NCBI GenBank assembly: GCA_964483245.1 | Contig: CAZABP010000011.1 | Location: forward strand, 22,126-86,125 | Length of the DNA stretch: 64,000 bases | Direction: 5' to 3' | Origin: an uncultured candidatus Brocadiaceae bacterium | GTDB taxonomy: Bacteria; Planctomycetota; UBA1135; UBA2386 | In this document: positions 1 through 64,000 of the stretch, piece after piece | Layout of the letters: each line of letters starts with the position of its first letter | How positions within the stretch are numbered: position 1 is the first letter of the stretch | Notes under the pieces: generated by a model | Told to the model about the DNA's origin: nothing | The model's database searches: none | Seen by the model: only the letters and a program-made list of their open reading frames with translations | Program-made: the position numbers and the translations under genes

Positions 1-986
1 GTGCCGCGCCCGATGCGGTCGTAGCGGGCTTGGCCTGTGCCCGACCAGCACTCCAGGTAGAAGGGGCGATCCCCCTGGTGACCTTCACGTTCCAACTGGC
101 GGAGCCATCCCGTCAGCTCGTCCCTGAACAGGAGCAGTCCGAACGGGTTTTGCGCAAGCAGTTCGCCGAGCTTCTCGACCGTTGAGTCGTAGACAAGGAT
201 GCGCCATCGCGTGGGCGGCTGTTCGCGGGACTGGGCGAGGTGGAGCTTGGCGACCTGATGCGCGTCCTTGCCATCCTTGCTTGCCTCCCGGATCTCTTCG
301 CGCGCCTTCGCCTTCAGGGCCTCGGCGACGAACTGCTTCGAGTCGAACTCTAGCTTCGCCTGCTCGAACTCAGTCTTGGCGGCGCGTTCGAGTTCTTCGA
401 GCGGCCGGAGCATCTCAGCCAGGATGGGCGACTTCATCACCCCGGGCCTCCCGATGATGGCGCCCCAGAGGTTCGGCACGACCAGCCAGTCGTCATCGCG
501 CTTGGGACAGATCCCCATGCGGCGGCCGACGACTGCGGACAGCGCGACCATGCCGCTGATGGCGGCGAACTCGATCGGGGCCTGCGTCCGTTCCGCGACG
601 TCCAGCACCCGATCCCGTAGGTAGTGCGGCAGCAGCGCCGGATCGAACGGCGGTACTGGCGGCAGGTCGTTAGGCAGGGGCTTGGGGTCCGGCCATTCGC
701 CTGCTCGCGGCTGGTTGGTCTGCAGGTTTCCGCGCGCTCTATCAGCGCGCTTTGCCGAGCGCACAGCCTCGGCGCGGATCCTGGCGAGGACATCCGCGAG
801 GAACTCCGGATCCAGCGCCTTCCCCTTCTCGGCCAGCTCCTGCACGAATCGCTTGTGCGCCGCTTCGTCCGAGAGATCGATCCGCGCGCTGAAGACCAGT
901 ACATCGCCCTGCAGGATGCTGATGCCGGTCTCTTGTCCGGTGTCGCGCGTGAACAGGATCTGCGGTCTGTTCGGCCTAGCTACCAT
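1..986 (-). CDS. DUF3987 (YfjI-like, helicase-like) island protein, partial; C-terminus lies beyond the left edge
   Basis: Not in the ORF track because there is no stop in the window. Own translation of the reverse strand from ATG 986: MVARPNRPQILFTRDTGQETG...PFDPALLPHYLRDRVLDVAERTQAPIEFAAISGMVALSAVVGRRMGICPKRDDDWLVVPNLWGAIIGRPGVMKSPIL...RILVYDSTVEKLGELLAQNPFGLLLFRDELTGWL. This is the pattern of DUF3987 proteins that typically follow phage/plasmid primases. The ATG overlaps the primase stop by 11 nt. Confidence 0.8.
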   Translation of the reverse strand, partial: MVARPNRPQILFTRDTGQETGISILQGDVLVFSARIDLSDEAAHKRFVQELAEKGKALDPEFLADVLARIRAEAVRSAKRADRARGNLQTNQPRAGEWPDPKPLPNDLPPVPPFDPALLPHYLRDRVLDVAERTQAPIEFAAISGMVALSAVVGRRMGICPKRDDDWLVVPNLWGAIIGRPGVMKSPILAEMLRPLEELERAAKTEFEQAKLEFDSKQFVAEALKAKAREEIREASKDGKDAHQVAKLHLAQSREQPPTRWRILVYDSTVEKLGELLAQNPFGLLLFRDELTGWLRQLEREGHQGDRPFYLECWSGTGQARYDRIGRG

Positions 987-1959
987 CGCGCTCCTCCTGC
1001 AGCCGCGAGGCCGGCAGCGGTTGCGCTGCATCAAGCCGTGCGCGCAGCTCGTCGCCTGTCGCGCCGGCGATGCGCCATGCGCGGAGGTCATTGAATCCAT
1101 CCGGCGGCAGAACGACGCACACGTCGGCGCAGTAGATGCGTAGGAGTTCGGCCAGCCTGGCCGCTCCTTCCTGCTCCTGGGGTTGTGCGTCGGCGATGAC
1201 GGCGATGCGCACGGGGGCATGCATCCGCACCAGGTCGACGACGAGATCGTGCTGCCCCTGGCAGCTCGGCCTTCCCGCCGCCTCGAAACCCATGTCGAGC
1301 GCGACGCAGGTGTCCGTCGCCCCTTCGCAGATCAGGAGCAGATCCCTGGCGTCGAGACCGTCCGGCAGGAAGAGGCCTGCGCGGCTTCCGTCCACTGAGA
1401 GCTTGTCGCCGTTTGGGAACCGGAGGCGGTTGCCGGTGCAGCGGCCGTCCGGTGCCCGCATCGGGAATGCGATCGCGCGCGGGTGCTGCCTGCTACAGAA
1501 GGCTCCCAGCCTTGTCAGCGCCTCGACCGAGACGGCTTCGGGCCGTGCGGGGTGCTGCGCAAGATGTTCGGGCTTCGTCGCCGCCAGAGCCGCACGAACG
1601 CGCGCGGTCCAGTCGGGCGTTCGCCGGAGCTCGATCGGCCTGGGCCGCGGCGCTGGCGGAGGTCCTCGATGTCCAGCAACCGGGACGCTGGCTACTGCGG
1701 CGAGGTACTCGACTGCCTGGGGGAACGTGCAGCCGTCGCGCTCCTGGACGAACTTGAAGACGTCGCCGTGCCAGTCGCAGCCGAAGCAATGCGCATGGTC
1801 GTCGTAGACCGTGAAGCTCGGCGTCCGCTCGGCGTGGAACGGGCAGAGCATGACTTGCAGCTTCCCATTCCTGCGCACTTCGAAGCCGTGCTCGTGCAGC
1901 AGGTCGGGGAACCGGACGCGATCACGGATCATGTCGAGCGTCTCGCGACTGATGTTCAC
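976..1959 (-). CDS. Phage/plasmid-type DNA primase (CHC2 zinc finger + Toprim)
   Basis: N-terminal CHC2 zinc finger (CPFHAERTPSFTVYDDHAHCFGCDWHGDVFKF). Central Toprim-like segment (LLLICEGATDTCVALDMGF ... IAVIADAQPQEQEG). 4-nt start/stop overlaps with neighbours. Confidence 0.88.
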   Translation of the reverse strand: MNISRETLDMIRDRVRFPDLLHEHGFEVRRNGKLQVMLCPFHAERTPSFTVYDDHAHCFGCDWHGDVFKFVQERDGCTFPQAVEYLAAVASVPVAGHRGPPPAPRPRPIELRRTPDWTARVRAALAATKPEHLAQHPARPEAVSVEALTRLGAFCSRQHPRAIAFPMRAPDGRCTGNRLRFPNGDKLSVDGSRAGLFLPDGLDARDLLLICEGATDTCVALDMGFEAAGRPSCQGQHDLVVDLVRMHAPVRIAVIADAQPQEQEGAARLAELLRIYCADVCVVLPPDGFNDLRAWRIAGATGDELRARLDAAQPLPASRLQEERDGS

Positions 1960-2207
1960 GCTTCACCTCGCCGCAGGTGGTGTGCGTGCCGGGTCGCTGC
2001 AAGCACGTGCCGCTTACCGCATTCGTGTGCTTCAGCCCGCAGCGGCAAGCGAACGCTGCGTCGCCGGCCGCACAGCACGACGTTGGCGACGGCGCAGATG
2101 CCGGCTTGGCGAGCGTGCGCGCGCTCTGTAGCTTGCGCCAAGGAACTGACTTCCCGTGGCGGCCGTCCAGCGCGCGAACGCTGGCGGCCGCGTTCTTTCC
2201 GGCTCAT
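1956..2207 (-). CDS. Small Arg-rich hypothetical protein (83 aa), island-borne
   Basis: ORF has 4-nt overlaps with both the upstream (2204) and downstream (1959) genes, suggesting translational coupling. No recognisable motif and composition is odd, so coding status is uncertain. Confidence 0.3.
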   Translation of the reverse strand: MSRKERGRQRSRAGRPPREVSSLAQATERAHARQAGICAVANVVLCGRRRSVRLPLRAEAHECGKRHVLAATRHAHHLRRGEA

Positions 2208-2551
2208 CCGGCACCTCCGCGCTTCGCGCTGACGGCGCTGATGAACTCGCAGATCCAGCGCCAGGTCGTGACCCTACCGGTGCCTGGCACCTTCATGCAC
2301 GCCAGCCTGAGCCCGCCGATCCCGGGCTGCATGAACCGATAGACCGCGCTCACGTCGAGCGCGTCCTCGCGGCCGGGCCAGATCCGTGCCGAGAGCTTCG
2401 GCGTGATCGGCTCGTCAGGGTCCAGCGCCCGGCCGAACGAGGGAACGAACGGGGGAGGGAAGGGGAGATCGCCGGCAGTCGTCGCCACGTCTCGCGTCGC
2501 GTCGCCGGGCTTCGGGGCAAGTCGCCTAGTCATGCCATCGCAGGATGGCAA
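2204..2551 (-). CDS. Excisionase/AlpA-like helix-turn-helix DNA-binding protein (putative)
   Basis: The C-terminal segment ALDVSAVYRFMQPGIGGLRLACMKVPGTGRVTTWRWICEFISAV resembles the excisionase-family HTH pattern (vyrlv..G.lpa.kvG.r.wr....l..wl). Its position between integrase and primase is typical for xis/alpA. Confidence 0.45.
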   Translation of the reverse strand: MPSCDGMTRRLAPKPGDATRDVATTAGDLPFPPPFVPSFGRALDPDEPITPKLSARIWPGREDALDVSAVYRFMQPGIGGLRLACMKVPGTGRVTTWRWICEFISAVSAKRGGAG

Positions 2552-2614
2552 CCACGTCTCGCCGCGCTATGTCACACAGTGTGTACTACACGCCACCAAT
2601 CGGGCGGCGCCGTT

Positions 2615-3511
2615 TCACTCCTCGATCTGCGAGGCATTCCGATTCGGGCCGAGGCTCTGATCGAACGCCAGGACCGCCCTACCAAGTGGCTTGATCCTCA
2701 CACCCCCGTCCACCTCGACCACACCGGTCTGCTGCAACCAGCCGGATTTGGCGAGGCATGTGTAGGTGGCGAGCTGGGCGCTCTTCGCAACCGCATCCCA
2801 GTTGGGATACTCTTCCTGCTCCGCGAGCGCGCCGAGGATTCTCGCGACCGTCTCGGTCAACCGGCCACTTCGCTTCGAGGATAGGAGCTTGTGCGCTCGC
2901 TGGGCATCCCCGCTGCCTTGAGTCTTGGCCTCGACGGCTAGAAGGCTCGTGACGATCGCTTTGCCATGGACCTGCGCTGACTGCATCGGATCGCGCAGGA
3001 TGCTGACGACCTCCAGCAAGCCACGTTGCATACGGTGCGCGGTTTCCTCGTCTTCTTCCCCCTGACCGAAGATTCGGGGGAACTCCAGGTTCTCCCAGAT
3101 GCCCTTGTACATGATGGCCGCGGCCTTCAGCAGCGCCGCCGGCGGGCTGGGGGCAGTCGCGCCATAGCAGGCGTATCCGCCCTGCCAAGCATCGCTGAAG
3201 GCACTCTCCCAGGGGCCGAATGCAGCGGAGGCGATGCTGATTGATCGGTGAAACTTATTCGCCGCCCGCCTGATCGCAGCAAAGTCGCGACGGTACTTCC
3301 CGCGCTCGTCCACTGCCTCGATGGCGTCGAGCAGCCCGCCCATGGCACCTAGTACGCTGTCCAAGGCAAGCACGGATTCGCGAGGCGACGCGCGTGAGGG
3401 AGCCTTGCTCGCTCCGCTGGGTGCCGGGGTCTTGCCCTCTGGTTTGTCCCGGTCGCCGCGTTTCGCCATGCACCCGCCTTTCCCCGCCGAGAAGAAACCG
3501 CCGTCGGGCAC
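2615..3511 (-). CDS. Orphan island cargo/regulator protein, no recognised domain (298 aa; alternative start MAKRGD at 3469)
   Basis: Balanced amino-acid composition (W, Y, K, E, I present), unlike the spurious Arg/Ala/Pro ORFs. Lys/Pro/Ser-rich disordered N-terminus. Locally lower GC than the flanks. Lies between int and the xis-like gene. Confidence 0.6.
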   Translation of the reverse strand: MPDGGFFSAGKGGCMAKRGDRDKPEGKTPAPSGASKAPSRASPRESVLALDSVLGAMGGLLDAIEAVDERGKYRRDFAAIRRAANKFHRSISIASAAFGPWESAFSDAWQGGYACYGATAPSPPAALLKAAAIMYKGIWENLEFPRIFGQGEEDEETAHRMQRGLLEVVSILRDPMQSAQVHGKAIVTSLLAVEAKTQGSGDAQRAHKLLSSKRSGRLTETVARILGALAEQEEYPNWDAVAKSAQLATYTCLAKSGWLQQTGVVEVDGGVRIKPLGRAVLAFDQSLGPNRNASQIEE

Positions 3512-3574
3512 GCGTGGCGGGTAGCTGCTCGGGGCCGGTGATCAAGCCGGCCCCTGCCCGACGGCTTCACGATC

Positions 3575-5032
3575 CTAGCCGAGCTTGGCCATCACGTCGG
3601 CGGCTTCCTTGTCGTCTCGCCGGACGTAGCCATCGGTCACGCGGGCGCTGCGATGGCCAAGCACAACGCGTGCGGACTCCAGGTTTCGTGTCGCAGCCTC
3701 GATCCGCGTGGCGGCAGCGTGCCTGAGAAGGTGCGGGTGCCAGTGGGGGATCATCTCCACGCGGCCGAGTGCTTCCCTCAGCCTCGCGCGGAAGGTCTTG
3801 GGCGAGACCGTGGCTTCGATGCCGGCGCTCCCCAGCATGTTGCACAGTTGCGTCGCGAGCCTCTCGCGAAACGCTCCAGGCTCCTCCGTGCTTGCTGGCG
3901 TCGGCAGCGAGCGCAGCGCCCCGGCCATCCATGGGGTAACCCCCGAGGTGCAGATGGTGGGCAACACCTCCTGGAGCACCGCGCCGAACCGCATCGCATT
4001 CGTCTTCTGGATGCCGTACGCGATCGCTCGCGCGTAGGAACACCGGTCGTACGCCGCCCGCTTGGCTCGCTGGTTCTCCCCCACTGGCTTCGACCGGCGC
4101 GCAGCCTGGGATGGTTGCACCTTCGACTTGCGCAGTGCCCGTCGGCGGATGGCGCGCTCGCGATCGGCGCGCTGTGGGCTGAACAGGGGCTCGCTCTGGC
4201 TTGGCCGCGGGACCCGGTCAAGGAACTCGCGAAGGACCACCTGGGCTTGCGGGCCGAAGTGCAGCGTCCGCCTATGGCCACGGTAGGCGGTCTTGTGCTT
4301 CTCGATCTTCGCGCTCCACACGTTCTCCCGACTCCGGTCGATGTCACACGGCCGTAGGTTGAGAACCTCGCCGCTCCGGGCACCCGTGTACCACTGCAGG
4401 AGGATCAAGGCGCGTACCTCACGCGTCACGTGCGGAAGCACTGGCTCCACGCATTCCCATGGAACCGGCTGCCGATCACGCGGCTCGCGTGCGTGAGACT
4501 TGTGGGGCTTCAGTGCCTTGAGCCTCCGAGCACGGCTCGCAACGTCCGGGTGAACGAGCTCCTTCTCGGCCGCCCAGTCGAGCATGCGCTTCACGCGGCC
4601 GATGCACTGGTTGACCGTCGTCCGAACCAAGCCTCGGCCCACGAGCTCATCCCGGAAGGCCTCAAGCTGCGGGATCCTGAACTCGGTGGCCCGCAACGCG
4701 CCGCAGCTCGCAGCGAGCCGTTCCATGGTTACTCGCACGGCATCCGCTTCCGACGAGCCTCGGTACTCGAGGCTGGCGTGGTCGGTGTAGCGCTGCGCCA
4801 GCTCGCTGATCGCAGGACTCGCGTCAGGTGCGTCACTCGGAACCGGAGGGACGGTGGGGCCCGACCGCTGGTGCGCCGGGCTCCTCCCGCTCATCAGTTC
4901 ACCGAGGAGGCGCTGAGCCTCCTGCTCGTCGGATCCAAGGGACCAGAACCGGCCCTTGAACCTCGTGTAGTACTGGACGGCGCCGCTCGGGAGACGGCGC
5001 TTCTTGATCCGAGCCTCAGGACGTTTCGGCAT
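3575..5032 (-). CDS. int: Tyrosine recombinase / phage integrase
   Basis: C-terminal catalytic signature HWHPHLLRHAAATRI...VLGHRSARVTDGYV (R..H-x-x-R..H..Y). Start chosen at MPKRPEARIKKRRLPSG (ATG 5032). The ORF-track extension to 5137 would read through the tRNA-proximal arm. Adjacent to the tRNA 3' end. Confidence 0.9.
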   Translation of the reverse strand: MPKRPEARIKKRRLPSGAVQYYTRFKGRFWSLGSDEQEAQRLLGELMSGRSPAHQRSGPTVPPVPSDAPDASPAISELAQRYTDHASLEYRGSSEADAVRVTMERLAASCGALRATEFRIPQLEAFRDELVGRGLVRTTVNQCIGRVKRMLDWAAEKELVHPDVASRARRLKALKPHKSHAREPRDRQPVPWECVEPVLPHVTREVRALILLQWYTGARSGEVLNLRPCDIDRSRENVWSAKIEKHKTAYRGHRRTLHFGPQAQVVLREFLDRVPRPSQSEPLFSPQRADRERAIRRRALRKSKVQPSQAARRSKPVGENQRAKRAAYDRCSYARAIAYGIQKTNAMRFGAVLQEVLPTICTSGVTPWMAGALRSLPTPASTEEPGAFRERLATQLCNMLGSAGIEATVSPKTFRARLREALGRVEMIPHWHPHLLRHAAATRIEAATRNLESARVVLGHRSARVTDGYVRRDDKEAADVMAKLG

Positions 5033-5145
5033 CGCGGGAACCTCAAACCGTGCACGTGCACGGCTCCTCTGGGGTGAAACTGGGTTCTCCGCACCGCTCC
5101 GAAGGAACGGGTTCGGCTGCAAGGCCGATCGGATCAAGCTTGCAG

Positions 5146-5222
5146 TGGCACACCCGTCAGGACTCGAACCTGAAACCTCCTGATCCGTAGTCAGGTGCTC
5201 TATCCAATTGAGCTACGGGTGC
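5146..5222 (-). tRNA. tRNA-Arg (anticodon ACG), 77 nt with encoded CCA
   Basis: Manual cloverleaf: GCACCCG TA GCTC AATTGGATA GAGC A CCTGA CTACGGA TCAGG AGGTT TCAGG TTCGAGT CCTGA CGGGTGT G CCA. All stems pair except a G1-U72 wobble. Close to the E. coli tRNA-Arg(ACG) layout. Confidence 0.92.
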
Positions 5223-5237
5223 GCGTGAGGGCGCGGG

Positions 5238-5265
5238 AGTATAGGAGCGCTCCCGCAGCCGGCAA
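5238..5265 (-). promoter_or_regulatory. Candidate sigma70-type promoter for tRNA-Arg (TTGCCG - 16 nt - TATACT)
   Basis: On the minus strand, TATACT lies at 5243-5238 and TTGCCG at 5265-5260 with 16-nt spacing. The -10 box ends about 15 nt upstream of the mature tRNA 5' end. Confidence 0.3.
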
Positions 5266-5288
5266 GCGCTCGGCGGGGCTTTCGCCGG

Positions 5289-5861
5289 TCAGCGCGCCGC
5301 GTGGCGGCGGCTGTGCGCAACGGCGTCGCGCCAGGCACCGAGATGCGCCGCCAGCGTGGTCTCGAGCGCGTGCAGGGCGTGCGCCTGCGGCAGCAGGTTG
5401 TCGGCCGGATCGGAGAACACGAGGCCGGTGATGGCACCGCGGACGAGTTCGACGAGGCGGCGGCCGGTCAATCCGCGGCGATGCAGCTCGGGACCGCTGC
5501 CGGCCAGCAGCGGAATCCACGAGTGCGCGACGGCGTGCAACGTGCCGGAGTCGATGCGGCCGGCGCGGATCGCCTCGACCCAGGCGCGGGCGGCGCGGCG
5601 GCGCCGGTTCAGGGCCGGGATGGTCAGCAGCGGACGCTGGCCGATGCGCAGTGCATCGTCGTTGTGCTTGGCGATCGAAGCCTGCACCAACACGCGCGTG
5701 ACGAGCGCGACCTGCGGACCGAGGGCGCGCTCGAGTTCGGCGAGCCCACGCACCGCAACGGTGCCGGCCTGCAACGGCTCGAGCCAGACGAACGGGATGG
5801 CCGCCGGTGCCGACGCAGGCTGGGCGGACGGCCGATGGACAGAGATCGCCGACGGGATCAT
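5289..5861 (-). CDS. Hypothetical protein (190 aa), last gene of the pabB-pabC operon
   Basis: Same strand, 42 nt downstream of pabC. Reasonable composition. No motif recognised. Confidence 0.5.
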   Translation of the reverse strand: MIPSAISVHRPSAQPASAPAAIPFVWLEPLQAGTVAVRGLAELERALGPQVALVTRVLVQASIAKHNDDALRIGQRPLLTIPALNRRRRAARAWVEAIRAGRIDSGTLHAVAHSWIPLLAGSGPELHRRGLTGRRLVELVRGAITGLVFSDPADNLLPQAHALHALETTLAAHLGAWRDAVAHSRRHAAR

Positions 5862-5903
5862 GCCGGTGCTATCGGCTGCCCAGGCCAGCGAACCTGATCC
5901 GAA

Positions 5904-6680
5904 TCACCCGCCGGCGACGAGCTGCTGCCACGCATGCGCGAGCGTGCCGTCCGGATCGCCTGGCGGCGGGCCACCCGCGAGCGCGGCGGGCCGGACGCCG
6001 TGCACGGCGTTCGTGACCCACAGTCCCCGGCAACGCGCGAGAGCGTCGAACGGCAGCTCCGCCTCTTCGACTGTCGCGTTTTCGAGCAGCAGTGCGCGCG
6101 CGATCCCGGGCAGGAACCGACCGGACGCCCGGGGAGTCACCAACGCCCCATCCAGCTCGGCGACGACGTTGCAGGTCGTCGTCTCCTGCACCAGACGCCG
6201 GCGGTCGAGCAGCAGCGCGTCTGCTGCGCCGGCTGCCCGCGCCGCCGCGAACGCGACCGCGTAGTGCGGGCGCGCCGCGCACTTGAGCGCGGCGAACGGC
6301 CAGTCGTCCGGCAGCGGGTCCGGCGCGACGACGAGAGGAACGATCCCCGGCGTGCCGCGGCTGCGCGTTGTCATGATCCAGCGCGGTTGCGGGCCGGGCC
6401 CACCGGCGCTGAGGGTCAGGCGCAAGACCCCGTCCTGCTGTCTGGTCATCGCCAGCAGCTCCTCGGCGGCGGCGGCGAGCTCCGGCGGCGGCGCGCACTC
6501 GACGCGCAGGCGTCCGGCACCGGCGGCGAGACGCGCGAGGTGGCGCGGCCACAGCGGCAGCTTCCCACGCACAGCACCGATGGTCTCGAACAGCGCGTGT
6601 CCGGCGCGGAATGCGGCATCGTCGACCGGCACCGCACGCGCAGCATCCAGGTACCGCCCGTCGACCCACGCCAGACTCAT
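5904..6680 (-). CDS. pabC: Aminodeoxychorismate lyase / class IV aminotransferase
   Basis: MSLAWVDGRYLDAARAVPVDDAAFRAGHALFETIG... and ...VQETTTCNVVAELDGALVTPRASGRFLPGIARALLLE fit the fold-type IV PLP enzyme pattern. ATGA overlap with the pabB stop at 6677-6680. The ORF-track N-terminal extension is rejected. Confidence 0.75.
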   Translation of the reverse strand: MSLAWVDGRYLDAARAVPVDDAAFRAGHALFETIGAVRGKLPLWPRHLARLAAGAGRLRVECAPPPELAAAAEELLAMTRQQDGVLRLTLSAGGPGPQPRWIMTTRSRGTPGIVPLVVAPDPLPDDWPFAALKCAARPHYAVAFAAARAAGAADALLLDRRRLVQETTTCNVVAELDGALVTPRASGRFLPGIARALLLENATVEEAELPFDALARCRGLWVTNAVHGVRPAALAGGPPPGDPDGTLAHAWQQLVAGG

Positions 6681-7900
6681 GCGCCGAGTCCGAGCGCGGC
6701 GAGGATGCCGGCCGCCTTGTGCATGCTCTCGTCGTATTCGGCGGCAGGATCGCTGCGTGCGGTCACCCCGCCGCCGACGTTGAAGCGCAACCACCCGTCG
6801 CGGTACACGATCGTGCGGATCGCGACGTTCAGGTGCAGCGCGGGCCCCGGGCCGATGGTCCCGATCGCGCCGGTGTAGACGCCGCGCCGCGCCCACTCGA
6901 GCTGCTCGAGGATCTGCATGCAGCGCAGCTTCGGGGCGCCGGTGATGCTGCCGCCGGGGAACGTCGCCTGCAGCAGCCCGACGAGGTCCACGTCCTCGCG
7001 CAACGTCGCCTGCACGGCCGCGAACAGATGATGCACCTGCGCATGCGTCGCCAGCTCCGGGAACGGACCGACGCGGACGCTGCCGGTCTCCGCGACCTTG
7101 CCGAGGTCGTTGCGCAGCAGGTCGACGATCATCGCGAGCTCAGCGCGATCCTTGGCACTGCCGAGCAGCTCCGCGCTCAGCAGCGTGTCCTGCGCCGCGC
7201 TGCGGCCGCGCGGGCGCGTGCCCTTGATCGGACGCGTGCGCACGTGGCGACCCTCGACGTGCAGGAACTCCTCCGGTGAAGAGCTCAACACGCAGGTTCC
7301 GCCGGCACCTTCGATGTAGGCCGCGAACGGCGCCGGACTCACCGCACACAGGCGCCAGAACAGCGCGCGCGGATCGCCGTCGAACCGGGCGCTGAACGGC
7401 TGGGTCAGGTTGGCCTGAAAGATGTCGCCGGCGCGGATGTGTTCGACGACCGTGGCGACGCGCGCCTCGTATTCCGCACGCGTGCAGTGCGCACGCAGCC
7501 CGGTCGCGACCGGCACCGCCGGCGGCGGCGCGACCGCGACATCACGCCACCGCTGCTCGTCGGCGTACGCCGTGAACGACAGCACCGGCGTCTCGAAGTC
7601 GTCCGCGATCGCGCGCGCGACCGGCTCGACGTCGTCGCGCAGGTCGTAGCCGAGCCAGCCGGCAGAGCACCGCGCCGCATGCCGGACCAGGAACGCGCGC
7701 AGCCGCTCGAATCCGCCGATCGTGTCCGCGGGCGTGAGCTCCAGCGTCTCGACCGGACTGCCGAGCAGCACGGTCGGGCCGGCTCCGCAGGACGCGAGCA
7801 GGGCGACCGGCGCATCTCGCGGCGCGGCGAGCAACCGCGCGAACGGCGCCGGATCCGCAGCGACGGCGGCGGCAGCGGGCGGTGGCGAGGAGCGGGACAC
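6677..7900 (-). CDS. pabB: Aminodeoxychorismate synthase component I (chorismate-binding enzyme)
   Basis: Chorismate-binding C-terminal motifs FPGGSITGAPKLRCMQILEQLE and RGVYTGAIGTIGPG. Start uncertain: GTG at 7900 was chosen because the ORF-track start (8200) would overlap the divergent patatin gene. Confidence 0.78.
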   Translation of the reverse strand: MSRSSPPPAAAAVAADPAPFARLLAAPRDAPVALLASCGAGPTVLLGSPVETLELTPADTIGGFERLRAFLVRHAARCSAGWLGYDLRDDVEPVARAIADDFETPVLSFTAYADEQRWRDVAVAPPPAVPVATGLRAHCTRAEYEARVATVVEHIRAGDIFQANLTQPFSARFDGDPRALFWRLCAVSPAPFAAYIEGAGGTCVLSSSPEEFLHVEGRHVRTRPIKGTRPRGRSAAQDTLLSAELLGSAKDRAELAMIVDLLRNDLGKVAETGSVRVGPFPELATHAQVHHLFAAVQATLREDVDLVGLLQATFPGGSITGAPKLRCMQILEQLEWARRGVYTGAIGTIGPGPALHLNVAIRTIVYRDGWLRFNVGGGVTARSDPAAEYDESMHKAAGILAALGLGA

Positions 7901-7988
7901 GGGCGCCGCGGATGATCCCGGGCAGGAATTCCCGGTCAATCCCGATCGTTGCCCGCGCACCCTCCGACCGGGATCCTCCGCCGCTGAC

Positions 7989-10190
7989 GTGCGACTCCCC
8001 CTGCTGCTGTTCGTGCTCTTGGCTCCCGCATGCATGCCCGCGACGCTGCGCGCGCAGGATGCAGCCGCGCGCCCACGCCTGGGCCTCGTCCTCAGCGGCG
8101 GTGGCGCACGCGGGCTCGCGCACATCGGCGTGCTGCAGGTGCTCGAAGAGCTGCGCATCCCGGTCGATTGCGTCGCCGGCACCAGCATGGGCGCGATCAT
8201 CGGCGGGCTGTACTCGTACGGCTACGACCCGTACGAGATCGAGCGCATCGTGGTCGGACTCGACTGGAAGTACCTGCTGCAGGACTTCCCGCGCCGCACC
8301 GACCTCTCGATCCGCCGCAAGCGCGAGGAGTACGAGTTCCTGATCCAGCTCCGCGTCGGTGTGCGCGACGGCGGCATCGCGCTGCCCAAGGGCCTGATCC
8401 AGGGGCAGAACCTCGGCATCGTGCTGGATCAGTTGACTGCGCAGGCGCACGACCTCGCCACGTTCGATGCGCTGCCACTGCCGTTCCGCTGCATCGCGGC
8501 CGACATCGGCAGCGGCAAGCGGATCGTGTTCGACCGCGGCGATCTGCCGCGCGCGATGCGCGCCAGCATGGCGCTGCCGGGGATCTTTGCGCCGGTCGCG
8601 TTCGACGGCTCGCTGCTCGTCGACGGCGGGATCCTCGACAACCTGTCGGTCGAAGCCGCGCGCGCGATGGGCGCCGACCGCGTGATCGCGGTCGACATCG
8701 GGACGCCGCCGATGAAGCTCGAGGAGATCCGCAACCTGCTCGGCATCACGTCGCAGATGGTCTCGCTGCTGACGCAGGAGTACGTGAACAAGGCGATCGA
8801 GTCGCTGCAGCCGCAGGATCTGTTGATCCAGCCGCAACTCGGCGAGCTGACGTCGAGCGACTTCGAGCGCGGGCCGGAGCTGATCGCGCTCGGCCGCGAA
8901 TGGGCGTTGCGCAGCAGCGCTGCGCTGCGCCAGTTCGCGGTCTCCGAGCAGGAGTTCGAACGCTGGCGCCAGCGCCACCGGCGCGGGCCGCGCCCGCAGC
9001 CGATCGTGACGCGGATCGACGTCCTGCCGATCGAGCGGTTCGAGCCGGCGACGGTCACGCAGCGGCTGACCATCCAACCGGGGGAGCGGCTGGACTGGCT
9101 CCGCCTCAAGCGCGACCTCGAGGGGATCTACGGCCTGGATCTGTTCGAACTCGTGCGCGCGCGCGTGCTGCTGGTCGACCCGGAGCACTGCGTGCTCGAG
9201 GTGCACGCAATCGAAAAGAGCTGGGGACCGGGGTTCCTGCGCTTCAGCCTGGATGGCAGCAGCGACTTCAGTGGCGGGGATGCGTTCTCAGTCGGCGTCC
9301 GCTACGTCGAGACCGGGATCGGGCCGCTGGATGCCGAGTGGGCCAGCACGTTCCGCCTCGGCACCGACACCCTGCTCGAGACGGAGTGGTTCCAGCCGCT
9401 CGACGTCGGCCGCGCGCTGTTCCTAGCACCGGCGCTGCGCTACGAGCGCCGTCCCATCCGCGCACCGGTCGGCAATCAGATCACCGAGTTCACCGGCGAG
9501 CAGGCCTTCGCGGTCCTCGACGTCGGCACGCAGGTGATCGGCGCGACCGAGCTGCGCTTGGGGATCGACCGCGGAATCGGCCGCTTCGAGGTCGAGGCCG
9601 GCCTGCCGCCGCCCGGGGACGACGAAGTGGACGACGGCGGCCTGCACGCGGTGATCCAGGTCGACACGCTCGATCGCTCGACGTTCCCGACCGATGGCCT
9701 GATCGCCGTCGCGCTCTGGCGCCAACGCTACGACTCGTTCGGCGCCGAGCGCGACTACTCCGTCGCGCGGCTCGGCTTCCTCGGCGCGCAGGAGTGGCTC
9801 GGCCAGGTCCTCGCCCTCCGCCTCGCAGGCCAGTGGACTCTCGCCGGCACTCCGACCTTCGCCGACGCCTATCCGATCGGCGGCCTCTTCAACCTCTCCG
9901 GCCTCGGCGGCATCGATCTCGTCGGCAACGAAGGTGGCGTCGCCTCCCTCCTCACGTACCGCCGCCTCAGCCCCTCCGCGAACCCACTTTCCTTCCCCGT
10001 CTACTTCGGCGGCTCGTTCGAAGCCGGCGGCCTCTGGGACTGGTCCTCGCTCTCCTCCGACGACGTACTGCTCGCCGGCAGCGTCTTCACCGGCATCGAT
10101 TCCCCCATCGGCCCTATCTACCTCGCGCTCGGCTTCGCCGAAGGCGGCGAGCGCGCCGCCTACTTCACGATCGGCCAGATCCGCTTCTGA
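7989..10190 (+). CDS. Patatin-like phospholipase fused to POTRA/Omp85-type beta-barrel (PlpD-like, type Vd secretion architecture)
   Basis: GTG start giving signal peptide (M)RLPLLLFVLLAPACMPATLRAQD. Patatin motifs GGGARG and GTSMG, plus a DGG catalytic Asp (LLVDGGILDN). Long C-terminal beta-strand-rich domain ending in the OMP signature ...YFTIGQIRF. Confidence 0.85.
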   Translation: MRLPLLLFVLLAPACMPATLRAQDAAARPRLGLVLSGGGARGLAHIGVLQVLEELRIPVDCVAGTSMGAIIGGLYSYGYDPYEIERIVVGLDWKYLLQDFPRRTDLSIRRKREEYEFLIQLRVGVRDGGIALPKGLIQGQNLGIVLDQLTAQAHDLATFDALPLPFRCIAADIGSGKRIVFDRGDLPRAMRASMALPGIFAPVAFDGSLLVDGGILDNLSVEAARAMGADRVIAVDIGTPPMKLEEIRNLLGITSQMVSLLTQEYVNKAIESLQPQDLLIQPQLGELTSSDFERGPELIALGREWALRSSAALRQFAVSEQEFERWRQRHRRGPRPQPIVTRIDVLPIERFEPATVTQRLTIQPGERLDWLRLKRDLEGIYGLDLFELVRARVLLVDPEHCVLEVHAIEKSWGPGFLRFSLDGSSDFSGGDAFSVGVRYVETGIGPLDAEWASTFRLGTDTLLETEWFQPLDVGRALFLAPALRYERRPIRAPVGNQITEFTGEQAFAVLDVGTQVIGATELRLGIDRGIGRFEVEAGLPPPGDDEVDDGGLHAVIQVDTLDRSTFPTDGLIAVALWRQRYDSFGAERDYSVARLGFLGAQEWLGQVLALRLAGQWTLAGTPTFADAYPIGGLFNLSGLGGIDLVGNEGGVASLLTYRRLSPSANPLSFPVYFGGSFEAGGLWDWSSLSSDDVLLAGSVFTGIDSPIGPIYLALGFAEGGERAAYFTIGQIRF

Positions 10191-10245
10191 AGGTCTGTCC
10201 GCTCCCCCCGCACCAACTGCGCCAGCACCTGAGCCAGAACCTGAG

Positions 10246-10346
10246 CCCCTTCCCGTTCCCCTTCCCTTTCCTCGCCTTACCCCAGCCCTAGCCCCAGCCC
10301 GAGCCCGTCCCGTTCCCGTCCAAGCCCTTCCCTCTCTCTATTCCCG
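10246..10346. repeat. Strand-asymmetric polypyrimidine C-run tract (about 13 G3-4 runs on the minus strand)
   Basis: ccccttcccgttccccttccctttcctcgccttaccccagccctagccccagcccgagcccgtcccgttcccgtccaagcccttccctctctc lies between convergent gene ends (10190 and 10338). Confidence 0.7.
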
Positions 10347-11111
10347 GATCCACGACGGCCTTCGTTTCGCCAAGAACGCCCCCATCCCCTCACGCATCTC
10401 GTCGGTCGAACTGACGACGCCGAACAGATCCGCCTCGAGCTGCAGGCCGTCGGCGAGACTCATCGCGACGCCGCGCCGCGCAGCCTGCTTGGCCAGCGCC
10501 AACGCCTGCGGCCCGCGCGACAGGATCCGGCGCGCGATCTTCTCGGTGCCGGCGCGCAACTCGTCCGGCGCGAACACGCCATTGATCAGCCCGAGCCGCA
10601 AGGCCTCCTCGGCGGTCACCGGATCTCCGGTCAGGATCATCTGCAACGCCGGCCCGAGCCCGATCAACCGCGGCAACCGCTGCGTCCCGCCGTAGCCGGG
10701 AATGATCCCGAGCGAGACTTCGGGCAGGCCGAGCTTCGCCGCCGTCGACGCAAACCGCAGATCGCAGGCGAGCGCGAGCTCGAGTCCTCCACCGAGCGCA
10801 TAGCCGTGGATCATCGCGACGAACGGCTTCGGCGACGTCTCGATCGCGAGCGTCAGCGTCTGTCCGTGCCGCGCGTTCTCGCGCCCGGTCAGCACATCCT
10901 GGGTCGCCAGCTCGCTGACGTCGGCGCCGGCGACGAACGCCTTCTCGCCGGCGCCGGTCAGGATCACCACCCCGACCGCGTCGTCGGCGGACAGTGCGTG
11001 CACGCTCTCCTGCAGCGCGTCGATCGTGGCGCGGTCGAGCGCGTTCAGCTTCTCCGGCCGATCGACGACCAGCGTCGCGATCGCACCGTCGCGCTCGATC
11101 CGGACCGTCAT
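10338..11111 (-). CDS. Enoyl-CoA hydratase/isomerase (crotonase family)
   Basis: MTVRIERDGAIATLVVDRPEKLNALD..., VVILTGAGEKAFVAGADV, AMIHGYALGGGLELALACDLRFA are classic crotonase motifs. ATGA overlap with the upstream PPIase. Confidence 0.9.
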   Translation of the reverse strand: MTVRIERDGAIATLVVDRPEKLNALDRATIDALQESVHALSADDAVGVVILTGAGEKAFVAGADVSELATQDVLTGRENARHGQTLTLAIETSPKPFVAMIHGYALGGGLELALACDLRFASTAAKLGLPEVSLGIIPGYGGTQRLPRLIGLGPALQMILTGDPVTAEEALRLGLINGVFAPDELRAGTEKIARRILSRGPQALALAKQAARRGVAMSLADGLQLEADLFGVVSSTDEMREGMGAFLAKRRPSWIRE

Positions 11112-11674
11112 TCCGCGGTCTCCGCCGTCTCACCGGCAATCGCCGCCGCCGGTTCGACGCGCACCGAGTGCAGACCGATCCGGGTCACCGGCTTGCTGCG
11201 TTCCCCGCCGGCGCCGAACTCCACCTCGCTGGCGGCGATCGCATCGAGCACGTCGAGACCTTCGCTCAGCTCACCGAACACCGTGTAGTTCCCATCCAGT
11301 GAGGCGACGTGATCGCCGTGCACGATGAAGAACTGACTCCCCGCAGAATCCGGATGCGCCGAACGCGCCATCGACAGGACTCCGCGCCGGTGCGGCTTGT
11401 TGTTGAACTCCGCCGCGACCCGATGCCCCGGGCCACCGGTGCCCGGCTGCCCGCGCCCGCCCGACTTCGTGTTCGGACAACCACCCTGGATCATGAACCC
11501 GCGCACGACGCGGTGGAACGCGGTCCCGTCGTAGAACCCTTGCTGCGCGAGCGTCAGGAAGTTGCGCACGTGGTTGGGCGCGACATCGGGAAAGAAACGC
11601 GCGCGCATGCGCCCCTTGTCGGTGTCGAGGACGGCTTCGAGGGTCGAGAGGTCGGTGCGGTCCAGGTCGATCAT
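11108..11674 (-). CDS. ppiB: Peptidyl-prolyl cis-trans isomerase, cyclophilin type (cytoplasmic)
   Basis: FHRVVRGFMIQGGCPNTK...GVLSMARSAHPDSAGSQFFIV is the cyclophilin signature. No signal peptide. Confidence 0.9.
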   Translation of the reverse strand: MIDLDRTDLSTLEAVLDTDKGRMRARFFPDVAPNHVRNFLTLAQQGFYDGTAFHRVVRGFMIQGGCPNTKSGGRGQPGTGGPGHRVAAEFNNKPHRRGVLSMARSAHPDSAGSQFFIVHGDHVASLDGNYTVFGELSEGLDVLDAIAASEVEFGAGGERSKPVTRIGLHSVRVEPAAAIAGETAETAE

Positions 11675-11690
11675 GGTCGGCCCCGTTCTA

Positions 11691-11856
11691 CTAGAAGTCG
11701 CTTCACAAAGCCTCCGCGGCTGCGGCCGGCCCCCGCACCCGAGGACGGCGTCGCGAGATCTGCGGCGAACCCACCGATCCGCCTACGATCTCGCTCCTTG
11801 CCCTGTGCCGCGCTGGCTCGGCCTCGCGTGCGAAGCATTTGTGCGACGACTGCTAC
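11691..11856 (+). repeat. 166-bp palindromic MITE-like element, copy A
   Basis: ~93% identical to the reverse complement of 12843-13008. Termini ctagaagtcgcttcacaaag / catttgtgcgacgactgcta form ~20-bp terminal inverted repeats. The interior is an imperfect palindrome. Confidence 0.8.
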
Positions 11857-12815
11857 TGCCGCGCCGGCAACACGATGGCGGCGTGCAGGATCACGTCGAC
11901 CGTCGGCTTGCTCGGCTGCGGTTCGTTGCCGTACGTCACCGGGACGTCGGCGATCTTCTGCAGCGTGTCGAGCCCGGACTCGAGTTGCGCAAACGCCGTG
12001 AAGCGCCCATCCAGGTCCGGCCGCTCCCCGGTCATGATGAAGAACTGGCACCCGGCCGAATTCGGGTCGTTCATGCGCGCCATCGACAGCACGCCGCGCG
12101 CGTGCCGCAGATCGTTGAACTCCGCCTCGATCGTGTAGCCGGGATTCCCGGTGCCCGGCATTCCGGTCGCGCCCGGCTTCGTGTTCGGGCAGCCACCCTG
12201 GATCATGAACGTGCGGATCACGCGGTGGAACTTCGTGCCGTTGTAGAACCCGTCCTTGCTGAGCTTGACGAAGTTCTCGACCGTCTTCGGCGCCTTGTCC
12301 GGCCGCAGCGTCACGACCATGTTGCCGTGGCTCGTGACCAGCAGGACCTTCGTCTTGCTCAGGTCGAGCGCGCGCAGATCGAGCGAGCGCAGATCCGGCG
12401 CCACGCGCAGCATCGTGCTCGCGCCCGGCAGTCCGCGCCACTCGACGGCGACGTCGGTCAGCTTCCCCCCCTCCGCCGGCACCTGCACGCCGCTCAAGTC
12501 CAGCTCGACCGTGCGTTCGATCCGCGTGCCAGCCGCGATCGGCACCGTGCCGAGCGCCTCGACCTGGAACGTCGGCCCCGGCTGATCGCCGATCCGCGTC
12601 ACCAGATCCTGCCCGGCCAGTGCGCGGACCGGGATCTCCGTATCGCGGCGCGCGGTCACGGTCAGCTTCAGTTGGACTCCCGGTCCGGCCATGACGACCG
12701 GGATCGGGGCCTCGAGGCGGGCGACCACGGCCGGGTCGGGATGCGACGAGGCAGTCGTCTGGGCCGCGAGCGAGGCGGCGAACATGCAGAACACAGCGCA
12801 GGCGGATCGATTCAT
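11853..12815 (-). CDS. Secreted cyclophilin-type peptidyl-prolyl isomerase with N-terminal extra domain
   Basis: Signal peptide MNRSACAVFCMFAASLAAQTT. C-terminal cyclophilin signature FHRVIRTFMIQGGCPNTK...GVLSMARMNDPNSAGCQFFIM. The stop codon lies inside the terminal repeat of MITE copy A. Confidence 0.9.
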   Translation of the reverse strand: MNRSACAVFCMFAASLAAQTTASSHPDPAVVARLEAPIPVVMAGPGVQLKLTVTARRDTEIPVRALAGQDLVTRIGDQPGPTFQVEALGTVPIAAGTRIERTVELDLSGVQVPAEGGKLTDVAVEWRGLPGASTMLRVAPDLRSLDLRALDLSKTKVLLVTSHGNMVVTLRPDKAPKTVENFVKLSKDGFYNGTKFHRVIRTFMIQGGCPNTKPGATGMPGTGNPGYTIEAEFNDLRHARGVLSMARMNDPNSAGCQFFIMTGERPDLDGRFTAFAQLESGLDTLQKIADVPVTYGNEPQPSKPTVDVILHAAIVLPARQ

Positions 12816-12842
12816 GGCGGGCCGTAACGGGCGGTTCTCGTT

Positions 12843-13008
12843 CTAGCAGTCGTTTCACAAATGCTTCGCAGGCGAGGCCGAGCCCGCGCGGCCGAGGGCA
12901 AGGAGCGAGATCGTAGGCGAATCGGTGGATTCGCCGCAGATCTCGCGACGCCGCCCTCGGGTGCGGGGGCCGGCCGCAGCCGCGGAGGCTTTGTGAAACG
13001 ACTTCTAG
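12843..13008 (-). repeat. 166-bp palindromic MITE-like element, copy B (inverted relative to copy A)
   Basis: Termini ctagcagtcgtttcacaaatg / ctttgtgaaacgacttctag are near-perfect terminal inverted repeats. Central hairpin ggcgaatc-ggtg-gattcgcc. Confidence 0.8.
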
Positions 13009-13038
13009 CTCCGCGGCGCGGCCGCGAGAAGGTTCGAA

Positions 13039-14232
13039 TCACTCCCGCGCGAACGCCATCGCCATCCCCATGCCACCGCTCATGCACAGCGTCGCGAGGC
13101 CGCGCCGGCCCCCGCGGCGGCGCAGCTCGTGCAGCAGAGTCACGACGATCCGGGCCCCGGTCGCGCCGATCGGATGCCCGAGCGCGATGGCACCGCCGTT
13201 GACGTTCAGGCGTTCCGGATCCAGCTGCAGGTCACGGTCGCAGGCGACGATCTGGGCGGCGAACGCCTCGTTCAACTCGACCAGGTCGTAGTCGCGCAAC
13301 GCCGTGCCGGTGCGCTCCAGCAGCGCGCGCACCGCCGGCACCGGGCCGATCCCCATGATCCGCGGCGGCACGCCGGCCGACGCCGAGGCCCCGACCGTGG
13401 CGAGCGGCGTGAGTCCACGCCGCTGCGCTTCCGCGGCACTCATCAGCAGCAGCGCGGCGGCGCCATCGGTGATGCCGGACGAGTTGCCGGCGTGGACCGT
13501 GCCGCCTTGCGGGCGGAACACCGGCGGCAGCTTGCGCAGCTGCTCCAGCGTCGTGCCGGGCCGGACATGCTCGTCGTCGGTGATCTGCGTGACCTTCCCC
13601 TTCGCCTGGATCTCGACCGGCAGGATCTCGTCGCGGAAGCGCCCCGCGCGCTGTGCCTGTTCGGCCCGCTGGTGCGAGCGCAGCGCATACGCGTCCTGCT
13701 CCTCGCGCGAGATGCCGTAATCGTCCGCCAGATACTCGGCCGTCATCCCCATCGGCTCGCCGAGGATCCCGCAGGTGAAGCCATCCTGGTAGTTCCCATC
13801 CAGCACCTCCGCATGGCCGAGGCGGTAGCCCTGGCGCATCCGCGGCAGCAGGAACGGGATGTTGGTCATGCTCTCCATGCCGCCGGCGACGACGACGCGG
13901 CGGCCGCCGAGCTGGATGCTCGCGCAGGCGACCTCGATCGCGCGCAGCCCGGAGCCGCAGGCCTGGTTGAGGGTCATCGCGACCGTGGTGTCGGGACATC
14001 CGGCCTGCAGCGCGACCTGCCGCGCGGGGTTCGGGCCGGAGCCGAGCTGGCGCGCCTGGCCGAACAGCAGTTCCTCGACATCGGCTGCCGGAACCTGCGT
14101 CCGCGCCAGCAATCCACGCACGACATGCGCGCCGAGCTGGACTGCGGAAAGAGGGCTGAGACCCCCTAGAAACTTGCCGATCGGTGTACGAAATGCGCCA
14201 ATGACGACGACCGGCTCCATCCAGCCGACCAT
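13039..14232 (-). CDS. Acetyl-CoA C-acetyltransferase (thiolase)
   Basis: [28 protein letters not shown] (active-site Cys), [33 protein letters not shown]. Start at ATG 14232 (GGAGG just upstream) or 14220. The ORF-track start at 14493 is rejected because it overlaps the divergent gene. Confidence 0.9.
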
Positions 14233-14247
14233 AAGCCTCCACGCGCG

Positions 14248-14877
14248 ATGCCCGAAGGGCTGCCCAGCAATCCCGGCGAAGCGCCGATCTTCCCCCTCCC
14301 GGGTGTGATCCTGGTCCCGCAAGGGGAGCAGATCCTCCACGTCTTCGAGGAGCGGTACAAGGCGATGGTCGCGCACGCGCTCGCCGGGGAGCGCCTGATC
14401 GCGATGGCGGTGCTCGATCCGTCCCGGGCGCCGGACTTCGACGGAACGCCGGCCGTGTTCGATGTGGTCGGCCTGGGGCGGATCGTCGAGCACCAGCCGC
14501 TGCCGCAGGGGCGCTGCCTGATCCTGCTGAAGGGGATCGGCCGGTACCGCATCCTCCGTGAGGACCGCTCACGGCCGTTCCGCGTCGCGAAGCTGGCGCC
14601 GGTCGCGCAGGTCTGCGGCGATCCGGAGCGTGCCGTGGCCCTGGCGCGCGACCTGCTGCGGCGTCTGTGCTGCTCCGAAGTGCCGCCCGAGCTCGTCGAC
14701 CGCAAACAACGGCTCGCTGCCGCCGAGCGGATCGGCGACCAGGTCCTCGCGCAGCTGCCGCTGGACGCGGCGGCACGCCAGCGGGCGTTTGCGATGCCGG
14801 ATCTCGCGGAGCGGCTCGGCGCCCTGCACGGAATCCTCGATCGCTTCGAGCGTTCCGCGCGCCCGAACTGCAACTGA
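14248..14877 (+). CDS. Lon N-terminal (LON substrate-binding) domain protein
   Basis: PIFPLPGVILVPQGEQILHVFEERYKAMV matches the Lon-N/PUA-like opening motif (lPlFPL..vvlfPg..lpLhiFEpRY). About 200 aa, stand-alone. Confidence 0.75.
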   Translation: MPEGLPSNPGEAPIFPLPGVILVPQGEQILHVFEERYKAMVAHALAGERLIAMAVLDPSRAPDFDGTPAVFDVVGLGRIVEHQPLPQGRCLILLKGIGRYRILREDRSRPFRVAKLAPVAQVCGDPERAVALARDLLRRLCCSEVPPELVDRKQRLAAAERIGDQVLAQLPLDAAARQRAFAMPDLAERLGALHGILDRFERSARPNCN

Positions 14878-14964
14878 ACCCTGCGCGGGCCCGCAGCCCG
14901 GTTTCCGGTTCTCCCGTCGCGAGCCGGGTCCAGCCGGTCGCCCCTGGCTGCCGAAGATCGGGAC

Positions 14965-15510
14965 GTGGCATGGAGCTGGAAGAAGCTGCTCGGACTGGGC
15001 GGCGGCACGCGGTCCGACGACGACGGACCCGGCCGCCCCGCCCGGCTCGCCACCGGCACGCATGCCAGCCTCGAGTCGGAGCTCGTGCACGAGGTCGTCG
15101 GCCTGTTCGTGCACGAGTTCGGGATCGACGCGCGCACCGTCGATGCACACCGTGAAGTCGCGGCGCCGCGCCAGGACCGGATCGGCGCGCAGGACATCGC
15201 CGAGATGTGCAATGCGCTGAACGCACGGCCGGTCGTCGGACCGCCAGACCTGCTGGTCGGACTCGACGAGGAGCGGCTGTGGATCCTGGTCGATCTCGCG
15301 CGCACCGCGAGCGAGCGGGCGCAGGTCGCCGCCAAACTCGAGCTGACCGACGTGCTCAGCGCGACGGTGGAGAAGGCCGGCATCGACAAGGCGATCGCGC
15401 TGCGGGTGCTGGTCACGATCACGCAGGCAGCCGCGAACGACGACTGCCCCAAGGTCTGGCACGAGCTGATCACGGCAGCACGCGGCGCATCGGACGGAGG
15501 CACAGGCTAG
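14965..15510 (+). CDS. Hypothetical protein (181 aa)
   Basis: GTG start. Its stop TAG is directly followed by the ATG of the HD-GYP gene (15511). Plausible composition. Confidence 0.5.
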   Translation: MAWSWKKLLGLGGGTRSDDDGPGRPARLATGTHASLESELVHEVVGLFVHEFGIDARTVDAHREVAAPRQDRIGAQDIAEMCNALNARPVVGPPDLLVGLDEERLWILVDLARTASERAQVAAKLELTDVLSATVEKAGIDKAIALRVLVTITQAAANDDCPKVWHELITAARGASDGGTG

Positions 15511-16983
15511 ATGGATCCACGCGGGCCGATCACGCTCGAAGCGCGCGTCGAGGCGTTCGCGCACAACCTCGTCGCTAGCCTGGTCAGCCAGGAGCTGAGC
15601 CTGCCGGACAGCGAGAGCATGCGCACGATCCTGCGCGCGATGCTGGCCGACTTCGAAGCCGCGCTCGCCGGCGGCCTGGCGAGCCCGCTCGAGCTGCGCT
15701 TCGAGCGCGGCCAGGTCCGCCACGCCGGCCGCACGCTGCTGAACTCCAGCCTGCACGCCGCGAAGCTGATCCGCTACTGCCAGGAGCGCCGGATCCGCGC
15801 GATCTCGTTCCGCCAGGGTCTCAAGCTGACCGAGCTGGAGCAGCTGGTGCCGCTGCTGGTCGATCCACGCCGGCGCGCCGGGTTCACGCCGCAATCGATC
15901 CAGAAGGTGCTCGGCAACCACGGCATCCACAACATCCAGCTCGAACTCGCCGACGGCTCGATGCTGACGCCGAAGCCGGACGAGAGCGGCAACGGTCCGG
16001 CCTCGCCGGCGGCGCCGGCGAACGCGATCCGGCAGTACCAGGCGATGTCGGAGGTGCTGCAGGAGTCGCACGTCGCCGCCGCGCGCGGGCACATCGTCGA
16101 CATCGAACGCGCCGAGGGGATCGTCGAGCAGACGGTCATGCACATCGCGCGGGAGCCGTCGGCGTTGCTGGCGCTGACCGCCTACGACGACATCGATTCG
16201 TACACGGTGGGACACTCGGTCCGCGTCGCGCTGCTGGCGCTGCAGGTCGCGCGCGCAGCCGGTGTCGACAAGCGCGGGCTGCTGCGGATCGGCACCGCGG
16301 CGCTGCTGCACGACATCGGCAAGTCCCGCATCGCGCAGCACGTGCTGTTCAAGCGCGGCATCCTCGACGAGGCAGAACGCGCCGAGATGGCGCGCCATCC
16401 GCGGCTCGGCGCCGAGATCCTGGTCGAGCAGAAGAACATCGATCCGAGCGCAATCGGTGCGGCGTTCTGCCACCACATGAAGGCGACCGGCGAGGGGTAT
16501 CCGCAACCGGCGTTCCCGTTCCAGCCGAGCGGGATCAGCAAGCTGGTGCAGGTCTGCGACGTGTTCGAGGCACTGACCGCCGTGCGGCCGTACAAGCGCG
16601 CGCTGACCCCGCTGCAGGCGTTCACGGTCATGCACCGGATGCGCGCCGCGTTCGACGCGCAGCAACTGAGCTTCTTCGTGCAGGTGATCGGCGTCTACCC
16701 GCCCGGCACGCGCGTGATCCTCGACGACGGCGTCGAAGCGGTCGTGCTGCGCCATGGTGCGCATCCGCTGCGCCCGGTCGTCCGGCCGCTCGGCGGCTCG
16801 TTCCAACAGATGCGCGACATCGAGATCGGCGTGCCGTCCGAAGGGGTGACACGGCGGATCACGGCGATCGTCGGCGCCACCGAACGGATTCCGATTCCGA
16901 CCGACCTGCTCGACCCGGCCTGCACACCCGGCTGCTCGTGCGAGCTGCACGTACAGCCGGTCCCGCTCGAGCCGGACGAGTGA
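15511..16983 (+). CDS. HD-GYP domain c-di-GMP phosphodiesterase with long N-terminal domain
   Basis: HSVRVALLAL...LLHDIGKSRI...HHMKATGEGYPQ (HD and GYP motifs). Confidence 0.88.
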   Translation: MDPRGPITLEARVEAFAHNLVASLVSQELSLPDSESMRTILRAMLADFEAALAGGLASPLELRFERGQVRHAGRTLLNSSLHAAKLIRYCQERRIRAISFRQGLKLTELEQLVPLLVDPRRRAGFTPQSIQKVLGNHGIHNIQLELADGSMLTPKPDESGNGPASPAAPANAIRQYQAMSEVLQESHVAAARGHIVDIERAEGIVEQTVMHIAREPSALLALTAYDDIDSYTVGHSVRVALLALQVARAAGVDKRGLLRIGTAALLHDIGKSRIAQHVLFKRGILDEAERAEMARHPRLGAEILVEQKNIDPSAIGAAFCHHMKATGEGYPQPAFPFQPSGISKLVQVCDVFEALTAVRPYKRALTPLQAFTVMHRMRAAFDAQQLSFFVQVIGVYPPGTRVILDDGVEAVVLRHGAHPLRPVVRPLGGSFQQMRDIEIGVPSEGVTRRITAIVGATERIPIPTDLLDPACTPGCSCELHVQPVPLEPDE

Positions 16984-17073
16984 ACGGCACGCGCCGGCGA
17001 CGAATCCCGCGACTCTCCGCTCCTGTCAGATGATCCCGGCTGCGGCTGCGGTTAGCTTTCGTGGCGCGACCGC

Positions 17074-17481
17074 ATGGCCGACCAGCAACTGATCCGCGAG
17101 TTCCTCGCCGGTGCTCCGCACGCCGTGGTCGGCGCGTCGACCGATCGCAGCAAGTACGGCAACAAGGTGCTGCGTTGCTATCTGCAGCATGCGCGCCCGG
17201 TCCTGGTCGTGCACCCGCGCGAGCAGCTCATCGAAGGGCAGCCCTGCCACCGCAGCCTCGCGGAGCTGCCGGAGACCCCGCACGGGCTGTCGGTGATCAC
17301 GCCCCCGCCGGTGACCGAGCGGATCGTCGAGCAGGCAGCGGCGGCCGGAATCCGGCGGCTGTGGCTGCAGCCTGGCGCAGAAAGCCCCGCAGCGCTGGCG
17401 CGCGCGGCCGAGCTGGGATTGCAGACCATCGCCGGCGGTCCGTGCCTGCTCGTCGCCCTCGGCTTCCACGAGGATGGCTGA
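17074..17481 (+). CDS. CoA-binding domain protein (YccU-like)
   Basis: AVVGASTDRSKYGNKVLRCYLQHARPVLVVHPRE...IEG..C..SL.ELP.....SVITPP matches the CoA_binding_2 pattern. Confidence 0.8.
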   Translation: MADQQLIREFLAGAPHAVVGASTDRSKYGNKVLRCYLQHARPVLVVHPREQLIEGQPCHRSLAELPETPHGLSVITPPPVTERIVEQAAAAGIRRLWLQPGAESPAALARAAELGLQTIAGGPCLLVALGFHEDG

Positions 17482-19522
17482 GCCGAAACCGGATCCGTCC
17501 CGACCGCAGGGTCGCGCCGGTCCGGCGCTCGGACTGTTCGCCCTCGCGGCGCTGGTCGGCGGGCTCGGTGGCGCACTCGGCGTCGGCTTCCAGAACCTCG
17601 TCACGTGGCTGACGCAGCTCGCCACCGGCAGCGACTCGGCGGCGATGCTCGAAGCGGCGACCAGCCTCTCGCCCGCCTGGCGCCTGATCGTGCCGGCAGC
17701 CGGTGGCCTGGTCGCCGGTCTGCTGCTGCTGCTCGTGCGGCGACCGAGTGCGTTCGGGATCACCGAGATCGTCGAGCTCGTCGCGACGCGGCGTGAGCGG
17801 ATCCGCGGGCGCTCGGCGCTGGTGCAGATCGCTTCGTCGGCGGTCTCGATCGGGACCGGCAGCAGCATCGGCAAGGAAGGTCCGAACTCGCAGATTGCGG
17901 CGACGATCGCGGAATTCCTGGCGCGCGTGACGCGCACGAGTTCGCGCCATCGGGCAGTGCTGCTCGGGTGCGGGGTCGCCGCCGGGATGTCGACGTCGTA
18001 TGGCGCGCCGATCGCAGGCGCGCTGTTCGTCATGGAGGTCGTGCTCGGCAACTTTGCGATGGACGTGTTCGCGCCGGTCGTCGTCGCCGCCGTCGTCGCC
18101 AAGCTCGTCGTGCAGGCGTTCCTCGACGTCCGGCCGATCTACGAGGCCTCGGTATCGCTGTCCGACGATTGGCGGCTCGTGCTGGCCGCGGGGCTGCTCG
18201 GCGTCCTGTGCGCGTTCGGCTCGCTCGGCTTCCGCCGCACGCTCGAAGTCGGCCGTTCGCTGTTCCTGGCGACGCGCCTGCCGCTGCCGCTGCGGCTGGC
18301 GCTCGGTGGTCTGATCGTCGGCGCGATCGGGATCTGGTACCCGGAGGTCTGGGGCAACGGCTACGACGCGCTGAAGGTCATCACGACGCCGCCGGTGCCG
18401 GGGCTCGAGTTCGTGTTGATGCTGGTCGTCTGGAAGACGATCGCGACCGCAGCCAGCACCGGCTCTGGCGCGCTGGGCGGGATCTTCACGCCGAACCTCG
18501 TCGTCGGCGGGGTGTTCGGCTCGCTGTTCGGCAACCTGGTCTTCGGCTTGTGGCCGCAGCTCGGAGATCACCGGATCGCGTTCGCGCTGGTCGGGATGGC
18601 CGGGCTCTGCTCGGCGACGACGCATGCGCCGATCACGGCGATCCTGCTGATCTTCGAGATGACCGACGATTACCAGCTGATCCTGCCGCTGATGCTGTGC
18701 AGCATCGCCGGCAGCGGGATCGCGCGGATCCTGGATAGCGACTCGATCTACACGGCGCGGCTGCGCGCGCGCGGGCACGACCTGGCGAGCGGGATCGAGA
18801 AGTCGGCGATGCAGGTGACGCTGGTGCGCGACCTGCTGCGCCGCGACACGTTCGCGGTGCGGGACACCGCCGGGTTCGACGAGGTCATGGCGCGCTTCCA
18901 CCGCGCGCGCACGAATGCCGTCTACGTCGTCGACGAGCAGCAGCGATTGCTCGGCCACATCCAGCTGCACGACATCAAGTACTACATCAACGACCCGAGC
19001 CTCGGCACGGTCGTGATCGCTGCCGATCTGACGCGGCCGGCGCCGATCGCGCATGCCGACGAGACCATCGCGATGGTGCTGCCGCGGTTCGACGACCCCG
19101 ACCTCGGCGAGCTGGCCGTCGTCGACCGCGGCGCGGACCGCGTGCTGCTCGGGCGGATCACGCGACGCGACATCGTCGCGCTGCTGAGTGACACGGTCGT
19201 CGGGCGCGCGCAGCTGCGCGCGCGGCTCGGCGCCGAAGGGGAGGAGCGGCAGACGCATCTGGAGCTGCCGGCGCGCACGGTCATGAAGCGCATGCCGGTC
19301 CCGGATGCCTACGTCGGCCGCACGCTCGGCTCCCTCGACGAGTTCGAGGACGGCCGGCTGGTCGCGATCCTGGTGATCACGTGGGACGAGCTCGGGCACG
19401 AGGTGCGGCGGCTGGCCGCACCGAACGAGCCGCTGCCGGCGCACGGGCAGTTGTTCCTGGTCGGCGACGTGCAGGCGGTCGAGCAGTTCGGCGCCGGCGG
19501 CGCACCCGCCCCGGACTACTGA
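17474..19522 (+). CDS. ClC-family chloride channel/transporter with C-terminal CBS pair and TrkA-C (RCK-C) domain
   Basis: Selectivity motifs GSSIGKEGP and GALGGIFTP. Multiple TM segments. The CBS-like region and the TrkA-C-like tail (RTLGSLDEFEDGRLVAILVITWDE...LFLVGDVQAVEQF) follow. Confidence 0.88.
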   Translation: MAEPKPDPSRPQGRAGPALGLFALAALVGGLGGALGVGFQNLVTWLTQLATGSDSAAMLEAATSLSPAWRLIVPAAGGLVAGLLLLLVRRPSAFGITEIVELVATRRERIRGRSALVQIASSAVSIGTGSSIGKEGPNSQIAATIAEFLARVTRTSSRHRAVLLGCGVAAGMSTSYGAPIAGALFVMEVVLGNFAMDVFAPVVVAAVVAKLVVQAFLDVRPIYEASVSLSDDWRLVLAAGLLGVLCAFGSLGFRRTLEVGRSLFLATRLPLPLRLALGGLIVGAIGIWYPEVWGNGYDALKVITTPPVPGLEFVLMLVVWKTIATAASTGSGALGGIFTPNLVVGGVFGSLFGNLVFGLWPQLGDHRIAFALVGMAGLCSATTHAPITAILLIFEMTDDYQLILPLMLCSIAGSGIARILDSDSIYTARLRARGHDLASGIEKSAMQVTLVRDLLRRDTFAVRDTAGFDEVMARFHRARTNAVYVVDEQQRLLGHIQLHDIKYYINDPSLGTVVIAADLTRPAPIAHADETIAMVLPRFDDPDLGELAVVDRGADRVLLGRITRRDIVALLSDTVVGRAQLRARLGAEGEERQTHLELPARTVMKRMPVPDAYVGRTLGSLDEFEDGRLVAILVITWDELGHEVRRLAAPNEPLPAHGQLFLVGDVQAVEQFGAGGAPAPDY

Positions 19523-20478
19523 TTGACCAGCCGCGCGACTTCGACGTGGTTCGGACGGCCGTCCCCGTCGTCGAACACCAGCGCGAGCCGCAACAGGATC
19601 AGCCGGCCGGTCGCCGGACCGTCCCACTTGACCTCGAAGCCGCCCGGAAACTGACGGTCCGCCTTGGCATAGCGTGGCACCGCGAGACCCGGCAGCGCCG
19701 CGCCGTTGCGCGCCAGCGCGACGCGGCGCAGCCCGAGCAGCGAGTCGCGGCATTCCTCCGGTTGGGCCGGGATCTTCTCCGTGCTCTCCATCCGGATCAG
19801 CTCGCCGGAGCTCTCGAACCGCCACAGCGCCTGCGCGACCGGCTGGTCGACTTCGAGCGCGTGTTGCACGCCCTGCTGCAGCAGGCGCAGGCCGACCGCG
19901 GCACGTCGGTTCGGATCGACGACGTTGGCGAGGTCGCTGTGGTTGGCGAACGGCACGCTGCACCAGCGCCGCAGATCGAGGCCGCGACTGGTGTCGGCGG
20001 CGTGGTACAGCACGAACCGGAACAGGTCGACGCGCACGACGTCCGGCGTGAGTCCGGGCGGATTCAGCTCGGCGAGGCAGACGCCGGCACTGCGCACGAC
20101 GAACAGCATGTTGCCGGTCTCGACGACGGTCGGCGGATCCTGGTCGAAGTAGCCGCGGTCGCACAGCAACGGCAGCCGGCTCCCGGTCAGCAGCTCGCTC
20201 TGGTTCCAGTCGAGCCGTGCGAGGTATGCCTGCGACGTGGTGCCGTAGCCGAACACCCGATCAGCCAGTGCGGCGTCCGCTTCGAGCGCACGGGCGACTC
20301 CGTCGGCGACGGCTGCCACGTGCGCCTGCCCGCGCGTGTGGGCCTGCGTGCGCGACAGCTGCGCCAGCGAGCTGACGATCAACACCGACAGCACGAAGAT
20401 CAGACAGACCGCGAACCCGATCTCGGTCAGCGAGATCCCGCACTCGGGATCCAGTCGGCCTTCCGCGCGGGGCTTCAT
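19516..20478 (-). CDS. Pseudopilin-like protein (prepilin-type N-terminus, GspJ/PilW-like size)
   Basis: N-terminus ...ECG/ISLTEIGFAVCLIFVLSVLIV has the class III signal pattern (G, then E at +5, then a hydrophobic helix). ATGA overlap with the upstream giant gene. Confidence 0.7.
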   Translation of the reverse strand: MKPRAEGRLDPECGISLTEIGFAVCLIFVLSVLIVSSLAQLSRTQAHTRGQAHVAAVADGVARALEADAALADRVFGYGTTSQAYLARLDWNQSELLTGSRLPLLCDRGYFDQDPPTVVETGNMLFVVRSAGVCLAELNPPGLTPDVVRVDLFRFVLYHAADTSRGLDLRRWCSVPFANHSDLANVVDPNRRAAVGLRLLQQGVQHALEVDQPVAQALWRFESSGELIRMESTEKIPAQPEECRDSLLGLRRVALARNGAALPGLAVPRYAKADRQFPGGFEVKWDGPATGRLILLRLALVFDDGDGRPNHVEVARLVNQ

Positions 20479-23400
20479 CGCGTGATCAGGAACCGGGTCT
20501 GGTGGAAGCCGACGTGCAGGCGGCGCGTCACGTCGTGGCAGTCGATGCGCAGCAGGTAGTCGCCGGCCGGCGTCTGCTCGACCGGGGGCGACCAGACATA
20601 GGTCTCGGTCCCGGTCGCCGCATCCGGCAAGACCAGCGACGGCTCGCTCGGACGCACCCCCGGAGTGGCGTCGCTGCCACCCAGGACGTGACGCCAGGTC
20701 GCACCTTCGTCGTTCGAATACATCGGGACGTAGACGAGATCCGCTTCCGGCTCACTGAAACCGCCGGGATATGCGCTCGTGTACGGCTGCCCGTCGAACC
20801 GCACGGAGCGCACGTTCCAGCGCAGTGCGATCGACGTCGGTCGTGCCAGCACGGCGCCGAGCACCGGCTGATCGACGCTGACGAGCGGCAACTGCGAGAC
20901 CCGGTGCTCCGGTTCGATCCCCGGCGCGCCGGCGCGATGCTGCGCGCGCACGGCGCCGAGCAACGCGCTCCGCAGCACTGCCGTGTCCTCTTCGCCGCTG
21001 CGCGGCGTGCAGCCCTGCAGCACGTAGTAACCACTGCTCAGCTCGTCCGGGTCGGCGACGCGCACGATCGCAGCGCCGGCCAGCGGCGACGAGTAGTCGT
21101 ACAGCGTCTCGAGCAGCGTCAGCTCGGCGCGCGGATAGCTGTCGGTGAAACCGAAGTGCGGCAGCGCACCCGGGTACGGCAGCTCGATGCCGAACGGCAG
21201 TCCCGTGCGCAACGACGGCGCCGCGACCGTGCGCGCCGCAGTGGCGATCTCCTGCATCGCCAGCGCCGGCGCCGACGTCACTTCGTCCCCGACGCTGTAC
21301 TGCACCAACGTCGCCGCGAGGGTTCCGCCGCCGAGCAGCGAGACCGCGCCAGCCTGACCGGCGGTCGCGCCGCCCGGCGTCGCATCGAAGCTGGTGCCAC
21401 GCGCGAGCGCATACGACGGCAGCTCGGCGCGCAGCATCCTCCGGTAGTCCGGCACTGGCAGCGTGCCGGTCTCGATCCACGTCGCCGACTGTGAGTCCGG
21501 CCAGAGCTCACCGAGCCAGGGCTTCGCCCAGAACTCCTGCCAGCCATCGCGGTCGGCAACCAGCTGGTCGCCGTACAGGACCCCCGCGCCGTACCCGACC
21601 AGCGTTTCGGCCGGCGTCACACTGTCGACGAGCACCGGATCCTCCTGGCCGAACAGCGGACCGGCGAGCGCCAGCGGGCGTACGGCGAGTCCAGGACCGT
21701 CACCCGGGAGGCAGAGTTCGCCGCCGAGCAGCAACGCACTGCCGGCTGCCCCGGCCGGCTGCACGAACACCGATTGCGATCTCGCCAACAGCCGTCGCAG
21801 CAGCAGGTGGTAGCGCGGCTGGTCGGCGCGGTTGCCGGCACCGAACCCATCCGCGAGCCGGGCCGCATCGAACGCGGGCCAATCGATGGTCGCGTTCGTC
21901 GCACCATCCCGCAGGTCGTCGAAGTGCCAGTTGTAGCCGTGCGGGAACGTCCCTCCGCCAGACACGAGATCGGCGTACGGGTTGTGCCGTGGATCGCCGA
22001 GCCACTGGTACTGCTCCGTCACCGGCACGACGGCCGGCGAGCCGGCCCACCAGGCATAGGTCGTCGACAGGTTCGCCGGCGCATACGGCGTCGGCCAGAC
22101 CCGGCCAGTCGTGACGTCGCTGCCGATCCGCGTCGTGACCGTCACCATCGTGTCGACGTCGTTCCATTGGCCCCCAGGGAAGCCGCTCTGGAACACGCCG
22201 CGCGGGATCCGGATCCGCCAGCGCGCGGTGTTCTTCGGCTGCGTCCCGGCCGTGGCCAGATCACGCGTGAACGCGCCGCCGGCGACGACCGGGGAGGGGA
22301 TGTACTCGAGCAGGTACGGACGCTCTTGGGCCGTGAGCCCACCGACACCGACCGGCGGCGCCGTCAGTGGCGTGTTGTGCAGCCGGATCCACGTGTGAGG
22401 AACGGCACCGGTGTCGTCGTAGCCGACCTCGTAGTACATCCCGTATGGCTGCACCGGTGCCTTCGGCGGCAAGCCGCTGCTGCTGTCGAACCCGGCATAG
22501 TCGCGGTCCCCGCCGGACGCGAGGCCGGTCAACGGCGACACCCCGCCGACGAGACGGCGGATCTCGAGTGTTGCCGGCAGCAGCGGCTCATCGACGCCGT
22601 TGACGTTGCGCGACAGGTCGAAGCCGGGGATGCACAGCGTGATCGGTGACGACATCACCGCCGGACCGGTCGCCGCATCGCTCTTGTAGGCGTAGACGCG
22701 CAGCTCGAGCGGCTCGGTGTCGGCGTGGTCGTCGTTGCCGTCCGGATCGCGCGGTGTGCACAGCCGGGCCGGATGCGTGACGACGCGCACGCCGGGGTGC
22801 AGCGTCGGATCCCGCGCGGCGTCGGAGTAGTTGCGCAGTGGTGGCATCGCGAGTGCGTCGCCGTGCAGGTTGACGAAGATTGCGTTGCGGAACCGCTCCG
22901 GCTGCGCGCCGAGCTGGTCGAGCAGGATCTGCAACGGCGGCTGCTCCGGATCCTCCAGGCCGGCTTCGACGCGGCGGCCGAACAGCTCGTGCGCCGCCGG
23001 CGAGCGCAGGCAGTGGTTCCACCGGTCGGCGATCGCGTGCGGCCACGGCCGCGCCGAGGCGTCGTAGTCGTTGCGCAACTCACCGTCGACGCGCAGGCGG
23101 CCGGTGAACAGGTCCGGATCGAACAGCCTGCTCCCACCCGGCTCGAGCGTGCCGGGATACCAGTAGGCCGACGGCGCCGATTCCGACGCCGCGGCGGCGA
23201 GGTTCAGGTCCGGGACGTACAGCGGATCGCGCCCATAGCCGAGCCGCGTGATCCAGTGCAGCCGCAGCCGCAACGATGGCGACGTGCTGGTCAGCTCGTT
23301 CGCCGCCGCCTCGAGGGTGGTGCGCAGCGTGGCGATGTCGCGCCAGGCCGACGGCACTTCGCCGCAGGCAAGCACGTAGACGTCGAACTCGTGCACGGCC

Positions 23401-23888
23401 GGCGACGCCGGCGGCACGACGTTCAGGATCCCGCTGACGCTGGCCATCAGCTCGACCGTGCCGGCCGGCTGACTGTGCCAGACGCGCACATGGCCGACGC
23501 GCATCCGGGGCTGCATCGGCACCTCCTCGATGCCGATTGCGCGCCGCCACAGCCAGTCGCCACCGCGCAGCAGGTTGCCGGACATCGGGTGGTCCGGCGG
23601 GAGCACCAGGCCTGCTTCGTCGCGCAGCGTCGTCAGGACCGGATTGCGCGCAGCACCGTCGTCGAGGTCGTGCAGATCCTGGGCGTCGCGGATCGAACCG
23701 CGCTCGATCCCGGCCTGCAGCTCGGCGAGGATCCCCATCGCCTTCTGCCAGGCGAACATCCGGTTCTCGTTGATCTCGGTGTCGCGGTAGCTGAGCGACA
23801 GCTGCTGCAGCAGCACGAGCAGCGCGATGCCGACGATCGACACCGCGATCACGAGCTCGACGATCGTCGTTCCGTGCGCGCGCTTCAT
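20475..23888 (-). CDS. Giant (1137 aa) protein with prepilin-type N-terminal methylation/cleavage motif; remainder has no recognised domain
   Basis: Start at MKRAHG/TTIVELVIAVSIVGIALLVLL (ATG 23888, 4 nt after the upstream stop). The ORF-track extension to 24005 is rejected. Protein-like composition rich in W/Y/P/G throughout. Confidence 0.75.
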   Translation of the reverse strand: MKRAHGTTIVELVIAVSIVGIALLVLLQQLSLSYRDTEINENRMFAWQKAMGILAELQAGIERGSIRDAQDLHDLDDGAARNPVLTTLRDEAGLVLPPDHPMSGNLLRGGDWLWRRAIGIEEVPMQPRMRVGHVRVWHSQPAGTVELMASVSGILNVVPPASPAVHEFDVYVLACGEVPSAWRDIATLRTTLEAAANELTSTSPSLRLRLHWITRLGYGRDPLYVPDLNLAAAASESAPSAYWYPGTLEPGGSRLFDPDLFTGRLRVDGELRNDYDASARPWPHAIADRWNHCLRSPAAHELFGRRVEAGLEDPEQPPLQILLDQLGAQPERFRNAIFVNLHGDALAMPPLRNYSDAARDPTLHPGVRVVTHPARLCTPRDPDGNDDHADTEPLELRVYAYKSDAATGPAVMSSPITLCIPGFDLSRNVNGVDEPLLPATLEIRRLVGGVSPLTGLASGGDRDYAGFDSSSGLPPKAPVQPYGMYYEVGYDDTGAVPHTWIRLHNTPLTAPPVGVGGLTAQERPYLLEYIPSPVVAGGAFTRDLATAGTQPKNTARWRIRIPRGVFQSGFPGGQWNDVDTMVTVTTRIGSDVTTGRVWPTPYAPANLSTTYAWWAGSPAVVPVTEQYQWLGDPRHNPYADLVSGGGTFPHGYNWHFDDLRDGATNATIDWPAFDAARLADGFGAGNRADQPRYHLLLRRLLARSQSVFVQPAGAAGSALLLGGELCLPGDGPGLAVRPLALAGPLFGQEDPVLVDSVTPAETLVGYGAGVLYGDQLVADRDGWQEFWAKPWLGELWPDSQSATWIETGTLPVPDYRRMLRAELPSYALARGTSFDATPGGATAGQAGAVSLLGGGTLAATLVQYSVGDEVTSAPALAMQEIATAARTVAAPSLRTGLPFGIELPYPGALPHFGFTDSYPRAELTLLETLYDYSSPLAGAAIVRVADPDELSSGYYVLQGCTPRSGEEDTAVLRSALLGAVRAQHRAGAPGIEPEHRVSQLPLVSVDQPVLGAVLARPTSIALRWNVRSVRFDGQPYTSAYPGGFSEPEADLVYVPMYSNDEGATWRHVLGGSDATPGVRPSEPSLVLPDAATGTETYVWSPPVEQTPAGDYLLRIDCHDVTRRLHVGFHQTRFLITR

Positions 23889-23892
23889 CGGC

Positions 23893-25113
23893 TCACCGCA
23901 TCGGACTCGTGGCGCGCCGGGACAGCCGATAGCGCCCGGCAGCGGCACGCACGTGGTCGACGGCGCTGCGCGCGTACTCGAGCACGACGTCCCCGGTGCT
24001 GCCAAAGCCGGCGAACTGCGCGGCGCCGGCGACGATCATCGACCCCTTCAGGGAGAACGGTCCGCGCACATCGGCGTTGCCACCGACGTAGACGATCCCC
24101 TGCAGGTGCACGTCGCTGCCGGCCGGCACGCTCAGGTTGCCGCCGACGATCAGCAGGATCGGGCCGTCGGTCTGCAGCGGGCGGTCGAGCGTCAGGTCTC
24201 CCTGGACGTAGACGACCTGGCCGGAGCGGTAGTCCGAACGGAAACGCTGACCCGGCAGATACGTGTAGTCGCTGAAGTTGCGCAGCCGGTCGAGACGCAT
24301 GCCGAACACCTGATCCGGCGCGAGCTTGATCGTGTTGTTGATCACCTTGGACGGCGTGCCGGAGACGAGTCCGACCAGCACGTCGAGCAGGCCGAGCGTG
24401 TTGCGGATCGCGACGTAGCCGGGCTTGTCGCCGCCGCGGATATCGCCCCGCAGCCCGACCGACAGGTTGGCGACGTCGTCGATGATCAGCGGAGCCTCGG
24501 CCGGCATCGTGATCGGGATCCCGCGCATCTCGGATTGCAGCGCCGACGCCGCTATCAGGCGGTTCGGGGCCTGGTCGAACGAACGGTTCGGATCCTCGCG
24601 CTGGTAGACGTAGCCGCGCGCGCGCAGCTGCCAGGCCGATCCGGCCGTCGTGGCGCCGCGCTCGGCGGAGATGTCGAGCACCTCTTCGAGCCGCACCTCG
24701 TAGCGCCCCCACAGGCCGCTGTGCACTTCGAACTCGCGCACGAGCCCGAGCGTCGGATCCAACGTGTCCAGCAGGGGCGGGTCTGCCTCCGGCTCGAGTT
24801 GCGGGCGGAACTCGACGACCGGCTGCGTGGGTTGCCGCGCGAACCAGCCGAGCGCATCCGTCAGGCCGGAGCGCGCAAACGTCGCTGACAGCGTCTGCTG
24901 CCGGTAGCGCGCATCGATGTCCTTGCGGTTCGCGGCCAGGAATGCCGTGTGCGAGATGATCATCCCGCACGTGATGATCACGAACAGCATCGCCCAGACC
25001 AGCGCGCTGCCGCGCTGCGCCCGGGGGCGTGGCACGCGGACCTCGGGCCTCGAGTCGGTTGACGCCGGCTGCGATCGGCCGCGGCCGGATCGGTACGGAG
25101 AGGGCGCGTGCAT
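23893..25113 (-). CDS. GspK/PilX-type minor pseudopilin-like protein (about 406 aa)
   Basis: QRGSALVWAMLFVIITCGMII matches the GspK / PilX_N N-terminal pattern (qRG.AL...L, no Glu5). Start at ATG 25113 or GTG 25035. The C-terminus is beta-helix-like (GQVVYVQGDLTLD...ILLIVGGNLSV...QGIVYVGGNADV). Confidence 0.65.
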   Translation of the reverse strand: MHAPSPYRSGRGRSQPASTDSRPEVRVPRPRAQRGSALVWAMLFVIITCGMIISHTAFLAANRKDIDARYRQQTLSATFARSGLTDALGWFARQPTQPVVEFRPQLEPEADPPLLDTLDPTLGLVREFEVHSGLWGRYEVRLEEVLDISAERGATTAGSAWQLRARGYVYQREDPNRSFDQAPNRLIAASALQSEMRGIPITMPAEAPLIIDDVANLSVGLRGDIRGGDKPGYVAIRNTLGLLDVLVGLVSGTPSKVINNTIKLAPDQVFGMRLDRLRNFSDYTYLPGQRFRSDYRSGQVVYVQGDLTLDRPLQTDGPILLIVGGNLSVPAGSDVHLQGIVYVGGNADVRGPFSLKGSMIVAGAAQFAGFGSTGDVVLEYARSAVDHVRAAAGRYRLSRRATSPMR

Positions 25114-25199
25114 GCGGATCCGAACGCGGCTATCGAATGCGGCGGCCGATGACTTGAGGGATTCCGCGACAGGAAGTCCGGATCGGTAGAGAAACGCCG

Positions 25200-25230
25200 C
25201 AGCCGCTGTCTCAGAACGGAACAGCGGCTG
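25200..25230. promoter_or_regulatory. Perfect 10-bp inverted repeat (cagccgctgt-N11-acagcggctg) in a divergent promoter region
   Basis: Read directly. Lies between the pseudopilin operon start (25113, minus) and the NUDIX-MBL gene start (25268, plus). Confidence 0.35.
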
Positions 25231-25267
25231 GCAATCGGTCCGCGGCCGTCCCAAGATCCCGCGCCCG

Positions 25268-26773
25268 ATGAACCGCGACGCAGCCGCTGTGATGGTCGTC
25301 CGCGGGCATGGTGCCGCGCGCGAGGTCCTGCTGGTCGAGCGCAGCCCGGAGCTGCGGTTCTTCGGCGGGTATCTCGCGTTCCCCGGCGGGGTCTGCGGGC
25401 CGGACGACCGGGAGCATGCCGGGGTCCACGACGCCCTCCGCCTGTGCGCGGTGCGCGAGCTGTTCGAAGAGACCGGCATCCTGCTGCCCGGCAGCCGCGT
25501 TCCGGCCGCCGAACGCGACCGGCTGCGGCGGGCGCTGGTCGGCGCGCGGGAGACGCCAGCTCCCGCCGCGGTGACCGAGTTCGCCAACGCGGCGCAGCAC
25601 GCCGCCGCGGCACCCGCCCTGCGCGAGATCTGCCGCATCCGCACGCCGCCGTTCGCGCCGGTCCGCTACGACACGCTGTTCCTGTTGCACGAGCTGCCCG
25701 AAGGGGAGACGCCGGAGATCTGGCCCGGCGAGCTCGTCGGCGGCCGGTTCTGGACCCCGGCTGCGGCGCTCGCTGCGTGGCGCCGCGGCGAGCTGCTGAT
25801 CGTGCCGCCGGTATTGATCCTGCTCGAGCTGCTCGGCGAGCGGGGCCTGGACGAGTTCGTCGCGGCGGCGCAGGCGACCGCTGCGCGCTACGACGCCGGT
25901 GACCTGCACCGCGTGCAGTTCACACCCGGCGTCGTGCTGGCCAGCATCCGCACGCCGACGTTGCCCCCCGCGACGACGACGAACTGCCTGATCGTCGGCA
26001 CCGGGCAACTCGTCATCGTCGATCCCGGTGCGCCGGATCCGGACGAGCAGGCACGGCTGTACCGGCTGCTCGACGAGCTGCAGTCCGCAGGTGCGCGCCT
26101 CGAGGCGATCCTGCTGACGCACCACCACCGCGACCACGTCGGCGCCGTGCACGCGTTGAGCCAGCGGTACGAGCTGCCGGTGCACGCGCATGCGCTGACG
26201 CTCGGCCGCCTCGCCCCCGGATTCCGCCGCGGGCGCGCGCTCGAGGACGGGGCGCGGATCCCGCTCGGGTGCGCGCCGGACGGCAGCGACGGTTGGCACC
26301 TGCAGGCGATCTTCACGCCGGGGCACGACCGCGGCCATCTGTGCTACCGCGAGAGCCGGTACGACGCCGTGCTGGTCGGCGACATGCTCTCGACGATCTC
26401 GACGATCGTCATCGATCCGCCGGAGGGGCACATGGCGACGTACCTGCAGAGCCTGGACCGTCTGCTGCAGGAGCCGATGGGCACGCTGTATCCGGCACAT
26501 GGTCCGGCGATGCGCGACGGGCACCGGCTGGTCGATCAGTACCTGCGCCACCGCCGCCAGCGGGAAGCGCATCTGGTGCGCGCACTCGCGGGCGGACCGC
26601 GGTCGCTCGAAGCGCTGCTGCCGGAGGTCTACTGGGACGTGGACGCAAAGATGCACGGCATCGCCGCGCGCTCGCTGCGCGCCGGGCTCGAGAAGCTGGT
26701 CGAGGAAGGGATCGCCGAGCACGCGGAGGGGTTCTGGCAGCTCGGACCGCGCGCGCCGGCGGAGGGGGCGTGA
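25268..26773 (+). CDS. NUDIX hydrolase - metallo-beta-lactamase-fold hydrolase fusion protein
   Basis: N-terminal Nudix box (...FPGGVCGPDD...AVRELFEETGI). C-terminal MBL motif LLTHHHRDHVGAV plus a downstream His/Asp ligand (FTPGHDRGH). Confidence 0.85.
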   Translation: MNRDAAAVMVVRGHGAAREVLLVERSPELRFFGGYLAFPGGVCGPDDREHAGVHDALRLCAVRELFEETGILLPGSRVPAAERDRLRRALVGARETPAPAAVTEFANAAQHAAAAPALREICRIRTPPFAPVRYDTLFLLHELPEGETPEIWPGELVGGRFWTPAAALAAWRRGELLIVPPVLILLELLGERGLDEFVAAAQATAARYDAGDLHRVQFTPGVVLASIRTPTLPPATTTNCLIVGTGQLVIVDPGAPDPDEQARLYRLLDELQSAGARLEAILLTHHHRDHVGAVHALSQRYELPVHAHALTLGRLAPGFRRGRALEDGARIPLGCAPDGSDGWHLQAIFTPGHDRGHLCYRESRYDAVLVGDMLSTISTIVIDPPEGHMATYLQSLDRLLQEPMGTLYPAHGPAMRDGHRLVDQYLRHRRQREAHLVRALAGGPRSLEALLPEVYWDVDAKMHGIAARSLRAGLEKLVEEGIAEHAEGFWQLGPRAPAEGA

Positions 26774-26938
26774 GCTGAGTTGCAACGGCGCAGGATCGTC
26801 GCGGAGGATCCGCAGGCGGAGCAGCGCCAAGGACGCAGGCAGCGTGGCGAGCGTCGCGACGTCGACCGGAAAGCCCGCGTACGGCTCATTCGTTGCAGCC
26901 CTCGGGTCGCGCTGCCATCACCCGCAGTGCAAGCGGCG

Positions 26939-29900
26939 CTACTTGCGCCACACCCACCAGGTACGCAGCCATGACAGCCGCAGCCACAACCACAACCATG
27001 GACCCCGCCGCCAACCGAACTGGGCAGCAACTGCCCGCACGAGCCGAGGCTTGCACCGGCGCAGGATCCACGTCGGCGCGGCCACGATGTCGCGCAGCCG
27101 ACGCCACAGGGTCACCCACTGCGCCGCGCCGCGCACCGCGCTGAAAGCGAGCCAGGCATCGACGCAGGCCGCAAGCAGCCGCGCCTCCTGGCTCAGCAAC
27201 TCGATCCTGACTAGTGCGTGATGCATCCGGGCTGCCTCCAGGTCCGCGATCAGCAGCGCTTCGATCGCAAGCCACACGCGGTGCTCCGACAACGAGTCGT
27301 CCGCTCGCCGCTCGACTGCCACGGCGGACACCGCACGTGCCTCGTCCCAGCGTCCGCCCACGCGCAGCGCCGTTGCGACGTTGTGCAGGACCCACTGCTC
27401 GGCCTCCGCGCGCCGGCGCCAGTCCGAGCAGAACGTGAGCGCATCCCCGGTGCCGAGCGCGAGCAGCGCGTACAGTACCAGGCCGAGCGTCCCATCGTCG
27501 GCACGCCACATCGACTCCGGGAACGCGGCGAGCACGCGCGCCAACCGCCGCCGGCGGGCCCGACTCGTAGGGCCGGTACCAAGCCAGCCGAGCAGCCGCT
27601 GTGCACCGGCGTGCCACGCGGCCGGACGGGCTGACAAATGGCGGAGCGCGGCGATCGCGGCGTCGGCGTCGCTGGCCTTGCCCAGTGCCTGGCACCAGAT
27701 ACCTGCAATCGCCGCGGGGGCTTCGTCGCGCACTGCCTCCTCCGCCAGCAGCGCCTGGACCGCTGCCAACGAATCGGCCTGTTGCGGCGTCACCTGCAGC
27801 GCCTCGGCCAAGAGCTCGGCCGTCACATCGGGACGGCGACACAGTGCCTGCCAGGTCGACAACACTGCCTGCTCCGTCGTCCCATCCGCCGCAACGCGAC
27901 GGCCGGCAACCATGAGTCGCCACACCAGCCCAGCGGCGTCGCACTGGGCGCCCAGCCAGCGGTCGACCACCGCATCGGCCGCGTCGAGCTCGCCGTTCTC
28001 GAGGTGCAGGTCGAGCAAGCTCTTCGCCGCGTAGCCATAGCACGGCGCGAGCGACAGCGCCTGTGCGAAGGCCTCCTTCGCCGCAGCGCGCTGGCCTATG
28101 GCGAGGCGCGTCGCGCCGAGCCAGCCGAATGAGACCGCGTCCGCCGGCGCGTGGTCCACCAGCGCCTGCGCCTCGTCGACTGCAGCTTGGCGGTCGTCAC
28201 TCGCCGACAACCACTCGACGAGCTGTTGCCGTCCCCAGGTGTAGTCCGCGCGCTCGGCGAGGACCGCGCGCATCTCTGCCGACGCGGCCGCGCGGTTGCC
28301 CTTGCGATCGATGAGCCATGCCCGGCGTCCGCGCAGCGTGACCACGAGCGGGCCGGCTGCCGCCACGGCGTCGAGCTCCGCGATCGCTTCGTCGACGCGG
28401 TTGCACTCGGCGAGCAACGCCGCCCGCAAGTCGAGCGCAGTCGCGTTGCGGGCATCGATCTCCAAGCAGCGCGCGAAGGCTGCGAGACGCTGCTCTGGAG
28501 CGGGGAGTCGTACGGCGAACTGGAGCCACGCGACGGCAACCGCATGCTGTTCGACGATCGGGCGTCCGATGCGGTCGAACAGCGCGGGATCAGCTGCCTG
28601 CTGCGCGATCCACTGCAGCATGCCCCACGCGTCGCCACCGGTGACGTCGAGGCCGATTGCAATGGCTGCTTGCGCAGCCGCTCCAGCAGCGTCGCCTGAC
28701 TCGACCAGCGTCTCGCACAGTTGCAGCCGCAGACCGTTGTCGTCGGGGGCGCGCGCCGACATGTCGCGTAACATCGCCAGGGCTCGCGCCGTCTCGCCGC
28801 GTCGGCGCAGCAATGCAGCGAGTGCCCGGCAGGCTTCAGGCGACCACGGCAGCAGCTCGCGTGCGCGCTCGAGTGCAGCCATCTCGGCAGCCTCGTCGCC
28901 GGCCGACCGATGCGCCGCCGCCAGGTCGAGCCACACCCGTGGCAGCAACGGGAAGCGGTCGCACGCGATCTGCGCGGCCGGCAACGCCTCGTCCCCGCGC
29001 TGCATCGCGACGAGCTGCTGGACGACGCAGCCGTGGGCAGCCCAGGAATGCGGATGCAGTTCGAGCAGCCGCCGGAGCTGCACCAGCAACTCCTCCGGTT
29101 CGAGCACGCTGGTGGCGACACCAGCGAACACGACCATCCCGGGGCCATCGCCGGCGCGCGCCGCGAGCCATCCGGCGAGGTCCGCGACCGCCCGCCGCCG
29201 GTCCATTGCCGTCGGTTGCTCCCACACGTAGTTGCCGATCGCGAACGTGCAGTCGACGTCGAGCTGCACTGCTGCGGCGAACGCTGCCAGTGCGTCGGCA
29301 CGGCGACCGAGCTCTTGCAGGACCTTGCCGCGGATCGCGTGGCCGTCCGGCACGTGCGGTTGCAGGTGCACCGCCGCATCCGCCGCAGCCAGCGCAGCTT
29401 CGGGCCGGCTCTGCTCGAGGTGACGCAGCGCCAGTTCGCGCTGCACCAGCGCATCGGAGGGGTCCGCCGCAGCCAGCTCGTCCAGCCGGCGGATCGCGGC
29501 GCGTGTGTCGACGCGCCCCAGCTCGATTGCGAGCAGCCGCGCCGTGGGCCGGTGGAACGGGTATTCCTCCAACACCTGTTGCAGGTGCGCGACCGCAGCC
29601 TGCGGGCCGCCGACGACGCGCAGCAGACGCACGAGCTCGCCGCGTGTTGCTTCCTCGAGCGGATCGTGCTGCAGCGCCTCGAGCCAGTGTCCGCGCGCCG
29701 CGTCGAGGTCGCCGTGGTGCATGGCGAGCCGCGCGTCGGTACGGGACCGTGCCGGCGCGTCACCATGGCCAGCTGCCGCCGTCCGGAGCTCTGCCGCAAC
29801 ATCGAGCCGGCCGTCCGCGCCATGTGCTTCCGCGGCGAACAGGAGCAGCGCGCCGTCTTGCGGCCGCTGCCGCAGCGCTCGTTCGAGCACCACGAAAGCA

Positions 29901-31912
29901 TCCGCTGGCCGGTGCAGCGCCTGCAGCCCGTGGAACAGACTCCGCGCCGGTCCGCCGGCACGGCGGCCGTAGCGCTCGAAGCGCTGCTCGAGCAGCGCGA
30001 TCCCCTCCGCCGTGCGACCGCGGGTGCGGCAGGCCTCGAAGTACTCGAGCGCGGCCGCTTCGTTGGTGTCGTCGAGGCAGACGGCGAAGCGCAGTGCCTG
30101 CAGCGCCTCGTCATCGCACCCGCGCTGCAGGAGCTGGCGGCCGAGCAGGCGGTGACCATGCGCCTCGAGCGGGGCGCGGCGCAGGGCCCGTTCGCACAGC
30201 GCACGCACTTCGACCGCGAACACGCCGTCGGCCTGCAGGAGCCAGGCGAGCTGCAGCAGGAACGCAGGATGCGCGTGCGTGCCTTCGGTCAGCCCACGCA
30301 GCAGCTCGAGGGCCGCATCCCGGCGCTCGAGCTGCGCAAGACACTCGAGCTGCCGCAACAGCAGCCGGCTGTCTTCCGGGAACTGCTCGAGCAACCGCAG
30401 CACGCAGCTCAGCACGCCGACCGCGTCGCGCTCGTACGCGCTGAGCGCGCACTGCGCCTCGATCGCCAACCTGTGCTCAGGATGCCGCTCCGCCAGCTCG
30501 CGGCTGGCGCGACGCGCGGCCGCCCGGTCGTGGCGGGCCAGCGCTTCCTGCACGGCGAACGACTGGTCGTACAGCTCGGAGTCCTGCAGTGCCATGCCGG
30601 CCAGCGCGTCCTCGTGCGGAGCAAGCACCATCGCCCGCGGTCCGCTGGCACGGCAGTGCTGCAGGAACTGCTCCACGAGCCACTCGGTCGTCTGGCGGAC
30701 GAACGGGTCGCGCACGATGAACGTGCCGCGGCGTTCATCGATGCCGATGACCGCCTGCAGATGCCCGCTCGTCGCCTCGCGAGTCGCGACTGCGAACGGC
30801 AGCCCGCGCGCCAGCAGCGCCTTCGCGTCGGCAGCGTTCAGCGTGAACTCGCGGGCGGCGAATCCGTTGCGCAACGCCCAGCGCCGTTCGTTGACATCGG
30901 TCGTACCGCCGTAGCAGATGTCTTCGATGACGTGCAGTTGCTCCGTGGGTCGGCCGTGCCAGAGCGCCAGCGCCGTCAACGTGGCAGGTCCGCAAGTCCG
31001 GTGATGCTGCCGCACGAAGGGCACGGCGAGCTGGATCCGTGCCCCGGTCCCGCTGGCGGCGCGCGCGACGATCTCGCGGTGGAACTCAGAGCCGCTCGCG
31101 GCTGCGTGTGCAGCCGCCTCGCCGTCGCGCGAGAGCTGCAGCAGCAGATCGACCCGGCGCATCGCCAACCGCTTGCTGCCGGATTCATCGAGCAACGGCG
31201 CCAGCGCTTCGAATCGTGCCAGCGTCGCGAACGCGGCCTCCCATTGCCCGTGCTCCTCCTGCTGCAACGCCAGCATCGCCGCCAGCTCGGACGACTCCAG
31301 GCTTGCCAGCGCGTCCTGCAGCAGCCGTTCGGCATCATCGTCGCGGCCGAGCAGCTGCAGCAGGTGCGCCGAGTGCGCCACTGCAGCAACCCGATACGTG
31401 GCAGCCGCGCGCACCGGGCTCACGATCGCCAAGGCCTCGTCGTAGCGATCCTGCAGCTCGAGCACGTTGGCTCGTTCGATCCGCAGCCAAGGATGGTCCG
31501 GCCGCAGCGCCTCAGCCTCCTGCAGGCGCCGCTCCGCCAGCTCGAAGTCTCGCAACGTGCCGGCGATGCGGGCCTCGAGCGCAAGGAGGTCCGCGAGTGC
31601 CTGCGGGTCGTCGCCGCGGCGTGGGCAAGCCAGCATGCGCCACGTGGCCCACGGTCCGTGCCGGCGCAACCGCGCCGCTGCCGCGTAGTAGAGCGCGCAG
31701 TCGCCAGAGTCGGGCTCGCGCATGGCGCGCAGGTGGTGGGTTTCGCCGAGTCTCTGCCCCCCGAGCCTGAGCGCCAGGCGGCCGGCGAGCACGCGCTGCT
31801 CAGCGCCACGCCACTCGGCGAGCGGGGCTACCGAGTCGGCTCGCGCGAGCGCTTGCAGGTACAGGCCGGCGTCGTACAGCGCCTGGACTTCCTGCATTGC
31901 GGCCGATGCCAT
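26939..31912 (-). CDS. Giant TPR-repeat protein (1657 aa) with embedded papain-like/C39-like cysteine peptidase domain
   Basis: Start at MASAAMQEVQALYDAGLY (ATG 31912, 22 nt after the EEP stop). Helical TPR-like repeats throughout. The segment VPFVRQHHRTCGPATLTALALWHG...SGHLQAVIGIDERRGTFIVRDP has the Cys...His...Asp layout of Peptidase_C39_2-type domains. Trp-rich tail ...GPWLWLWLRLSWLRTWWVWRK. Confidence 0.75.
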   Translation of the reverse strand: MASAAMQEVQALYDAGLYLQALARADSVAPLAEWRGAEQRVLAGRLALRLGGQRLGETHHLRAMREPDSGDCALYYAAAARLRRHGPWATWRMLACPRRGDDPQALADLLALEARIAGTLRDFELAERRLQEAEALRPDHPWLRIERANVLELQDRYDEALAIVSPVRAAATYRVAAVAHSAHLLQLLGRDDDAERLLQDALASLESSELAAMLALQQEEHGQWEAAFATLARFEALAPLLDESGSKRLAMRRVDLLLQLSRDGEAAAHAAASGSEFHREIVARAASGTGARIQLAVPFVRQHHRTCGPATLTALALWHGRPTEQLHVIEDICYGGTTDVNERRWALRNGFAAREFTLNAADAKALLARGLPFAVATREATSGHLQAVIGIDERRGTFIVRDPFVRQTTEWLVEQFLQHCRASGPRAMVLAPHEDALAGMALQDSELYDQSFAVQEALARHDRAAARRASRELAERHPEHRLAIEAQCALSAYERDAVGVLSCVLRLLEQFPEDSRLLLRQLECLAQLERRDAALELLRGLTEGTHAHPAFLLQLAWLLQADGVFAVEVRALCERALRRAPLEAHGHRLLGRQLLQRGCDDEALQALRFAVCLDDTNEAAALEYFEACRTRGRTAEGIALLEQRFERYGRRAGGPARSLFHGLQALHRPADAFVVLERALRQRPQDGALLLFAAEAHGADGRLDVAAELRTAAAGHGDAPARSRTDARLAMHHGDLDAARGHWLEALQHDPLEEATRGELVRLLRVVGGPQAAVAHLQQVLEEYPFHRPTARLLAIELGRVDTRAAIRRLDELAAADPSDALVQRELALRHLEQSRPEAALAAADAAVHLQPHVPDGHAIRGKVLQELGRRADALAAFAAAVQLDVDCTFAIGNYVWEQPTAMDRRRAVADLAGWLAARAGDGPGMVVFAGVATSVLEPEELLVQLRRLLELHPHSWAAHGCVVQQLVAMQRGDEALPAAQIACDRFPLLPRVWLDLAAAHRSAGDEAAEMAALERARELLPWSPEACRALAALLRRRGETARALAMLRDMSARAPDDNGLRLQLCETLVESGDAAGAAAQAAIAIGLDVTGGDAWGMLQWIAQQAADPALFDRIGRPIVEQHAVAVAWLQFAVRLPAPEQRLAAFARCLEIDARNATALDLRAALLAECNRVDEAIAELDAVAAAGPLVVTLRGRRAWLIDRKGNRAAASAEMRAVLAERADYTWGRQQLVEWLSASDDRQAAVDEAQALVDHAPADAVSFGWLGATRLAIGQRAAAKEAFAQALSLAPCYGYAAKSLLDLHLENGELDAADAVVDRWLGAQCDAAGLVWRLMVAGRRVAADGTTEQAVLSTWQALCRRPDVTAELLAEALQVTPQQADSLAAVQALLAEEAVRDEAPAAIAGIWCQALGKASDADAAIAALRHLSARPAAWHAGAQRLLGWLGTGPTSRARRRRLARVLAAFPESMWRADDGTLGLVLYALLALGTGDALTFCSDWRRRAEAEQWVLHNVATALRVGGRWDEARAVSAVAVERRADDSLSEHRVWLAIEALLIADLEAARMHHALVRIELLSQEARLLAACVDAWLAFSAVRGAAQWVTLWRRLRDIVAAPTWILRRCKPRLVRAVAAQFGWRRGPWLWLWLRLSWLRTWWVWRK

Positions 31913-31934
31913 CGGGCCGCGTAGTGCACCGGCT

Positions 31935-32636
31935 CTACCGGCGCGGTTCCAGGATCGTCTCCAGCGGCAGATGGTCCGACAGTTGGTCCCAGGGCGGCCC
32001 GCACAGCACGCGCACTTCGCGCACTGCGAAGCCACGCACGTAGATCCGGTCCAGCGGCAGCATCGGACGCCGCGCCGGGAAGCTGCGCCGTGCGCGGGGC
32101 GGCACCTCCCACAGCACGTTGCGCAGCCCCGGGATCCGCCGCGCGCGGCGGTCGAGCGCGCCGGACCAGTCGTTGAAGTCGCCGCCGGCGACGACCGGCA
32201 CATCCAGGTCCGCCGGCAGCGCCTCGAGCAACCGCTCCCACTGCCGGCGGCGCTGCCGGCCGGTCAGGCTGAAGTGCACGTTCAGCACCTCGAACGGACC
32301 GTGCTCCCCGGCGAACCAGGTGCGCAGCATCCCACGCCGCTCGATCATCGACTGCGTGATGTCGACATTGACGAAGCGCGCCGCCTGCAGGCGGCTGAAC
32401 GTCGCGTTGCCATAGCAGCCCTGCGGCCGGAACACGTTCGGGCCGAACACGTGGCTGAGCCCCAGCGTCTCGCTGATGTGCGCGCACTGCAGCACCGCCT
32501 CGCGGGCGCCATGGAACACTTCCTGGCACAGCACGAGATCCGGCGCGCGCTCGGCGATCGCCGCGATCGCAGCCTCGAGGATGCTCTGCCGCGCGCGGCC
32601 GATGCCCTTGTGCAGGTTGTAGGTGATGACCTTCAC
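31935..32636 (-). CDS. Endonuclease/exonuclease/phosphatase (EEP) family protein (YbhP-like)
   Basis: MKVITYNLHKGIG...DLVLCQEV...GGDFNDW...LSDHLPL are EEP family motifs. 4-nt overlap with the cls stop. Confidence 0.85.
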   Translation of the reverse strand: MKVITYNLHKGIGRARQSILEAAIAAIAERAPDLVLCQEVFHGAREAVLQCAHISETLGLSHVFGPNVFRPQGCYGNATFSRLQAARFVNVDITQSMIERRGMLRTWFAGEHGPFEVLNVHFSLTGRQRRRQWERLLEALPADLDVPVVAGGDFNDWSGALDRRARRIPGLRNVLWEVPPRARRSFPARRPMLPLDRIYVRGFAVREVRVLCGPPWDQLSDHLPLETILEPRR

Positions 32637-34096
32637 AGCAGCGGCGAGAGCAGACGGGCGAAGCCTTCCAACGTGCGGGTCCAGAGTCCGCGCGGCAGAT
32701 CCTGGATCTTCAGCCAGACGCCGCGGGCAGCGCGGCGTGCCAGCATCGCGCGCGCCTGCTGCTGCAGCGGCGAACGGTACAGCACGACGCCGAGCTCGAA
32801 GTTGAGCTCCGTGCTGCGCACGTCCAGGTTGTTGCTGCCGCAGTACAGATACTCGTCGTCGACCAACACGAGCTTGCTGTGGTTGTAGTCACCGAGCGTC
32901 TCGTGCACGCCGATCCCGTGGCGCAGCATGTCGCGCACGTGGCTGCGCTGCGCCAGGTACAGCAGCGGGTTCTCCGCCTGGCGGCCGTTGGTCTGGATGC
33001 GCGTGTCGACACCACGCGCGACGGCCATTTCGAGCGCGGTCATGACGGTCGGGTGCGGCACGAGGTACGGCGCGTTGACCAGCAGGTCCTTCTGCGCGCG
33101 CGCGATCAGCTCGAGCATGCACCAGTGCATCAGGCTGGCGCGCGTGTCCGGCCCGCCCTGGACGACGCCGACGATCTCGTCCCCGACTGCCGGCTGCTCC
33201 GGGAAGTACCTCTTGTCGCAGAGGTCTTCGTCGCTGGCGTTGTACCAGTCCTCGACGAACGTCCGGTGGATCCGCGTCACCGCCGGGCCTTCGACGGTGA
33301 CCATCGTGTCGAACCATTCGTGGCGCGCGCCGAACCTGCCGGTGAAGTACTCATCGGCGATGTTGCGCCCGCCGAGGAACGAGAGGCGCCCATCGACGAC
33401 GAGCTGCTTGCGGTGGTTGCGCAGGTTCAGGTTGAACCAGCGCCGCCGCCACAACAGCGGCGCGTACGGTGCCGAGCGGCCCCCGGCCGCGTGGAATTCC
33501 TCGAGGTGCCGTGACTTCAACGACCAGCTGCCGAAGCTGTCGTAGATCAGCCGCACTTCGAGCCCGCGCCTGGCGGCGGCGGTCAGCAGCTCGAGGAACC
33601 GCAGGCCGGCGCGGTCCGGCCGCAGGATGTAGGTCTGCACGTGCACGAACTGCTTCGCCGACGCGATCGCGGCCGCCGCCGCCTGCACGAACTCCTGCGG
33701 CCCTTCGAGCAGCCTGACGCGGTTGCCGCCATGCACCGCGTCCTCGTCGACGCGCTGCAGCATCCGCAGCAGCGGATCGTCGTACTGCGGCCGCTCGGTC
33801 GGCGCCGCGAACATCTCTGCGAGCGTCGGTTCGATCCAGGCATTGCGATTGCAGACCCGCTGCAGACGCCGCAGCTGGATCTGCCGCGGCATGACGTAAT
33901 AGAACAGCAGTCCCACGTATGGGAACGCCAGGATGAACAGGCTCCAACTGATCGTGACGGCAGTCGACTTGCCGGTCTGGATCGCGCGCAGCACGAACAG
34001 GATCGACAGCAGCTCGCCGACCAGCGCGACCAGCAGCGGCAGGCGCAGGTCGAGGCCGCCGGAAGCCGCCTGATCGAGGAACGCAGCGATGGGCAT
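32633..34096 (-). CDS. cls: Cardiolipin synthase (PLD superfamily, two HKD motifs)
   Basis: N-terminal TM helices. HKD motifs NHRKQLVVDGRLSFLGGRNI and YNHSKLVLVDDEYLYCGSNNLD. Start at MPIAAFLDQ (ATG 34096). Confidence 0.88.
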   Translation of the reverse strand: MPIAAFLDQAASGGLDLRLPLLVALVGELLSILFVLRAIQTGKSTAVTISWSLFILAFPYVGLLFYYVMPRQIQLRRLQRVCNRNAWIEPTLAEMFAAPTERPQYDDPLLRMLQRVDEDAVHGGNRVRLLEGPQEFVQAAAAAIASAKQFVHVQTYILRPDRAGLRFLELLTAAARRGLEVRLIYDSFGSWSLKSRHLEEFHAAGGRSAPYAPLLWRRRWFNLNLRNHRKQLVVDGRLSFLGGRNIADEYFTGRFGARHEWFDTMVTVEGPAVTRIHRTFVEDWYNASDEDLCDKRYFPEQPAVGDEIVGVVQGGPDTRASLMHWCMLELIARAQKDLLVNAPYLVPHPTVMTALEMAVARGVDTRIQTNGRQAENPLLYLAQRSHVRDMLRHGIGVHETLGDYNHSKLVLVDDEYLYCGSNNLDVRSTELNFELGVVLYRSPLQQQARAMLARRAARGVWLKIQDLPRGLWTRTLEGFARLLSPLL

Positions 34097-34397
34097 GTCC
34101 TGGGAACGCTTGGCGAGGAACGTAGCGGGAGTCCTGATCCTGATCCTCGGGGTGGTCGGCCTGTTCCTGCCGTTCCTGCAAGGGATCCTGTTCCTGATGA
34201 TCGGGCTCGCGCTGATCGACCTGCCGATCAAGCACCGCGCACACCGCTCGTTGCGCCAGCGCTACCGCTGGTATCGCGGCCTGTCGCTGCGCTACATGCA
34301 GTTCAAGCGGCGCTGGCGGCAGCGGCGGGCCAGGCAGCGGGAGCTCCGCCGCGCCGCGCGCCAATCGCGCGCCCTCAGCCCCGATCGACGAGCATGA
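34089..34397 (+). CDS. Small membrane protein (PGPGW/DUF454-like), Arg-rich tail
   Basis: Two hydrophobic helices ([32 protein letters not shown]) followed by a basic tail. Divergent from cls with overlapping starts. Confidence 0.45.
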
Positions 34398-35040
34398 TCT
34401 CCCCCAAAGGCTTGCGCGTCAGCGCGAGCCGCGGGACCACACAGTCCGCTGCCGGATGGCCGACCGGCACCAACAGGAACGGCCGTTCCTGCTCCGGACG
34501 GCCGAGGATCCGGTTCAGGAACTTCATCGGGCTCGGCGTGTGCGTCAGCGCGACCAGCCCGGCGTGGTGGATCGCGGCCAGCAGGAACCCGGCCGCGATC
34601 CCGGCCGACTCCTGGACGTAGTAGACCTGCCCGTCGTCGTCGTCCTTCATCAGCCGGAACAGCACGATCAGCCACGGCGCGACTTCGAGGAACGCCTTGT
34701 CGGCGTCAGTGCCGAGCGGCTCGAGATCGGCGAGCCAGCGCGCGCTGGCGCGGTGCGCATAGAACTCGCGCTCCTCGGCCTCGGCCGCGAGCCGGATCTC
34801 CCGCTTCAACGCGGGGTCCTGCACGCAGGCGAACCGCCACGGCTGCTTGTTGGCGCCGCTCGGCGCCGACCCGGCGGTCCGCACGATCCATTCGATCGTT
34901 TCGCGCGCGACCGGCTCGTCGCGGAACATGCGCACCGAGCGGCGCGTGCGCATGACCTCGTAGAACGCGCGCGCCGCCTCGGCGGGCGGCGCATCGGGCC
35001 GGTAGCGCTCGGGAAGCGGCACGAAGCGGGCGTCGGTCAC
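34375..35040 (-). CDS. Nitroreductase family protein
   Basis: [38 protein letters not shown] is the canonical nitroreductase opening motif. Confidence 0.85.
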
Positions 35041-35085
35041 GCCCGCGACGATACTCCGCGGTCCGCACTCCGCGGTCCGCGCCGC

Positions 35086-36054
35086 TCAGCGGTCGCGGCG
35101 GTCGCGCAGCAGCGCCTCGATGCGCTCGAGACGGTCTTCGATCCGCGCCAGCCGGTCCTGCATCGCCTCGAGCCGCTCCTGGTTCTGCTTCGCCTGCCCC
35201 GAATACGCGCCGACCAGCGGCGTGCTCGGCACCAGCGCCACCGGGTCGCGGGCCGCGACCTCGCCGCCCGGGTACAGGTGGAAGAACGGGTTCTGCCGGC
35301 CCTCGGCCTGTTGCAGGGCCTGATGCGCCTTCTCCATCGCGCGCCTGGCTTCGCGCATGGCCAGGTCGACCGAGCGCTCGACCTCGGCCTGCACCTTCGC
35401 GGCATCCTGCGTCGCACGCTTGGCGAACTGCTCGAGGTGCTCGCGGTGCTCGGCCGTGAACTCCTCGGTGAGCAGCCGATCCAGCACTTCCTTGTGCTCC
35501 GCCGCATGCTCCTTCAGCGAGCCGAGCGCGCGCTGCCGTGCCGCCGCGATCCGTTCGGCGATCTTGGCGATCTGGCGTTCCTCGTCGGAGGCCTTCGCCT
35601 TGGCCTTGTCCTTGGTGTTCGCCGACGCCATGGGTGCCGGCGCGCCCGCCGGCGGCAGGCCTTCGAACACCTCGGTCACGTCCTCGAGCACCGGCTCTTC
35701 GGACGCGGACAGCTCGACCCTCATCTGCCTGCGCTCACCGCGCCGCAGCACGGTCACCGAGACATGGTCCCCGGGCTCGTGCTTGCTGAGCTCCTCGCGC
35801 AGCGCGTCGAGCGTGATCGACTTGCGGTCGCCGACCTGGATCAGCAGGTCGTTGGCCTGCATGCCGGCCTTCTCCGCACCACGCCCTTCGGTCACGCTGT
35901 CGATCTTCAGGCCACCTTCGATGCCGAGGAACTCGGCCACCTCGGCGGCGACCGGGCTCACGGTGACGCCGAGCACCGGCCGCTGTGCAACGGCGTGGAT
36001 CGGGAACAGGATCGCCGCCAAGGCGGCAGGCAACAGGACACTTCGCATCGTCAT
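35086..36054 (-). CDS. Periplasmic PDZ-domain protein with C-terminal coiled-coil
   Basis: Signal peptide MTMRSVLLPAALAAILFPIHAVAQ. PDZ-like GLKIDSVTEGRGAEKAGMQANDLLIQVGDRKI. Helical, charged C-terminal half. Third gene of the ECF sigma operon. Confidence 0.75.
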   Translation of the reverse strand: MTMRSVLLPAALAAILFPIHAVAQRPVLGVTVSPVAAEVAEFLGIEGGLKIDSVTEGRGAEKAGMQANDLLIQVGDRKSITLDALREELSKHEPGDHVSVTVLRRGERRQMRVELSASEEPVLEDVTEVFEGLPPAGAPAPMASANTKDKAKAKASDEERQIAKIAERIAAARQRALGSLKEHAAEHKEVLDRLLTEEFTAEHREHLEQFAKRATQDAAKVQAEVERSVDLAMREARRAMEKAHQALQQAEGRQNPFFHLYPGGEVAARDPVALVPSTPLVGAYSGQAKQNQERLEAMQDRLARIEDRLERIEALLRDRRDR

Positions 36055-36089
36055 CTCCTTGTCTGGTTCTCAGTCGATGGGTCTCGGAG

Positions 36090-36638
36090 TCAGAAGTCTT
36101 CGCCGATCGGCGGCGGCGCCGGCAGCTCGGCCGGGACGGCGCGCGGCACCCCCTGTTCGTCCCACGCGAGGCGATACAGGTCCTCGACGTGCGTGCGTTC
36201 GACGGCGCGCCGCAGCAGGACCACGTCGTACCCCTCGCCGGATGCCGCCGGCCTCGCATCCAGCACGATCGAGTCGATCTCGGTGCCGGCCAGCCGCAGT
36301 TCGCCCGCCGGCACCGGCGTCGTGGTGACACCGGTTGTTCGCGCGGAGGTCAGCGCAAAGCCGGCGAACACGGCGGCCGCCAGCCAGCCGGTCCACGTGA
36401 ACCACAGCGGCCCGGAGCCGGCGCGGCTCCGCGGCGGCAGGCCGACCCGCTCGGCGATGGCGAACGCCGGCGCGACGCGCGTGCGCAGCCAGGCATCGTC
36501 GCGCAATCCGCCGGCCAGCCGGCACCAGAGCCCCGGGTCGGTGGCGGCCAGGTTCTCGAGCTCGCGCCAGACCGTCGGATCGTCCTCACGGTCGATGACG
36601 CGCGTGATCAGCGTCTCTTCGCGTTCCAGTTCGCGCAT
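36090..36638 (-). CDS. Anti-sigma factor (single-pass membrane protein)
   Basis: Starts 4 nt after the ECF sigma stop. Cytoplasmic N-terminus, one TM helix (WFTWTGWLAAAVFAGFALT) and a periplasmic C-terminus. Confidence 0.6.
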   Translation of the reverse strand: MRELEREETLITRVIDREDDPTVWRELENLAATDPGLWCRLAGGLRDDAWLRTRVAPAFAIAERVGLPPRSRAGSGPLWFTWTGWLAAAVFAGFALTSARTTGVTTTPVPAGELRLAGTEIDSIVLDARPAASGEGYDVVLLRRAVERTHVEDLYRLAWDEQGVPRAVPAELPAPPPIGEDF

Positions 36639-36642
36639 GTCG

Positions 36643-37200
36643 TCACTCCGTTCGCTCCGGCAGCGAGCTGCCGGCGCAGAATGCATCGCGCAGCAGCCGG
36701 CGGCCGCGCGCGAGGCGTGTTTCGATCGTCGTCTCCGGCAGGTCGAGGATCCCGGCGATCTCGCGCTGCGACAGACCGCGTACGCAGCGCAGCAGCAGCG
36801 GGTCGCGGTACTCCGGCGCCAGCCGCTCGATCAGCTCCATCGCTTCGGCGGCGCGCACCTGCTCCGGCCGCTCGGTCGATGCCGGATCGACCACATCGAC
36901 GCCATCGAGCGAAGCTGGTACGGCGCGGCGGCGTTTGCGCCGCAAGCTGTCGTGCGCGACGTTGCGCGCGATCGTGCCGAGCCAGGCCGGGAACGCCTTC
37001 GCGGCGCCGAGGCTACGGATCCCGCGCACGAACGAAGTCGCGACGTCCTGCAGCAGGTCTTCGAGCTCCTCCTGCCGGGTGCTGCGCGCGAGCAGGATCG
37101 CCGCGACCCAGCGGCGGCTGCTGCGCCACAGCAGGTCCAACGCGGTGCGGTCGCCCGCGATCGCCGCCTGCACGACCTCCGTCTCGAACGCCAGCGTCAT
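36643..37200 (-). CDS. ECF-type RNA polymerase sigma factor (185 aa)
   Basis: Sigma-70 region 2 (DLLQDVATSFVRGIRSL...FPAWLGTIARNVAHDSLRRKRR) and region 4 (LSQREIAGILDLPETTIETRLARGRRLL). The ORF-track extension to 38067 is rejected. Confidence 0.88.
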   Translation of the reverse strand: MTLAFETEVVQAAIAGDRTALDLLWRSSRRWVAAILLARSTRQEELEDLLQDVATSFVRGIRSLGAAKAFPAWLGTIARNVAHDSLRRKRRRAVPASLDGVDVVDPASTERPEQVRAAEAMELIERLAPEYRDPLLLRCVRGLSQREIAGILDLPETTIETRLARGRRLLRDAFCAGSSLPERTE

Positions 37201-37314
37201 CGCCGGACCCAAAGACGGGAGCGCACGCCGATTGCCGAGTCTTCGGGAAGAAATCCCGCTTCGCCGTGGCCCCGCACGGCGCGTGCAAACTCTGCACCGC
37301 GGGCCGTTTGCGCC

Positions 37315-41862
<4,548 letters not shown>

Positions 41863-41889
41863 GCAGTCCAGGATGGCTGCTCACTCAGT

Positions 41890-41961
41890 AGGACAGTTGG
41901 TGTCAGACTCCATCTCTCCCGAATCAGGACGGTTGGTGTCAGACTCCATCTCTCCCGAATC
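41890..41961 (+). repeat. Tandem direct repeat, 2 x 36 bp (aggacRgttggtgtcagactccatctctcccgaatc)
   Basis: Units 41890-41925 and 41926-41961 differ at one position. They are followed at 41971-41985 by the partial inverted copy gagtctgacgccgag. Confidence 0.85.
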
Positions 41962-41992
41962 GTGAGGCTAGAGTCTGACGCCGAGCGCCACG

Positions 41993-42319
41993 ATGACGCG
42001 ACACGAGTGCCGGATTGCGTCGCTGCGGAGCATGTTGGTGCTCCTGTCGTGGGCGGCGGCGTCAGGAGCGTGCGCGACGGTGGTCGGCACGGCGGCCTCC
42101 CCGGTCTCGTCGGTCGTCGAGTTCGTCGACGAATGGCACCCGACCGAGTGGTGGCAGTACGCCGTCGCTCCGTTCGGATTTGTGATGTACGTCGGGCTGA
42201 GTCCGGTGCTGGCCGCAGTCAAGGGTGTGGAGGCGGACATCGGGTTCGTGCGCAACGGCAACTACGAAGATCCGCCGTTCGGCCAGGTGTTCACCCCGTG
42301 GGCCGGGGTAGGTCACTGA
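41993..42319 (+). CDS. Small lipoprotein (108 aa), unknown function
   Basis: Lipobox: MLVLLSWAAASGAC. Trp/Tyr/Phe-containing mature part. Bracketed by the repeat family. Confidence 0.6.
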   Translation: MTRHECRIASLRSMLVLLSWAAASGACATVVGTAASPVSSVVEFVDEWHPTEWWQYAVAPFGFVMYVGLSPVLAAVKGVEADIGFVRNGNYEDPPFGQVFTPWAGVGH

Positions 42320-43610
42320 ATTCGGGCGGGTTGGAGTCTGACACCAAGCGTCCCGATTCAGCAGCGCGCTGCTGCAGCAGGTCACGCTCGCGCGCGTTCT
42401 GCGCCAGCGCGGCGGCGCGCAGGAAGTCCGCGCGCGCTGCCGCGAAGCGACCGAGCTTGTGCAGCAGGTCGGCGCGCGCCCCGTAGTACAGGTGATAGCA
42501 GCGCAGCTGCGGTTCCTCCGCGAGCGCATCGAGCAGCGCCAGTCCGGCAGCGGGCCCTTCCGCCATGCCGACTGCGATCGCGCGGTTCAGTTCGATGACC
42601 GGCGACGGCGCGCACACGGCGAGCTCGGCGTACAGCGCGGCGATCCGCGGCCAGTCGGTGCCGGCAGGCGTGCGCGCGCGTGCATGGCAGGCGGCGATCG
42701 CGGCCTGCAGCGTGTATGGCCCGCGAGGCGCGCGCCGTTCCGCCGATGCGAGCGCCGCGAGGCCGCGGCGGATCAGCAGGTGATCCCAGCGGCCGCGATC
42801 CTGGTCGAGCAGCAGGATCGGCCGTCCGTCCGCGTCCGTGCGCGCCCCGAGGCGCGATGCCTGCAACTCCATCAGGGCCACGAGACCGTGCACCTCCGGC
42901 TCGTGCGGCATCGCGGCGGCGAGGATGCGACCCAGGCGCATCCCTTCCTGGCACAGCGCCGGACGCATCCAGTCCTCGCCCGCTGTCGCTGCATACCCTT
43001 CGTTGAACACGAGGTAGATCACCGCCAGCACCGAACCGAGCCGCTCGCCGAGTTCGCCGCCGGACGGCACCTCGAATGGGACCTGTTGCCCGGTCAACGT
43101 CCGCTTGCTGCGCACGATCCGCTGCGCGATCGTCGGTTCCGGCGCCAGGAATGCGCGCGCGATCTCGCCCGTCGTCAGCCCGCCGACCAGGCGCAGTGTC
43201 AATGCCACGCGCGCGTCGGGGGGCAGCGCCGGGTGGCAGGTCAGGAACAGCAGCCGCAGCACGTCGTCGTCGAAACCGCGGTCGAGCCGCTCGTCGAGTT
43301 GTTCCGTCGCGGCAGGCACCGCACGCGGGTCGCCCCCGTCACGCAACAGGTCCGCCTCGAGATCACGCAGCTTGCGGTCGCGCCGCGCGCGGTCGATCCC
43401 GCGGCGTCGCGCCGTCGCGAGCAGCCATGCGCCAGGGCGTTGCGGGATCCCCTCGGCCGGCCACTGCTGCAGCGCCGCGACGAACGCGTCCTGGACCAGC
43501 TCTTCGGCCAGACCGACGTCACGCGTCTGCCGCGTCAGCGTGGCGATCAGCCGCGCCGACTCGATCCGCCAGACCGCCTCGATGGCACGCTGCGTCGCGG
43601 GGTCCGGCAC
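42291..43610 (-). CDS. ECF sigma factor with long C-terminal TPR-like extension (ECF42-like)
   Basis: Region 2 (AEELVQDAFVAALQQW...PGAWLLATARRRGIDRARR) and region 4 (GLTTGEIARAFLAPEPTIAQRIVRSKRTL), then a ~230-aa helical extension. Sits downstream of a YCII/DGPF gene. Confidence 0.85.
   Translation of the reverse strand: MPDPATQRAIEAVWRIESARLIATLTRQTRDVGLAEELVQDAFVAALQQWPAEGIPQRPGAWLLATARRRGIDRARRDRKLRDLEADLLRDGGDPRAVPAATEQLDERLDRGFDDDVLRLLFLTCHPALPPDARVALTLRLVGGLTTGEIARAFLAPEPTIAQRIVRSKRTLTGQQVPFEVPSGGELGERLGSVLAVIYLVFNEGYAATAGEDWMRPALCQEGMRLGRILAAAMPHEPEVHGLVALMELQASRLGARTDADGRPILLLDQDRGRWDHLLIRRGLAALASAERRAPRGPYTLQAAIAACHARARTPAGTDWPRIAALYAELAVCAPSPVIELNRAIAVGMAEGPAAGLALLDALAEEPQLRCYHLYYGARADLLHKLGRFAAARADFLRAAALAQNARERDLLQQRAAESGRLVSDSNPPEFSDLPRPTG
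42318..42359. repeat. Palindromic copy of the ttggtgtcagactcc repeat family (gaattcgggcgggttgg-agtctgaca-ccaagcgtcccgattc)
   Basis: The reverse complement of 42333-42359 (gaatcgggacgcttggtgtcagactcc) matches 41921-41947 (gaatcaggacggttggtgtcagactcc) at 24 of 27 positions. Confidence 0.75.
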
Positions 43611-43655
43611 GCCGGCAGTCTAGACCGGTGTGCCGGACCTGCGACCGGGTGCGGC

Positions 43656-44018
43656 TCAGGCGAAGTCGCTCTCTTCGTACAGCGGGCGGAGCTCGATGTT
43701 CGAATCGATCCCCGGGTGTGGGTGCGGGCAGCGCTTCACCCACTCGATCGCTTCCTCCAGCGACTTGACCTGCCACAGCCAGTAGCCGGCGATCAGCTCT
43801 TTCGACTCGGTGAACGGGCCGTCGACGACGCTGCGCTGGTTCCCCTTCAGGACCACACGCGCCCCCTGCGACGACGGTTTCAGCCCGGCACCGTCCAGCA
43901 TGACGCCGGCCCTGACCAACTCCTCGTTGAACGCCCCCATGTCCTGCAGCAGCTGCTGCGTCGGCATCCGGCCGGCTTCGCTGTCCTTGGTGGCTTTGAC
44001 GATGACCATGACTCGCAT
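43656..44018 (-). CDS. YCII-related (DGPF) domain protein (120 aa)
   Basis: MRVMVIVKATKDSEAG...VVDGPFTESKELIAGYWLWQVKSLEEAIEWVKRCP is the DGPF signature. GGAG lies 6 nt upstream of ATG 44018. The ORF-track extension is rejected. Confidence 0.85.
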   Translation of the reverse strand: MRVMVIVKATKDSEAGRMPTQQLLQDMGAFNEELVRAGVMLDGAGLKPSSQGARVVLKGNQRSVVDGPFTESKELIAGYWLWQVKSLEEAIEWVKRCPHPHPGIDSNIELRPLYEESDFA

Positions 44019-44127
44019 CGGGATCTCCAGTTCGTAGATTGTGGATTCGGTTTCCGCCCGCACGTCGAATGGCAGCCGGCCGGATCGACATCCGGTCGCT
44101 TTTTTTCGCCGCGACCGGTCGGGCTGG

Positions 44128-44748
44128 ATGCCGGAACGGGACGCCGCCCCACTGGATCTGATGCCCCGCCTGACGAGCGATCTCCGGACCCCCCGGCTGC
44201 GGCTGCGGCGGTGGCGTGCGGAGGATCGCGAGCCGTTCGCGGCGCTGAATCGCGATCCGGTCGTCATGCAGCACTTCCCCACCGTGCTGTCGCGGGCCGA
44301 CAGCGACGCGCTGGCAGCCCGCATCGAGGCACACTTCGCCGAGCACGGCTTCGGGTTGTGGGCGGTCGAGATCCCGGGTGAGGCCCCGTTCGCGGGATTC
44401 GTCGGGCTCTCGCGGCCGTGCTTCGACGCCGCGTTCACGCCTTGCGTCGAGATCGGCTGGCGCCTCGCTGCCGAGCACTGGGGCCGCGGTTACGCAACCG
44501 AAGGCGCCCTCGCGACACTCGCGTTCGGCTTCGCGCAGCTCGGGCTGCGCGAGATCGTCTCGTTCACGACGCGCGACAATCTGCGCTCCCGCCGCCTGAT
44601 GGAGCGTCTCGGTATGCGAGCCGATCCTGCTGATGAGTTCGATCACCCGCTGCTGCCGGAGCTGCATCCGTTGCGCCCCCACGTGCTGTATCGCCTGCGC
44701 CAGTCGCGCTGGCAGACCGATCGCCTCAGGTCTCCGAACGGAGCCTGA
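44128..44748 (+). CDS. GNAT family N-acetyltransferase (RimJ/RimL-like)
   Basis: LRTPRLRLRRWRAEDREPFAALN...GLWAVE...FVGL...IGWRLAAEHWGRGYATEGA. Start at ATG 44128 or ATG 44161. Confidence 0.8.
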   Translation: MPERDAAPLDLMPRLTSDLRTPRLRLRRWRAEDREPFAALNRDPVVMQHFPTVLSRADSDALAARIEAHFAEHGFGLWAVEIPGEAPFAGFVGLSRPCFDAAFTPCVEIGWRLAAEHWGRGYATEGALATLAFGFAQLGLREIVSFTTRDNLRSRRLMERLGMRADPADEFDHPLLPELHPLRPHVLYRLRQSRWQTDRLRSPNGA

Positions 44749-44787
44749 GGTCGATCGGGGGCGCGCGGCGGCGCGCCATGATCGGGA

Positions 44788-47127
44788 TCAGGACCCGATC
44801 TTGCACTCGCCGGCGTTCGACAAGATCAAGCCCGGCGGGTTGGCGTTGCGGTCGACGACCACGCCCTGCACGTAGAACATCAGCCCGAGCAACTCGGCCT
44901 CCTGCGGCACCGGCAGCACGAAGCGCGCCGCGCCACCGATGTTCAGCAGCGGGAACGCCCAGTCCGCACTCTGGTAGAGATTGCAGCCGGGCATGCCGAG
45001 CGGCGTGAGGTCCAGCGGCAGCGGGATCGGCCCGAGATGGGTCCGCGAGAAGCCCAGGTGCATCAACGTCGGCGTCGGCACCAGCGGCAGCACCGTCAGA
45101 TCGAGCCGGAGGTCGTCACCGAGGACCGGGAGACTCCCGGGAGGCGCCGCCAGGTCCGGGATCCCACGGCTGCCGAGGCAACCGGAGCCGAAGCGCGACC
45201 AGCTCGCGAACGACTTGCTCGCGAACTCCCACGTGTCTTGCAGCACCGTCGAGCTCGGCGTGAAGCCGCCGAACATCACGACGCAGCGACGCGCCGAGTC
45301 GTAGACCGTGAAGTGCTCGTTCCGCCCCGGTGGCGTTCCGTCAGGCGTGCGCCGGCTCCAGTTCACACCGTCCCATTCCCAGGTCTGGAACTCGTTCGAG
45401 CCATTCAGGCTGCCGGCCAGCACCGTGCGCGCACGCGCCGAATCGAACGCCATCGATGCCTGGTAGATCGCAGGTGGCGCCGTAACCGGCATCGCCCTCG
45501 TCCAGGTCGTGCCGTCCCACTCCCAGGTGACGCGTTGCGCGCCCTCGACATAGGTCAACACGGTCTTGCTCCGAACCGAGTCGTACGCGATCCCGTAGTG
45601 CGACACGGCCGCAGGGCCGCCCGACGCACGCTGCTGCCAGTTCGTGCCGTCGTATTCCCAGGTGTCGTTCAGGTACTGGCCACCGAGCCGGTCACCGCCG
45701 AACAGGACCAGCCGGTTGCGCAGTGAGTCGTACGCCATCGCCGCGAGCCGCCGCGCCGGTGGCTTGGTCGCTGGGTTGAGCAACTGCCAGGCAGAGCCGT
45801 TCCAGCTCCAGGTCTCTTGCGTGATGTTCCCGGAGTCACCACCGAACAACATCGTGCGGTTCCAGCCGCTGGCGTACGCCATCGCGTGGCCGATCCGGGC
45901 CGCCGGCCCAGTGGTCGCGCGCAGCCGCCATCGGATGCCGTCCCATTCCCAGGTGTCCGCGATCCAACCCGTGGCGAGCGCTCCACCAAACAGCACGGTC
46001 TGGTTGCGTGCCGAGTCGAAGGCCATCGCGTGGTGACGCCGCGCCTGCGGGAGCGCGGTCGAGGAGGGAGTCCAGACCGTGCCGTTCCACTCCCAGGTGT
46101 CGGTGTTGCGCAGTCCGCTGGCGGCACGACCGCCGAACAGCAGGATGCGGGAGCTGGCAGCGTGGTAGCACAGCGCATGACCCGAGCCGGCCACCGGAAT
46201 CGGTGCCGCGGGGCTGACCTGCAGCCAGTTGGTCCCGTTCCATTCCCAGGTGTCGGTCAATGCGGCCGAAGCACCCTGGCCGCCGAACATGACGACGCGG
46301 CCGCGGGCGGTGTCGAATCCCAGCACTGAACGCGAGCGCACCGCGGGATTCGTCGTCGGCGCACGCTGCGTCCATGCGGTGCCGTTCCACGTCCAGGTCT
46401 GATTGAGTGGCGCCTGCGCAGCGTTCAGCCCGCCGAACAACACGCACACGTTCCGCGCCGCGTCGAACGTCAAGCCCGAGAACGACTGCGGCACCGGAGA
46501 GGTTGCCGGAGTCACGTTCGCCCACGTGGTCCCGTTCCATTCCCACAGGTCCGCCAGCGAGCCGAGCACGCCGACACCGCCGAACAGGACGACCCGGCCG
46601 CGCACGCTGTCGTATGCCATCGCCGCTCCGCGCCGCGCGGTCGGTGACGTGGCCGGCGCGAGCTGGGTCCACGTGCTGCCATTCCACAGCCAGGTGTCGT
46701 TCAGCGGTTGCACGCCGTCCTGTCCGCCGAACAGGAGGACCTGGCCTCCCGGCAGCCCGACCATCGCATGTTCCCACCGGGTCGACGGGGATGTCGCTGG
46801 CGCGAGCAGGGACCAGGCTGCGCCGTCCCAGCGCCAGGTGTCGCGGAGCCCCTTCGTCAGGTCGGTGCCGCCGAACAGGATGCTCTCCGCGCGTTGCGCG
46901 TCGTACCCGATCGCCGCATCGACGCGCGCCGGCGGTGCGATGACCTCGCGGTTGGACCACGAGAGCTGGGCCGGCGTGGTACCGGCCGTGCACGCGAACG
47001 CGAGCAGGAGCATCGCGCCCGTGGGCAACGGCGTGAATGGAATGCGCATCCTCGACTCCGCGCGTGCAGCAACGGAGTCGACTGCAGCGGCGCACCTGCG
47101 CGAGTGCGTCGAAATCGATGCAGTCAT
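44788..47127 (-). CDS. Secreted 12-blade Kelch-repeat protein with Cys-containing C-terminal domain
   Basis: Twelve repeats of about 50 aa, each ending in (D/Q)TW(E/x)W(N/D)G..W. Hydrophobic signal-like segment GAMLLLAFACTAGTTPAQ. GGAGG lies 4 nt upstream of ATG 47127; the alternative start is ATG 47049. Confidence 0.85.
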   Translation of the reverse strand: MTASISTHSRRCAAAVDSVAARAESRMRIPFTPLPTGAMLLLAFACTAGTTPAQLSWSNREVIAPPARVDAAIGYDAQRAESILFGGTDLTKGLRDTWRWDGAAWSLLAPATSPSTRWEHAMVGLPGGQVLLFGGQDGVQPLNDTWLWNGSTWTQLAPATSPTARRGAAMAYDSVRGRVVLFGGVGVLGSLADLWEWNGTTWANVTPATSPVPQSFSGLTFDAARNVCVLFGGLNAAQAPLNQTWTWNGTAWTQRAPTTNPAVRSRSVLGFDTARGRVVMFGGQGASAALTDTWEWNGTNWLQVSPAAPIPVAGSGHALCYHAASSRILLFGGRAASGLRNTDTWEWNGTVWTPSSTALPQARRHHAMAFDSARNQTVLFGGALATGWIADTWEWDGIRWRLRATTGPAARIGHAMAYASGWNRTMLFGGDSGNITQETWSWNGSAWQLLNPATKPPARRLAAMAYDSLRNRLVLFGGDRLGGQYLNDTWEYDGTNWQQRASGGPAAVSHYGIAYDSVRSKTVLTYVEGAQRVTWEWDGTTWTRAMPVTAPPAIYQASMAFDSARARTVLAGSLNGSNEFQTWEWDGVNWSRRTPDGTPPGRNEHFTVYDSARRCVVMFGGFTPSSTVLQDTWEFASKSFASWSRFGSGCLGSRGIPDLAAPPGSLPVLGDDLRLDLTVLPLVPTPTLMHLGFSRTHLGPIPLPLDLTPLGMPGCNLYQSADWAFPLLNIGGAARFVLPVPQEAELLGLMFYVQGVVVDRNANPPGLILSNAGECKIGS

Positions 47128-47418
47128 GACACCTCCTCTTGGTGTGACAGCGATCCACGACGGACAGACCGCCGGTTCGCTGGGCGCTCAAGCCGGGACG
47201 AGCGAGCGTTGTTTCGCGATGCGGTGAAATCCCTTCGACATCATGGGCGGTTCCGGATGCCGACTCCGCAGCGAACGAGAGAGGGAAGCCGCCTCTGCAC
47301 CGAGTTCAGCGCTCCGGACCGAGGCTGTTCCCGCGTCACTTGTCGGGCCAGCGGAACTCGCCGGTGACGCAAGCCTGCGCTTCGCGCGGCCGGACGCGAA
47401 GAGTCGGTCAGCAGCATG

Positions 47419-47506
47419 CCTGCACGTGCAGGAATCGCGACGCGGACATCCGCTCTGCTCGCCGAGCAGGTTCGGCCTGCGAGGCCGATCGGATCTAGCA
47501 TTGAAC
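47419..47506 (-). other. tRNA-distal conserved module (relic island arm or conserved tRNA trailer), homologous to 5048-5145
   Basis: Shared blocks ggttcggc(c)tgcRaggccgatcggatcWagc, plus a CACGTG-centred palindrome at a similar distance from the tRNA CCA end. Confidence 0.5.
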
Positions 47507-47581
47507 TGGAGCCTGAGGTCGGATTCGAACCGACGACCTACGCTTTACGAAAGCGTTGCTCTACCCCTGAGCTACACAGGC
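47507..47581 (-). tRNA. tRNA-Thr (anticodon CGU), 75 nt with encoded CCA
   Basis: Manual cloverleaf: GCCTGTG TA GCTC AGGGGTA GAGC A ACGCT TTCGTAA AGCGT AGGTC GTCGG TTCGAAT CCGAC CTCAGGC T CCA. One U-U mismatch in the acceptor stem. Confidence 0.88.
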
Positions 47582-47603
47582 TCGCCACAAGGGGGCCGGA
47601 ACG

Positions 47604-49832
47604 CTAGCGAGCGGCGTCGGCCCGTGCAAGGCCGCCGCCGCTCGCGTCTCGTGCTTCGGCGCGCGCACCGCCGCGGCGCGGCGGTGCGCAACACGCGCAG
47701 CCCGCGCGCGGAGCGCAGAGCGCGATCTTTCGCAGCACATCGATCACCTGCCGCCGCTCGCCCGGGGCGAGCTTGCCCTTGCCGAGCGCGGTCACGACGG
47801 CCTGCTTCAGCTTGATGTCGGCCGGCGACTCGAGCACGCCGAGCAGCGCGGTGAACGTCTCGCCCGGCACGCTGTCGAGACGGCTCAGGATGGAGCCGAC
47901 GGAATCGGCACTCGCGACCTTCAGGTCCAGGCTCGCGCTCTCGTTGCCGATCGCGCCGAGCAGCGCACCGAGCTCGTTGACCGAGCCGCCACTGCCGATC
48001 GCGCGCGCGGCCGGGACCGCGACGGAGTCGTTGCGATTCAGCTGTCCGGCCAGGTTCTCGAGAGCGGGGCTGACGTCGACGCGCTGCGCGGCGAGGCCGT
48101 CGAGCGCCTTGCTGGCGGCAACGGCGACCTGGTCGGCGCGCGCGCGGCGGCTGTCCATCGTCGTGCCTTCGAGCGCCGTGTTGACGGCGGCGAGCAGCGC
48201 CTCGCCCGACAGCGGGCCGGCGATCGTGCCGTGGATCGTGTCACCGAACCGCTCGGCCGCCTTCTCGACGTCGGCGGCGACGACCAGGATCTTGACGTTG
48301 CTCAGGCGCGGGTCCTTGCGGACGTGGCCGATCAGCGTCTCCGGCAACGCGTCCGGGACGTTCTCGTTGATGACGACGACGTCGACATTCGGGAACGACA
48401 TCAGGTCCTCGGCCGCCTTGGCGACCGTGGCGCTCGCATCGACGAAATTGCCGCGCTGCTGCGCGGCGGCTTCGCGCGCGACCTTGACGGTCTCGGGGCT
48501 CGCGTCGATGACCTTGATCACGCGCAGCGCCTCTTCGGTCACGGCACCACCGAGGTTGCGCACGACCTTGTCGACGGCGGGCGGCGTGGAGCTGCCAGCG
48601 GCCTCGGTCAGCGCCAGCGCGGCGGCGTAGCGGATCCGGCGGTCGTCGGAGTCGAGCGCGTCGACCAGCGGCGAACCGGACAACGCATCGCGTCCTTCGG
48701 CCTGACCAAGGGCGCGGATCGCGGCGACGGCGACCGGGATCTGCCCGTCGGCGATCGAGTCGGCCATCACCTTGCGCAGCGACGCGGTCCCCGATGCCAT
48801 CGCGACCATCCGCAGCTGGTCGACCTTGCCGGCCAGCGCCGCGAGCTTCTCGTCGTCGGGCGCCACGGCCAGCGAGTCGGCGATCGCGGTCGCCTCGGCG
48901 AGGTGCGCACGCGCGACCAGCGCGCGGGCCTCGGCATTCGCCGGGTCGAGCGAGAGCGCGCTGAGCGCGCTGTCCTTCGCCAGCTCGAACGGCTGCAGCA
49001 GTGCAGGCGTGTCGGTCGCGACGAGCTGCCCGTCGACCAGGTTCCAGCTCACGTCGGAGCGGGTCGAATCGTCGACGCCGTGCGTCAGGTAGCGGCGCGC
49101 CTCCTGCAGATACAGGTCGATCGCGTTCGCCCCGGCCGGCACACCCATCGTCTTCAACGCACTCGCGGCGGAAGCACGGACCAGCTCGTCACTGTCCCCT
49201 TGCGCGACGCGCGCCAGCGCGCCGGCTGCGCGCATGTCGCCGATGTGCGCCAGCGCCGCGGCGACGTTGCGCCGCACCAGCGCCGACTCGTGCTCGAGGG
49301 CCTGGATCAGCGGCAACACGGCCTCGCGACCGAGGTTGTCCGCGAGCAGGATCGCACGGTTCTGCTGGTCGTTGCTGTCCAGGTTGCCCAGCGGCGCCAG
49401 CAGCGGCGGCACGGCGAATTCGCCATGCTCGGAGACCAGCGTCAGCGTCGCCTTGCGCCGTTCGTCGTAGTCGGCACTGGTGGTCGCGGTCTCGACCAGC
49501 GCGGCGATCTTTTCCTGATCGCGGCTGCGCTCGCGCCGGGCGACGGTCGCCTGGGCGATCAGGTGGCGCGCGATCTTCTCGAGCTCCCCGCCCTCCAGGA
49601 CCAGGTTCTGCCAGATCGCCGCTTCGGTCTCGCGCCAGATCCGGAACGCGTCCTCATGGGTCGGGTTCTGCCGGAGGACCTCGGCGAACTTGGCACGCGC
49701 GTCCTCGAGCTTGCCGAGCCGGTACAACTGGACGCCTTCGGCGAAATCCTTCTCGACCTGGGCCGTCGAGGTCCCGGCGGCGATGAGCGCGGCGACGAGA
49801 CCAAGTACGAACCGAGCGAACGGGCTGACCAT
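47604..49832 (-). CDS. Secreted/periplasmic HEAT-repeat protein with receiver-like (pseudo-receiver) segment
   Basis: Signal peptide MVSPFARFVLGLVAALIAAGTSTAQ with GGAGA 7 nt upstream. HEAT-like repeats (AVPPLLAPLGN..., VLPLIQALEHESALVRRNVAAALAHIGD). Internal block RVIKVIDAS...VDVVVINENVPD...VKILVVAAD. Confidence 0.8.
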   Translation of the reverse strand: MVSPFARFVLGLVAALIAAGTSTAQVEKDFAEGVQLYRLGKLEDARAKFAEVLRQNPTHEDAFRIWRETEAAIWQNLVLEGGELEKIARHLIAQATVARRERSRDQEKIAALVETATTSADYDERRKATLTLVSEHGEFAVPPLLAPLGNLDSNDQQNRAILLADNLGREAVLPLIQALEHESALVRRNVAAALAHIGDMRAAGALARVAQGDSDELVRASAASALKTMGVPAGANAIDLYLQEARRYLTHGVDDSTRSDVSWNLVDGQLVATDTPALLQPFELAKDSALSALSLDPANAEARALVARAHLAEATAIADSLAVAPDDEKLAALAGKVDQLRMVAMASGTASLRKVMADSIADGQIPVAVAAIRALGQAEGRDALSGSPLVDALDSDDRRIRYAAALALTEAAGSSTPPAVDKVVRNLGGAVTEEALRVIKVIDASPETVKVAREAAAQQRGNFVDASATVAKAAEDLMSFPNVDVVVINENVPDALPETLIGHVRKDPRLSNVKILVVAADVEKAAERFGDTIHGTIAGPLSGEALLAAVNTALEGTTMDSRRARADQVAVAASKALDGLAAQRVDVSPALENLAGQLNRNDSVAVPAARAIGSGGSVNELGALLGAIGNESASLDLKVASADSVGSILSRLDSVPGETFTALLGVLESPADIKLKQAVVTALGKGKLAPGERRQVIDVLRKIALCAPRAGCACCAPPRRGGARAEARDASGGGLARADAAR

Positions 49833-50140
49833 GAACGGGTCTCCTGTGGAGGGTGAAGCCTTGCGGGCTGGGCGGGTTTTTCAGGGACGAAGCGAGCGGG
49901 CCGGGGGGACGTCCGGGCACTCGTGCCGGCAGGGGCTGCGGCTCGAAGCCGGGGAATCCTATGGCCTTGCGATCGACCGTCAAGAACGCCGACGGGCGGT
50001 CTGGAGCGGCTGGAACGCGCGGAAGCCTACCCCACGGACGCGGCGTGCGAGGGCACCTGCGCATGCACGCGGAGGCCGCGCAACGACCGCGCCGATGTCA
50101 TCGGCGGGAACCGGAACAGCTGCCGTAGACTCGCGCGCCG

Positions 50141-51124
50141 ATGGCGGCACCACGCATCCTGATCGCCGACGACCAGACGGCCGTCCGGGAGGAACTGGCC
50201 TATGCGATGAAGTTCGAGGGCTACCGGACCGCCGAGGCGCCGGATGGCGAGGCGGCGCTCGCGATCCTGGCCGAAGGGGACGTCGGTGCGGTCCTGCTCG
50301 ACATCAAGATGCCAGGGCTCGACGGGCTGCAGGTGCTGCAGCGGATCCGCGAACAGTGGCCGGGCCTGCCGGTGATCATGATCACCGGCCACGGCGACAT
50401 CGAGACGGCGGTCGTCGCGATCAAGAACGGCGCGTTCGACTTCCTCGCCAAGCCGTTCGACACCGACCGCGTCCTCGTCAGCATCAAGAACGCGCTGCAC
50501 CTGCGCGATCTCTACTCCGAGAACCAGGCGCTGCGCGCCGAACGCGCGGAGGCGTTCCAGCTGCTCGGCAGCAGCGCTGCGATCCGCGAGGTGCGGCTGG
50601 TCGCCGCGACCAACCAGGATCTCGAGGCGATGGTCGCGCAGAAGGAGTTCCGCGAGGACCTGTTCTGGCGGCTGCACGTGATCCGGATCCAGGTCCCGCC
50701 GCTGCGCGAGCGCGCCGACGACGTCGAGTTGCTGGCCGAACACTTCCTGCGCGAGGCCTGCCGCCGCAACGGCCTGCCGCGCCGCAAGCTGGCCGCGGAC
50801 GCCCGTGCGGCGCTGCGCGCGATGCTGTTCCCGGGCAACGTCCGCGAGCTGAAGAACCTGATCGAAGCAACCGCGATCCTGGCGGAGCACGATCCGATCC
50901 CGGCCAGCGACCTCCCCGGCTCGGCTCCCCCACCGCTGGCGACGACCGGCGGCACCGACATGTTCGACTACGAGACGCTCGAGGACTTTCGCGCCGCGGC
51001 CGAGAAGGAGTTCATCCGGCGCAAGCTCGAATCCAACGGCGGCAACATCAAGCGCACCGCCGAGCGGATCCAGATCCAGCGCTCGAACCTCTACAAGAAG
51101 CTCGAGCGCTACGGCCTCAAGTAG
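50141..51124 (+). CDS. NtrC-family response regulator lacking the AAA+ ATPase core (REC - truncated sigma54-interaction domain - Fis-type HTH)
   Basis: REC domain (ILIADDQ...LLDIKMPGLDG...FLAKP). Then LLGSSAAIREV joins directly to RLVAATNQDLEAMVAQKEFREDLFWRLHVIRIQVPPLRER. Walker A (GxxGxGK), GAFTGA and Walker B are all absent. C-terminal HTH GNIKRTAERIQIQRSNLYKKLERYGL. Confidence 0.85.
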   Translation: MAAPRILIADDQTAVREELAYAMKFEGYRTAEAPDGEAALAILAEGDVGAVLLDIKMPGLDGLQVLQRIREQWPGLPVIMITGHGDIETAVVAIKNGAFDFLAKPFDTDRVLVSIKNALHLRDLYSENQALRAERAEAFQLLGSSAAIREVRLVAATNQDLEAMVAQKEFREDLFWRLHVIRIQVPPLRERADDVELLAEHFLREACRRNGLPRRKLAADARAALRAMLFPGNVRELKNLIEATAILAEHDPIPASDLPGSAPPPLATTGGTDMFDYETLEDFRAAAEKEFIRRKLESNGGNIKRTAERIQIQRSNLYKKLERYGLK

Positions 51125-51154
51125 CGGCTGCGTCCAGCCCGGCGCCGCGCGCGA

Positions 51155-52009
51155 CTACTGCTGCGCGGTCGGGAGCAGGATCTTCTGGCCTTCGCGGATC
51201 CGACCCGGATCCAGGCCCGGATTCGCCGCGACGATCCGCTCGACGTATTCCGAGGCACGCCTCGTGGTCACGCGCGCCGACGCGATGGTCCACAGCTTGT
51301 CACCGGCGCGGATCGTGTACCAGGTCCCGTCGGCAGGCGCCGCCGGCGTGGTCTCCGGCTGCCCGGCCGGGTGGGCGCCGCGCATGGGTGCCGCCGGATC
51401 CTTGCCCTCGGCCAACTTCTGCAGGTAGCGCTCGAGCACGACCGAGTCGTCCACCCACGGGAGCACGATCCATTCCCCGACCCGCAGGCGGTCCGGCCGC
51501 CGCGCGATCTCCTCGTTGATCGTCAACACGAGGTCCCGCTGCTCGGCCGCTCCCCAGGTCTGCAGGATGCGACCGAGGTCGTCGCCGCTGCGGACCCGCA
51601 CGCGGCGGTAATCCCCTTGGCGCTCCGTCTCGCCGATCGCGCTGACGCCGACCGAACGCAGCATCGCCTCCATCGGCGAACCGGCGTTCAGCGGTACCGG
51701 CTTGGTGCCGGTCGCGCCCTCGGCAGGTGCCGGGCCCTGGGGTGCCGCGCTGTCGCCGGCTGCCTCGCCGGCCGGTGGCGAGATCGGCGCTGCGTCCTGC
51801 GGCGCGACCTCCGGCTCGTCGACCGGCCGGAGGAACTTCTCCAACACCGGATCGGTGGCCGGAATGATCGGCTGCATCGCGACTCCGGTGCTCTCCGGCG
51901 TCGGTGTCGATGGCGTCGGTCCGCCATCACCGAACAGGACTGCGATACCGAGAATGACCAGCAACAGGCCGGTCACGCTGTAGACCAACACGGATTCGTT
52001 GCGCTTCAT
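51155..52009 (-). CDS. LysM-domain membrane-anchored protein
   Basis: Start MKRNESVLVYSVTGLLLVILGIAVLF (GGAGG 6 nt upstream of ATG 52009). C-terminal LysM (YTIRAGDKLWTIA...ANPGLDPGRIREGQKILLP) and a second LysM-like segment. Confidence 0.8.
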   Translation of the reverse strand: MKRNESVLVYSVTGLLLVILGIAVLFGDGGPTPSTPTPESTGVAMQPIIPATDPVLEKFLRPVDEPEVAPQDAAPISPPAGEAAGDSAAPQGPAPAEGATGTKPVPLNAGSPMEAMLRSVGVSAIGETERQGDYRRVRVRSGDDLGRILQTWGAAEQRDLVLTINEEIARRPDRLRVGEWIVLPWVDDSVVLERYLQKLAEGKDPAAPMRGAHPAGQPETTPAAPADGTWYTIRAGDKLWTIASARVTTRRASEYVERIVAANPGLDPGRIREGQKILLPTAQQ

Positions 52010-52166
52010 CGATGCCCTCCCTGCGCCGCCGTGCTCCTCGCCCCGCCCGGGCTGCGAACACGACTGCGGCCGACCGCATGCGTCGACGCGCGCAGAGTAG
52101 TCGGCGGCGCGCGACTTTCCATCCCTTCCTTGCGGCAACACGGATGCCAGCTATGGTCGGCGCCCC

Positions 52167-52789
52167 GTGCAGGTTCTCACGCGAGGGATCATCGCCGGAC
52201 TGCTCGGAGTCGTGTGCTGCGGTTGCGCGTCGAACGACGCGGGCACCGGTAGCGCGGCTGGCAGCGGCATCGAGTTGCAGCCGACCGACGCGGCGGAAGT
52301 GCGCTACCAGGCATTCTCGACCGGGCTCGATCAGAGCCTGCGCACTGCGAATGCAGCACCACCGCAGGCGAGCCAGAACCGCGTCTACGCGAAGGTCGTC
52401 GCGACCGAAGCGATGCGCGCGCTGATCGCCGCACTCGCTGCGCATGGGTTCTTCGAACATGCCCGCCCGCAGGCGCAGGCCGACGTGCGCCAGGCACGCG
52501 CCGCGTTGGCATTGCGGATCAACGGGACCACGCAGATCTGGGTGCGGCGCCCGGCCGATCCGACCAACATCCAGGAGCTCGGCGCGTTCAACGCAGCGCT
52601 GCACGAGTTCGAGGCCCTGTTCAACCAGACCTACAGCTACGAGTCCGCGGTCGGCGAGTCCGGCAAGGAGTGGATCGACAGCGTGCAGCGGGAGGCCAGC
52701 GGCGCACCATCGAAGCCGCTGCGGTTCATCGACCGGGAACGGGACGGAGGCGCGCCGGGACAGGGGGCCGCCGGCACGGGGCGCGGGAA

Positions 52790-52793
<4 letters not shown>
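52167..52793 (+). CDS. Lipoprotein, unknown function (208 aa)
   Basis: GTG start. Lipobox IIAGLLGVVCCGC. Stop overlaps the kdsB GTG start. Confidence 0.6.
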
Positions 52794-55164
<2,371 letters not shown>

Positions 55165-55324
55165 CGCGCGTCCCCGCCGCCCCACCGCCGCTTCCGCGCC
55201 CACCGGCAACCGCCACAAACTCGGGACAGCCGTACACAACGCGGCGACCCGCGCGCGCCGATGAGGTCCGTATCCTTGGCCACCTTCCGTGTGGGCGTCC
55301 GCCGCACGGGGGCAACCGACGACC

Positions 55325-57433
55325 ATGAAACGCCACACGATCTCCTCCGTGTGGGCCGGCGCCAGCGCCGGCCTTCTCCTGCTTACTGCGGCGCACGGCC
55401 AACAGCCGCTGCAGAGCGTGACGCGGGTCCCGAAAGCGGAGATCCAGCGGCATGCGGACGAGATCGACCGCATCCTCGCCACCGCGCTCGCGGCGCGTGA
55501 AGCCACCCCTAACCCGGTCATCGACGACGCGACGTTCGTGCGGCGCGCCTACCTGCAGATCGTCGGCGGGATCCCGACCGCGGCCGAGAGCGAGGCGTTC
55601 CTCGCCAGCCGCGAACGCGACAAGCGCACCGCCCTCGTCGACCGGCTGCTCGACTCGCCGGGGCACTTCAGCCACGAGTTCCACTTCTGGGCCGACCTGC
55701 TGCGCGCGCGCACGCGCCTGCAGACGCGGGTCTCCGGCGAGCCGTTCCTGCAGTGGATCAAGGAGTCCCTGCTCGAGGACGAGCCGTACGACGAGATGGT
55801 CTACCAGATGCTGACGGCGGCCGGACCGGCGCACCAGCGTGACAACGGCGCGACCGGCTACCTGATGCGCGACCTCGAGATGCCGGAGGACAGCATGTCC
55901 AACACGCTGCGCGTGTTCGCCGGCACGCGGATGGAGTGCGCGCAATGCCACAACCATCCGTTCGACAAGTGGACGCAGAAGCAGTTCTTCGAGATGGCAG
56001 CGTTCTCCGGCGGGATCCGCTACCGGCTCGAGCTCGCACAGACCGACGCCGGCAGGAAGCTGGGGCAACTGCGCACCGAGATGTTGGCGGAGCACGGGCG
56101 CGAAGCGCAGCGCGCGGTGCAGCAGCTGCTGCTGCCGGCATCGCTCGGGCTCACCGGAACCGGCACCGGCCTCGTGCGGCTGCCGAACGACTACCAGTAC
56201 GAAGATGCGAAACCGAACCAGCCGGTCGTGGCGAAGTCCGCGTTCGGCGATGAGGCGGACCTGCACGTGCGAATGCCGACGTCGACGCCGCGCAACGCGC
56301 GCCCGGTGCGCGGGCGCGCGAACCGCGCGCCGCTCGGTCCGGAGGTCGGCTCGCGCCAGGCGTTCGCGGACTGGCTGATCAGCCCCGAGAACCCGCGCTT
56401 CGCACTTGTCATCGCGAACCGGATGTGGAAGCGCGTCGCCGGCGCCGGCCTGATCGAGCCGGTCGACGACCTGAAGGACGACACGGTCGCGGTGGTCCCG
56501 GAGCTGATGGACCACCTGGCCCGGATGGTGGTGCAGCTCCGCTACGACCTGCGGCAGTTTCAGCGCGTGCTGTTCCACACGCAGTTCTTCCAACGCGAGG
56601 TCGCGGCGGCCGACGGCAGCGAAGGGAATGCGTTCCTTCCGGTCGGACCGCAACTGCGGCGGCTGAGCGCCGAGCAGATCTGGGACTCGATGATGACGCT
56701 GGTGCTGCCGGATCTCGACGCGACGCTGGCGCCGCCGGGCGCGCGCGCCGAGGAGGTCTACCGCAACTACGAGCGCGTCCTGCGCGCCGAGCCGGAGGAG
56801 CTCCGCGCGATGATCGAGGAGACGGTGCTGCGCTTCACCAAGCCGGAGGAGTACCGCGCGATGCTGCGCGAGCGGCAGACGGTGGCGCAGAAGCAACGCC
56901 AGGAGGAGCGCGCCGAGCTGCAGCGCCGCGCCGGCCCGCTGCTGCGCCAGTTGTCGATCGCTCGGCAGAAGGGGGACGACGCGACGGTGCAGCGGTTGCT
57001 GGCCGAGCTGCGCAAGCTCGGCGCCGACATTCCCGGCGAGCGCCGCCGCAACCCCGCCCAGTTCGCGCGCGCATCCGACCTGCCGTCACCGGCGCCCGCG
57101 AGCCACCTGCTGCAGATGCTCGGCCAGTCCGACCGCGACCAGGTCGACAACGCGAACCTGGAGGCGAATGTGCCGCAGGTGTTGACGTTGCTGAACGGCT
57201 TCCTCGACGAGCGGCCGCAGGCCCAGCGCAGCGGCGGCGTGCTCGACCAGTTGTTGGCTGCGGCGAAGACGCCCGACGACAAGGTACGTACGGCATACCT
57301 GTCGCTGCTGTCCCGCAAGCCGACCGCGGCCGAGCTGACGCTGTGGCGCGCCGAGCTGCAGCGCGGTGAGGACGGGCTGCGCGATCTGGTCTGGGTCCTC
57401 CTCAACAGCCACGAGTTCCGCTTCCTGCGCTGA
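55325..57433 (+). CDS. DUF1549/DUF1553 domain protein
   Basis: Signal peptide MKRHTISSVWAGASAGLLLLTAAHG. DUF1549 pattern (FVRRAYLQIVGGIPTAAESEAFL...LVDRLLDSPGH...HFWADLL...) and RMECAQCHNHPFDKWTQKQF. DUF1553-like C-terminus (LLNSHEFRFLR). Confidence 0.85.
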   Translation: MKRHTISSVWAGASAGLLLLTAAHGQQPLQSVTRVPKAEIQRHADEIDRILATALAAREATPNPVIDDATFVRRAYLQIVGGIPTAAESEAFLASRERDKRTALVDRLLDSPGHFSHEFHFWADLLRARTRLQTRVSGEPFLQWIKESLLEDEPYDEMVYQMLTAAGPAHQRDNGATGYLMRDLEMPEDSMSNTLRVFAGTRMECAQCHNHPFDKWTQKQFFEMAAFSGGIRYRLELAQTDAGRKLGQLRTEMLAEHGREAQRAVQQLLLPASLGLTGTGTGLVRLPNDYQYEDAKPNQPVVAKSAFGDEADLHVRMPTSTPRNARPVRGRANRAPLGPEVGSRQAFADWLISPENPRFALVIANRMWKRVAGAGLIEPVDDLKDDTVAVVPELMDHLARMVVQLRYDLRQFQRVLFHTQFFQREVAAADGSEGNAFLPVGPQLRRLSAEQIWDSMMTLVLPDLDATLAPPGARAEEVYRNYERVLRAEPEELRAMIEETVLRFTKPEEYRAMLRERQTVAQKQRQEERAELQRRAGPLLRQLSIARQKGDDATVQRLLAELRKLGADIPGERRRNPAQFARASDLPSPAPASHLLQMLGQSDRDQVDNANLEANVPQVLTLLNGFLDERPQAQRSGGVLDQLLAAAKTPDDKVRTAYLSLLSRKPTAAELTLWRAELQRGEDGLRDLVWVLLNSHEFRFLR

Positions 57434-57440
57434 GGTCACG

Positions 57441-58763
57441 ATGACACGCTTCTTCGAACTGTTGCGCGGCGCGGACTCGCAGACCCGCCGCGCGTTCGTC
57501 TCCGGCCTCGCGAGCCGCATGCTCTGCCTCAGCGCGCTGCCGCTGCTCCCACGCGTCGCGGCCGCGCAAGCGGCCGGCAGTGGCGACGAGGACGACATCC
57601 CGCTGCGGCCGGCGACGGCGCGCAACGTGATCTACGTGTTCCTGCGCGGCGGCATGTCGCACCTGGACACGTTCGATCCGAAGCCGGGCGCGCACACGCA
57701 GGGCCCGGTGCAGGCGATCGCGACCAACACGGATGGGGTACAGGTCAGCCAGTACTTCCCGCTGCTCGCGAGACAGATGGACAAGGTGGCACTGCTCAGC
57801 GGCATGTCCTCGACGCAGGGGGCGCACGCGCAGGGGCAGTACATGATGCGCACCAGCTACCTGCTGCGCGGCACGATCGAGCATCCGAGCCTCGGCGCCT
57901 GGGTGCACCGGATGGCCGGGCGGATCAACGCGACGCTGCCGGGGCACGTGGTGATCGGCGGCGGCAGCGGGATCCCGACCGGCGGCTTCTTCCCGCCGCA
58001 GTACTCGGCCCTGCCGATCGGCGATCCGGATGCCGGACTGCAGAACAGCGCGCGACCCAAGGGCGTCACCGAGGAGCGGTTCGCGCACCGGCTCGAGCTG
58101 CTGCAGAGGCTGAACGACTCGTTCGCCGACCGCTACGGCCAGCGCGCCGTGCAGGGGTACAGCGAGGCGTATGCCGATGCCGTGCGGTTGATGCGTTCGA
58201 GCGACCTGGTCGCGTTCGACATCGCCGCGGAACCGCAGCCGATCCGCGACGCGTACGGCAACTCGAACTTCGGTCAGGGGATGCTGCTCGCGCGGCGGCT
58301 GGTCGAGCACGGCGTGCGGTTCGTCGAGGTGGTCAATGACGGCTGGGACACGCACAACCAGAACTTCGACGCCCTCGAAGACAAGTGCCCGGAGATCGAC
58401 CGCGGGCTGGCGTCGCTGCTCGCGGACCTGGACGCGCGCGGACTGCTGCGCGAGACGCTGGTCGTGCTGGCGACCGAGTTCGGGCGCACGCCGGACATCG
58501 TGACCGAGCGCAACGGGCGCAATCACTATCCGCAGGCGTTCACGTGCCTGCTCGCCGGCGGTGGGATCAAGGGCGGGCTGCGCTGGGGCAGGACCGACGA
58601 CGAAGGGCGCACGGTCGTCGACGGCAAGGTCACGATCCAGGACTTCAACGCGACGATCGCGCACGCCTGCGGGCTGCCGCTCGAACACAAGCTGCACTCA
58701 CCGGCCGGACGGCCGTTCACGGTCGCCGACAAGGGCCAGCCGGTGCTGGGACTGTTCGCGTGA
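57441..58763 (+). CDS. DUF1501 (sulfatase-fold) protein with Tat-like signal
   Basis: MTRFFELLRGADSQTRRAFVSGLA... (twin-Arg). IYVFLRGGMSHLDTFDPKPGA, WDTHNQNF, EFGRTP are the DUF1501 pattern. Confidence 0.88.
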   Translation: MTRFFELLRGADSQTRRAFVSGLASRMLCLSALPLLPRVAAAQAAGSGDEDDIPLRPATARNVIYVFLRGGMSHLDTFDPKPGAHTQGPVQAIATNTDGVQVSQYFPLLARQMDKVALLSGMSSTQGAHAQGQYMMRTSYLLRGTIEHPSLGAWVHRMAGRINATLPGHVVIGGGSGIPTGGFFPPQYSALPIGDPDAGLQNSARPKGVTEERFAHRLELLQRLNDSFADRYGQRAVQGYSEAYADAVRLMRSSDLVAFDIAAEPQPIRDAYGNSNFGQGMLLARRLVEHGVRFVEVVNDGWDTHNQNFDALEDKCPEIDRGLASLLADLDARGLLRETLVVLATEFGRTPDIVTERNGRNHYPQAFTCLLAGGGIKGGLRWGRTDDEGRTVVDGKVTIQDFNATIAHACGLPLEHKLHSPAGRPFTVADKGQPVLGLFA

Positions 58764-59776
58764 GCTGGGCTCGTCCGCTGTTGGTCGGCGCCGCCGCGGC
58801 GCTGCTGCTCGGTGCAGTGCCCGCGCAGAAGGTGACGTTCACCAGCCAGGTGCTGCCGGTGCTCGAGCAGAAGTGCTTCGAGTGCCACCGGGAGGCTTGG
58901 CAGGACGACACCGGCAAGCTGCGCAAGCCCAAGGGCGGGCTGCGTCTGGACGGCCGCGCGTGGATCGAGAAGGGCGGGACCGGCGGACGCGTGCTGGTGC
59001 CGGGCAAGCCGGAGCAGAGCGAGCTCTACACGCGGACCGTGCTGCCGGAGGACCACGACGAGCGCATGCCGGAGGAGGGCGACATGCTGACCGCCGCTGA
59101 AGCGTCGGCGCTGAAGGAGTGGATCGCACAGGGGGCGTCGTTCGGCGACTGGACCGGCGCGGCGGGACCGGCGGCCACTGCGACGGAGACGAGCGCCGTG
59201 GCGGCGGCACCATCGCAACGCCTGGCGTGGCTCGACGAGGTCGGCAAGGGACTCAGCCTGCCGGCACCTTCGGTGTTGGCAAAGGCCGCTGCCGGCAAGG
59301 CGCGGATCGAGCCGATCGGGGACAGTGGCCTGCTGCGCGTCGAGTTCGCCGGCCACGAGGCTGAGGTCGACGACGCCGCATTGGCGGCGCTCGCGCCGAT
59401 CCAGCAGCAGATCGCCGTGCTCGTGCTGGCGCGGACGCGGATCACCGATGCCGGCTGCAAGCGGATCGCCGCGATGCCATGCCTCGTGCAGCTCGACCTG
59501 CGTGAGACGAAGGTCGGCGACTCCGGCATCGCAACGCTGACGGGGCTCACGGAGCTGCGGGTGTTGAACCTGTTCGCCACCGAAGTCGGCGACGGCGCAG
59601 TCGCGTCGCTCGGCAAGCTGCGCAAGCTCGAGGAGCTGCAGGTCTGGCAGAGCGGGATCACCGAGGACGGGATCTCGCGGCTGCGCGAGGCGCTGCCGGC
59701 GGCGCGGATCGCCGGAGCACCGGCGCTCCCTCCGCCTGCCCCTCCGGCGCAGGCCGGCCCGCGGCGGCGGCGGTAG
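58760..59776 (+). CDS. Planctomycete cytochrome c (PSCyt1) domain protein with C-terminal leucine-rich repeats
   Basis: GTG start overlapping the DUF1501 stop (GTGA). Signal peptide. FTSQVLPVLEQKCFECHRE...LRLD...GKPEQSELYTR...ERMPEEGDMLTAAEASALKEWI is the PSCyt1 pattern. LRR-like LDLRETKVGDSGIATLTGLTELRVLNLFATEVGDGAVASLGKLRKLEELQVWQSGIT. Confidence 0.8.
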   Translation: MSWARPLLVGAAAALLLGAVPAQKVTFTSQVLPVLEQKCFECHREAWQDDTGKLRKPKGGLRLDGRAWIEKGGTGGRVLVPGKPEQSELYTRTVLPEDHDERMPEEGDMLTAAEASALKEWIAQGASFGDWTGAAGPAATATETSAVAAAPSQRLAWLDEVGKGLSLPAPSVLAKAAAGKARIEPIGDSGLLRVEFAGHEAEVDDAALAALAPIQQQIAVLVLARTRITDAGCKRIAAMPCLVQLDLRETKVGDSGIATLTGLTELRVLNLFATEVGDGAVASLGKLRKLEELQVWQSGITEDGISRLREALPAARIAGAPALPPPAPPAQAGPRRRR

Positions 59777-61031
59777 CGCTCAACGCGGCGACGCGGCGCG
59801 CGCGGGCTTCCCGCAACCAATGCCCGCGCACCGCGCGTGCCCCCATCGGCGCGCCGGCGAGCCTGCGCGCGCGGCGCAGCAGCTTCGCCGCGCGGCGGCG
59901 CTGCCGCTCGGCAACCCAGCCGAGGGCGAGATACAGCGCGCAGATCGCGCGGCTCTCCGGTTCCGGCAGGTGCATCGCCTGTGCCTTCCGCAGCATGCGC
60001 CGCGCGATCCGATGCTGTCCGCGGCGCGCGAGCATGATTCCGCGGACCAGACGCGCGTACGGCTCCTGCTCGAACCGCTCCATCGCGAGCGCCGACCATC
60101 GTTCGGCTGCATCCCGCTGGTCGTCATCGACCTGCATCGCGAGCAGCCACGCCTTTGGGATGACTGCGTCCCACGAGCCGGGATCGAGCCGGCGGCTCTC
60201 GATCGCACGTTCGATCTCCAGCAGGGCTGCTTCCGCGGCGCCCACGCGCCAGAGCATGCCGGCCGTGAGCAACCTCCGGTGGTCGTCGTCGGGCAGCAGC
60301 CCGATCTCGTCGAGCAACTCGCTCCAGCGACCCGCGACTGTCCGCAGGTGAAGCCTGGCAACACGGGTCTGGTATTCGATCTGAGCCGGAGTCCACGAGC
60401 AGAGAGCGCGCAGACACGCGAAGTCGCTCGCGGGCCCACCTGCGTGCCAGAGACTGCGCCATGACATCCACAGCCCCATGAGCGTCGCAAGTGCGTATGG
60501 AACAGCGAAGAACGCCGCCCCGAACCTCACGTTTCCATCGGGCCACGGCCAACCGGCCAGCATCGCGATCGCCAGCGTGAGGCCGGCGAGATCTGCCAGC
60601 GGCCCTGCCGCGTACACGATGGCATGGCGCGTGCGATGCCACCGCACCTGCGGGATGTACGAGTAGCACAGCCCGCCTCCCCACAGCGCTTGGCGGACGT
60701 CGAGCAGCAGCCCGAAGAGTTTCACCCGCGCCAACGACGTGCCGGAGCCGATCACGATCGATTGCACGTGCCCGCCGACGCAGCGCGCCGCAACCGCGTG
60801 CGCACACTCGTGCACGATGATCGCGATCACGAATGCACCCTGGCCGGCGAGCATCAGCGGCACGATGAGCGCGAACTCGGCGGGCAACTGGACCGCCCAG
60901 GCAGTCAGCCAGACGACGCCCGCAATCACGACGGCGGCGAGGAGCAGCGCCAGGATCTGCTTCCCACTGAGCGGGAGGTGTCCGACGAGGCGGCGCTGCT
61001 CCAGTCTTGCCCGGCTACCCGGTCTGTTCAC
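59658..61031 (-). CDS. M50-like (site-2 protease-like) membrane metallopeptidase with helical C-terminal domain
   Basis: TM helices and HExxH inside a helix (AIIVHECAHAVAARCVGGH). The last ~40 codons overlap the convergent gene, so the true C-terminus is uncertain. Confidence 0.65.
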   Translation of the reverse strand: MNRPGSRARLEQRRLVGHLPLSGKQILALLLAAVVIAGVVWLTAWAVQLPAEFALIVPLMLAGQGAFVIAIIVHECAHAVAARCVGGHVQSIVIGSGTSLARVKLFGLLLDVRQALWGGGLCYSYIPQVRWHRTRHAIVYAAGPLADLAGLTLAIAMLAGWPWPDGNVRFGAAFFAVPYALATLMGLWMSWRSLWHAGGPASDFACLRALCSWTPAQIEYQTRVARLHLRTVAGRWSELLDEIGLLPDDDHRRLLTAGMLWRVGAAEAALLEIERAIESRRLDPGSWDAVIPKAWLLAMQVDDDQRDAAERWSALAMERFEQEPYARLVRGIMLARRGQHRIARRMLRKAQAMHLPEPESRAICALYLALGWVAERQRRRAAKLLRRARRLAGAPMGARAVRGHWLREARARRVAALSATAAAAGRPAPEGQAEGAPVLRRSAPPAAPRAAARSRPR

Positions 61032-61560
61032 GCGGACTCATCGCAGCGCGCAGCAGCTCCCACCGCCAGACCGTCCCGTCCTCCGGATCCTCGACCGGCC
61101 CGAGGAACCGGAACCCGAGCCGCGCGAGCAGGCCGTTCGACGCGTTGCGGACCGGCAGCGTGTGCGCGCGTACGAGCCGCACGCGCGGGTCGTCGAACGC
61201 GATCCGCAGCAGCGCCCGTGCGGCCGCCGTTGCGTAGCCGCGGCCACGGCGGTCCGGCGCGATCCCGTAGCCGATCTCGACTGCGCCATCGAGGTCGGGC
61301 GGTCCTTTGAACCCGCACATCCCGACCAGCGTGCCGGTCGCACGCTCGAACACGAGATACGCCCACCACGGCTCCACCTGCGCCCGTTCGCGCAGCGCCT
61401 GCAGTGTCGGCGGCAATGCCTCCGGGAACTCGATCCAGCGTTCAGCGACCGGGATCCCGTAGCTCTGCGTGAACGCCGCGTCCCCTTCCAGCAGCCGCTC
61501 GAGCTGCGCGACGGTGACCGGTTCGATCCGGACCGGCGCCTGAGCTGCGTCAGATGCCAT
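61015..61560 (-). CDS. GNAT family N-acetyltransferase
   Basis: Start MASDAAQAPVRIEPVT (ATG 61560). ...GMCGFKGPPDLDGAVEIGYGIAPDRRGRGYATAAARALL... is the acetyl-CoA-binding R-x-x-G-x-G/A motif. Confidence 0.8.
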   Translation of the reverse strand: MASDAAQAPVRIEPVTVAQLERLLEGDAAFTQSYGIPVAERWIEFPEALPPTLQALRERAQVEPWWAYLVFERATGTLVGMCGFKGPPDLDGAVEIGYGIAPDRRGRGYATAAARALLRIAFDDPRVRLVRAHTLPVRNASNGLLARLGFRFLGPVEDPEDGTVWRWELLRAAMSPREQTG

Positions 61561-62512
61561 GGTGCATCCGGCGGTCGATCCGCGCGTAGTGTGCGGCGCG
61601 CGGACCGGCGAAGTGCTCGCGCGACGCGGCACCGAGGAACATCCCGACCGCAGCCCACCGCGCGTAGCCGCGCGCCCAGCGGTGCAGCGCGCTGCGCTGC
61701 GGCTCCGACAGGCCGAGCTCGTCGACGACCTTCGCGTACTCGGCCCTCCCCCACTCGATCGCGGCGCGCAGCGCGTCGCGTGTCGGGATCAGCTGCAGCT
61801 CGAACAGCTCGCGCAGGTTCTGGTGGTCGCAGTAGATCCGTTTCCCCTCGTCGCGCGGCGTGCGGTTGTGGCTGTGCACGACGGCGCTCGCCGGGCGGAA
61901 CGCAATCGCTTCCCCACCCAGGATCACGCGCTTGCCGAACGCGACGTCCTCGCCGAACGGACGGCGGCCGAAGCGGTGCTGCGCCCAGGTCGTGCGCCGC
62001 ACGGCGCCGGCGACGTTGTCGTAGGCGCAGAGCTGCAGCCGCTGCAACGGCGGCAGCGCGTCGTATTCCTCTTGCGTCGCGCGCTGCAGGACCGGTTCGG
62101 TGCGCCCGGCGGTCCACTCGAGCAGCCGGCGGCGGATGAACGGATTGCAGTCGTCGCGCGGGATCTGCCGGCAGTACGCAGCACCGATCTCCGGATCGGC
62201 AAACGGCGCCACGAGCTCGTCGAGCCAGTGCTCGTCGGCGGGGACTGCGTCCTGCACCAGCAGCACGACGACGTCGCCGGTCGTGCGCTCGATCGCGAAG
62301 TCGCGCGTCGCCCCGTGGTCGAACTCCCGCTGCGGGATCACGTGCACCGTGAACCCATGCCGCTCGAGCAGCTCGCGTGTGCCATCGCGCGACGAGCTGT
62401 CGACGGCAACGCGCTCGAGCTCCTGCGCGCGCGGCTGCCGTTCGATCGCCGCCAGCGTCGCCGGCAGCTCCGCGGCGCCGTTCCAGGTCGGGATGACGAG
62501 GCTGAGCTTCAA
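61550..62512 (-). CDS. Family 2 glycosyltransferase
   Basis: MKLSLVIPTWNGAAELPATLAAIERQ...VAVDSSSRDGT...LLVQDAVP is the GT2 N-terminal pattern. Confidence 0.85.
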   Translation of the reverse strand: MKLSLVIPTWNGAAELPATLAAIERQPRAQELERVAVDSSSRDGTRELLERHGFTVHVIPQREFDHGATRDFAIERTTGDVVVLLVQDAVPADEHWLDELVAPFADPEIGAAYCRQIPRDDCNPFIRRRLLEWTAGRTEPVLQRATQEEYDALPPLQRLQLCAYDNVAGAVRRTTWAQHRFGRRPFGEDVAFGKRVILGGEAIAFRPASAVVHSHNRTPRDEGKRIYCDHQNLRELFELQLIPTRDALRAAIEWGRAEYAKVVDELGLSEPQRSALHRWARGYARWAAVGMFLGAASREHFAGPRAAHYARIDRRMHHGI

Positions 62513-62558
62513 CGACCTGCCAGAATGGCGCGACTTTTGGGGTCAGACCCCTCGAGTA

Positions 62559-63725
62559 TCACGCGATCGCGTCCTCACCGGTGATCTCCTTGCCGATGAT
62601 CAACGCATGGATGTCGTGCGTCCCCTCGTAGGTGTAGACCGACTCGAGGTTGCACATGTGGCGCATGACCTGGTACTCGTCGGTGATCCCGTTGGCGCCG
62701 AGGACGTCGCGCGCCATGCGGCAGATCTCGAGCGCGATCCAGCAGTTGTTGCGCTTGGCCAGCGAGACGTGGCTGTGGTGCAGCTTGCCGCTCTCCTTGA
62801 GACGGCCGAGCCGCCAGGCGAGCAGCTGCGCCTTGGTGATCTCGTTGACCATCCAGACCAGCTTGTTCTGCACGAGCTGGAAGCGCGCGATCGGGCGATC
62901 GAACTGGATCCGGTTCTTGGCGTAGTGCAGCACCTCGTCGTAGACCGCCATCGCGGCGCCGACGACGCCGTACGCGATCCCGAACCGCGCCTGGTTCAGG
63001 CACCCGAGCGGGCCGCGCAGCCCGTCCACGTTCGGTAGCAGGTTCCCGGCCGGGATCCTGCAGTCTTCGAACACCAGCTCGCTGGTCACCGACGCGCGCA
63101 GCGAGAACTTGTGCTTGATCTCGTTGGTGCGGTAGCCGGGCGTGCCGCGGTCGACCAGGAACCCGCGGATCACGCCATCCAGCTTGCCCCAGACGATCGC
63201 GACGTCAGCAATGCAGCCGTTCGTGATCCAGTACTTCGAGCCGTTCAGCACGTACTGGTTCCCGTCCTTGACGGCGCGCGTCAGCATCCCGCCCGGGTTG
63301 CTGCCGTAGTCCGCCTCGGTCAGCCCGAAGCAGCCGATGATCTCCCCCTTCGCCATCTTCGGCAGGTAGCGCTGCTTCTGCTGTTCGCTGCCGTACGCAT
63401 GGATCGGGTACATGCACAGCGACCCCTGCACCGACACGAACGACCGCAGCCCGCTGTCCCCGCGCTCGAGCTCCTGGAGGATCAACCCGTACGCACTCGG
63501 CGTCAGCCCGGCGCAGCCGTACCCCTGCAGACTTGCCCCGAGCACACCGAGCTCGGCCAGTTGCGGCACCAGGTGCTGCGGGAACTTCGCGGCGCGGTTG
63601 TGCTCCTCGATGATCGGCATGAACTCGGTCTGCACCCACTCGCGGACCGTGTCGCGGACCATGCGCTCCTCTTCGCTGAAGAGTTCCTCGGTCTGGAAGA
63701 AGTCGACGCCCTTGAATCTGCGCAT
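62559..63725 (-). CDS. gcdH: Glutaryl-CoA dehydrogenase (acyl-CoA dehydrogenase family)
   Basis: Full-length ACAD pattern with GcdH-like features (CFGLTEADYGSNPGGMLTRA, YWITNG, YTYEGTHDIHALIIGKEITG). Confidence 0.88.
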   Translation of the reverse strand: MRRFKGVDFFQTEELFSEEERMVRDTVREWVQTEFMPIIEEHNRAAKFPQHLVPQLAELGVLGASLQGYGCAGLTPSAYGLILQELERGDSGLRSFVSVQGSLCMYPIHAYGSEQQKQRYLPKMAKGEIIGCFGLTEADYGSNPGGMLTRAVKDGNQYVLNGSKYWITNGCIADVAIVWGKLDGVIRGFLVDRGTPGYRTNEIKHKFSLRASVTSELVFEDCRIPAGNLLPNVDGLRGPLGCLNQARFGIAYGVVGAAMAVYDEVLHYAKNRIQFDRPIARFQLVQNKLVWMVNEITKAQLLAWRLGRLKESGKLHHSHVSLAKRNNCWIALEICRMARDVLGANGITDEYQVMRHMCNLESVYTYEGTHDIHALIIGKEITGEDAIA

Positions 63726-63802
63726 GTCGTCTGTCGCCTGTCGCCGCAGCGGCGGGCGCCGCAGGATAGGGGGGGCCGCGCAGCGCCGCTATCCTGCGCG
63801 TG

Positions 63803-64000
63803 ATGCCGGAGTCACCCGACACGCGCCGCTGCACGCTCTGCGGACACCCGCTGCACGGCGGTGGTTGCGACGCCTGCGGCGGCGGTCTGGTCGATCCGAT
63901 CTCGCACGAGCCGATCCAGCCGCGACGCGGCTTGTTCCTGTTCGATCTGCTGCACGGGTTCTGGCTGTTCTGGCGCGGAGCCCTGCTGCTGTTCCACCGG
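63803..64000 (+). CDS. Partial ORF: zinc-ribbon N-terminus followed by membrane segment (runs off the right edge)
   Basis: Own translation: MPESPDTRRCTLCGHPLHGGGCDACGGGLVDPISHEPIQPRRGLFLFDLLHGFWLFWRGALLLFH. CxxC...CxxC then a hydrophobic stretch. Not in the ORF track (no stop in window). Confidence 0.4.
   Translation, partial: MPESPDTRRCTLCGHPLHGGGCDACGGGLVDPISHEPIQPRRGLFLFDLLHGFWLFWRGALLLFHR

Follow-up and report, generated by a model that had tools for sequence, protein, structure and literature searches.

Two nearly identical palindromic sequences lie in opposite orientation on either side of a gene for a secreted cyclophilin in an uncultured planctomycete (70% G+C). Do these sequences, here called copies A and B, form a unit together with the gene that they enclose, or did each of them arrive separately, and by what kind of enzyme would they have been moved? 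The window referred to below is the whole stretch of 64,000 nucleotides that was analyzed, and the positions of the features are collected in Table 1.

Table 1. Positions in the window of the two copies, their target sites and the genes of the operon
Feature	Position	Strand	Remarks
Thiolase, operon gene 1	13039..14493	-	maximal ORF; Pfam domain from residue 95
MITE copy B	12843..13008	n/a	nhmmer E = 5.7e-49; element proper ∼12846-13005
Apex hairpin of copy B, ggcgaatc ggtg gattcgcc	12916-12935	n/a	sequence, RNA fold
TA on low-coordinate side of copy B	12844..12845		partner 13006-13007; empty-site alignment
Secreted cyclophilin, 320 aa	11853..12815	-	signal peptide, ∼150-aa N-terminal region, then Pro_isomerase domain
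TAG stop codon, secreted cyclophilin	11853..11855	-	reverse complement of CTA, inside copy A
MITE copy A	11691..11856	n/a	nhmmer E = 1.4e-45; element proper ∼11694-11853
TA left of copy A	11692..11693		half of inferred target duplication; other half 11854-11855
Cytoplasmic cyclophilin, ppiB-like, 188 aa	11108..11674	-	downstream of copy A
Enoyl-CoA hydratase, last operon gene	10338..11111	-

Structure of the two copies

An inverted-repeat search of the 64-kb window returned arms of 165 nt at 11691-11855 and 12844-13008, which are 94% complementary and separated by 988 nt; no other inverted repeat in the window comes near this length. The two copies are 94% identical in opposite orientation, close to the ∼93% given in an earlier note on this DNA, and similarity in their pairwise alignment ends sharply beyond CTAG...CTAG/CTAC. 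Each copy is an imperfect palindrome with ∼80-bp arms of two types, termed alpha and beta, which are joined at a GAATC-NNNN-GATTC apex; in copy A the alpha arm comes first in window coordinates and the beta arm second. The terminal ∼19 nt of the element are almost perfect inverted repeats, and the entire arms pair. The terminal 20-mer CTAGAAGTCGTTTCACAAAG occurs three times with ≤3 mismatches, compared with no occurrence in 100 shuffles, while the fourth end, on the right or beta side of copy A, carries the degenerate terminal repeat GTAGCAGTCGTCGCACAAAT. Folding of the RNA gave predicted energies of −95.7 kcal/mol for copy A (z = −5.6) and −107.9 kcal/mol for copy B (z = −10.4), and none of 200 shuffles equalled either. 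The central hairpin of copy B described in the earlier note was thus recovered, and its possible ∼80-bp stem-loop of the transcript is likewise predicted. Its terminal inverted repeats of ∼20 bp are also present, but effectively they extend over the whole ∼80-nt arms and are of the two types.

The element of 166 bp is non-coding, since the open frames that cross it represent read-through only, and it gave no Pfam or Rfam signal. Being small (under ∼300 bp), non-coding and bounded by terminal inverted repeats, it belongs to an ordinary kind of element, the MITE, of which the family described here is a new member. Its position relative to the genes agrees with what had been noted: the ppiB ATG at 11674 is 16 nt from the end of copy A, the secreted cyclophilin ATG at 12815 is 27 nt from the end of copy B, and the cyclophilin stop codon falls inside copy A. 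Because the Pfam domain of the thiolase begins only at residue 95, the true start of this protein is probably near 14217.

Insertion history and relatives of the element

A related strain is represented by contigs L039 and L040, which come from two independent samples and have flanks 98.4% and 96.5% identical to the window. Copy A is present in these contigs and the B site is empty, reading GGAGCTAGAACG compared with GGAG CTAG[158 nt]CTAG AACG in the window. At the B locus the window thus has 162 additional nt and CTAG twice rather than once, and the thiolase-cyclophilin spacer of L039/L040 is 61 nt. A filled and an empty site, as a target-site duplication requires, are therefore both at hand, and for this uncultured lineage of Planctomycetota recent transposition is documented. 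In a relative with 63% protein identity the four genes recur with spacers of 49 and 40 nt and no element. The LON-domain and patatin neighbours of this operon agree with those of the window, and the secreted cyclophilin has the same position and the same orientation. Since this relative keeps the operon with such spacers, both A and B are derived insertions. The gene orientation in the window is ancestral, and every available contig shows the ancestral orientation only.

We estimate a probability of about 0.8 that A and B are separate, independent MITE insertions into spacers of an ancestral four-gene operon, the order of which would have been thiolase, secreted cyclophilin, cyclophilin and enoyl-CoA hydratase. 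Judged from the strain alignments, copy A is the older insertion, common to both strains, and copy B is the younger, strain-polymorphic one. The first insertion, copy A, would have hit the TA of the cyclophilin TAG stop and regenerated the codon, in which the final base of the element is now joined to the duplicated TA. An empty A site reconstructed in this way, ...CGG CAG TAG TAG AAC, would leave the C-terminus ARQ* unchanged. Copy B would later have entered a CTAG located 27 nt upstream of the cyclophilin start. Because B is later than A and independent of it, the bracketing of the cyclophilin gene would be coincidental, and the treatment of A and B as a pair in the earlier note has to be given up, copy A being found without B in the related strain.

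It is very improbable that the inverted copies and the cyclophilin gene constitute one functional unit, whether a gene-importing composite transposon or an invertible cassette. The outer ends of the pair are indeed both alpha-type and CTAG-flanked, and repeats of 165 nt with 94% identity could sustain homologous recombination. Such a unit is nevertheless difficult to reconcile with a strain that has A without B, with a relative in which the gene is in place, in the same orientation and free of the element, and with the single, ancestral orientation in the available contigs. In addition, more than 120 Planctomycetota homologues mark the secreted cyclophilin as a resident gene; it sits between the copies and is not their cargo. 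A composite transposon is contradicted outright by the A-only strain L039/L040 and the element-free resident gene of the relative. Still harder to credit is a local duplication/inversion scar without mobility. The window does hold just two copies in 64 kb, at one locus, but the clean empty site with its short duplication and the related copies at unrelated loci and in other hosts contradict a scar.

Related sequence was found in five other public contigs at 67-85% identity, as four full-length copies and one arm-only fragment. The full-length relatives L021, L025 and L054 are about 76-80% identical and L015 is 67% identical, while the fragment, L028, stops at the apex (82-85% over 66-90 nt). 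All five are intergenic and at unrelated loci, and together with A and B this makes 7 of 7 copies with readable flanks intergenic; of those inspected closely, each overlaps a stop codon or is 12-27 nt away from a start codon. The subfamily of the window has a third locus, known from protein alone, where the element is read through into protein P0241; 54 residues of P0241 are 85% identical in amino acid sequence to copy B, and the remainder is not encoded in the window. The dispersed sequences seen are the two copies in the window, the P0241 locus, the five other contigs and four loci with the IS-bearing form described below (L020 by a single end). A scan of 185,579 species genomes, the window's own not among them, with the 19-mer terminal repeat gave 12 matches, 11 of them by chance and one, L015, genuine. 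The same scan of IMG/VR viral sequences gave none, and blastn of 72,556 plasmids gave matches by chance only. By sequence similarity, the family is dispersed to unrelated loci and hosts. A non-autonomous transposon family, one of the possibilities raised in the earlier note, thus gains support from the empty B site, the five contigs and the third subfamily locus; the note had also considered that the two copies might be the only ones and that relatives might have none, and copies were found both in other contigs and at the third locus.

Comparison of 15 intact ends revealed an invariant inner TA-G and an outermost base that is C at 12 ends and G at 3, a pattern that fits a TA duplication with a preference for CTAG. 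A TA target is seen at 15 of 15 ends, and the empty site agrees with a TA duplication. The end sequence of the family is TA|G(A/C)AGTCG, and the terminal repeat expected around a partner transposase gene is G(A/C)AGTCGTTTCACAAA. The empty site shows that insertion duplicates ≤4 bp, most simply TA within CTAG and less probably 3 or 4 bp; with a palindrome as the preferred target, the length is ambiguous from 2 to 4 bp. The statement that both copies start and end with CTAG holds as to insertion at CTAG, but copy A ends with CTAC, and the proposal of CTAG as the target-site duplication gives way to TA as the simplest solution. In all probability the element is a ∼160-bp, almost fully palindromic MITE plus a duplicated TA. 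CTAG occurs 19 times in the window compared with 175 expected, a nine-fold depletion, and 3 of the 19 are MITE termini. In a genome so poor in CTAG, an element that seeks TA/CTAG is directed into spacers and stop codons.

An IS1595-family transposase between MITE arms

No IS1595-type transposase was found in the 64-kb window by tblastn with an IS1595 protein, and a Pfam scan of ten flanking genes gave no DDE transposase, in agreement with the earlier note. The MITE would be moved in trans, by a transposase whose gene lies elsewhere. Only one coding element was found with MITE termini, a unit of 1210 bp (L027/L042). The IS1595-family transposase that it encodes is intact, measures 323 aa and contains the domains DDE_Tnp_IS1595 and Zn_ribbon_IS1595. 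At either end of this unit the outermost 83 nt are the MITE alpha arm, making it alpha/alpha, in contrast to the alpha/beta MITEs of three lineages. Two different CTAG-flanked sites carry the unit in full, with 99.8% identity, and the end in L020 represents another site. A second transposase, L045, is 85% identical and abuts a beta arm, and an IS1595-type core in other metagenomes sits at the position equivalent to the MITE apex hairpin. The core of L027/L042 has its own canonical IS1595 ends, AAGGGGGTATCC, 86 nt inside the unit; these ends are conserved in arm-less relatives (L044, L046-L049) and in ISCsp2 and are absent from the MITE. In L041 an identical core (0 mismatches over 1041 nt) lies in another context without the left arm, and the mismatches are concentrated in a few bases beside the core end.

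The mismatch of termini, duplication length and transposase family makes the MITE-IS1595 chimera a small puzzle. Members of the IS1595 family usually generate an 8-bp target duplication (PMC8101967), and within this clade ISCsp2 has one of 8 bp and L044 a 9-nt direct repeat. For an IS1595-derived MITE a duplication of 8 bp (7-9 bp) is expected, whereas copy B has ≤4 bp. Homologous ends were not found either, as the MITE ends GAAGTCGTTTCACAAAG match the core ends AAGGGGGTATCCACTTCGC no better than shuffles do (p = 0.96), which rules out that the MITE outer ends are diverged IS1595 ends. Within the 1210-bp unit the core is not flanked by a direct 8-bp repeat. The junctions in L027/L042 are inverted, not direct, and exclude a simple nested insertion of an IS1595 core into the MITE with an 8-bp duplication; a hypothetical nested insertion followed by later flank exchange is the sole surviving version of this model for L027/L042.

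Among the transposase options for the mobilising enzyme, we slightly favour a TA-duplicating, CTAG-preferring one of the IS630/Tc1-mariner type, whereas an IS1595-family transposase as the mobiliser is rather doubtful. No TA-duplicating transposase carrying MITE termini was found, only the IS1595 type being seen between them, and no other transposase type with MITE termini was present in 185,579 genomes or 241 million metagenome records. The latter result is one of several that could be explained if the MITE were an internal-deletion derivative of an IS1595-family IS with long, 111-bp terminal inverted repeats, the 1210-bp L027/L042 element being the autonomous partner that acts through its outer ends. 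MITE alpha arms form both ends of this transposase-coding unit, it has been copied whole to at least two CTAG-flanked sites, the L045 transposase adjoins a beta arm, and the missing direct 8-bp repeat means that simple nesting fails to explain the unit; furthermore, MITEs derived from IS1595 elements are known (PMC3852290). We nevertheless consider this parentage unlikely. The MITE duplicates ≤4 bp compared with 8-9 bp in the clade, the canonical IS1595 ends are internal and are kept in arm-less relatives, L041 has the identical core without the left arm, the outer and inner terminal repeats are unrelated, and the alpha/beta MITEs differ from the alpha/alpha unit. Given the separate canonical ends of the core and the 8-9-bp duplications of its relatives, the core is more likely to be an IS that nested in the MITE apex than the parent of the MITE. 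Tentatively, then, the relation of parent and MITE may be the reverse: an ISCsp2-like IS1595 IS, a named relative of which is located in the loop of a hairpin, would repeatedly land in the MITE apex hairpin, and the 1210-bp chimera would then be copied via the CTAG/TA-seeking ends of the MITE. An autonomous IS would in that case be carried along by a non-autonomous element, the mover of which is another transposase. A less likely alternative, which, if true, would be equally new for the family, is that an IS1595 member employs terminal repeats of 111 bp and generates TA duplications of 2 bp.

Arm pairing and comparison with known elements

Compensatory changes were found at 15 pairs of the arms. 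Shuffles gave 7.4±1.7 pairs, none of 500 attaining 15, and slid controls gave 0-4; the covariation rests on three independent lineages. As read from the aligned arms, compensatory changes maintain the arm pairing. In a polycistronic mRNA each copy would form a hairpin of ∼80 bp, or A and B would pair with each other into a duplex of ∼160 bp, for which an energy of −368 kcal/mol was predicted. Either structure is a plausible RNase III substrate that could uncouple the cistrons. Rfam searches, permissive on the region and at the gathering threshold on the whole window, gave no match except two tRNAs. A promoter/terminator scan gave no signal tied to either copy and no terminator-like T-tract after A or B.

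Another reading is that the host selects the element chiefly as a structured signal in RNA or DNA, such as an mRNA processing/stability element, a cruciform or a protein-binding site, with the palindrome maintained by selection for that function and not by transposition alone. The arms that stay paired across three lineages, the location of all seven flank-readable copies in intergenic spacers, near starts or on a stop, and the very stable predicted hairpins and A:B duplex would all suit such a signal, as would the precedent of the Correia elements, TA-inserting MITEs of Neisseria that are documented RNase III substrates (PMC2649163). However, its presence differs between near-identical strains, which makes the element dispensable at the B locus, it has no Rfam match, and co-evolution of the arms is equally expected from shared transposase binding or hairpin-templated repair, the three independent lineages being all that supports the covariation. 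We thus regard a host signal as improbable.

Like the present element, the Correia elements (CREE/NEMIS) are non-coding, measure ∼70-160 bp, carry inverted repeats, insert at TA and encode no transposase. They also have two types of terminal repeat, strain-specific insertions as evidence of mobility, and copies just upstream of genes with which they are co-transcribed; their hairpins are bound or cut by RNase III (PMC2649163). The sequences are unrelated by inspection, and the likeness is one of analogy only. Correia elements have 26-bp repeats around a core, whereas the present element is a whole palindrome with ∼80-nt arms, in a 70% G+C planctomycete host and with the rare CTAG as preferred target. 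An IHF site, promoter creation and RNase III cleavage are features of the Correia comparison, while the element here is known from sequence only. According to PMC2170065 and a title in its reference list (Tenzen & Ohtsubo 1991), IS630 prefers TA within 5′-CTAG-3′. The IS630/Tc1-mariner elements and their MITEs likewise duplicate TA, a likeness limited to insertion behaviour, but no IS630-type transposase with matching terminal repeats was among the loci retrieved.

MITEPsy1 of Pseudomonas syringae, which is 100 nt long with 18-nt repeats, inserts at CTAG or YTAA and duplicates its target (PMC3189936). Such IS5-group MITEs share small size and CTAG insertion with the present element; a 4-bp CTAG duplication of the MITEPsy1 type would require mutation at 3 of the 15 ends here (CTAC/GTAG), and the MITEPsy1 terminal repeat, GGAAGGTCTGAAAAAGCC (table in PMC3189936), differs from the repeat here. 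A MITE of the same size is on record in the IS1595 family, the 165-bp ISHwa6-derived element of Haloquadratum walsbyi with an 8-bp duplication (PMC3852290). The 1210-bp relative, with its IS1595 transposase between MITE arms, adds to this likeness, but the duplications there are 8 bp compared with ≤4 bp here, and the AAGGGGGTATCC ends are missing here. GTAG-tagged repeats have been reported in Planctomycetes (PMC3733652). REP/REPIN sequences with RAYT are extragenic palindromes too, and some ends here are GTAG, which is a minority variant of the flanking base (3 of 15 ends). However, REPs measure 20-40 bp and do not duplicate their target, and the size of 166 bp and the duplicated TA/CTAG rule out a REP/RAYT assignment.

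The two strains form a natural pair, of which one has and the other lacks a hairpin of −108 kcal/mol located 27 nt before a start codon, so that polar effects on the operon could be measured. The element also explains the breaks in short-read assemblies of this organism on both sides of the cyclophilin gene and the ORFs over-extended by gene callers, P0241 and the cluster of P0242 having spurious MITE-encoded N-termini.

Two insertions in a cyclophilin operon

In this uncultured member of the Planctomycetota (70% G+C), all four genes for a thiolase, a 320-aa secreted cyclophilin, a 188-aa cyclophilin and an enoyl-CoA hydratase lie on the minus strand, and the two inverted 166-bp palindromic elements, copies A and B, are almost certainly inside one transcript. 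They form the outstanding inverted repeat of the window (11691-11855 versus 12844-13008; 165 nt, 94% complementary, 988 nt apart). Copy B is 27 nt before the start of the secreted cyclophilin gene and copy A lies between its stop and the ppiB start. Both copies are imperfect palindromes with predicted RNA folds of -107.9 kcal/mol (z = -10.4) for copy B and -95.7 kcal/mol (z = -5.6) for copy A. The inverted palindromic pair described in an earlier note, made from the sequence alone, is thus real, and its distances to neighbouring genes were all correct. Pairwise alignment gave sharp limits of similarity at CTAG...CTAG for copy B but at CTAG...CTAC for copy A, so the claim that both copies begin and end with CTAG holds for copy B only. 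The terminal 20-mer occurs three times in the window with ≤3 mismatches, compared with none in shuffles; the high-coordinate end of copy A is a fourth terminus, decayed to GTAGCAGTCGTCGCAC. The length and architecture of the secreted cyclophilin are conserved in >120 Planctomycetota homologues (43-63% identity).

A protein database contains a variant (P0001) 98% identical to this cyclophilin. Its contigs, L039 and L040, derive from two separate sequencing runs and extend from the thiolase gene end across the spacer and the cyclophilin gene, with flanks 98.4% and 96.5% identical to the window. Their thiolase-cyclophilin spacer is 61 nt and reads ...GGAGCTAGAACG..., whereas the window reads ...GGAG CTAG AAGTCG...CGACTG CTAG AACG..., with 162 additional nucleotides and CTAG twice instead of once. 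The two are a textbook filled and empty site for copy B. Since both contigs reach ~28 nt into copy A, stopping at the same point, copy A is older than copy B. In a relative at 63% protein identity, gene order is unchanged, the spacers are element-free (49 and 40 nt) and the outer neighbours are those of the window (patatin on one side, a LON-substrate-binding-domain protein on the other). Consequently, the operon is old and both insertions into it are derived; the window retains the ancestral gene orientation, with the cyclophilin gene a resident rather than cargo. The earlier note was correct to read the element as a MITE, as the filled and empty sites and the dispersed relatives confirm; however, the copies that it took as a pair bracketing a gene are independent insertions. 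A composite transposon was rejected, copy A occurring without copy B in L039 and L040 and the gene being resident in the element-free relative. Copy A was probably inserted at the TA within the stop codon of the cyclophilin gene: today's TAG combines the last base of the element with the duplicated TA, and at the reconstructed empty site, ...CGG CAG TAG TAG AAC, the protein would have ended at an unchanged residue.

A dispersed family with paired arms

Metagenome contigs and species-representative genomes were scanned with the terminal 19-mer, which gave mostly chance matches and some real relatives. A profile search confirmed those in six contigs (L015, L020, L021, L025, L027 and L028) and found no copy in the window beyond A and B. 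Gene callers read through the element, so that searching proteins with its open frames revealed further copies. The first 58 residues of P0241, an NCBI protein of 520 aa, are MITE read-through (85% amino acid identity to copy B over 54 residues); behind them are a signal peptide and a protein that the window does not encode. P0241 marks a third locus of the subfamily to which copies A and B belong, known from the protein alone. Public gene calls for P0241 and the P0242 cluster (an L025-like locus) begin within MITE copies; such spurious N-termini of ~55 residues, e.g. LEVVSQS...FVKRLL, are annotation artefacts usable as a handle for finding more copies.

Features of the window and of related public contigs
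Feature	Location	Strand	Description
Secreted cyclophilin gene	window, 11853-12815	-	~150-residue N-terminal region without Pfam match
Full-length MITE copy	L021, 2828-2993		76-80% identity
Full-length MITE copy	L025		76-80% identity
Full-length MITE copy	L015		67% identity
Full-length MITE copy	L054		found through protein search
MITE arm	L028		terminates at apex
Ends of larger element	L020 and L027		IS1595-bearing unit
IS1595-type core copy	L027, 28-1237
IS1595-type core copy	L042, 65-1274
IS1595-type core copy	L041, 586-1636
IS1595-type core copy	L020, 1379-1584
ISCsp2 (IS1595 family)	L052 (plasmid NZ_CP080763.1), 545-1632		1088 bp; adjoins IS91-family transposase gene
Tandem ~37-nt units (two)	window, 41890-41962		AGGACrGTTGGTGTCAGACTCCATCTCTCCCGAATC
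Inverted partial copy of ~37-nt unit	window, 42320-42364		45 nt, 84% complementary, 359 nt away
Small ORF	window, 41994-42319		lipoprotein- or membrane-peptide-like
Phage_integrase ORF	window, 3575-5137	-	tyrosine recombinase domain
tRNA gene	window, 5149-5222	-
ORF with periodic repeat	window, 44788-47127	-	nine copies of ~144-nt unit at 45341-46703

Every copy with readable flanks is intergenic. That of L021 lies between two divergent genes, a lipB-like gene (minus) and one for a small exported protein (plus), 12-14 nt from either start codon; the promoters of both, if any, would have to be inside or across the copy.

Alignment of all arms defined two types, alpha (...AAAGC.. GCGGCTGCGGCCGGCCCC ... 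GCGTCGCGAG) and beta (...AAATG.. CGAGGCCGAGC ... GGCAAGGAGCGAG), joined at an apex, GAATC-NNNN-GATTC, with four variable loop bases. The alpha/beta arrangement is common to the window, L021, L025 and L054. Pairing cells amounted to 87.5% across five full-length copies, and both sides had changed in 15 pairs, compared with 7.4±1.7 in shuffles (0/500 reached 15) and 0-4 with a slid partner; the palindrome is therefore actively maintained. Its upkeep in three lineages may be due to one transposase binding both arms, hairpin-templated repair or a selected DNA/RNA hairpin.

TA followed by G is invariant at all 15 intact ends, and the neighbouring base on the outer side is C in 12 and G in three. 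Read most simply, these ends belong to an element of 160 bp, G...C, with TA duplication and a preference for CTAG, itself a palindrome, as target. CTAG occurs once in the empty and twice in the filled site. For the target-site duplication that the earlier note proposed to look for, TA is the simplest reading, rather than CTAG. A duplication of 3 or 4 bp may apply instead, and is still compatible because the favourite target is a palindrome; one of 8 bp is excluded by the filled and empty site at copy B. In the window CTAG is nine-fold (19 versus 175 expected) and TA three-fold under-represented, which partly explains insertion at stop codons and spacers. TTAA is absent (0 versus 32 expected), and GATC and TCGA are four-fold enriched.

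The IS1595-bearing unit

A 1210-bp unit is present in L027 (=L043) and L042, at different sites with CTAG flanking the unit in either case and 99.8% identity between the two, and L020 is a further site. The outer 83 nt of its 111-nt terminal inverted repeats are the MITE alpha arm, and its 323-aa protein has IS1595 zinc ribbon and DDE domains. With both arm and transposase, the unit at first sight resembles the autonomous parent of the MITE, an origin we nevertheless consider doubtful. Its core has ends of its own, AAGGGGGTATCCACTTCGCTC, 86 nt inside the unit, which ISCsp2, a named element, shares with the arm-less relatives L044 and L046-L049. The ISCsp2 copy of a finished plasmid has an 8-bp duplication, ACAAATGC, the norm for the IS1595 family (PMC8101967), whereas the MITE has at most 4 bp; direct repeats of 9 nt flank L044, a planctomycete relative. 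The same core (0 mismatches over 1041 nt) occurs in L041 in another context, without the left arm, and all differences between otherwise identical core copies are confined to the five-base stretch that separates GAATC from the core end. Similarity of outer to inner terminal repeats is at chance level (p = 0.96), and the unit is alpha/alpha while MITEs are alpha/beta.

We favor, at a probability of about 0.55, a nested arrangement in which the IS lies inside a MITE and a TA-duplicating enzyme moves the MITE; an IS1595 element with long repeats as the parent is a less probable alternative, and other options share the small remainder. A preference of IS630 for TA within CTAG is documented in PMC2170065 and its reference list, and IS5-group MITEs duplicating CTAG exist (PMC3189936). 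ISCsp2 is inserted precisely into the 8-nt loop of a hairpin with a 9-bp stem (GAATACTGT/ACAGTATTC), a hint that its clade targets hairpin loops, which makes an ISCsp2-like insertion into the MITE apex hairpin plausible. The ISCsp2 flank of L052 recurs in L050 and L051. In L045 a second transposase, 85% identical, abuts a beta arm. Nesting does not explain why the cores of L027 and L042 have no direct 8-bp repeat around them, both junctions being identical read inward; flank exchange through recombination between inverted IS copies may have produced such junctions. Variants between GAATC and the core end (~5 nt) are GCCTG, CGCTG and GACTGA, the cores being otherwise 100% identical. This junction is a hot spot that no model tried explains fully.

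Correia/NEMIS elements and IS630-type MITEs behave similarly to the window element, but none of the described families is related to it in sequence. The element did not pass two tests that define an IS1595-derived MITE, duplication length and end homology, nor those for REP/REPIN. The general interest of the element is modest; the MITE-IS1595 chimera is the sole part that might surprise a specialist.

Possible effects at the locus and other repeats

A scan found no promoter- or terminator-like site associated with copy A or B. In a transcript, each copy would form a hairpin of ~80 bp. Because the copies are inverted and 94% alike, the 1.3-kb RNA is predicted to be thermodynamically most stable with B and A paired over 159 nt (-368 kcal/mol for the cofold versus -204 kcal/mol when each copy forms its own hairpin). 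With co-transcriptional folding and translating ribosomes, local hairpins would be favored over this duplex. RNase III could plausibly act on either form, by analogy with the Correia elements of Neisseria (PMC2649163). Recombination between A and B could invert the cyclophilin gene; every contig seen has only the ancestral orientation.

Elsewhere in the window, ~37-nt repeats distinct from the MITE bracket a small ORF. At the left end, the position of an integrase ORF directly next to a tRNA gene is suggestive of an integrated island. The periodic unit in a further ORF indicates a putative product with a repeated module of ~48 residues.

Follow-up and report, generated by a model that had tools for sequence, protein, structure and literature searches.

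A giant TPR/C39-peptidase gene beside a conserved cls-EEP module in a Brocadiaceae bacterium: probably two independent units

As three closely spaced minus-strand genes in an uncultured Brocadiaceae bacterium encode a cardiolipin synthase, an EEP-family protein and a very large repeat protein with a peptidase domain, the locus raises the question of whether their products work together, a preliminary description of this DNA having read it as a lipid operon extended into a scaffold-protease/lipid-remodelling system. Within the window (the whole 64,000-nt stretch that was analysed) all three open reading frames were found as they had been described: cls, for a PLD-type cardiolipin synthase (32633..34096, 487 aa; called from Pfam, TIGR04265 and motif positions), a YbhP-like EEP gene with a GTG start (31935..32636, 233 aa; PF03372) and the gene for a giant TPR/C39-peptidase protein (26939..31912, 1657 aa; called from Pfam, homologues and AF2 modelling). 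Their spacing was also as reported, with the GTG of EEP overlapping the cls stop by 4 nt and the giant starting 22 nt past the EEP stop. In the public annotation (P0001) the giant begins 15 nt later, at a second ATG (31897), and has 1652 aa. Codon-position base composition did not separate the giant from an antisense ORF at 28910-31924, and it is homology that decides for the minus-strand gene. On the plus strand, a gene for a small PGPGW-family membrane protein (34089..34397, 102 aa, alternative start 34095; PF09656) is divergent from cls, the two start codons overlapping, and a convergent NUDIX/metallo-beta-lactamase gene (NUDIX-MBL; 25268..26773, plus strand; Pfam) bounds the locus at the other end. 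The neighbours in the window are otherwise ordinary metabolic and regulatory genes. We consider it probable that two independent units stand side by side here, a conserved cls-EEP-PGPGW module and a recently inserted single giant gene.

The giant proved to be strain-specific at this position. A metagenomic contig, L090, matches the window at 98.7-99.2% identity on either side of a 5,164-nt segment (26774..31937, given no strand) and lacks the segment itself, the blastn alignment breaking exactly at 31938 and 26773. The segment runs from the EEP stop codon through the 22-nt spacer and the giant gene to the end of a 165-nt 3' spacer; where the window has these 5,164 nt L090 has 37 nt, its cls-EEP pair being followed directly by the convergent NUDIX-MBL gene, with the stops of EEP and NUDIX-MBL 28 nt apart. 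The EEP allele of L090, of 235 aa and ending in Pro-Gly (...PG), was also present in an independent JGI sample (P0133), and a relative with an 81% identical EEP is likewise without the giant, with a convergent gene 5 nt after EEP. These three sources of the giant-less arrangement, at 99%, 97% and 81% EEP identity, are metagenome assemblies rather than closed genomes (one Logan contig, one JGI contig and the 81% relative, which came without DNA), and the giant-bearing arrangement was found only in the window genotype. As both alleles have junction sequence of their own, with nothing in the 5,164 nt corresponding to the 37 nt, the event was a replacement. No long terminal repeats were found at the segment, and no recombinase, repeats or other mobile-element marks at the junction. 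Codon usage set the giant apart from the rest of the window, with the lowest GC3 (0.841) and the worst codon fit of its 22 genes (log-likelihood per codon of -0.985, against -0.64 to -0.90 for the 21 others).

The direction of the event, a gain in the window strain, is argued from parsimony and this codon bias, and the second unit would then be a single-gene insertion in which 5.16 kb took the place of the final two codons of EEP, its stop codon and the short spacer ahead of NUDIX-MBL. The reverse history, with the giant ancestral at the locus and lost by deletion from the other strain and the relatives, we judge to be very unlikely; it could draw on the fact that the alleles differ by replacement and not by clean insertion, and that sequence alone gives no direction, but the three giant-less sources against a single giant-bearing genotype, the codon usage and the unmatched 37 nt all speak for gain, as does the nearest homologue of the giant, which among the matches listed reaches only 57% identity and has a different gene context.

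Beyond this locus the two units were not seen together. Neither cls nor EEP was found near the giant at any of 85 other giant-family loci (the DNA covered reached 10 kb to either side at most, and less where contigs were short). The 86 other EEP loci, 80 of them metagenomic YbhP-like ones, were all without the giant, although most have cls, and no neighbour conserved family-wide was found around the giant loci. In GCA_041398565.1, which has a homologue of each, the giant and EEP homologues are on different contigs. The preliminary description had itself counted a lack of conserved linkage in other genomes against its proposal, and this lack, together with the absence of the giant from a ~99% identical strain, contradicts an operon extended by the giant into a lipid-remodelling system.

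The same description had allowed for a promoter or terminator between EEP and the giant, and neither a terminator-like nor a sigma-70-like site was present there, a result that, being based on an E. coli-type consensus, has little meaning in a planctomycete of 70% GC. RNA of the EEP-giant junction folded no better than shuffles. As the insert brought only 22-37 nt of upstream sequence, transcripts that start at the cls-EEP promoter and read through are the most likely source of giant expression in this strain, and co-transcription with cls-EEP appears likely from the spacing. Could the three genes then be one functional operon after all, in which a membrane-tethered scaffold-protease processes or regulates the lipid enzymes or a lipid-dependent substrate? 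The shared strand, the 22-37 nt spacer free of terminator-like sites by that consensus, and an upstream sequence too short for a promoter of its own, which makes co-expression likely, all agree with it, as do the strongly membrane-seeking tail of the giant and the membrane location of Cls. We nevertheless find such a partnership extremely unlikely, since at this locus both the ~99% identical strain and the relative at 81% lack the giant, since none of the other giant or EEP loci joins the two, since the genome having both keeps them on separate contigs and since the giant stands out from the window in its codon usage. The cls-EEP-giant arrangement is most likely an operon by accident of insertion and not a functional partnership; a protease with a membrane tail, placed behind a membrane-lipid operon, could have been retained for useful co-expression.

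The first unit is built around cls, whose product carries a PLDc_N and two PLDc_2 domains (Pfam) and both of the HKD motifs noticed earlier (H228/K230/D235, in HRKQLVVD at 228, and H406/K408/D413, in HSKLVLVD at 406). Hydrophobic 19-residue windows extend from residue 15 to about residue 70, with PLDc_N at 30-68, and this N-terminal membrane region corresponds to a ClsA-type membrane anchor. The full-length match to TIGR04265 scored 279.4 bits, narrowly under the curated equivalog threshold of 290, that to the ClsB model NF008427 only 150 bits (cut-off 281), and identity to E. coli ClsB was 28%; the protein is best described by its sequence as a Cls-family enzyme without an assigned subtype. 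Cls-family synthases condense two phosphatidylglycerols, or phosphatidylglycerol and another phospholipid, to cardiolipin. Matches of cls to DrmC in PADLOC-DB reflect generic PLD similarity.

The EEP protein matched PF03372 over its full length (7e-18) and E. coli YbhP with 31% identity (239 aligned columns, full length, E 2e-28), and its motifs N7, E39, H121, D153/N155 and D221/H222 were invariant among 28 orthologues, while the NCBIfam PRK05421 models scored under their cut-offs. Most likely, it would be a phosphodiesterase or phosphatase whose substrate is a lipid head group or a by-product. Pairing with a PLD gene was widespread: a same-strand PLD gene adjoined EEP in 55/80 metagenomic EEP loci, and in 31 of the 36 where the DNA extended 1.5 kb or more to either side, cls lay within 3 kb of EEP in five of six closer planctomycete contexts, and the cls-EEP adjacency was kept in L090, the P0134 contig, L087 and L093. 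From the spacing we infer translational coupling of cls and EEP. The analogy drawn earlier with E. coli ybhP-clsB is sound, as ybhP-clsB-ybhN is annotated there as stated and has been described as an operon (10.1101/2022.03.11.483950, PMC9241728), EEP is homologous to YbhP, and both organisms join a PLD-type cardiolipin synthase to a YbhP-family EEP with a 4-nt overlap. There are differences, however: the gene order is reversed in the window (cls then EEP), the window cls has ClsA-like N-terminal membrane helices (PLDc_N) that E. coli ClsB does not have, and the window locus is without a homologue of YbhN/PplT, the third gene of the E. coli operon, the small PGPGW protein being its third conserved member. 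The match of this protein to PF09656 was barely above the cut-off (3.9e-5). Both L090 and the contig with the 81% identical EEP have a 95-aa gene called at its position, L087 has a homologue divergent from cls, and in L093 another one closely precedes cls in the same direction (31% identity, E 3e-17). On sequence grounds, cls and EEP have a conserved partner in the PGPGW protein, and the whole would form a phospholipid module of PGPGW protein, membrane-anchored PLD-type cardiolipin synthase and YbhP-like EEP phosphoesterase.

The giant, the second unit, is mostly made of TPR-like repeats, as had been proposed, with many Pfam TPR matches besides a Peptidase_C39_2 match. About 17 TPR-like helices are followed by the C39 domain, more than 45 further TPR-like helices and a W/R-rich tail, and an AF2 model of residues 1-1190 had a pLDDT of 89.5 and a pTM of 0.82. 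The long solenoid of TPR-like hairpins resembles giant TPR scaffolds (Ski3, Ctr9, IFT-A subunits and the OGT TPR domain), with global TM-scores of 0.13-0.24 that mark a resemblance of class and not homology. The preliminary description could not assign the giant to a described system; it belongs in fact to a large family with the database label 'tetratricopeptide repeat protein / C39 family peptidase', on which a literature search found no paper. A search returned 266 homologues, the 120 listed being mostly ~1650 aa, the family numbers about 1,000 clusters at 50% identity (E <= 1e-30), and a scan of species genomes found 428 stretches encoding a relative. Its distribution is patchy, over Planctomycetota, Acidobacteriota, Verrucomicrobiota, a few cyanobacteria, Gallionella and Myxococcales, and its architecture is rigid, at ~1650 aa with the peptidase domain always near residue 270 across the ~1,000 clusters. 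None of 116 homologues had an N-terminal hydrophobic segment, so the family is probably cytoplasmic.

An embedded C39/papain-like peptidase domain had been claimed for the giant at residues 380-540. The fold and the conserved Cys/His/Asp were borne out; the position was not, as the domain occupies residues ~292-432 of the 1657-aa protein (30617..31039, minus strand), the earlier numbering fitting a longer ORF of 1754 aa. Peptidase_C39_2 (PF13529) matched residues 295-403 with 27.4 bits (Pfam cut-off 24), and the motifs quoted for the domain are present (QHHRTCGPAT at 302, SGHLQAVIG at 382 and VRDP at 400). Q302 (31007-31009), C307 (30992-30994), H384 (30761-30763) and D402 (30707-30709) were invariant in 33 homologues of 28-57% identity, and again in sets of 27 and 12 sequences. 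An AF2 model of residues 262-560 (pLDDT 94.2) supported the peptidase fold, having as its best PDB matches the peptidase domains of ComA, PCAT1 and LahT (target TM-scores of 0.74-0.75, 17-23% identity). These have a Gln/Cys/His/Asp set of similar spacing, that of ComA being Q11-C17-H96-D112, and from sequence and model the giant's C39 domain looks active. ComA, PCAT1 and LahT carry C39 domains of ABC exporters of bacteriocins and quorum-sensing peptides, which are cytoplasmic and near the membrane, as is predicted for the giant's domain. Unlike them, the giant's domain lies within a TPR array of 1657 aa, some 290 residues from its start, has no ABC transporter fused to it and belongs to Peptidase_C39_2 in Pfam, not to the classical Peptidase_C39. 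No ABC or transmembrane-domain match was found in the giant by Pfam, and no leader-peptide substrate gene or transporter was found conserved beside family members; with neither an ABC fusion nor a conserved transporter, the giant would work like a C39 peptidase and not as a PCAT-type exporter. Membership of the PA2778-family cysteine peptidases (NF033920) was rejected: residues 296-533 match positions 4-242 of this 255-position model, taking in the C39-like domain and the helical region after it, but the score of 39.5 bits is far under the cut-off of 150 and the giant has 1657 aa.

The Trp/Leu/Arg tail noticed earlier is the true C-terminus of the giant (residues 1623-1657, 26942..27046, minus strand; ...GWRRGPWLWLWLRLSWLRTWWVWRK), with 8 Trp and 8 Arg+Lys in the last 35 aa, and its suggested interaction with membranes is plausible, as tails are Trp-rich and basic or TM-like across 116 homologues. 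Trp is enriched 2.3-fold in C-terminal tails over the family, and 19/116 homologues have a TM-like segment in place of the Trp-rich basic tail. The tail is thus a probable membrane-interface anchor. Just before it a Gly-Gly motif was present in 51/116 proteins, compared with 8/116 in random windows, a six-fold enrichment. Family members look like cytoplasmic C39 proteases with a TPR scaffold and a membrane-seeking C-terminal tail. In the mechanism that we propose, ~35 TPR hairpins would be arranged around a putatively active C39-type cysteine endopeptidase, the Trp/Arg-rich tail would probably hold the protein at the inner membrane face, and the scaffold would select a protein or peptide substrate for the C39 domain to cut, as ComA and PCAT1 do with Gly-Gly leaders.

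A protease on a repeat scaffold also recalls defence systems, repeat-sensor and protease layouts being known from TPR-CHAT/Csx29 and STAND-type proteins. TPR-CHAT proteins share with the giant a cysteine protease on such a scaffold, but theirs is a caspase-like CHAT domain whereas the giant's is a papain-like C39 domain of clan CA. If the giant were a self-contained conflict gene that is mobile, for example a protease directed at phages or of a toxin-like kind with the TPR array as sensor, its coming and going between strains and its lack of fixed neighbours would be explained. Its differing presence in ~99% identical strains, the patchy distribution across phyla and the missing conserved neighbour all suit this reading, as do a DUF4351 fragment upstream in the contig of the closest homologue (among the matches listed) and the appearance of the weakly related and uncharacterised C39 protein PA2778 in a list of possible T6SS toxin candidates (10.1101/733030). 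Against it, no PADLOC-DB model matched the giant (E <= 0.01), the junction bears no recombinase, repeats or mobile-element marks, family members share no conserved NTPase or immunity-like partner, the genes around it in the window have ordinary metabolic and regulatory functions, and so rigid a length and architecture over ~1,000 clusters is closer to what one would expect of conserved cellular machinery than of a defence gene that evolves fast. We regard a conflict gene as unlikely, and give similarly low confidence to the idea that the ~1650-aa TPR/C39 family represents membrane-tethered proteases for intracellular processing, as a class that has so far gone unrecognised.

As far as can be read from sequence, the cls-EEP pair is ordinary and widely conserved, and the giant is a member of a known, large and uncharacterised family. 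On one reading of the Gly-Gly enrichment the giant may cut its own tail, in cis or in trans, to leave the membrane; alternatively, it may be a conflict module of one gene that moves horizontally. If true, either of these would make the giant family new biology, and neither depends on the cls-EEP neighbours.

The three minus-strand genes cls, EEP and giant were each borne out as real by Pfam domains and homology. The cls gene (32633-34096, minus strand) encodes a 487-aa PLD-type cardiolipin synthase with a PLDc_N and two PLD domains in Pfam, its two HKD motifs beginning at residues 228 and 406, and the bacterial cardiolipin synthase model TIGR04265 aligned to it end to end at 279 bits, just below the 290-bit cut-off. 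Its stop codon overlaps by 4 nt the GTG start of EEP (31935-32636, minus strand), a YbhP-like gene encoding a 233-aa, full-length EEP protein by Pfam. The giant ORF (26939-31912, minus strand; 1657 aa) starts 22 nt after the EEP stop, and its start is placed at the next ATG in the public annotation, giving 1652 aa. Its product matched many TPR families and Peptidase_C39_2, the latter over residues 295-403 and exceeding the Pfam cut-off. The peptide motifs and the Trp/Leu/Arg tail quoted in the preliminary description were all found in this protein, and its peptidase domain is present, at residues ~292-432 in the 1657-aa numbering rather than at 380-540 as had been described.

The G+C content of the window is ~70% and long spurious ORFs are therefore common there; codon-position composition, tried as a strand test, could not separate the giant from a long antisense ORF, and homology was needed. 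Two further long minus-strand ORFs, at 20475-24005 (1176 aa) and 23893-25644 (583 aa), have coding-like GC3 (0.88) and gave no Pfam or PADLOC match; the former is conserved in L090, a 17-kb metagenomic contig ~99% identical to the window. A PSCyt2/PSD1 (DUF1549/DUF1553) gene followed by a DUF1501 gene (55265-58763, plus strand) is a gene pair typical of Planctomycetota, the phylum to which the window was assigned from this pair and from the names carried by homologues.

The pairing of cls with EEP is of a known kind, and the analogy drawn earlier to E. coli ybhP-clsB holds. The ybhP-clsB-ybhN genes are annotated in E. coli as had been stated, and are treated as an operon in which YbhP is of unknown function (10.1101/2022.03.11.483950, PMC9241728); YbhP is 31% identical to the window EEP, and ClsB 28% identical to the window cls product. 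The homologues obtained when metagenomes were scanned with EEP were all distant (31-39% identity), and they speak to how EEP and cls pair in general, not to close relatives; a same-strand PLD gene adjoined the YbhP-like EEP gene at 55 of these 80 loci (31/36 where at least 1.5 kb was available on both sides). On the other side of cls, and on the plus strand, a gene at 34089-34397 encodes a small membrane protein of the PGPGW family. The start codons of this gene and of cls overlap, so that there is no intergenic space in which a promoter of either could lie. This gene was also called, divergent from cls, in L090 and in a relative with an 81% identical EEP, and homologues were found at two other compared loci, L087, where the gene diverges from cls, and L093, where it lies immediately upstream of cls in the same direction. 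The conserved unit is the small PGPGW membrane protein, cls and YbhP-like EEP, a phospholipid module. A gene for another lipid-active protein, a patatin-like phospholipase, lies at 7650-10190 (plus strand), ~22 kb from cls-EEP.

Orthologues of EEP were mostly planctomycetal. The relative with the 81% identical EEP has the order ECF sigma factor, 173-aa gene, PDZ protein, small opposite-strand membrane gene, cls and EEP, with a convergent gene 5 nt past EEP and no giant. A nitroreductase gene (34375-35040, minus strand) sits between the PDZ and small membrane genes in the window and in L090 and is missing there in the 81% relative, which makes it another minor difference in gene content around cls-EEP. 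At lower identity the arrangement varied: cls-EEP was followed by a GDSL-lipase-like gene in a 62% relative, ~3 kb lay between cls and EEP in a 64% relative, the two were adjacent but divergent in a 58% relative, and a 52% relative carried EEP without cls and, on a separate contig of the same assembly, a homologue of the giant.

The preliminary description had read cls, EEP and the giant as one operon, with a scaffold-protease linked to phospholipid remodelling, and the comparison with L090 bears most directly on this. The Cls of L090 falls in the same 90%-identity cluster as that of the window, and its gene order is that of the window (histidine kinase, ECF sigma factor, PDZ, nitroreductase, small membrane gene, cls, EEP), with the convergent NUDIX/metallo-beta-lactamase gene (25268-26773 in the window, plus strand) directly after EEP and no giant. 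The two DNAs are 98.7% identical over window positions 43644-31938 and 99.2% identical over 26773-21437, and what separates the two blocks is 37 nt in L090 and 5,164 nt in the window. The break points fall at the last sense codon of EEP and at the stop codon of the NUDIX/metallo-beta-lactamase gene, and the junction-adjacent flanks have almost no mismatches. The L090 EEP is two codons longer, ending ..RRPG (235 aa), and a 235-aa allele ending ..RQPG was found in an independent JGI sample. No mobile-element signature was detected at the junction, where direct repeats reached at most 10 nt and inverted repeats at most 8 nt. Strictly, the event at this junction is a replacement, the direction of which we infer. 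Taking L090 together with the 81% relative, the absence of the giant looks ancestral and its presence in the window a recent gain. Parsimony speaks against the alternative, loss of the giant from the other strain, and so does the codon usage of the giant: of 22 window genes it is lowest in GC3 (0.841) and fits local synonymous codon usage least well.

Elsewhere, mismatches between L090 and the window cluster in a hybrid histidine-kinase gene (window 37500-39499; 23, 22 and 46 per 500 nt) and in bin 42500-42999 (22), inside a sigma-factor/DUF6596 gene (42291-43619), with at most 10 per 500 nt outside the two clusters, which suggests recombination tracts or fast-evolving segments.

Seen from the side of the giant, linkage was likewise missing. 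When 82 other loci of the giant family (two in planctomycete assemblies, the other 80 in species genomes) were compared with the window Cls and EEP, none had cls or EEP in the flanking DNA covered, up to 10 kb per side and less on short contigs; one myxobacterial locus gave a weak, unrelated PLD match. Nor did clustering of all flanking ORFs yield a family-wide partner, none being common to more than 15 of 83 loci. A functional three-gene operon of cls, EEP and giant is thus disfavoured, as the giant is absent from L090, unlinked to the pair in the 82 giant loci and found at none of the 80 metagenomic YbhP-like EEP loci, and the proposed scaffold-protease/lipid system probably came about by chance, through a 5-kb insertion of recent date. 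That the giant may be a mobile conflict gene fits its variability between strains and its want of fixed neighbours, but scanning the giant with PADLOC gave no match, the junction has no mobile-element marks and the architecture of the protein is very rigid.

Some neighbours of the giant are local to clades: in 13 loci of acidobacterial type (L010, 9165-9914, and 12 similar) the gene immediately upstream, in the same orientation, is a DUF6016 gene, and a methyltransferase and an M48 peptidase lie upstream in two 40-41% relatives (L002, 7369-9922; L084, 7332-9898). These could hint at the function of the giant within those clades. The closest homologue (57% identity) is preceded by a DUF4351 fragment and followed by a protein kinase. 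Five records titled 'Heliomicrobium' or 'Heliobacteriaceae' (L015, L010, L031, L009 and L018) carry the giant in a gene order common with acidobacterial loci, and their taxonomic labels look doubtful.

The insert brings only 22-37 nt of its own upstream sequence and no terminator-like element was found between EEP and the giant, so read-through from cls-EEP is the likeliest means of expressing the giant. Predicted RNA folding at the EEP/giant junction and the 3' spacer was no better than that of shuffled sequence. The 'operon' probably exists at the level of the transcript; as a functional partnership it is probably an accident.

Sequence searches of the peptidase region against PDB chains were uninformative (a single sequence gave no match, and a profile gave a weak match to 3erv, a 'putative C39-like peptidase', and TPR noise only), and the fold could be placed only with a predicted structure. 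An AlphaFold2 model of giant residues 262-560 was confident (pLDDT 94.2, pTM 0.90), and its top solved-structure matches were the C39 peptidase domains of ComA, PCAT1 and LahT (target TM-scores 0.74-0.75, identity 17-23%), followed by AvrRpt2 (C70) and papain-like toxins. Residues Q302, C307, H384 and D402 were unchanged across 33 aligned homologues (28-57% identity), with a spacing that agrees with that of the catalytic residues of ComA. The conserved residues and the model argue against a dead domain and predict a live C39-type enzyme.

A protein search with the giant returned 266 homologues; among the 120 listed, most are ~1650 aa, nearly all carry PF13529, and the names given to a few are 'tetratricopeptide repeat protein' or 'C39 family peptidase'. 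When a profile built on the domain region was run against 50%-identity clusters, 999 cluster representatives matched (E <= 1e-30), with the domain almost always starting near residue 270. Scanning one genome per species gave 428 stretches related to the giant, mostly from Planctomycetota, Acidobacteriota (Blastocatellia) and Verrucomicrobiota, with fewer from cyanobacteria, Gallionella, Myxococcales and others; cultured carriers include Acaryochloris marina MBIC11017, Chthoniobacter flavus Ellin428, Paludisphaera and Tundrisphaera. No published study of the family was found in literature searches on PA2778, C39-like or C39 with TPR, Peptidase_C39_2 and Planctomycetes, and the giant is a new member of a catalogued yet unstudied family. 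An AlphaFold2 model of residues 1-1190 (pLDDT 89.5, pTM 0.82; confident) runs from ~17 TPR-like helices through the alpha/beta peptidase domain to more than 45 further helices. Foldseek with this model returned generic TPR scaffolds only (Ski3, IFT-A subunits, Ctr9 and OGT; TM <= 0.24).

A hydrophobic N-terminus was absent from all 116 full-length homologues. The tail of the family is basic, with 2.2 Trp observed in the last 35 residues vs 0.93 expected, and a TM-like segment replaces or extends it in 19 of the 116; the window giant is the extreme case, with 8 Trp within its last 35 residues. The giant is thus probably cytoplasmic, with a membrane-seeking tail that would tether it to the membrane. 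A Gly-Gly pair occurs within the last 45 residues, just before the Trp-rich tail, in 51/116 homologues vs ~8/116 random windows, and is missing from the window giant itself. The enrichment is intriguing as C39 peptidases cleave at Gly-Gly, and the pair could, speculatively, be a self-cleavage site in those homologues.

As a PLD-type cardiolipin synthase, the cls product would make cardiolipin by transphosphatidylation within the module, with EEP perhaps acting as a phosphoesterase on a product that is a lipid or a head group. Separately, the giant would act as a membrane-proximal cytoplasmic endopeptidase whose TPR array may select the substrate and which may cut in the manner of Gly-Gly leader peptidases.

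These results remove a tempting false lead, as the reading of the three genes as one system is borne out in some of its details but unsupported in its main claim, and the remaining interest is modest and lies in the giant family and the conserved PGPGW-cls-EEP module. Through the module, the poorly understood ybhP-clsB pairing of E. coli extends to distantly related bacteria, and the view that YbhP-type enzymes act together with cardiolipin synthases gains weight. The giant family is flagged as an unstudied one that is large, rigidly built and confidently modelled, and its cultured carriers make it directly open to study.
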